Virus record (IMG/VR): IMGVR_UViG_3300033070_001565
Direction: 5' to 3' (one strand)
From: a virus
Taxonomy: Duplodnaviria > Heunggongvirae > Uroviricota > Caudoviricetes
DNA length: 23,836 bases
Under the pieces are notes generated by a model. It ran no database searches, was not told the origin of the DNA, and was given only the letters and a program-made list of their open reading frames with translations. Made by a program: the position numbers and the translations under genes. Of this stretch, positions 1-23,836 are shown one piece after another; position 1 is the first letter of the stretch, and every line of letters starts with the position of its first letter.

Positions 1-3000
1 TCTGCAGGATTCGTTCTTGGATTTCAAAAAGCTCTCGGACTCACTGATGAACAGATGAAAGAGATGAGAGTGAGATCGATCGCTCTTGGAACATCTCTCG
101 TTCAACAACAAAAAGAGTTCGCAATAACATCTCGCACGATGTCTGAAAAATTCGGACTCTCCGCAAAGATGGTCTCGCGAGATATGGCTGCACTTGCGAA
201 GTCAATGTCTTCGTCAAATCTTTCGACAACTGCTCTTGCAACTGCCGCAACGTATATGCAAAAGCTGGGCATTGAGTCGAACAAGGTTGTCGAAGCAATG
301 AAAAAATTCGACACGCTTGAGGGAGGAGCAGAAGCAGCATCTCAGCTTGCTCAGGCATTCGGTGCATCTGTTGATGCGTTCGATCTCATGAATACAGATG
401 ATCTTACGGAGAGATTTGCAAAACTCCAGAAGCAGGTAGGTCAGTCTGGATATTCATTCGAGTCAATGAATCGTCAACAGAGAGAGGTTCTTAAGAGTAT
501 TACAGGTCTCGATGACGAAACAATCGCCCTCGGCTTCTCTCAAAAGGGCCTCGCAATGTCTTATGAAGACGTTCAGAAAGAGGCTGCAAAATCTGGCAAG
601 CAGCAGATGTCGACTGCTGACGCTCTGAAGAGAGTTGCTGATCAGATTGAAAGAATGATTCAGTCTGGTGGAAATCTGGGTTCTGGCAACTATGTTACGA
701 GATTCTTCCAAGGATTCGAGGCAGGAATCGAGAACTCGAGAGAGTTCATGAAGCTCCTCATGAATGTAAAGATCACTCTGAGGGACACGTACCTTGCTGG
801 TGCACAGGCTGGCAGAGCATTTGTTGCATCATTCCCGGGTGTTAAAGACGCATTCACATCGCTTGCAGCTCTCTTCGATCCAAAGAGATTTAAGGTGATG
901 CTGAATGGCATTGTCTCTGCGTTCGGAGAATTCTCGAAGAGCATCGGAGGTAAGGGAGAAAATTCTGTTGGAATGCTGTATCAGAATATAAGAGACAGCT
1001 TCTTGAAGTGGTTCGATCTCTCTTCTCCATCTGGTACGAAAACAGTTGAATCAATAAAGAAATTTCTTGAAACGTTTGCAAAGGTTGCTCTCCAGGGAGT
1101 CAAATTCCTAGGAGAGGGAATAGCAGATGGAATCGTAACGATTGGAGCTGCGCTAACGGGAAAGAATCTAGGAAAAGCAGGTGGAGCAACAAGTGCAGCA
1201 ATGGAATGGGTTTCAAACACTTTTGGACCTATTCTTACAGAACTTTGGAAACAAGTAAAAATAATCGTTCCTGTACTGATAGATGTAGGAATCGACTTGT
1301 TGAAAAGATTTGGTGAAGCGATCATGGAGGATCCTCTCAAGTCTTACACATACAAGATCGGAGGAGCACTGGCACTTGCGATCATGGGACCTGGTATGCT
1401 AAGAGGATTCGCTCAAGCGACTCCTTCCCTTATAATGTCATCAGCAAAGGGTATTATCTCTCTAGCTGGATCTGGTCTCACAAAAGCAGCAGCAGCGCAA
1501 GCTGCGGGAGCAGTCTCTGGGGTTGGGGCAGTTCAGGCTGCCGCTGGACAAGCAGCTACCATTGCATCGAAAACAACGGGCCAACAACTTGCGTCTTTCG
1601 GAAAGGGACTCGCTACACTCGGAGCTGTTCTGGTAGCTGTCGGTGCACTCGGATTCATAATGATCAAACTCGCTGAACAGGCGAAAGGACTTGAATTCTC
1701 TGATATTGCTAAGGTTGTCGGAGGCGTTGTTGCAATATCGGTCGCAATGATGCCGCTTGCGCTTGCAATGAAGATTGTCTCAGCGGTACCGCTTGGCGAC
1801 GTCGTAAAGGGAGGTGCTGCTCTCACGGTCATGGCTGCTGTGATTGGCGCAATGACTCTCGGACTCATGGTACTGTCGAAGATAGAGTTTGATCCAAAAG
1901 GAATCGCAGTCGTTGCTGATGTTGCAATGACGGTTACAAAACTTTCTCTTCTTGCTAGCGTTCTAGCTGCAGCTGCAGCTGGAATCGGTCTCATCGCTTC
2001 AAACCCTGCCGGGACAGCTGCAATGGCAACAGGGCTAGCTGTCATTGGGCTCATGGTCACTGCGATTGGAGCTTCAACTGTAATCCTGATCGAGACAGCT
2101 GCGCGGATGCCAGCCCCAGAATCCGTCAAAGGAAAACTTGAGATCATGTCGATCGCAACAGGTGTGATCAAGGACTTCGCCGGATCGATAGGCGGTATCA
2201 TGTCAGCTGCTGCACCGTCGCTTGCAGAGATGTTGAAGACGGGACCAAGTTTCACAGAGAAACTTAATTCGATGTCGAAGTTCATCTCAGGATTTGGCAA
2301 ATCGCTCATTGATATCACAACGCAAGTTATGGATATCGTTGTCGGCTTCAGTCCAAAGATGTCGACTCAGGTAAAGGAATCAGCATCACTGATATCATCA
2401 ATGCTCAGTGCGGTTGGCGGTCTTGCTATGGCACTGAGACCACCTCCTGAGCTTGTTTCGGCTGGATTGCTCGATCAAGTATTCAATGGAGGAGTCGTCG
2501 GAAATCTTGCTGCAATGTCTCAGTATATGACAATGCTTACAGAGAATTTGAAGAGCGTTCTCATTAACATCGTCAACAGAGTAAAAGAACTTGCAGCTGG
2601 ACTTCCGTCTGATCCAGGCAAGCTGAAGGGCATGGAGATTGTCACTCAGCTCATCGGATCAATAGGCTCAATCGCTCAATCTATTGTCCCGTCCGGAGAC
2701 GCAATCAAGTCTCTCTCTTCTGTTGTCGATGGAATTGCAGGAAAATTTGGAGCCGTTTCTGGTGACACAAAGAAATTCGACGCTCTTACTGCAATCATTG
2801 AGGCAAACGGAAACATCGTAAAGGCAGTCGTTCCAGAGCTTGTCAGTGGAACTCTTGCCGGCGCAATTGCAGCAGCTGGTCAAATGTCTCCAAAACAGCT
2901 TGAGGGTACGAAGGCTGTCATTTCCGTTGCATCTGGTCTTGCTGGTCTGTTCAATTCAATCTCCAGCGTCCTGAAGTCGACACCACAAGTGACTCTTGAA

Positions 3001-3999
3001 AAGAAAGATGGAGACAAGCTTACAAAGATAACGACTGCATCTGCAGGCCTAGGCGAGACACTGACAGACTTCGCTGTACAGCTTCCTGGAATTATCAAGT
3101 CTCTCGTTGGATTCGATGTTGGTGTCGACAAGGGTGCGCTTGAAAGAGCGAATGGAATCGGTCAGCTCGCAGGGTCTCTTTCGAAGGTTTTTGAAGCTGT
3201 TGGAAAGCTCTCTACTGCTGCTCCAGCGGATGGTGGAGCTGTTGCCGGAATTGCATCTGCTGCAAACACACTAAACACTCTCTTCTCTCAGTCTGAGGGT
3301 GCATTCGGAACGAATGTGGGGCCACTGAGGGCTGTTGTCAACGTGCTGACAAATGATTCTATCTCTTTTGACGCCGCAATACAATCAGGAGCAGCTGCAA
3401 ACGTTGGAATGGTCGACCTTACGACTGTGATATCCGGAATGAGCGCAAATCTTGTTGCGCTCTCAAGCGCAGCTCCACCGGCAGAGATACCATCCCAGCT
3501 CGCCGGAATAGCAACGACGATTGGAGCGTCAACAGAAGCAATCGAACAGATTGGTACTGCGATACAAGGTTGGGCGGCTGGATTTGCTGGAATGGCAGAT
3601 GCAGTAAACTCTAATGCAATCGCTCCCGCGATTGGTGCTATCGCAGATGTTGTCGCGAAGGTTAACGAACTGAATGACACTCTTGCAAACGCTGATGGTA
3701 ACAGAATCAGAATGACGACACGTCTTGAAAAATTTGCTGCGAACTCAGGCTTGGGATCGAAAGCAAAGTACGAGATCAAAAACAAGGACGTCAACATCTC
3801 GATCGATCTCAAGGTCGTGATGGAAGCTGGAAAGACAGAGCAAGTTCTCATTGAACGCAAGTCTTCTGTGATCAGACAGCATCTCGTTAATGCAACGTAC
3901 AGTGGTACGAATGGCGATGAGCAGGGCGGATCGACATTCCCGTCAAAAACTCTCACATCTCCAAATCTCCCTAACTTAGATTGCAAGTATGGACAATGA
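1..3999 (+). CDS. Tail tape measure protein (5'-truncated; frame open from base 1, at least 1332 aa)
   Basis: Frame is open from position 1 (SAGFVLGFQKALGLTDEQMKEM...), so the start lies outside the window. Very long Ala/Gly/Ser-rich helical sequence with a central block of hydrophobic TM-like segments. Lies directly upstream of tube-initiator, LysM and hub genes, the usual TMP position. Confidence 0.85.
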   Translation, partial: SAGFVLGFQKALGLTDEQMKEMRVRSIALGTSLVQQQKEFAITSRTMSEKFGLSAKMVSRDMAALAKSMSSSNLSTTALATAATYMQKLGIESNKVVEAMKKFDTLEGGAEAASQLAQAFGASVDAFDLMNTDDLTERFAKLQKQVGQSGYSFESMNRQQREVLKSITGLDDETIALGFSQKGLAMSYEDVQKEAAKSGKQQMSTADALKRVADQIERMIQSGGNLGSGNYVTRFFQGFEAGIENSREFMKLLMNVKITLRDTYLAGAQAGRAFVASFPGVKDAFTSLAALFDPKRFKVMLNGIVSAFGEFSKSIGGKGENSVGMLYQNIRDSFLKWFDLSSPSGTKTVESIKKFLETFAKVALQGVKFLGEGIADGIVTIGAALTGKNLGKAGGATSAAMEWVSNTFGPILTELWKQVKIIVPVLIDVGIDLLKRFGEAIMEDPLKSYTYKIGGALALAIMGPGMLRGFAQATPSLIMSSAKGIISLAGSGLTKAAAAQAAGAVSGVGAVQAAAGQAATIASKTTGQQLASFGKGLATLGAVLVAVGALGFIMIKLAEQAKGLEFSDIAKVVGGVVAISVAMMPLALAMKIVSAVPLGDVVKGGAALTVMAAVIGAMTLGLMVLSKIEFDPKGIAVVADVAMTVTKLSLLASVLAAAAAGIGLIASNPAGTAAMATGLAVIGLMVTAIGASTVILIETAARMPAPESVKGKLEIMSIATGVIKDFAGSIGGIMSAAAPSLAEMLKTGPSFTEKLNSMSKFISGFGKSLIDITTQVMDIVVGFSPKMSTQVKESASLISSMLSAVGGLAMALRPPPELVSAGLLDQVFNGGVVGNLAAMSQYMTMLTENLKSVLINIVNRVKELAAGLPSDPGKLKGMEIVTQLIGSIGSIAQSIVPSGDAIKSLSSVVDGIAGKFGAVSGDTKKFDALTAIIEANGNIVKAVVPELVSGTLAGAIAAAGQMSPKQLEGTKAVISVASGLAGLFNSISSVLKSTPQVTLEKKDGDKLTKITTASAGLGETLTDFAVQLPGIIKSLVGFDVGVDKGALERANGIGQLAGSLSKVFEAVGKLSTAAPADGGAVAGIASAANTLNTLFSQSEGAFGTNVGPLRAVVNVLTNDSISFDAAIQSGAAANVGMVDLTTVISGMSANLVALSSAAPPAEIPSQLAGIATTIGASTEAIEQIGTAIQGWAAGFAGMADAVNSNAIAPAIGAIADVVAKVNELNDTLANADGNRIRMTTRLEKFAANSGLGSKAKYEIKNKDVNISIDLKVVMEAGKTEQVLIERKSSVIRQHLVNATYSGTNGDEQGGSTFPSKTLTSPNLPNLDCKYGQ

Positions 4000-4216
4000 A
4001 GTTAGAGTGTATCTTGAACAAATTTTTGGGTCCGGGGCTTGGAACATTCTTTCTGGTTCGATTCCACCAGATGAGGCAAAAAAAGTTGAGAAATCTACTG
4101 AGGACTTCGTTAGAAACTTTTGTATCCCATTCGAATCTGCAACAAAAAAGATAACAAATAATCCTGAATTGGTAGCTCAGCTGGCAAAAAAGTTGTCAGA
4201 AACAAAATTAGATTAA
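3989..4216 (+). CDS. Hypothetical protein (75 aa), possibly tail assembly/structural
   Basis: Fills the gap between TMP and the next gene: 11-nt overlap with TMP and TAATG coupling to the 4216 ORF. No recognisable motif. Confidence 0.7.
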   Translation: MDNEVRVYLEQIFGSGAWNILSGSIPPDEAKKVEKSTEDFVRNFCIPFESATKKITNNPELVAQLAKKLSETKLD

Positions 4217-6654
4217 TGGCAACTCTGACAAATGATCCAGCGGTAAAACCTGCTCGCAGAGCCACGCTGGGAACTCTTCTAAAGGTCGGACCTACTGCTA
4301 TTGCACGTGGCGCTGCAGAGCTATCGTCATTTGATTCTGGATACAACGTAACTTCAGACGGTGCGAAACTTAAATCAGTACTTCCAGGATTCACAGAGCT
4401 GGCTCTAAAAAGAGTCGAGGCACGTGAACTTGAGGCTGGAAATATTCTTGAATCTCTCCTGTCGTCGCCGGATACTGGCGTTACAGAGATTTCGATCACA
4501 GATTCATGGGGAAATATCAACTCAGATTTGCAGCCGTATGATGGTCCTCTCGTTCCAGGAGGGATGCTTGTACTCGCAACCACTCTTACGCTGGCAGTTG
4601 GAACTTCTCTTACACTACTTTCAAACCTTGCAGGAATTGCAACTGGACGACAGGTTGAACGTACCGGGCCGAACGGACGAGGCTACAAGGGAAAAAGCTA
4701 TAAATTTGCAGATGGTAATGGAGGACTATTTTCAACAGATAGCATCAAATCGTACATCACGGACGCACTTGGTATTCGTCCGACAACTCGCGATTATTTC
4801 GAATGCGTGAAAGCAGGTTTTGCAACTGTCGTTGGAGCAGATATATCTGGAGGTGGTCTTCTACAACAGCTCACGCAATCTTTCAAAAAATTGGCAGAGT
4901 CTCCTGGATATTACGTTGTTCTGTTTCGTACTGTCACTCGTGATGCTGTTAGACTTGCTGACGTTGTAAAATCAATGGGGTCATCGCCTCTTCAAATCGT
5001 TGATGGCGTCGCAGACGTGATAAGATTTATTAGAGGATCGAAGATCATCGCAATGATGAATGTTTTTGCAATGATCGGCGATCTCGCGCTTGCTGCAAAA
5101 GATGCAAGGGAGCGTATTGGAAGTCTAGACAACGAAGAGTATCCAATCGATGCTCCAAAAGCAGAGTTTATAAGAGCATATGCTGGAAATTCTGGTAAGA
5201 AGCTCGCATGGGCCGGCGATCGTGCAAGATCACATCTTTTGCTTCCTGAGAGAATTCTTGCAGCGCATCAAACATTCGCAAGGGATCGATCATACATGGC
5301 TGCAACGTCTCTCAAACTACAGAGAATGTATAATCCTGCAATTGATCACGACTCTCTAACACTCACAGATCAAGATATCAGCAACCGTGGCAGAATCGCG
5401 GATGATTTGAGAATTGAAATTGAAAAGCAACTCGATTCTCAATACGTTCCATTTTACTTTCATGATGTTAGAACAAACGAAATAATCTCGTTTCATGCAT
5501 TTTTGACATCGCTCACTGACGATTATTCTCCATCGTGGGATGGTACAGATCCGTATGGAAGAATCGATCAAGTAAAAATTTACAAAAGCACTGGTAGAAA
5601 AATATCTGTCTCGTTCTATGTTGTCGCAACGAACGAAGAAGATATGGATGAGATGTATCTGAAGATTAACAAACTTGTCACGATGGTGTACCCTCAGTGG
5701 TCTCGCGGAGATATTTTTGCAACTTCGGATGGCAACAATCGATTCACTCAACCCTTTACTCAGACTCCAACTGCGTCTCCGCTTATCAGAATGAGACTGG
5801 GAGATTTGATTCAGTCGAACTATTCAAAATTCGCGCTAGCGAGATTGTTTGGTGCAGGAGAAATAGGCGCACTCAAAATCAATGGAAATGAACTCACTCA
5901 ATCTCAGGTTGACGAAGTTTCAAAAGACATTCAAAGAGATATCGTTTCTCAATCTGAGCGTTTGCAATCATCTGGTGGCACAAACAGAATCGTATTTCAA
6001 ATAAGACCATCGTACGGGGGTGTGCCTATCGAATCAATGAGATCTGGAGGGATAAAACTGTCAATTCCTCTGCCGATTCCATCTGCTGGAGGAGGAATTG
6101 ACACGATATCATTTCCCGCTCACGAGCTCGAGGCTTTGAAAGTTAAGGTCATATCTGTGAGCTCAGATGATATGGCTGAAATTCAGTTTCAGATCAGAGA
6201 TTCATATTCAGGAAAGATTCCAACTCTTGAAGACAAGATTAATACGATTGCATCGAAAACGTATGTTGTGCCGATTCACTATCTTCAAGAGATATCAGCA
6301 TCTGATGGCACGCTTAATCCATCATCGAGTCCATATGATACGTCTGTGATCGAATTTTTCTCTGAAGAGAAGAACACGATTGTGAGATCTTTTAAATCGT
6401 CTGGTGGTAGAGGAATCGCTTGTACAATAGACTCGCTGAACCTTGACTGGTGGGATGGTAATAAAATCGGATGGGAGACGTATTCAATTGGAAAATGCGC
6501 TCCAAAGATGTGTCTTGTAAAAATAGCTATAACGCCGATCCACGATATTGCACCGGGAATCGATCACCGCGGATTCAATAGAGCTCCAGTGTATCCTGTT
6601 GGTTACTTTGGTCACGATTCAATCAAATCAGGAGAATTAGATGGCATTCAGTAG
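4216..6654 (+). CDS. Tail tube initiator / baseplate tube-fold protein (T4 gp48/gp54-, Mu gp43-, P2 gpU-like) with long N-terminal extension
   Basis: Tube-fold-like segment PFYFHDVRTNEIISFHAFLTSLTDDYSPSWDGTDPYGRIDQVKIYKSTGRKISVSFYVVA...SPLIRMRLGDLI and C-terminal half GIACTIDSLNLDW...PKMCLVKIAITPIHDIAPG. Position between TMP and the LysM gene. Confidence 0.7.
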   Translation: MATLTNDPAVKPARRATLGTLLKVGPTAIARGAAELSSFDSGYNVTSDGAKLKSVLPGFTELALKRVEARELEAGNILESLLSSPDTGVTEISITDSWGNINSDLQPYDGPLVPGGMLVLATTLTLAVGTSLTLLSNLAGIATGRQVERTGPNGRGYKGKSYKFADGNGGLFSTDSIKSYITDALGIRPTTRDYFECVKAGFATVVGADISGGGLLQQLTQSFKKLAESPGYYVVLFRTVTRDAVRLADVVKSMGSSPLQIVDGVADVIRFIRGSKIIAMMNVFAMIGDLALAAKDARERIGSLDNEEYPIDAPKAEFIRAYAGNSGKKLAWAGDRARSHLLLPERILAAHQTFARDRSYMAATSLKLQRMYNPAIDHDSLTLTDQDISNRGRIADDLRIEIEKQLDSQYVPFYFHDVRTNEIISFHAFLTSLTDDYSPSWDGTDPYGRIDQVKIYKSTGRKISVSFYVVATNEEDMDEMYLKINKLVTMVYPQWSRGDIFATSDGNNRFTQPFTQTPTASPLIRMRLGDLIQSNYSKFALARLFGAGEIGALKINGNELTQSQVDEVSKDIQRDIVSQSERLQSSGGTNRIVFQIRPSYGGVPIESMRSGGIKLSIPLPIPSAGGGIDTISFPAHELEALKVKVISVSSDDMAEIQFQIRDSYSGKIPTLEDKINTIASKTYVVPIHYLQEISASDGTLNPSSSPYDTSVIEFFSEEKNTIVRSFKSSGGRGIACTIDSLNLDWWDGNKIGWETYSIGKCAPKMCLVKIAITPIHDIAPGIDHRGFNRAPVYPVGYFGHDSIKSGELDGIQ

Positions 6655-6934
6655 ATACGCTAGATCAGCCAGATTGGGCCAGGGATCTTATCTCGGCACA
6701 TCGGCCGCTCAGATAACGATCAGGAGAGCAGTAGAGCAGAGCGCGGTCGATTACAGACAGTTTGTCTCGAGAGAGGGAGACCGTCTTGAGACGCTTGCAA
6801 ATCAGTTCTATGGATCAGGTGATCTCTGGTGGGTCATAGCAGCTGCCAGTGGCATTGGCTGGGGGCTACAGATGCCTCCAGGAACACTCTTGAATATCCC
6901 TGATATAGGTCAGGTGGCTCAACTTGTCGGGTGA
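6641..6934 (+). CDS. LysM-like baseplate wedge protein (P2 gpX / T4 gp53-like)
   Basis: REGDRLETLANQFYGSGDLWWVIAAASGI...PPGTLLNIP is a typical LysM/tail-X signature. Flanked by tube initiator and hub. Confidence 0.85.
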   Translation: MAFSRYARSARLGQGSYLGTSAAQITIRRAVEQSAVDYRQFVSREGDRLETLANQFYGSGDLWWVIAAASGIGWGLQMPPGTLLNIPDIGQVAQLVG

Positions 6935-6940
6935 TCTAAT

Positions 6941-9799
6941 ATGAACAGCGTATCGCCAGTATCGAAACTCTCTGAGATCTACAGGTACATCTCTCCGAAA
7001 GATTTTGCAGGAAATCTCGCAAACTATGATGTAACTCCATCTGGTCTCGTACCGAACAAATCTGAAGAGGTTACCGGAGACATTGTACCATTCCTTCAGG
7101 GACTTGTCGTAGAAACAAGCAACAATGGTGCTGCTTCAAATGCTGATATTATCGATTCAGTCACGGCATATCTTGCCGGCGCCTCTACTGATGTTGTCAA
7201 GGAGTTTACAAAAAGATTCCTATGCATATCTGACACGCCGGTACCATTCAACTCTGACATTCAAAAACTAAAGAATTTCAAACTTTCAACTCTTATGAAC
7301 GGAAGTGGAGAGAGAGTTGAGTGCTCTACGTACATGATCGGAACTCAGAAAGTAAACATCAATCTGAGAAACACGAATGATATCATGACATTCTCTCGTG
7401 CAATACCAACGCACGAGATGTCGAGATGTGTTCCACATCTAAGGGTACGATTTCTTTATCCATCCGACTCAAGCGGTAGAAATCCAGATGGAAAGCTGCT
7501 CTCACCAGGAATATTGAAATTTCTGAGAGGCGGGGTCAGCATCTCAGACAGATCTGCCGATCTTGCAATGACAGATCCCACGCTAAGACTCAGCGCTGAC
7601 TCTGAACTCGGTCTGACGGGCGCAGCTGCAATACGAGGGTCTTCGAACGGGGGCGGAATGGACATGTTCCTCATGCCGCAGACACTACAAAATTTCGAAG
7701 AGACTGGGCTCGTCGATGGCAGGTTCAACTCTGTAATTGATCCCACACGCCCGTTCATGTCTCTTGAGGAGCTCTCTGTGAAGTGTGTGACTCAGCAAGC
7801 AGGTATGGGTCAGTACAAGACTGCCGAGCTGTCTCTCGTTCTCCACGATAGATCACGTCTACCAGATATTGCTCATCTCATCAAGCCAGATGCTTACGGG
7901 AAGACAATGCTCGATATTGAGTACGGTTGGTCTCATCCCGACGGGATCGGAAGCGATAACATCTACGGTGAGTTTATCAACAGGATCAAATCGAGAGAGA
8001 TATACATGATCAGGAATGCTGGATACGGCATTACGAACACTGGCGAGATGAAGATAACGCTTCATCTCGCAATGAAAGGCGCGACTGAGATGCTGAGATC
8101 TCGCATAAGCCAGTTCGATTACGAGAAAGATCTGAGAGTTCTAACAAATACAATTAGCGAACTCAGGAGAGCGCTCAATCTCAGTGTGCCTGGAGATCCG
8201 AGAGTAACTCAGATTCTCGATGCAGCTGAGCGTGGTGAGAGACCTGCAGATAGTGCAAATTTTCAAAAAGAACTCGATGGACTCCTCTCTGCTCTGAGAT
8301 CGGGATCTTACGCCAGAAAAGGTACTGATGGTGCGTCTGCATCGATCGCTGGGTCTGCTGCGCAAAAACTTGCTGACAAGCTGAAAGAGTTGTATCTCAA
8401 TCCGGATCCTGGAAATACAAAATCGAAACTTACGTTCAAAGAGAGCAGACAAAAAATTGCCGTAGAGACGATCAGAAAGAAATTCGTTCAGTGCGAGACA
8501 GGAATCGACCCATTTTTCCCAGATCCCGCAGATAAGGAAAAATACCCTGCTTTTGCATACAGCCTCGACACTTATAACAAGGGTACAAAAGACGATCCAA
8601 ACGGTCGAAATTCGATCGTATCTTTTGGAAAGTTGTTCTGCACTTTCGCTCTTGGTTCCATAAGAGACACACTGAAGGAGGAGATTGATGAAATACAAGT
8701 TTTCTTTTACCCATTCAGTACCGGCGCCGGCCGTGCTAGTGGGTCTCCAATCGGAATGTTTCCGATTGAAACTTCTGTTATTGACAGAATCATGCAAGAC
8801 AGGGCTCAGAAAACGATGAACGCAGACATGAGCGTTTACGATTTTTTGAATCTCGTGAATGACAAGATTTTTTCCGATCCAAGAACATTTGCATATGGAC
8901 TCTCAGACCTCTACATGCCGAGAACTGCAGATGAAAAAGAAGCACAGCTGAATACAAAAGTTGTCAAGGATTATCCTGCGCTCTCTCGTGCTCTTGATGA
9001 GAGATTGAATCAGTTTGGTGGTACATTCAAGGCTCCTGTTATCAAGATCATTCCTGAGACATTCCCGAAGCGACTGGGTCAGTATGCAGTTGATCCTAAC
9101 AGATTGATTCTACGACTTCATGTTTTCGATGTGCAAGCTGATGCTAACGATGCTGCGATGTCAGTCCTCAAGTCGCTGTCTCTTTCACCGACTGCATTTG
9201 TACCTGGAGCATCATCTCAAGATGATAGCGTAAAGCAGTTCATCGAAAATTTCAAGACCGCAACTGCAAATCTTGTAGGTTTGGGATTCAAAGATATCTC
9301 AATTAATCAGTCATCTGTAGGAAAACAGAATTTTCTTTCCGTCGACGGAAATCCTGAGCTCATCAAGGCTGCAATTACGAAGCTACTGCCTACGATATCG
9401 ATCGGAGGAAACGCATCGATCGTTACAAACATACAGCTCAGTCCGCAGCAAAATGCTCTCATATCATCTGCAAATATGAGAGCAAACGGAGGAGGGCCCG
9501 GGTTCAGGCCCAACGGGTCAGCCGCAGGTGGCTTGCCACTCAGCGTCATACCTGGAGAGATGAGTCTGTCAACGCTGGGATGTACATGGGCGACGATTGG
9601 TCAGAGAATATTTGTCGACTTGAAAACTGGAACGCAGCTCGATAATGCATACGTGTGTACAGGGATCGATCACAAAATTGGTCCTGGAAAATTCGAAACG
9701 AACTGGAAGTTCGCGTGGTACGATGCGTACCCAGCGTATACTTCATTCGTAAGATCAATGCAACAAGTAAACAGATTGCTTGAAAAAGCTTCCGCGTGA
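6941..9799 (+). CDS. Baseplate hub protein (T4 gp27 / Mu gp44 / P2 gpD-like)
   Basis: LDIEYGWSHP motif in the N-terminal part. C-terminal EMSLSTLGCTWATIGQRIFVD...NAYVCTGIDHKIGPGKFETNWKF matches the hub-family ending. Follows the LysM gene; GGTGATC lies 4 nt before the ATG. Confidence 0.75.
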   Translation: MNSVSPVSKLSEIYRYISPKDFAGNLANYDVTPSGLVPNKSEEVTGDIVPFLQGLVVETSNNGAASNADIIDSVTAYLAGASTDVVKEFTKRFLCISDTPVPFNSDIQKLKNFKLSTLMNGSGERVECSTYMIGTQKVNINLRNTNDIMTFSRAIPTHEMSRCVPHLRVRFLYPSDSSGRNPDGKLLSPGILKFLRGGVSISDRSADLAMTDPTLRLSADSELGLTGAAAIRGSSNGGGMDMFLMPQTLQNFEETGLVDGRFNSVIDPTRPFMSLEELSVKCVTQQAGMGQYKTAELSLVLHDRSRLPDIAHLIKPDAYGKTMLDIEYGWSHPDGIGSDNIYGEFINRIKSREIYMIRNAGYGITNTGEMKITLHLAMKGATEMLRSRISQFDYEKDLRVLTNTISELRRALNLSVPGDPRVTQILDAAERGERPADSANFQKELDGLLSALRSGSYARKGTDGASASIAGSAAQKLADKLKELYLNPDPGNTKSKLTFKESRQKIAVETIRKKFVQCETGIDPFFPDPADKEKYPAFAYSLDTYNKGTKDDPNGRNSIVSFGKLFCTFALGSIRDTLKEEIDEIQVFFYPFSTGAGRASGSPIGMFPIETSVIDRIMQDRAQKTMNADMSVYDFLNLVNDKIFSDPRTFAYGLSDLYMPRTADEKEAQLNTKVVKDYPALSRALDERLNQFGGTFKAPVIKIIPETFPKRLGQYAVDPNRLILRLHVFDVQADANDAAMSVLKSLSLSPTAFVPGASSQDDSVKQFIENFKTATANLVGLGFKDISINQSSVGKQNFLSVDGNPELIKAAITKLLPTISIGGNASIVTNIQLSPQQNALISSANMRANGGGPGFRPNGSAAGGLPLSVIPGEMSLSTLGCTWATIGQRIFVDLKTGTQLDNAYVCTGIDHKIGPGKFETNWKFAWYDAYPAYTSFVRSMQQVNRLLEKASA

Positions 9800-9809
9800 T
9801 AAATTTCTG

Positions 9810-9843
9810 TAAATCTTAAATTCTTAATTGATCTTAAGATTTA
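9810..9843. promoter_or_regulatory. AT-rich 10-bp perfect inverted repeat at the structural/replication module boundary
   Basis: TAAATCTTAA (9810-9819) and TTAAGATTTA (9834-9843) with a 14-nt spacer. TCTTAA occurs three times (9814, 9822, 9832). TAAGAT (-10-like) at 9835-9840 just before the GTG at 9845. Confidence 0.45.
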
Positions 9844-9844
9844 A

Positions 9845-10948
9845 GTGAATCAATTCTTCATTGACTCAGATCTAACAAGCAAGATATCAAATATCAAAAT
9901 TCAAATTGATACTGAGCATGGGAAATTTAAGAGAGTACAAAATCCATCTGGTTATGCATACACACGTACGGATGCTCATGTACGTGCAAGCTTGCAAGCC
10001 CTGGCATGGTCTCATGGGGTACATGTCGATGTGACGTCACCTGTACCTGAGACTGTACTTGCCGGTCTTGGAGTATTTGATGTTTGTCCTGCACACGTGA
10101 TCAAACCATGGCTAGATTCAGTTCTGAAGCAAGTGAGAGAATATTCTGAGCTATCAAATGAGTATTGCGAAAATGTGTGGAAGCGACACATGCATTTTGC
10201 AAGCAAATTTGCTCAGCTACCCGGTCGACCATCTCCGGTTTACGATTTTATCTCATCAAAGACCGGTCGACCATCTGTGATATCCGGGCACAATTACACG
10301 AATGAGACGTGGTCATCTCGAGTACATGCAATTTCGAACAATGGATGCCTGTATTACGTCGATATGAGCGAGTTCGAGGCAAGAGTACTCGGCGCAAGAG
10401 TTGGAATCGATTTTGGGGGATCTGATGCGTATATGACTCTAGCTGAGATGGTTGGTATACCTGGACAGAGAGATGATGCCAAGCTGACAGTCCTGGCATC
10501 AGTTTTCGGAGCGGGAAAGAATTTCACTGAGTCGAAGAACCTGTCACTCAGTACTCTCGGTAGCGTAAGGAGCATCTTCAAAATCGATGAGCTAGCTCAC
10601 TCGTCCGGACCAATCGTGACTCCACACGGCAGAAAAATTGCAAAACCAGAAGCACGGCTCGTACCATCTTGGTACACTCAAGCAACGGCAGTAGACATTG
10701 CGTGGCAGAGATTTGAAAACACAGCAGAATTGTTTCCATCAAAATTCGATACGATCGCAATCGTGCATGATGCATGCATTATCGATGCTCCTGTCGGAGC
10801 AGAAAAGAGACTCACGAAGTATTTTGCTCAGACTCTCATCGATCCTGTTACTGGCGTTAGTTTCCCAGTCAAAATTAAAAAGTTGAGTGATGTAAAGAAT
10901 GTCAAGCGAGAAGTACAATCTGAACAAGATGGTACAATCTCTCAGTGA
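9845..10948 (+). CDS. polA: Compact family A DNA polymerase-like protein (no recognisable exonuclease domains)
   Basis: TGRPS, motif A YVDMSEFEARVL, motif B RDDAKLTVLASVFG, GRKI, TQATAVDI and motif C IVHDA in the correct order. GTG start, 367 aa. Confidence 0.75.
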   Translation: MNQFFIDSDLTSKISNIKIQIDTEHGKFKRVQNPSGYAYTRTDAHVRASLQALAWSHGVHVDVTSPVPETVLAGLGVFDVCPAHVIKPWLDSVLKQVREYSELSNEYCENVWKRHMHFASKFAQLPGRPSPVYDFISSKTGRPSVISGHNYTNETWSSRVHAISNNGCLYYVDMSEFEARVLGARVGIDFGGSDAYMTLAEMVGIPGQRDDAKLTVLASVFGAGKNFTESKNLSLSTLGSVRSIFKIDELAHSSGPIVTPHGRKIAKPEARLVPSWYTQATAVDIAWQRFENTAELFPSKFDTIAIVHDACIIDAPVGAEKRLTKYFAQTLIDPVTGVSFPVKIKKLSDVKNVKREVQSEQDGTISQ

Positions 10949-11585
10949 GAGTCAAATACTCAGCAATTATGCTGCATACAGCAAGCTGCTGATCGCAACT
11001 GCTCTTCCGAATCAAAAAGCTGGTGTCGAGTCTCTTCTCTCTCATCTTGAAAATCGATTGGCACTGTGTCCTGGATCGTCGAAGATTGCATATCATAATG
11101 CATTTCCCGGGGGTCTTGTCGATCACTCTCTACGAGTTGCGAAGCTTGCAAAGCAATTTGTTACTGGTATGCAGATGACTGGAATTCCTATCGCTCGTCT
11201 CATCTTTGCGTGTCTCTTGCACGATCTTGGGAAGGTCGGCGATGAACGAGATGAGTACTACATTCCTCAGACAAATGACTGGCTCCGCGGAAAGGGAGAA
11301 CCCTATCAGATTAATCCTGCAATTCGGTACATGGCAACACAGCAAAGAAGCGTGTACCTTTGTCAGTATTACGGTATTCAGCTCTCTCATGAGCAGTATC
11401 TTGCGATTCTCCTGAACGATGGTCAGTATTCGAAGGATAATGCTGCGTACGCAATGAAAGAGCCTGAACTTGCAACCGTGCTCCACACTGTGGATCTTCT
11501 TGCAACGAAGATTGAAAAGGGAGAATTTATGAAGTCACAAGATTCTGAATTTGACTCGACAGAGTTAGATATTATATGCAAGTGA
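10899..11585 (+). CDS. HD-domain phosphohydrolase (YhaM-type HD, no OB fold)
   Basis: HNAFPGGLVDHSLRV...LLHDLGKVG...LHTVD. Alternative start at ATG 10929. Confidence 0.85.
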   Translation: MSSEKYNLNKMVQSLSESQILSNYAAYSKLLIATALPNQKAGVESLLSHLENRLALCPGSSKIAYHNAFPGGLVDHSLRVAKLAKQFVTGMQMTGIPIARLIFACLLHDLGKVGDERDEYYIPQTNDWLRGKGEPYQINPAIRYMATQQRSVYLCQYYGIQLSHEQYLAILLNDGQYSKDNAAYAMKEPELATVLHTVDLLATKIEKGEFMKSQDSEFDSTELDIICK

Positions 11586-11749
11586 AGCTTGAGGACCTCA
11601 TCAGAGAGATCATTATACAAGAGTTTGTAGCTCTTGCAGGTGGTGCGGTATCAGGTTTCATTGCTCCAGTAGAACAAACACAAAGCAAAAAATCGTCAGT
11701 AAAACCAAAAAAGAAAAAAGAAGATAAAAGCAATGGCAATCGACATTAA
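11576..11749 (+). CDS. Small 57-aa protein absent from the ORF track (MQVKLEDLIREIIIQEFVALAGGAVSGFIAP...KPKKKKEDKSNGNRH)
   Basis: Manual translation from ATG 11576 to TAA 11749. Fills the HD-SSB gap exactly and overlaps both neighbours. N-terminal LIRE/IQE motifs resemble those of the minus-strand gene at 20900-21331. Confidence 0.65.
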   Translation: MQVKLEDLIREIIIQEFVALAGGAVSGFIAPVEQTQSKKSSVKPKKKKEDKSNGNRH

Positions 11750-12569
11750 CGCTCTCCGCGCTCGTCTGGCTGGTATCGAAAACGCTAACAAGAGGAAGTC
11801 GAACATCAAGTTCTTCCGTCCTGAGGTTGGTGAGTACACTCTCCGTGTTATTCCCTGGCTCGATACTCCCGATAACGATCCTTTCAAGAATCTCAAGCTT
11901 CACTACCTCGTGAAGCCACGCCTTGTCTCGCCGGCGTCTTTTGGTAAGACGGATCTCATCATCGAGCTAGCCAAGGAAATCAAAGCAGATCGTTCTGACC
12001 CCGATGGCTGGAAGAAAGCCCGTAAGCTCGAGCCGGCTGATACTTGGTATGCTGCTGTTCTCGATCGTGCAAAGGAGGCCGATGGTCTACATCTCTGGTC
12101 CTTTAACATCTACATCTGGAAACGTCTCGTGTCGTTCTTCCTCGAAGAGGACACACAGGAGTGGCTTGATCCCAAGAATGGCTTCGATCTGAAGCTGAAG
12201 GTCGCTCCTGGCAAGAAGATGTACAACGGTAAGCCTGTGAACGAGACAACGATCGATCTCGCCAGGAAGCCCTCTCCCGCCCTGAAGGATCCTGCCGCGC
12301 TGAAGAAACTTGTTGAGTCAATGACTCAGTTCACGGCTGACTTCTCTGCAGACAATCAGCCTGCAACAGACGCAGAGCTGCAGCATGCTCTCGATACGTT
12401 TTTGAGTGAGCAAGATGCAGCTGCTGGTCTGCCTGCGAAGGACAAGACTGATGAGGGTACGAGCTCCCGGGGTCCTGCAAAAGCTGCTCCTTCGGGTGGT
12501 TCGAATACGTCTTCTGCAGTTGATGCACTAGACAGCGCCGTCGATGATCTCTTGAACTTATTGGCTTGA
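11733..12569 (+). CDS. ssb: Single-stranded DNA-binding protein, T4 gp32-like
   Basis: FFRPEVGEYTLRVIPW, LHY...SPASFGKTD, YAAVLDR, W.DPKNGFDLKLK and an acidic C-terminal tail (DALDSAVDDLLNLLA). Directly upstream of recA. Confidence 0.85.
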   Translation: MAIDINALRARLAGIENANKRKSNIKFFRPEVGEYTLRVIPWLDTPDNDPFKNLKLHYLVKPRLVSPASFGKTDLIIELAKEIKADRSDPDGWKKARKLEPADTWYAAVLDRAKEADGLHLWSFNIYIWKRLVSFFLEEDTQEWLDPKNGFDLKLKVAPGKKMYNGKPVNETTIDLARKPSPALKDPAALKKLVESMTQFTADFSADNQPATDAELQHALDTFLSEQDAAAGLPAKDKTDEGTSSRGPAKAAPSGGSNTSSAVDALDSAVDDLLNLLA

Positions 12570-12587
12570 CCAGCAGATAATGCTGGT
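12569..12587 (+). promoter_or_regulatory. 7-bp hairpin occupying the whole ssb-recA intergenic space
   Basis: ACCAGCA-GATAA-TGCTGGT ends immediately before the recA ATG at 12588. Confidence 0.4.
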
Positions 12588-13799
12588 ATGGCAGCCAAGA
12601 AAAAAGAATTCATCCCGGTTCTTAACGAAGCGGTCGACGGTATTGATGCCGCGTCGACCGCTGAGTTCGTTAAGCAGATTAACCGTGAGATGGGAGACCG
12701 TGTAGCATTCAATCTCGCGGAGGGAGAGGCACCAACAATCATCAAGCGTTGGATTCCGACCGGTTCCACTCTCATTGATTACATGATCGCGAATCGTAAA
12801 GGCGGAGGTCTACCAGAGGGAAGAATCATCGAACTCTCGGGCATGCCCTCAACTGGCAAGTCTCACATTGCGTACGAGATTGCAAAGAACGTGCAGAAAA
12901 TGGGCGGTCTCGTCGTGTACATCGACACTGAGAATGCGACTCAGATCGATAAACTCCATGAGATGGGTCTCGATGTCAGGAACCGTTTTATCTACTGCGA
13001 TACGCACTGCACGGAGGAGGTCTTCGAACTCATTGAGAAGACGATCACGAAAGCAAAGCAAGTCATTGGGAAGAAGAACGTTCCATTTCTTGTCATTTGG
13101 GACTCTGTCGCTTCGACATCACCAAAAGCAGAACTAGAGGGAAATTACGATAAGGACACAATCGGTCTCCAGGCGAGGGTTATCAGTAAATGCATGAGGA
13201 AAATTACGGGAGTACTCGGTGAGAATAATGTAACCCTTCTGTGTCTCAACCAACTCAGGACGAAGATTGGTGAGATGTTCGGAGATCCCATGTCATCTCC
13301 TGGAGGAAACGCTATTCCATTCCACTCAAGTGTGAGATTGAGACTTTCTTCTGGTCAGCCAGTCAAGAACAAGAAGGGCGAAATCATCGGGATCAAGGTG
13401 ATTGTCACTCTCAAGAAGAACAAGGTTGCATATCCTCACCGCAAGTGCGAATTCGAGATTCATTTCGGACGCGGAATCTATGAATCAGAAGCACTATTCG
13501 ATGTGCTCAGAGAGTGGTGCATTGAGCACACAGGAGCAAAGATCGGAGATGCGTACGTTTCGGTCAGCGGTGATGGTGCATGGAAAGAGCTCATTGTCGC
13601 AACAAAAGATGGAGAAGTACTTGTTGAAAAGAAGTTCTATAAACACGAGTTCAGCGAGGTAATGTCTGATCCGAAATACCTCCCCTACGTATCAGTACTC
13701 ATTGATGCTGCGCTTGTAATAAAGCCAGACCTAGGTACACAAACAAATAATGGAAGCCCATCAGAAGGTGAATCAGACACCACAGCAGCCCCAAACTAA
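12588..13799 (+). CDS. recA: RecA/UvsX-like recombinase
   Basis: IPTGS..ID, GGLPEGRIIELSGMPSTGKS (Walker A), YIDTENA, LVIWDSVA (Walker B), LQARVISKCMRK, LNQLRTKIG.MFGDP..SPGGNAIPFHSSVRLRL, KNKVAYP. Confidence 0.97.
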   Translation: MAAKKKEFIPVLNEAVDGIDAASTAEFVKQINREMGDRVAFNLAEGEAPTIIKRWIPTGSTLIDYMIANRKGGGLPEGRIIELSGMPSTGKSHIAYEIAKNVQKMGGLVVYIDTENATQIDKLHEMGLDVRNRFIYCDTHCTEEVFELIEKTITKAKQVIGKKNVPFLVIWDSVASTSPKAELEGNYDKDTIGLQARVISKCMRKITGVLGENNVTLLCLNQLRTKIGEMFGDPMSSPGGNAIPFHSSVRLRLSSGQPVKNKKGEIIGIKVIVTLKKNKVAYPHRKCEFEIHFGRGIYESEALFDVLREWCIEHTGAKIGDAYVSVSGDGAWKELIVATKDGEVLVEKKFYKHEFSEVMSDPKYLPYVSVLIDAALVIKPDLGTQTNNGSPSEGESDTTAAPN

Positions 13800-14211
13800 C
13801 GTCAGGATTCAGCTCATAGACAGTGGCTGTGCTCTCGAAAAGGGAACACAGCAATCTAGCGGTTGGGATCTCAAATCTCGTGTTGACATTACGATTCCGA
13901 ACGGTTCAACTTGTAGAATTCCTGTTGGAATCTCTCTTGGACTCCCAAATTTTTGGGAGGCCCAAATCAGATCTCGCTCATCCTCGCGATCGAAAAGAAT
14001 GATTGTTGAGTGGGGAACGATCGATGCAGATTATAGGGGAGAGGTAGAAGTACAGGTAACCGCAGACAAGGGTCCCGTGAAGATAGAAAAATATCAGAGG
14101 ATCGCACAGCTTGTTTTTGTACCCGTTCCACCTGTAAATTTGCAGTATACAACTGACGTGATTGGTGAAGTTACAGAAAGAATTGGCGGTTTCGGTTCAA
14201 CTGGCTCGTAA
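13750..14211 (+). CDS. dut: Trimeric dUTPase
   Basis: All five motifs present: SSGWDL, IRSRSS, GTIDADYRGEV, RIAQLV, RIGGFGSTG. Confidence 0.93.
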   Translation: MEAHQKVNQTPQQPQTNVRIQLIDSGCALEKGTQQSSGWDLKSRVDITIPNGSTCRIPVGISLGLPNFWEAQIRSRSSSRSKRMIVEWGTIDADYRGEVEVQVTADKGPVKIEKYQRIAQLVFVPVPPVNLQYTTDVIGEVTERIGGFGSTGS

Positions 14212-14241
14212 GCCACTAATTTTATTCCACATTGCAGTTTG

Positions 14242-14279
14242 ATCCCCATGCAGTGACTCTCGATAGTTGTGCATGGGAT
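14242..14279 (+). other. Extended intergenic stem-loop (15 pairs, 2 bulges, 6-nt loop) without U-tract
   Basis: ATCCC(C)ATGCA(G)TGACT-CTCGAT-AGTTGTGCATGGGAT in the 103-nt dut/exonuclease gap. Confidence 0.45.
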
Positions 14280-14289
14280 GGTAAAGATG

Positions 14290-14309
14290 AAGTGCACTTG
14301 TTATAAAAT
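14290..14309 (+). promoter_or_regulatory. Putative extended -10 promoter with overlapping 10-bp palindrome
   Basis: AAGTGCACTT palindrome (14290-14299) runs into TG-T-TATAAAAT (14299-14309), 5 nt before the ATG at 14315. No Shine-Dalgarno sequence. Confidence 0.4.
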
Positions 14310-14314
14310 TAACC

Positions 14315-15268
14315 ATGTCAGAACCCTCTCCTAGGCCGATTCTTCTCGTTGACGGTCTCAATCTGTTCATAAGATGCTGGTGCGCGTATCCTGCTGTCTC
14401 AACTCATGGTGGGCAGCTGGGAGGCGTTGTCGGGTTTCTGAAAACTCTCAACAGGCTCGTGTCTGATAATTCTCCACAGAGAGTCATCATCGCATGGGAG
14501 GCTGGCGGATCTCTGCGTCGCAGAGGAATAGACCCCAATTACAAGAACCAGCGCCGACCTGAGAAGCTCAACAGATTTTATGGAGATGATATCCCTGAGA
14601 CACACGAGAATTGGCAGCACCAGCTCACAAGTCTTGTGAAGATATCAGAGTGTCTCCCGGTCACTCAGGTTTATGTCGAGGACTGTGAGGGAGATGACGT
14701 AATATCGTACTGTGCAACATCGATCAGAGGAGTCAACAAGATCATTGTCTCATCAGACAAAGATTTTTATCAGCTCCTTGACTCAGAAACAAAACAGTAC
14801 TCTCCTCACAAAAAGTGTTTCATAACTCAGGATGACGTTCTGAGAGACTTTTCGATTCATCCTTGCAACTTTGCAATCGCGAAGGCAATCTGCGGAGATC
14901 CTGGAGATAACGTTTCAGGAGTCCCACGAGTGGGATTCAAGAGTCTCGCAAAACATTTTGACATTCTTAAATCGAGCACGCCACTCATTCTTCCCGACGT
15001 TGAAACTTGGGCTGCTGCTCATAGAGATGAGTCTGCAATCATCAAGAGAGTGTGGGAAAACTGGGATATTGTCCAGAAGAATTGGAAACTTGTCTTTCTT
15101 GGAATTGGCGCTCTATCTCCACAGCAGATAAAGAGGATTGATCAATGTTTGGGAGTGGTACCACAACCAAGTCTGGTCAAGTACTTCGGACTGCTAAAAG
15201 AGATCGGAACATCTGACATTGGAGTACATTCCACGTTCCAAACGCTGAAGCAAATAGGTGATAATTGA
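14315..15268 (+). CDS. 5'-3' exonuclease / flap endonuclease (T4 RNase H / PolI N-terminal family)
   Basis: LLVDGLNLF, IIAWE..GS.RR....YK.QR, EGDDVI, SSDKDFYQLL, GDPGDNVSGVPRVGFKS (helix-3-turn-helix). Confidence 0.92.
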   Translation: MSEPSPRPILLVDGLNLFIRCWCAYPAVSTHGGQLGGVVGFLKTLNRLVSDNSPQRVIIAWEAGGSLRRRGIDPNYKNQRRPEKLNRFYGDDIPETHENWQHQLTSLVKISECLPVTQVYVEDCEGDDVISYCATSIRGVNKIIVSSDKDFYQLLDSETKQYSPHKKCFITQDDVLRDFSIHPCNFAIAKAICGDPGDNVSGVPRVGFKSLAKHFDILKSSTPLILPDVETWAAAHRDESAIIKRVWENWDIVQKNWKLVFLGIGALSPQQIKRIDQCLGVVPQPSLVKYFGLLKEIGTSDIGVHSTFQTLKQIGDN

Positions 15269-16029
15269 CTGAGAATTTTGGTAAGTACGGTATCGATTTC
15301 CAAGAAAAGATTATGCAAGCTCTGCTCGTTGATCGAGCATGGGCTCAGCAGATGATGGAGGTGTTCAAACCAGATTTCTTTGAGAGAAAGCATCTCGTTT
15401 ACCTTTCGAACAGATACTTCGAGTACTGGAAGCAATACAAAGTCTTTCCGACATTTGAACTTCTCGTTGTCATCATCAAAGATGAGCTGAAGTCTGGTAT
15501 TGACGCTGAATTGAGAATTCAGATTGTCGATTATCTCAAGCGCATTAAAGATAATCCCAACTCTGAAGATCTTTCCTACGTGAAGGATAAGTCTCTCGAT
15601 TTCTGTAAGCGTCAGGGATTGAAGACTGCAATGCTCGAGGCAATCGAGCTGATCGAAGATCAGCGTTACGAGCCCGTTGTCGATATCATCAAGAAGGCTG
15701 TCTCTGCGGGTACATGCGAGTCTCTGGGACACGATTTCTTCGAAGACAGAGATGCTCGCTACGTTGAAGATTACCGTGAGTGCGTTCCAACCGGCATTCC
15801 GGAACTCGATTCAAAGGGTGTTTTCAATGGTGGATTGGGCAAGGGTGAACTCGGAATTGTCATTGGTGGCACCGGCGCAGGAAAATGCACTCAGAAGAAC
15901 GCCACTGTAAACATCAGGTATACAGCGATTGATATCGATGGTACGATTTACAATCCATGGGATATCGTATCAACGAGAAGAGGAAAGATTCTTGCAAAAG
16001 ATGTCACGTCAAGAGACGAACTCATCTGA
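15265..16029 (+). CDS. dnaB: DnaB/gp41-like replicative helicase, N-terminal part (207-aa N-extein) fused to a 47-aa N-intein
   Basis: TTG start coupled to the upstream stop (TTGA). DnaB N-domain, then VPTGIPELD...GGLGKGELGIVIGGTGAGK followed by C at codon 208 (15886) where Walker A needs S/T. Stop at 16029. Confidence 0.9.
   Translation: MTENFGKYGIDFQEKIMQALLVDRAWAQQMMEVFKPDFFERKHLVYLSNRYFEYWKQYKVFPTFELLVVIIKDELKSGIDAELRIQIVDYLKRIKDNPNSEDLSYVKDKSLDFCKRQGLKTAMLEAIELIEDQRYEPVVDIIKKAVSAGTCESLGHDFFEDRDARYVEDYRECVPTGIPELDSKGVFNGGLGKGELGIVIGGTGAGKCTQKNATVNIRYTAIDIDGTIYNPWDIVSTRRGKILAKDVTSRDELI
15886..16026 (+). mobile_element. Split intein N-fragment (IntN, 47 aa)
   Basis: CTQKNATVNIRY is block A with Cys1, inserted at the Walker A GK|S site. 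No block B before the stop codon. Confidence 0.8.
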
Positions 16030-17119
16030 ACAGATTCCGGAGTGTCAGATCTGCGGAATGACTTCACGCAATCTGATTACTCACATTACACGTACTCACA
16101 AGATCTCATGCAGTGAGTACGCTTCACAATATCCAGGTTCAAAAATTTTTCTTGTTAGGAAAAAAGAAAAGAAGCTTTCGCAGAGGCAGCAGCATGTAAT
16201 TGAACTCAAATCGCTTGGTACGAGTCCGCTTACGTGCAGACTGTGTGGATTCGAGTCTTACATGTCACTCACCTCGCACATTACGAAAATTCATAAATTT
16301 TCGATGGCTGAGTACAGAAAAAAGTTTCCAGAAGATGTTATTCAACGAGGCTGTCCGACAACAAATGAAAAGAACAGAATCGCACAAAAAGAACGTTTGA
16401 AAAATCCTGATTTGCGTGAAAAATGGGACAAGCAAAGATTTCTTCCTCCTACCATGAAGGAATTTTGGATAAAAAAGGGTCTGTCTGAGACAGACGCGGA
16501 AATAAAAGCGCGTGAAATGCGCGATAGAATATCAAAAATTCCTGTTAGCGCTTCAACACGATCAAAACTGTCAGAAAAATCGCGTGGAATTAAAAATCCA
16601 ATGTCGATTGAATCCATTGCGGCTCGTCATCATGTTACGCCCGATGAAGCGAGCGCATTCACTCCGTGTTATCGTCGCAGTGGAAGTTTGCATCCCATGT
16701 ACGGAAAACATCATACTGAAGAAAGTCTACAGAAAATTGCAAACGCAGATCATCTAAAACGTCCAAAATGGTCGTCGAAGGGTGAAAAAGAACTAGCGAA
16801 TTTTTGCAATTCTCTAGGCGTTACGTATGAAAACGTAAAAATTGGAAGATATAACGTAGATGTTCTATTCGCTGAAAAGAAATTGATCGTTGAGTACTTT
16901 GGAGATCTATGGCATATGTCTCCTAGGCGGTTCGAAAAAGATCAGTACCATTACTTGACACGAAAAACTGCATGTCAAGTATGGGAAAGAGATCACAAAA
17001 AGATGGAGAATTTTGTATCAATAGGATACAAAATTCTCGTAATCTGGGAATCAGATTGGAAAAATGATAGAGTTTCTTGCGAAGAAAAGATTACCGATGC
17101 CTACAATCAAGCACGTTGA
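16001..17119 (+). mobile_element. Free-standing homing endonuclease: two C2H2-like Zn fingers, NUMOD3, Vsr/DUF559-like (EDxHD-type) nuclease
   Basis: CQICG...HITRTH and CRLCG...HITKIH, each followed by EY...(Y/F)P; EFWIKKGLSETDA; HPMYGKHHTEESLQKI (NUMOD3); SKGEKEL...VDVL...IVEYFGDLWH...RDHKK...GYKILVIWESDW. Frame is open from TTG 15929; ATG 16001 is the likelier start. Visibly more AT-rich than flanking genes. Confidence 0.85.
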
Positions 17120-18404
17120 AATTACTCGTACGGTTAGTCTCGAAGATCTTTTTGCTGAATTGGGATGTTCTGAGAAAGATGCACCTAACACTGAAGACGG
17201 TGACACGCTCATCAAATGCGATTATCCGATTGAAGTTGAATCTTCGAACGGCTATCAATTCATCAGTGCCGTGAGATGGACAAAACATGAACCGGTAATC
17301 AAACTAATCGTGAAATCCGAGATCGATGAAAAAAGTGTATCTCTCGGTTGCTCTCCTGAGCATCGTGTCATGACAAAACGCGGGTGGAAATATGTAAAAA
17401 ATCTTTTCGAAGATGATTACGTGTACACAAAGGACGAATGGATGAGAGTTGAGTCTTTGAAGGGACTCGATGAACTGGAACGTCTCTGTGATATGCAAGT
17501 TGATATTACTCACTGCTACTACACAAACGGGATCCTATCTCACAACTCGCATCTTCTTGTTAACCTCGGTGCAAATGCAATCAAGGCAGGTCTCAATGTT
17601 CTTCACTACACATTCGAGCTCTCAGAGCACCAAGTATCTCGCAGATACGATGCAAACATCTGCGAGATCAATGCTGACGATCTTTCTGAGAAGAAAGCAG
17701 ATGTCTTTGCTCACTACGATGCTGGCACGAAGTACGGAAAGCTGAGAGTAAAGTACAAGCCAACCGGCACAGCAACGATTCTCACAATCAGAGCTCACGT
17801 AGAGGCGCTAGCTCTCCGTGGATTTGTACCTGATCTCATCATTATCGACTATGCAGATATCATGCGTTCGACGAGACAGTTCGACAGTCTCAGGCATGAG
17901 CTCAAGCAAGTCTATGAGGATCTCAGAGGGTACTCTGGTGAACTTGGCGTGCCCATCTGGACTGCTTCCCAATCGAATAAAGAGGGCGTCAACTCTGACT
18001 TCATCGATGAAACGAACATGTCTGAGGGTTACGCAAAGGCGTTTGTCGCTGACATTATCGTTACAATCTCAAGGAAGCCAGTTGAACGTCACTCCGGTCT
18101 GGGAAGGCTATACGTTGCCAAATCACGCGCAGGTAGAGATGGTCAGCTTTATCCCATCAAAATTGATACTGCGCAGTCTAGATTCGTAATCCTCGGCGAG
18201 GTACAGTCCCCATCTCAGGTGGCGACAGAGGATGACAAGAGTTTGAAAGCTTCCATTCGAGAAAAATGGAACAAGGTAAAGAAGGACGCTGAGTTGGCTC
18301 TCGGGCCAAATCTCAATGAAACCGTGGCTCAGCAACCGGCAGTGCAACAGCAATTAGGAAAAAGAAATGGAAAATACGATCTACACATACGCACAAGTGT
18401 ATGA
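17064..18404 (+). CDS. dnaB: DnaB/gp41-like helicase, C-terminal part (IntC plus 285-aa C-extein); start at 17064 or 17097
   Basis: After HN|S: SHLLVNLG...VLHYTFELSE, LIIIDYADIM (Walker B), LRGYSGELGVPIWTASQSNKEG, EGYAKAFVADIIVTI, RLYVAKSRAGRDG. Confidence 0.9.
   Translation: MIEFLAKKRLPMPTIKHVEITRTVSLEDLFAELGCSEKDAPNTEDGDTLIKCDYPIEVESSNGYQFISAVRWTKHEPVIKLIVKSEIDEKSVSLGCSPEHRVMTKRGWKYVKNLFEDDYVYTKDEWMRVESLKGLDELERLCDMQVDITHCYYTNGILSHNSHLLVNLGANAIKAGLNVLHYTFELSEHQVSRRYDANICEINADDLSEKKADVFAHYDAGTKYGKLRVKYKPTGTATILTIRAHVEALALRGFVPDLIIIDYADIMRSTRQFDSLRHELKQVYEDLRGYSGELGVPIWTASQSNKEGVNSDFIDETNMSEGYAKAFVADIIVTISRKPVERHSGLGRLYVAKSRAGRDGQLYPIKIDTAQSRFVILGEVQSPSQVATEDDKSLKASIREKWNKVKKDAELALGPNLNETVAQQPAVQQQLGKRNGKYDLHIRTSV
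17097..17546 (+). mobile_element. Split intein C-fragment (IntC, about 150 aa)
   Basis: TVSLEDLF and IEVESSNGYQFI (post-block-A Hint strands), block B LGCSPEHRVMTKRGW, block F LCDMQVDITHCYYTNG, block G ILSHN followed by +1 Ser (17547). Confidence 0.85.
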
Positions 18405-20868
18405 GAATGCATTGGCATACTACGGAAACGATCTTGCTGCAGATGCATATACATCGAAGTACGCTCTCAGAAATGTAGAAGGTGAGCTCATCGAGAGCGG
18501 TCCACTTGCCTCGTACATGCGTCAGGCAAGGGAGCTCGCAAGGATTGAGTCGAAATATCCGAAGTCCGCCTCTCTCGATGAGATCTATAAGGCTTTTATC
18601 GCCGGAGAGATCTCAATGCAGGGATCTCCATTCTCCGGTATTGGAAACGATCAACAGTATCAGTCTCTTTCAAATTGCTTCGTTATTGCCGGTCCAGAGG
18701 ACTCCTACGGGGGTATTTTCAGGGCCGACGAACAGCAGGCGCAGATCATGAAGCGTCGTGGAGGGGTTGGTCACGATCTTTCTGGCCTCCGCCCAAGGGG
18801 CTTTTTGACAACGAACGCAGCAAGGTCATCAGATGGTGTTACTCTGTTCATGCAGAGATTTTCGAACACAACGAGAGAGGTCGCGCAAGAGGGTCGAAGA
18901 GGCGCACTCATGATGACTGTGTCAGTACATCATCCCGATGTTGCTGAATTCATTACGATCAAACAAGATCGTAAGAAGGTCACAGGCGCAAACGTCTCAG
19001 TGAGAATTACTGACGAGTTCATGCAAGCTGTCATTTGCGATGGTTGTTATGAGCAGCGCTGGCCCGTTGAGGACACGGAACCAAAATTCAAACGTCTTGT
19101 GAGGGCTCGCGAGATTTGGGATCTCATTATCTCATCTGCACACAAATGCGCGGAACCTGGCGTTCTGTTCTGGGACACAATCATCAGGAACTCGCCGGCA
19201 GACGTGTATCCTGGCTTTAGAACTCGTTCGACGAATCCTTGCTCAGAACTTCCTCTATCTGTTGGAGACAGCTGCCGTCTTGCAATCACGAACAGTTTTG
19301 CATTCGTGAAAAACGCGTTCACAGACTCTGCTGAGTTTGACTGGGATCGTTTCAGGTCGGCTGCGGCTCTAACCCAGAGACTCATGGACGATCTCGTTGA
19401 TCTTGAAATCGAATCTGTCGATAGGATCATCGGTAAGGTTGAGTCAGATCCAGAGCCACTCAGTGTCAAAGAGAGAGAGCTTGCTCTATGGAAGGTTATC
19501 CGTCAGTCTGCACGTGATGGCCGTCGTACAGGGGCTGGTCTTACTGGAGTTGGTGATACAGTGGCTGCTCTGGGCCTGAGATATGGATCAGATGAGTCAA
19601 TCAAATTCATTGATGAGCTATACCGTGTCCTTTGTGTTGAGTCATACAGTGAATCAGTGAGGATGGCATCCCAGCGTGGATCATTCCCTGCTTGGAACGC
19701 CGAAACAGACTCGAAGTCAACTCACGTTAGGAAGATGCTTGAACAGATGACTGAAGAACTGAGAGACCTGTACGGTCAGTATGGCAGGAGGAACATCGCC
19801 TGCAATACAACTGCTCCCGTTGGCACAATCTCTCTGCTTCTTGGCACTACGTCAGGGATTGAGCCTGCATTCATGCTCTCTTACAAGCGTCGCAGAAAGG
19901 TGCAAGCTGGCGATCCGAATGTTAGGGTCGACTTCGTCGACGAGACGGGAGACTCATGGCAAGAGTATGTCGTCTATCACCCTGGATTTGAACTGTGGAT
20001 GTCCGCTTCAGGTAAGACAGAGGTGTCAGATTCCCCATATGCTGGTGCAACTGCTAATGAGATCGATTGGAAGAAATCGATCGAGCTACAGGCGGCTGCT
20101 CAGAAGTGGATTGATCATGCTATCTCGAGAACTGTCAACCTGCCAGCAGGAACTCCAGTAGAAGTTGTTGACGAACTCTACAGAACTGCATGGGCAAGCG
20201 GGTGCAAGGGATGCACAATCTACGTTGATGGATCACGTTCTGGCGTGCTCATCAGCACAGAGACTCCAAATCCGTGCTCATCTGGTCGTCCTGATGAACT
20301 TACTCACGTGCAAGCTACGAAGCGACCAGAGAAACTGCCATGCGTTCTTGGAAAGGTGAGAGTTTCAGTTCTCAGAGACGAGAGTACGAAGCGATCAGCA
20401 GAAACATGGTGCGTGCTTGTTAGCACTCTCGGTGGAAAACCCTATGAGGTCTTTGCAGGACTGGCAAAGGACTTCAGGGTTGGTGATTCGCACACAGATC
20501 TCAAGATCAGAAAAGTCAAATTGAAGACGACTGCCGGCGCCAGGTACGAGCTCATTGGAGATGGGAAGGTTCTCGTACGTGATATCACTGCAAAATTTGA
20601 CGACCCAACAGGGGGCTCATTCACACGCGTTGTTTCTCTATCTCTGAGACACGGTGTGCCCGTTCAATTCGTCGTTGAACAGCTCATGAAGGATCGCGAT
20701 AGCGATATGTTCTCTCTTGCAAAGGCGATTGCAAGAACTCTGAAGCAATTCATTCCTGATGGTACGGAATCAACTGAGAAGAAATGTCAAGAGTGCGGAT
20801 CTGACAAGCTCATCTATCAAGAGGGCTGTGTTAGCTGTACTCAGTGCTCATTCTCAAAGTGCGGTTAA
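18367..20868 (+). CDS. nrdJ: Class II (adenosylcobalamin-dependent) ribonucleotide reductase
   Basis: SLSNCFVI, KRRGGVGHDLSGLRP, VAQEGRRGALM, GANVSV, AEPGVLF, TNPCSE, SCRL, RRTGAGLTG, APVGTIS..SGIEP, QKWIDHAISRTVNLP, GCKGCTIY, then a TSCPD-like domain and C-terminal Zn ribbon CQECG...CVSCTQCSFSKCG. No beta-subunit gene is adjacent. Confidence 0.93.
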   Translation: MENTIYTYAQVYENALAYYGNDLAADAYTSKYALRNVEGELIESGPLASYMRQARELARIESKYPKSASLDEIYKAFIAGEISMQGSPFSGIGNDQQYQSLSNCFVIAGPEDSYGGIFRADEQQAQIMKRRGGVGHDLSGLRPRGFLTTNAARSSDGVTLFMQRFSNTTREVAQEGRRGALMMTVSVHHPDVAEFITIKQDRKKVTGANVSVRITDEFMQAVICDGCYEQRWPVEDTEPKFKRLVRAREIWDLIISSAHKCAEPGVLFWDTIIRNSPADVYPGFRTRSTNPCSELPLSVGDSCRLAITNSFAFVKNAFTDSAEFDWDRFRSAAALTQRLMDDLVDLEIESVDRIIGKVESDPEPLSVKERELALWKVIRQSARDGRRTGAGLTGVGDTVAALGLRYGSDESIKFIDELYRVLCVESYSESVRMASQRGSFPAWNAETDSKSTHVRKMLEQMTEELRDLYGQYGRRNIACNTTAPVGTISLLLGTTSGIEPAFMLSYKRRRKVQAGDPNVRVDFVDETGDSWQEYVVYHPGFELWMSASGKTEVSDSPYAGATANEIDWKKSIELQAAAQKWIDHAISRTVNLPAGTPVEVVDELYRTAWASGCKGCTIYVDGSRSGVLISTETPNPCSSGRPDELTHVQATKRPEKLPCVLGKVRVSVLRDESTKRSAETWCVLVSTLGGKPYEVFAGLAKDFRVGDSHTDLKIRKVKLKTTAGARYELIGDGKVLVRDITAKFDDPTGGSFTRVVSLSLRHGVPVQFVVEQLMKDRDSDMFSLAKAIARTLKQFIPDGTESTEKKCQECGSDKLIYQEGCVSCTQCSFSKCG

Positions 20869-20898
20869 AACAACACCGGCCGCTATCAAAGCGGCCGG
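20867..20898 (-). terminator. Rho-independent terminator between convergent genes (stronger for the minus-strand gene)
   Basis: CCGGCCGCT-ATCAA-AGCGGCCGG perfect 9-bp stem (20876-20898), followed on the minus strand by TGTTGTTTT. Confidence 0.8.
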
Positions 20899-20899
20899 G

Positions 20900-21331
20900 T
20901 TACCTGCACGGGTGGGGTCGTACTAATGCGAGGGAGCGGAGGTACCTTACCGCTGTTTTGCAGATGTTCTCATCGAGTCCCATGCTCTCAATGATCTGCA
21001 CTCCTTCGTCTACTCGCTTAGCAGTCTCCGACCACACTCCCTCTTGCATCTTTGACACAAGCATGTCAGAGTTCGCATGCTTGTACAGGTCTCTGTTTGC
21101 GAGATAAACGCATCCTGCGATTACGTCACCAAATGTATTGAACTCTGAATCACCCAAGCGTGTCATATTCATGGCACCCTCTTTGATGAGTTGTGCGGTC
21201 GGCTTGCGATTTTTCTTCGATTCGTTGATCGACGAAGCAGCTCTCTCAGCCTTCACTTCAGCAATTGCCGCGTGGGTTTCTCTGATGATGAGCTTGCGGA
21301 ATTGTTCAGCTGTTAGCTTCTTTGTTTCCAT
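20900..21331 (-). CDS. Hypothetical protein (143 aa), possible head-internal protein
   Basis: Only plausible minus-strand gene; fills the nrdJ-thyX gap, has GGAGAAGG upstream and its own terminator. N-terminus KLTAEQFRKLIIRE with repeated I-x-E motifs. Confidence 0.75.
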   Translation of the reverse strand: METKKLTAEQFRKLIIRETHAAIAEVKAERAASSINESKKNRKPTAQLIKEGAMNMTRLGDSEFNTFGDVIAGCVYLANRDLYKHANSDMLVSKMQEGVWSETAKRVDEGVQIIESMGLDENICKTAVRYLRSLALVRPHPCR

Positions 21332-21374
21332 TTGAATTGAAATTAGACCTTCTCCATATAACTATACCTCTGAC
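21332..21374. promoter_or_regulatory. Probable divergent promoter region
   Basis: 43-nt gap between divergent starts. TATAGT (-10-like) on the minus strand and TATAAC on the plus strand; no convincing -35 at proper spacing. Confidence 0.3.
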
Positions 21375-22115
21375 ATGTGGAATGTGCGCGATTATTTTGT
21401 TTCGAAACCTGTTCTTGACCACGGATACATTGAGCTCGTTGATGCGATGGTCGAGAATCCACTTCTAAAAGTCGTTAACTCTGCAAGGGTCTCTTTCGCA
21501 AAATCATCTGAAAATCTGCAACCAAAAGATGAGAAACTGATCAAGTATCTCTCTGATCACGGTCACTTCTCAACGTTCAGACACACTTACTTTTCGTTCA
21601 AGGTGAAAGCTCCCCTGTTTGTGTTCAGACAGTGGTGGAAGTATCAGATTGGTAGCGATTGGACGAATGCAGATGAACTAGGCTCGGCCGTTTCAATACC
21701 TGACACTGGATGGAACGAGGTATCAGGAAGATATGTTGAACATGCTCCAGAGTTCTACGTTCCTGATTGTTTCCACAAGCAGTCTGCCTCGAACAAGCAG
21801 GGTTCGACAGATGAAGTAGTCGATCGTCTCGTCGATGGACAGAACGCTCTGGGAGCCTACAAAATGAGCATTGACTTTGCATACTCTCTGTACAAGCAGA
21901 TGATTGAATCAGGGATTGCAAAAGAAGAGGCTAGAATGGTTCTTCCTCCCTCGATTTACACTGAGTGCATCTGGACATGCTCAATTCAAACGCTCGTTCA
22001 TTTCCTTACACAGAGACGTGATTCGCATGCCCAGAGACACATCAGGGCATATGCTGATGCTGTCGATGAAATTATGCTTCCAATCCTCGGATCACTACTA
22101 CCGTATCATTCATAA
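21375..22115 (+). CDS. thyX: Flavin-dependent thymidylate synthase
   Basis: VLDHGYIELVD, NSARVSF, LIKYL..HGHFSTFRH, FKVKAPLFVFRQW, WNEVSGRY, EEARMVLP..IYTE..WT, HFLTQRRDSHAQ..IR. Confidence 0.92.
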   Translation: MWNVRDYFVSKPVLDHGYIELVDAMVENPLLKVVNSARVSFAKSSENLQPKDEKLIKYLSDHGHFSTFRHTYFSFKVKAPLFVFRQWWKYQIGSDWTNADELGSAVSIPDTGWNEVSGRYVEHAPEFYVPDCFHKQSASNKQGSTDEVVDRLVDGQNALGAYKMSIDFAYSLYKQMIESGIAKEEARMVLPPSIYTECIWTCSIQTLVHFLTQRRDSHAQRHIRAYADAVDEIMLPILGSLLPYHS

Positions 22116-22213
22116 TGGCAGGATATTTTGTGCTACTTGTGTTTCTGTTCTGCGTAATAGGCCTCGGCGGCACAAAAGGTACAAGAAAATGGTCTTGGGA
22201 TGAGCAAGATTGA
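22115..22213 (+). CDS. Small 32-aa membrane peptide absent from the ORF track (MAGYFVLLVFLFCVIGLGGTKGTRKWSWDEQD)
   Basis: Start coupled to the thyX stop (TAATG); its stop overlaps the next TTG start (TTGA). Single hydrophobic stretch followed by basic residues. Confidence 0.6.
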   Translation: MAGYFVLLVFLFCVIGLGGTKGTRKWSWDEQD

Positions 22214-22506
22214 AAACAACGGTATATGATCATGGCAGAAACATGAAGACACTTAGATTTGATGAAAAAGTAGCAACGAAGATCATTCAACTCATTCAGC
22301 ACGGAATCCTCACGGGATCAGACGTCTCAGAGGAGTTCATGAATATTGAGATGATCGTGAAAGATGGAAAACTAACACTGGATCCATACTACGAGGTCTC
22401 GTCAAACGAGCGCATGAATCTTGAAATGGCCCAGCTAGTTGCGCACGATCCTTCCCAAGATGAAGCTCTGTTTAATCCGTTCAAGCCGTTTACAATGGAA
22501 ACATGA
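22210..22506 (+). CDS. Hypothetical protein (98 aa)
   Basis: Continuous operon-like ORF; ATGA coupling to the next gene. The true start could be a downstream ATG. Confidence 0.7.
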   Translation: MKTTVYDHGRNMKTLRFDEKVATKIIQLIQHGILTGSDVSEEFMNIEMIVKDGKLTLDPYYEVSSNERMNLEMAQLVAHDPSQDEALFNPFKPFTMET

Positions 22507-22901
22507 CAGACAAACTCGAAGAGATGTTCGAAGATCAGAACGAATACATGCAGCTCCTCCGTGAGCACAGATCGTTCCCTGAGTATCCAGTTGATCTTAC
22601 GTCAAAAGACGGTCAAAAGCTTGTAAAAGCAATCTCGTATGAGTGTGCAGATGAGCTCTGCGAAGCACGTCAGCTTCTCAAGAATTCCAAATCGCACAGA
22701 GTGACCGAGGTCAGGCATTTCGATAGAGATGACTATATCGAAGAGCTTACAGATGCATTGCACTACATGATCGAAATCGCAATCGTTTCTGGGATCAGTG
22801 TTGAAGAGCTTCACTCTGCATACATGCGGAAGGGGAAAATTAATAAACAGAGGATTGAATCAGGGTATTTATCTCTATTCCGGAATAGAATTGCACCATG
22901 A
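22503..22901 (+). CDS. All-alpha NTP pyrophosphatase (dimeric dUTPase / T4 gp56 dCTPase / MazG-like)
   Basis: DELCEARQLLKNSKSH...DRDDYIEELTDALHY...AYMRKGKINKQRIESGY matches the E..E...K.(W/H)...EE..D..H and K...N..R..SGY pattern. Confidence 0.8.
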   Translation: MTDKLEEMFEDQNEYMQLLREHRSFPEYPVDLTSKDGQKLVKAISYECADELCEARQLLKNSKSHRVTEVRHFDRDDYIEELTDALHYMIEIAIVSGISVEELHSAYMRKGKINKQRIESGYLSLFRNRIAP

Positions 22902-23728
22902 AGCTGGCATGGTGCACAGACACACATTTTGACATTTACGATGAGTCTCTCAATGTGCCTCTGAGAGTGGGAATGGCACTCCGTGAGGCTGGAAATGATG
23001 GAATCGTAATCTCTGGAGATATTTCGCAATCGCATCTTCTAAAAGAGCATCTGAGCGCTCTTACGGCAGGATTCGGTTCTAATAACGTGTATTACGTTCT
23101 TGGTAATCACGATGTCTGGGGTTCTGATTCTGGAGAATTCAGGAAAAATATAATTCCCAATAGTTATCCAGGAAAGTACCTTTCAGAGCAAGATCCCATT
23201 AAACTCACGAATGATACATACATCACGGGATTTGATGGCTGGTACGATGCTCGTTATGGAGATTACACGAGAACATCGTTCCTAATGAACGATTGGTACA
23301 GAATCAGCGAAATCTGCGAAGACTTCATCTCTGGAAATGGATCAAAAGAGAGCGTAATTCCAATTTGCAGGAGAATTGCAGACAAGCTTGCAAACAGCAT
23401 ACCAGGGAGGATTGCAAAGATTGCAAAGATTGCAAAGCGTGTGATCATCGCAACTCATATTCCTCCTTTCGTACAAAATTCGAATCACAGAGGAAATCCA
23501 TCAGATGCTGGTTCTCTTCCATGGTACGCATCGAAGGCATCTGGCGATATGCTACTTAATCTATTCAGGAAGTATCCCAACATCGAATTCACGGTACTTT
23601 GCGGACACTCGCACTCGCATGCAAAATACTCTCCAACAAAGAATTCTGAAGTCATTACAGGTTTTGCCGAGTATCGACGCGCTAGCGTTGCAGGAATCCT
23701 GGAGCTCTTACATGTACGAAAATTGTAA
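22898..23728 (+). CDS. Calcineurin-like metallophosphoesterase
   Basis: All five motifs present: WCTDTH, ISGDIS, LGNHD, ATHIPP, CGHSH. Confidence 0.88.
   Translation: MKLAWCTDTHFDIYDESLNVPLRVGMALREAGNDGIVISGDISQSHLLKEHLSALTAGFGSNNVYYVLGNHDVWGSDSGEFRKNIIPNSYPGKYLSEQDPIKLTNDTYITGFDGWYDARYGDYTRTSFLMNDWYRISEICEDFISGNGSKESVIPICRRIADKLANSIPGRIAKIAKIAKRVIIATHIPPFVQNSNHRGNPSDAGSLPWYASKASGDMLLNLFRKYPNIEFTVLCGHSHSHAKYSPTKNSEVITGFAEYRRASVAGILELLHVRKL
23410..23437 (+). repeat. In-frame 9-bp tandem repeat (GATTGCAAA x3, IAK-IAK-IAK)
   Basis: Seen directly at 23410-23436 plus a G. Confidence 0.9.
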
Positions 23729-23836
23729 AGTATCTTTTCACCCAGATGGTCTCGTCGTCAATGGTTGTGCAGACATTGTTCACAATCAGGACCACCCACT
23801 CAGAGAACTGTGCAAGAAATTTTTCGGTGACACTGC
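23712..23836 (+). CDS. Hypothetical protein, 3'-truncated (MYENCKVSFHPDGLVVNGCADIVHNQDHPLRELCKKFFGDT...)
   Basis: ATG 23712 overlaps the previous gene by 17 nt and the frame stays open to the window end. Confidence 0.45.
   Translation, partial: MYENCKVSFHPDGLVVNGCADIVHNQDHPLRELCKKFFGDT

What the first reader, a model, noticed from the sequence alone, without database searches (positions are those of the whole stretch)
15265..18404. Fractured DnaB helicase joined by an atypically split intein (short IntN, long IntC)
Seen: the helicase Walker A is interrupted (GGTGAGK|CTQK... and ...LSHN|SHLL). The intein is in two ORFs, a 47-aa piece with only block A and a roughly 150-aa piece with blocks B, F and G. 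Splicing would give a 492-aa DnaB (207+285) with intact GTGAGKS, so splicing is obligatory for ATPase function. Known: fractured phage genes with split inteins around a Vsr-like endonuclease have been described (e.g. gp41-1), but those split between blocks B and F (long N, short C). Splits after block A are rare and known to me mainly from TerL-type inteins (AceL-TerL, GOS-TerL) and VidaL. Inference: this is a natural trans-splicing, atypically split intein in a replicative helicase. It could be a new orthogonal protein-ligation tool and a post-translational checkpoint on phage replication.
Basis: partly seen in the sequence, partly recalled or inferred. Interest (0 to 1): 0.88.

Follow-up and report, generated by a model that had tools for sequence, protein, structure and literature searches.

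The report
Phage helicase gene split by intein
An uncultured aquatic phage encodes its replicative helicase in two pieces that an unevenly split self-splicing protein element (47-residue front half, 150-residue back half) must join, with a selfish nuclease gene between them; this is real, but it is one more member of a known and common kind.

Summary
ORF A (15265-16029) is 207 aa of DnaB/gp41-like helicase ending GTGAGK, followed by a 47-aa IntN. ORF C carries a 150-aa IntC (17097-17546) ending SHN, then SHLL and 285 aa of helicase. Between them lies a free-standing Vsr-like/EDxHD homing endonuclease gene (16001-17119).

Intein-less relatives read GxGK|SH[FLW]L across exactly this junction. 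The same three-ORF layout occurs in 13 distinct IMG/VR loci at only 31-56% identity, with every class-1 splicing residue invariant. Three loci have lost the endonuclease yet stay split. Assemblies from four studies show no indels.

The split lies in the beta2-beta3 hairpin, the S1 position of VidaL, which is the closest solved structure. Here it follows a family-specific beta-rich insert of about 33 aa, so IntN is 47-72 aa in this clade. The literature gives 15-37 aa for natural atypical split inteins. Contiguous relatives exist both with and without the insert.

Best reading: an obligatory trans-splicing, atypically split class-1 intein in a fractured gene, a new member of a known kind. This scan has already noted the same arrangement on other DNA, including a 47/148-aa case. 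Splicing itself is untested.

The parts
15265..15885 (+). Helicase N-extein. It is 207 codons of the DnaB/gp41-like N-terminal domain plus the first half of Walker A, ending GTGAGK.
   Evidence: phrog_19 profile positions 159-366, E 1.3e-20. tblastn to 80 related loci at 49-58% identity.
15886..16029 (+). IntN, 47 codons plus stop. It holds Cys1, block A / beta1-beta2 (CTQKNATVNIRY) and a 35-aa conserved beta-rich extension ending DELI.
   Evidence: Exactly 47 aa in 13 of 14 distinct loci, with invariant C1, W, T, RG and D. dN 0.18 against dS 2.9 for the closest pair. Predicted to pair with the IntC N-terminus.
16001..17119 (+). Free-standing homing endonuclease gene, 372 aa from ATG 16001 (start inferred). 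It has two ROS/MucR-like zinc fingers, a NUMOD3 motif and a C-terminal Vsr-like/EDxHD nuclease. It overlaps IntN by 29 nt and IntC by 23 nt.
   Evidence: Pfam NUMOD3 33.9 bits (cutoff 20.4), ROS_MUCR 27.1 (cutoff 25.4), MTES_1575 25.2 (below its cutoff of 38.2). PHROG homing endonuclease families. Invariant D...E..G..WH...D...W..DW. AlphaFold2 model best matches the I-Bth0305I catalytic domain 3r3p (E 1e-3, TMt 0.79), then Vsr 1cw0/1vsr. Start codons examined.
17097..17546 (+). IntC, 150 codons. It holds beta3, helix alpha1 (SLEDLFAEL), block B (SPEH), block F (DMQVDITH) and block G (SHN).
   Evidence: Conserved M-[LP]-[ST]-I start with an AAGGA-like box upstream, and in several loci a stop codon directly before it. 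Invariant H89, D132, H139, S148-H149-N150. Pfam Intein_splicing 3.8e-5. PDB profile hits are gp41-1, NrdJ-1 and VidaL.
17547..18404 (+). Helicase C-extein, 285 codons plus stop. It starts with Ser+1, which is the Walker A serine, and contains the DnaB_C ATPase domain.
   Evidence: Pfam DnaB_C 8.2e-11. phrog_19 positions 369-601, E 3.3e-45. Intein-less alleles read GxGK|SH[FLW]L.

Best explanation
The phage's DnaB/gp41-like replicative helicase gene is a 'fractured gene'. A class-1 intein sits between the Lys and Ser of the Walker A P-loop. A free-standing Vsr-like/EDxHD homing endonuclease gene has been lodged inside the intein-coding sequence, so the intein is made as two polypeptides.

- ORF A yields N-extein-IntN (207 + 47 aa).
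- ORF C yields IntC-C-extein (150 + 285 aa).

The break lies at the tip of the first beta-hairpin (beta2/beta3), topologically the S1 site used by VidaL and PolB16. It comes after a clade-specific beta-rich insert of about 33 residues, which stays with IntN.

Inferred mechanism:
1. IntN strand 6-16 and its DELI tail zip antiparallel onto the first 15 residues of IntC, completing the HINT fold.
2. Cys1 forms the thioester.
3. Ser+1 attacks.
4. Asn150 cyclises.
5. A 492-aa helicase with an intact GTGAGKS P-loop is released.

Without splicing the ATPase site cannot form. The endonuclease presumably cuts intein-less helicase alleles and drives homing of the whole cassette.

Shown here: the gene anatomy, its conservation, purifying selection, intact catalytic residues, absence of assembly indels, and the fold and interface predictions. 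Inferred, not shown: actual trans-splicing, the endonuclease's target, and any regulatory role.
For: (1) Anatomy and exact junction.

(2) Intein-less homologues of 470-486 aa read GxGKSH[FLW]L exactly where N- and C-exteins abut.

(3) Thirteen distinct IMG/VR loci (15 loci in all) share the split intein at 31-56% identity, eleven of them with the full N-fragment / endonuclease / C-fragment layout. More distant loci L081, L085, L088, L089 and L090 share the full layout too, and L084 has the split without the endonuclease. Twenty-one further 90%-identity clusters of 255-272-aa N-fragments are in the protein collection.

(4) Cys1, block B His, block F Asp/His, the terminal His-Asn and Ser+1 are invariant.

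(5) Selection:
- IntN dN/dS is about 0.06 in the closest pair.
- SNPs of a sludge-derived variant fall at third codon positions of ORFs A and C.

(6) L007, L016 and L084 have lost the endonuclease. They keep a stop after IntN, a spacer and a separate IntC start.

(7) The IntC start Met is conserved, with an SD-like box upstream and often a stop one codon before it.

(8) Contigs of four runs from four studies show no insertion or deletion. Two of them span the whole 3.1 kb with no difference.

(9) Complex prediction on IntN against IntC:
- Score 0.87, best of 3 controls 0.02.
- This mark was reached by 58 of 80 solved complexes and 2 of 110 mismatched pairs. The counts hold only roughly, because my own alignments were used.
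- The runs agree in at least 88% of contacts, and the partner's pLDDT is at least 82.
- Split-intein complexes are solved, so the pass may come from likeness to them.

(10) AlphaFold2 model of the contiguous relative P0003 (pLDDT 87):
- It has a long beta2 (model residues 12-22) and beta3 (49-58) hairpin bearing a three-strand insert.
- Foldseek's best match is VidaL 6vgv (E 2.6e-9, TMt 0.85).
Against: - No biochemical or proteomic evidence of the ligated product exists.
- The block B threonine is not conserved (S/A in SPEH, ADNH, AEEH).
- At 47 aa, IntN is longer than any characterised natural atypical IntN (15-37 aa per PMC13014065), so its behaviour cannot be read off from known examples.
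- The endonuclease start codon is inferred, and one relative (L008) has no canonical start before its first zinc finger.
- The whole genome is not held, so a second, intact helicase elsewhere cannot be excluded.
Confidence: 0.85

Rival explanations
1. The element is a decaying or non-splicing relic. The two halves are made but no longer ligate. The helicase is then either dead, with replication relying on another helicase, or held together only non-covalently by the intein halves.
For: Splicing is untested. The block B Thr is replaced. The whole genome is not available to look for a second helicase. Endonuclease decay occurs in relatives: a frameshift in L010 and loss in L007, L016 and L084.
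Against: Every catalytic residue is invariant over 14 sequences at 31-56% identity. There is strong purifying selection on IntN and on both exteins. A Walker A loop interrupted between Lys and Ser by about 200 residues is not expected to bind ATP; PMC6195587 makes this argument for P-loop inteins. Loci without the endonuclease still keep intact halves.
Confidence: 0.07
2. The three ORFs are read as one contiguous precursor, a cis-splicing intein with an embedded endonuclease domain. This would need two programmed +1 ribosomal frameshifts, or RNA splicing of the endonuclease segment.
For: The frames step +1 then +1 in all endonuclease-bearing loci, and both junctions are overlapping ORFs.
Against: - The IntC frame has a stop one codon before its conserved ATG in several loci, together with an SD-like box.
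- Endonuclease-less loci have IntN and IntC in the same frame separated by two stops (L007), or in a different frame relation (L016).
- No Rfam intron or frameshift element is found in 15200-18500.
- Contigs from RNA libraries are colinear with the DNA and show no joint. This is weak, because contigs drop rare forms.
- The constant +1/+1 relation is explained by common descent of overlapping junctions.
Confidence: 0.03
3. It is an assembly or sequencing artefact: two indel errors broke a normal cis intein.
For: The source is a metagenomic assembly, and two single-base indels would fuse the frames.
Against: Four independent runs from four studies show no indel. Two of them span the whole region identically. 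The same layout is seen in more than 13 diverged contigs from unrelated samples.
Confidence: 0.01

Closest known systems
VidaL atypically split intein (PDB 6vgv/6vgw; 16-aa IntN; Burton et al. 2020 and Neugebauer et al. 2017, as cited in PMC13014065)
   Same: It is the closest solved structure to the contiguous relative's model (Foldseek E 2.6e-9, TMt 0.85). The profile match is E 1.1e-12. It is Cys-dependent and ends ..SH(N)|S. It is split in the beta2/beta3 hairpin, the S1 position (PMC13014065).
   Different: Identity is only about 16%. VidaL's IntN is 16 aa with no insert. Here a conserved module of 33 to about 55 aa follows beta2, so IntN is 47-72 aa. VidaL's host gene could not be verified in the held literature. 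My recollection that it is a 'T4-like helicase' is from memory only.
gp41-1 to gp41-9 fractured helicase loci and their split inteins (Dassa et al. 2009, PMC2677866; PDB 6qaz)
   Same: These are phage gp41/DnaB-like helicase genes fractured by a split intein, with a free-standing Vsr-like endonuclease gene (some with NUMOD3) between the halves. One allele has lost the endonuclease, as L007, L016 and L084 have here. It is the best sequence match in the PDB (E 2.2e-13).
   Different: The gp41-1 inteins are canonically split, with a long IntN and a short IntC. In gp41-1 to gp41-7 the intein sits at another site (position 356 of P-SSM2 gp41). The T4-type late promoter and RBS-sequestering hairpin reported there were not found here.
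AceL-TerL / GOS-TerL / Cat atypical split inteins (Thiel 2014; Bachmann and Mootz 2015; reviewed in PMC11766414)
   Same: They are natural short-IntN inteins of metagenomic phages that sit in a P-loop ATPase (the terminase). CatC is a detectable relative (E 6.4e-7).
   Different: They are split after helix alpha1 (the S2 site), with IntN of 25-37 aa (PMC13014065). Here helix alpha1 belongs to IntC.
PolB16 OarG intein (PMC10189870; PDB 8cpn)
   Same: It has an S1-type natural atypical split and a long IntC (168 aa). It is detectable by profile (E 1.8e-6).
   Different: It uses Ser1/Ser+1 (cysteine-independent), has a 15-aa IntN, and its host is a PolB polymerase.
Mycobacterial DnaB intein DnaBi1 at P-loop insertion site b (PMC6195587)
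   Same: The intein is inserted in the DnaB P-loop, so the Walker A Ser is also the +1 nucleophile.
   Different: It is a contiguous class 3 mini-intein of a cellular DnaB, not split, and has no endonuclease gene.
I-Bth0305I / EDxHD (Vsr-like) homing endonucleases (PDB 3r3p)
   Same: It is the best structural match of the nuclease domain of ORF B (E 1e-3, TMt 0.79). ORF B has the E..G(D).WH...D motif.
   Different: ORF B adds two ROS/MucR-like zinc fingers and NUMOD3 helices at its N-terminus. Its activity and target are untested.

Membership tests
Class 1 intein (HINT domain) | Cys/Ser at position 1, and Ser/Thr/Cys at +1 | tested here: met
   Cys1 follows GAGK and Ser+1 follows SHN. Both are invariant in 14 sequences.
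Class 1 intein (HINT domain) | Block B TxxH, block F Asp/His, block G His-Asn | tested here: met
   H89, D132, H139 and H149-N150 are invariant. The block B Thr is replaced by S or A.
Class 1 intein (HINT domain) | HINT fold | tested here: met
   The model of cis relative P0003 has pLDDT 87. The top 50 Foldseek PDB hits are inteins, BIL or hedgehog HINT domains. This is a prediction, not a solved structure.
Class 1 intein (HINT domain) | Protein splicing activity | not testable with these tools
   Needs expression of the halves and detection of the ligated product.
Naturally split intein / fractured gene (Dassa et al. 2009) | The intein halves lie on separate ORFs, each fused to one half of the host protein, and this is not an artefact. 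| tested here: met
   There is a stop after IntN and a conserved Met plus SD for IntC. The layout is conserved in 13 or more diverged loci. Four independent assemblies show no indels.
Naturally split intein / fractured gene (Dassa et al. 2009) | A free-standing homing endonuclease gene lies between the halves (Vsr-like or GIY-YIG). | tested here: met
   ORF B matches NUMOD3 and MTES_1575/DUF559-like families. The motif is conserved. The fold matches I-Bth0305I and Vsr.
Naturally split intein / fractured gene (Dassa et al. 2009) | An RBS-sequestering hairpin or T4-type late promoter (TATAAATA) upstream of the endonuclease; reported for many, not all, loci. | tested here: not met
   The window contains no TATAAATA. 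The region around the endonuclease start folds no better than shuffles, z -0.17.
Naturally split intein / fractured gene (Dassa et al. 2009) | The halves associate. | tested here: inconclusive
   Complex prediction scored 0.87 against a best control of 0.02. That mark was reached by 58 of 80 solved complexes and 2 of 110 mismatched pairs. Contact agreement between runs is at least 88%, and the partner's pLDDT is at least 82. This is a model's confidence and may reflect likeness to solved split inteins.
Atypically split intein (short IntN, long IntC) | The split is N-terminal to block B, so IntC carries blocks B, F and G. | tested here: met
   IntN is 47 aa and holds block A only. IntC is 150 aa and holds B, F and G.
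Atypically split intein (short IntN, long IntC) | The split is at a known natural site: S1 (after beta2) or S2 (after alpha1). | tested here: met
   Helix alpha1 (SLEDLFAEL) and beta3 are in IntC, and beta2 is in IntN. IntN residues 6-16 pair with IntC residues 4-15. This is S1-equivalent, but the break comes after an inserted module.
Atypically split intein (short IntN, long IntC) | IntN of 15-37 aa, as in all characterised natural members (PMC13014065) | tested here: not met
   IntN is 47 aa here and 47-72 aa across the clade.
VidaL intein family | Close sequence relationship and the same host or insertion site | tested here: inconclusive
   The profile E-value of 1.1e-12 is no better than that of gp41-1, and identity is about 16%. 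VidaL's host gene was not retrievable.

The most novel reading that the evidence does not exclude
The conserved beta-rich insert of 33 to about 55 residues at the tip of the beta2/beta3 hairpin may be a functional module in its own right, with the split placed just after it. One possibility is a pre-folded docking 'zipper' that allows an S1-type split with a structured, self-soluble IntN. Another is a DNA-contacting element that cooperates with the free-standing endonuclease. Either way it would define a third natural class of atypical split site, with assembly behaviour and orthogonality distinct from VidaL/PolB16 (S1) and TerL (S2) inteins.
Probability: 0.25. Interest if true: 0.55.

Novelty: new member of a known kind. 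Interest (0 to 1): 0.4.

Why it matters

This locus belongs to a large, unannotated clade of phage helicase P-loop inteins. The clade has natural cis forms, split forms and endonuclease-less forms, which together make a ready comparative series for three questions:
- how a split arises at the first hairpin;
- what the extra IntN module contributes to fragment association;
- whether the pairs are orthogonal to existing tools.

Biologically, it shows an essential replication ATPase that can only form after protein trans-splicing. It is not a new principle.

Tried and rejected
- **Nucleotide search of 50,697 phage records:** no match.
- **tblastn of ORF C in the same collection:** no record covers 80% or more of the query. 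The two hits that seemed to reach into the intein are ordinary intein-less helicases, and the extension was alignment noise: Agrobacterium phage Atu_ph07 (query 38-356) and Microcystis phage Mel-JY01 (query 137-403).
- **Whole genome:** not held, so no search for a second helicase was possible.
- **Rfam, permissive threshold, on 15200-18500:** nothing, so no sign of a group I/II intron or a recoding element.
- **T4-type late promoter TATAAATA:** absent from the window.
- **RNA structure around the endonuclease start:** no better than shuffles.
- **Sigma-70-like and terminator-like scan:** not above shuffles.
- **VidaL's host gene and the Burton 2020, Sekar 2022 and Bachmann 2015 papers:** could not be read or found in the held library.
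- **Metatranscriptome runs X1-X3:** they hold the stretch as long DNA-colinear contigs. This shows neither transcription nor absence of RNA splicing.
- **Conserved ATG 92 nt before the IntN stop, in the endonuclease frame:** it is explained by the conserved (D/N)-G codons of IntN, so it was not taken as the endonuclease start.
- **The 14-bp hairpin at 17006-17038:** not conserved in relatives, so it is not treated as part of the system.

Full report
**Observation**

The region holds three same-strand ORFs whose frames step +1 and +1.

- ORF A (15265-16029) encodes 207 aa that match the N-terminal part of DnaB-like phage helicases and end in GGTGAGK. Forty-seven further residues follow (CTQKNATVNIRY...SRDELI), then a stop.
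- ORF C encodes an intein C-terminal region ending GILSHN, followed by SHLLVNLGAN... and 285 aa of DnaB_C ATPase domain (Pfam 8.2e-11).
- The PHROG helicase profile phrog_19 is matched at positions 159-366 by ORF A and 369-601 by ORF C. The two ORFs are therefore consecutive pieces of one helicase, broken between the Lys and Ser of Walker A.
- ORF B, between them, matches NUMOD3 above Pfam's cutoff, a ROS/MucR-type zinc finger, and MTES_1575/DUF559 nuclease families below cutoff. It also matches PHROG homing-endonuclease families.

**Not an artefact, not chance**

A scan of IMG/VR with ORF C returned 479 relatives, of which 80 loci were kept. tblastn with the five parts gave the following:

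- Sixty-five loci are intein-less helicases in which the N-extein match ends at query residue 207 and the C-extein match starts at residue 1 on the very next codon.
- Fifteen loci (13 distinct sequences) carry IntN and IntC. Thirteen of them (11 distinct) also have the endonuclease between the halves, always in +1/+1 frames. Intein identities are only 31-55%.
- The intein-less ORFs are 470-486 aa and read GxGKSH[FLW]L at the junction. This is exactly what splicing of the window's halves would give (GAGK|SHLL, 492 aa).

Contigs from four sequencing runs of four different studies were laid on the stretch.

- Two runs hold all 3,140 bases in one contig with no difference and no gap.
- A riverine run and a sludge run cover the A/B junction, and no run shows an insertion or deletion.
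- The sludge variant differs by SNPs that fall at third codon positions of ORFs A and C.

In the 5.8-billion-protein collection, 21 further clusters are 255-272-aa N-fragments covering 98-100% of ORF A. None has a name.

**The halves are separate genes under selection**

- IntN is exactly 47 aa in 13 of 14 distinct loci, with invariant Cys1, Trp, Thr, Arg-Gly and Asp.
- IntC starts at a conserved M-[LP]-[ST]-I, which is 17097 in the window rather than the first ATG at 17064. An AAGGA-like box precedes it, and in several loci a stop codon lies one codon upstream in the same frame.
- In IntC the block B His, the block F Asp and His, the terminal Ser-His-Asn and Ser+1 are invariant.
- For the closest pair of IntN sequences, dN is 0.18 and dS is 2.9.
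- L007 and L016 have lost the endonuclease. L007 keeps only the last few codons of it. Both still have a stop after IntN, a spacer with stops and a separate IntC start. L084 is the same.
- No RNA family matches the region.

These points argue against sequencing errors, programmed frameshifting and RNA splicing as ways of making a contiguous precursor.

**Where the split lies**

A full-library HMMER search with IntC alone found two kinds of relative: other N-terminal IntC-helicase fragments, and contiguous inteins at the same GK|C site.

- P0006, P0036 and P0080 are mini-inteins of 147-163 aa with a plain hairpin, for example CVDPRECVSIRY-RTGD-EVILEDIELGKLF.
- P0003, P0012 and P0058 are 183-195 aa and carry an extra module after beta2. 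In P0003 it reads ...IKINGQSYKPWDKINTQRGTIYAKDIKE-VERSLTEEDIEIGDLF.

The AlphaFold2 model of P0003 residues 206-408 (pLDDT 87, pTM 0.82) shows:

- a long beta2 (model residues 12-22) paired with beta3 (49-58);
- three short strands (25-41) at the hairpin tip;
- helix alpha1 (59-65) after beta3.

The window's IntN ends, and its IntC begins, between that insert and beta3.

The two-chain prediction agrees. IntN residues 6-16 run antiparallel to IntC residues 4-15, and the IntN tail touches IntC residues 1-16.

- The score is 0.87, and the best of 3 controls is 0.02.
- This mark was reached by 58 of 80 solved complexes and 2 of 110 mismatched pairs. The counts hold only roughly, because my own alignments were used.
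- The runs agree in at least 88% of contacts, and the partner's pLDDT is at least 82.
- Split-intein complexes are solved, so this pass may come from likeness to them. It shows compatibility, not binding.

The split is thus topologically the S1 site, after beta2. PMC13014065 assigns that site to VidaL and PolB16, in contrast to the S2 site (after alpha1) of AceL-TerL and GOS-TerL. The same paper gives 15-37 aa as the range of natural atypical IntN fragments. In this clade IntN is 47, 48, 54, 58, 63, 66 or 72 aa, because the insert stays with IntN.

IntC is strongly acidic (net -9 to -18). IntN is neutral to basic (net -1 to +5).

**Relatives among solved structures**

- By profile, the nearest PDB sequences are gp41-1 (2.2e-13) and VidaL (1.1e-12), then Spl DnaX, CatC and NrdJ-1.
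- By fold, VidaL 6vgv is best (E 2.6e-9, TMt 0.85, rmsd 3.1), followed by gp41-1.
- Identity is about 16%, so this is a related but distinct family.
- I could not verify VidaL's host gene in the held literature. My memory that it is a T4-like helicase is only a lead.
- The P-loop of DnaB is a known intein insertion site in which the Walker A serine doubles as the +1 nucleophile (PMC6195587).

**The endonuclease**

- Twelve homologues align with an invariant D...E..G..WH...D...W..DW.
- The AlphaFold2 model (pLDDT 79 overall, above 90 in the C-terminal domain) best matches the catalytic domain of I-Bth0305I (3r3p, E 1e-3, TMt 0.79), then Vsr (1cw0, 1vsr).
- This is the Vsr-like family that Dassa et al. 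2009 (PMC2677866) described in fractured genes, some members with NUMOD3 motifs.
- Its start codon lies inside the IntN tail, with an overlap of 14-38 nt in relatives. In the window it is ATG 16001, a 29-nt overlap. Its stop overlaps the IntC start by 23 nt.
- The promoter and hairpin features reported by Dassa et al. were not found here.

**Context**

The flanking genes are:

| Gene | Evidence |
|---|---|
| UvsX-like recombinase | |
| dUTPase-like ORF (13750-14211), called from its sequence only | |
| 5'-3' exonuclease | |
| Ribonucleotide reductase | |
| Thymidylate synthase | |

This is the replication module of a large uncultured phage. Near-identical sequence is seen in wastewater, river and bioreactor samples.

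**Verdict**

It is a fractured-gene, naturally and atypically split class-1 intein.

The specific features that go beyond the characterised examples are:

- the clade-specific hairpin insert, which gives a 47-72-aa IntN;
- the coexistence of cis, split and endonuclease-less forms.

The principle is known (PMC2677866, PMC13014065, PMC10189870). The arrangement is common in viral metagenomes, and this scan has already flagged it on other DNA. Trans-splicing, the endonuclease target and any regulatory role remain untested.

Noticed in passing
window 17006-17038: A perfect 14-bp inverted repeat (GAGAATTTTGTATC-AATAG-GATACAAAATTCTC) lies inside the 3' end of the endonuclease gene, about 60 nt upstream of the IntC start. 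The 111-nt region folds well beyond shuffles (z -3.19). It is not conserved in related loci; L004 and L006 have only 6-7-bp stems at a similar offset.
   Followed up: partly
P0002, P0003, P0005 (relatives): Some relatives carry a second intein further along the same helicase, at WTA|CFHGDT...VKN|SQSNKEG. In P0003 and P0005 it has a large HNH-like insert. In P0002 and P0005 the helicase would therefore need one trans-splicing and one cis-splicing event.
   Followed up: no
P0057 and P0040: IntC-like domains also sit at the N-terminus of a RecA/UvsX-like fragment (P0057...SHN|TTTGGNGLKFYASIR) and of a terminase-large-subunit-like protein (P0040). Atypically split inteins therefore also appear to occur in other phage P-loop ATPases.
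   Followed up: no
L070/L071 2625-3375; L021 1570-2067 and 8352-8672; L085 6413-8182; L089 5024-5581: Related phage contigs carry further intein or endonuclease pieces in neighbouring replication genes. In L070/L071 a Vsr-like ORF is followed by a short (about 38 aa) IntC-like match, which looks like a canonical split. L085 and L089 have HINT-bearing genes downstream, and in L089 that gene is a ribonucleotide reductase with an intein.
   Followed up: no
L008 4899-4974: In this relative the endonuclease frame is open only from 4899 and has no ATG, GTG or TTG before the first zinc-finger cysteines. Its start is non-canonical, or the gene is decaying. L010's endonuclease is frameshifted.
   Followed up: partly
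window 18367-18404: The ribonucleotide reductase ORF (18367-20868) overlaps the 3' end of the helicase C-fragment by 38 nt. The whole replication block is tightly packed, with overlapping ORF ends.
   Followed up: no
window 1-9799: Three very large ORFs (1314, 812 and 952 aa) upstream of the replication block have no PHROG match at E 1e-5.
   Followed up: no
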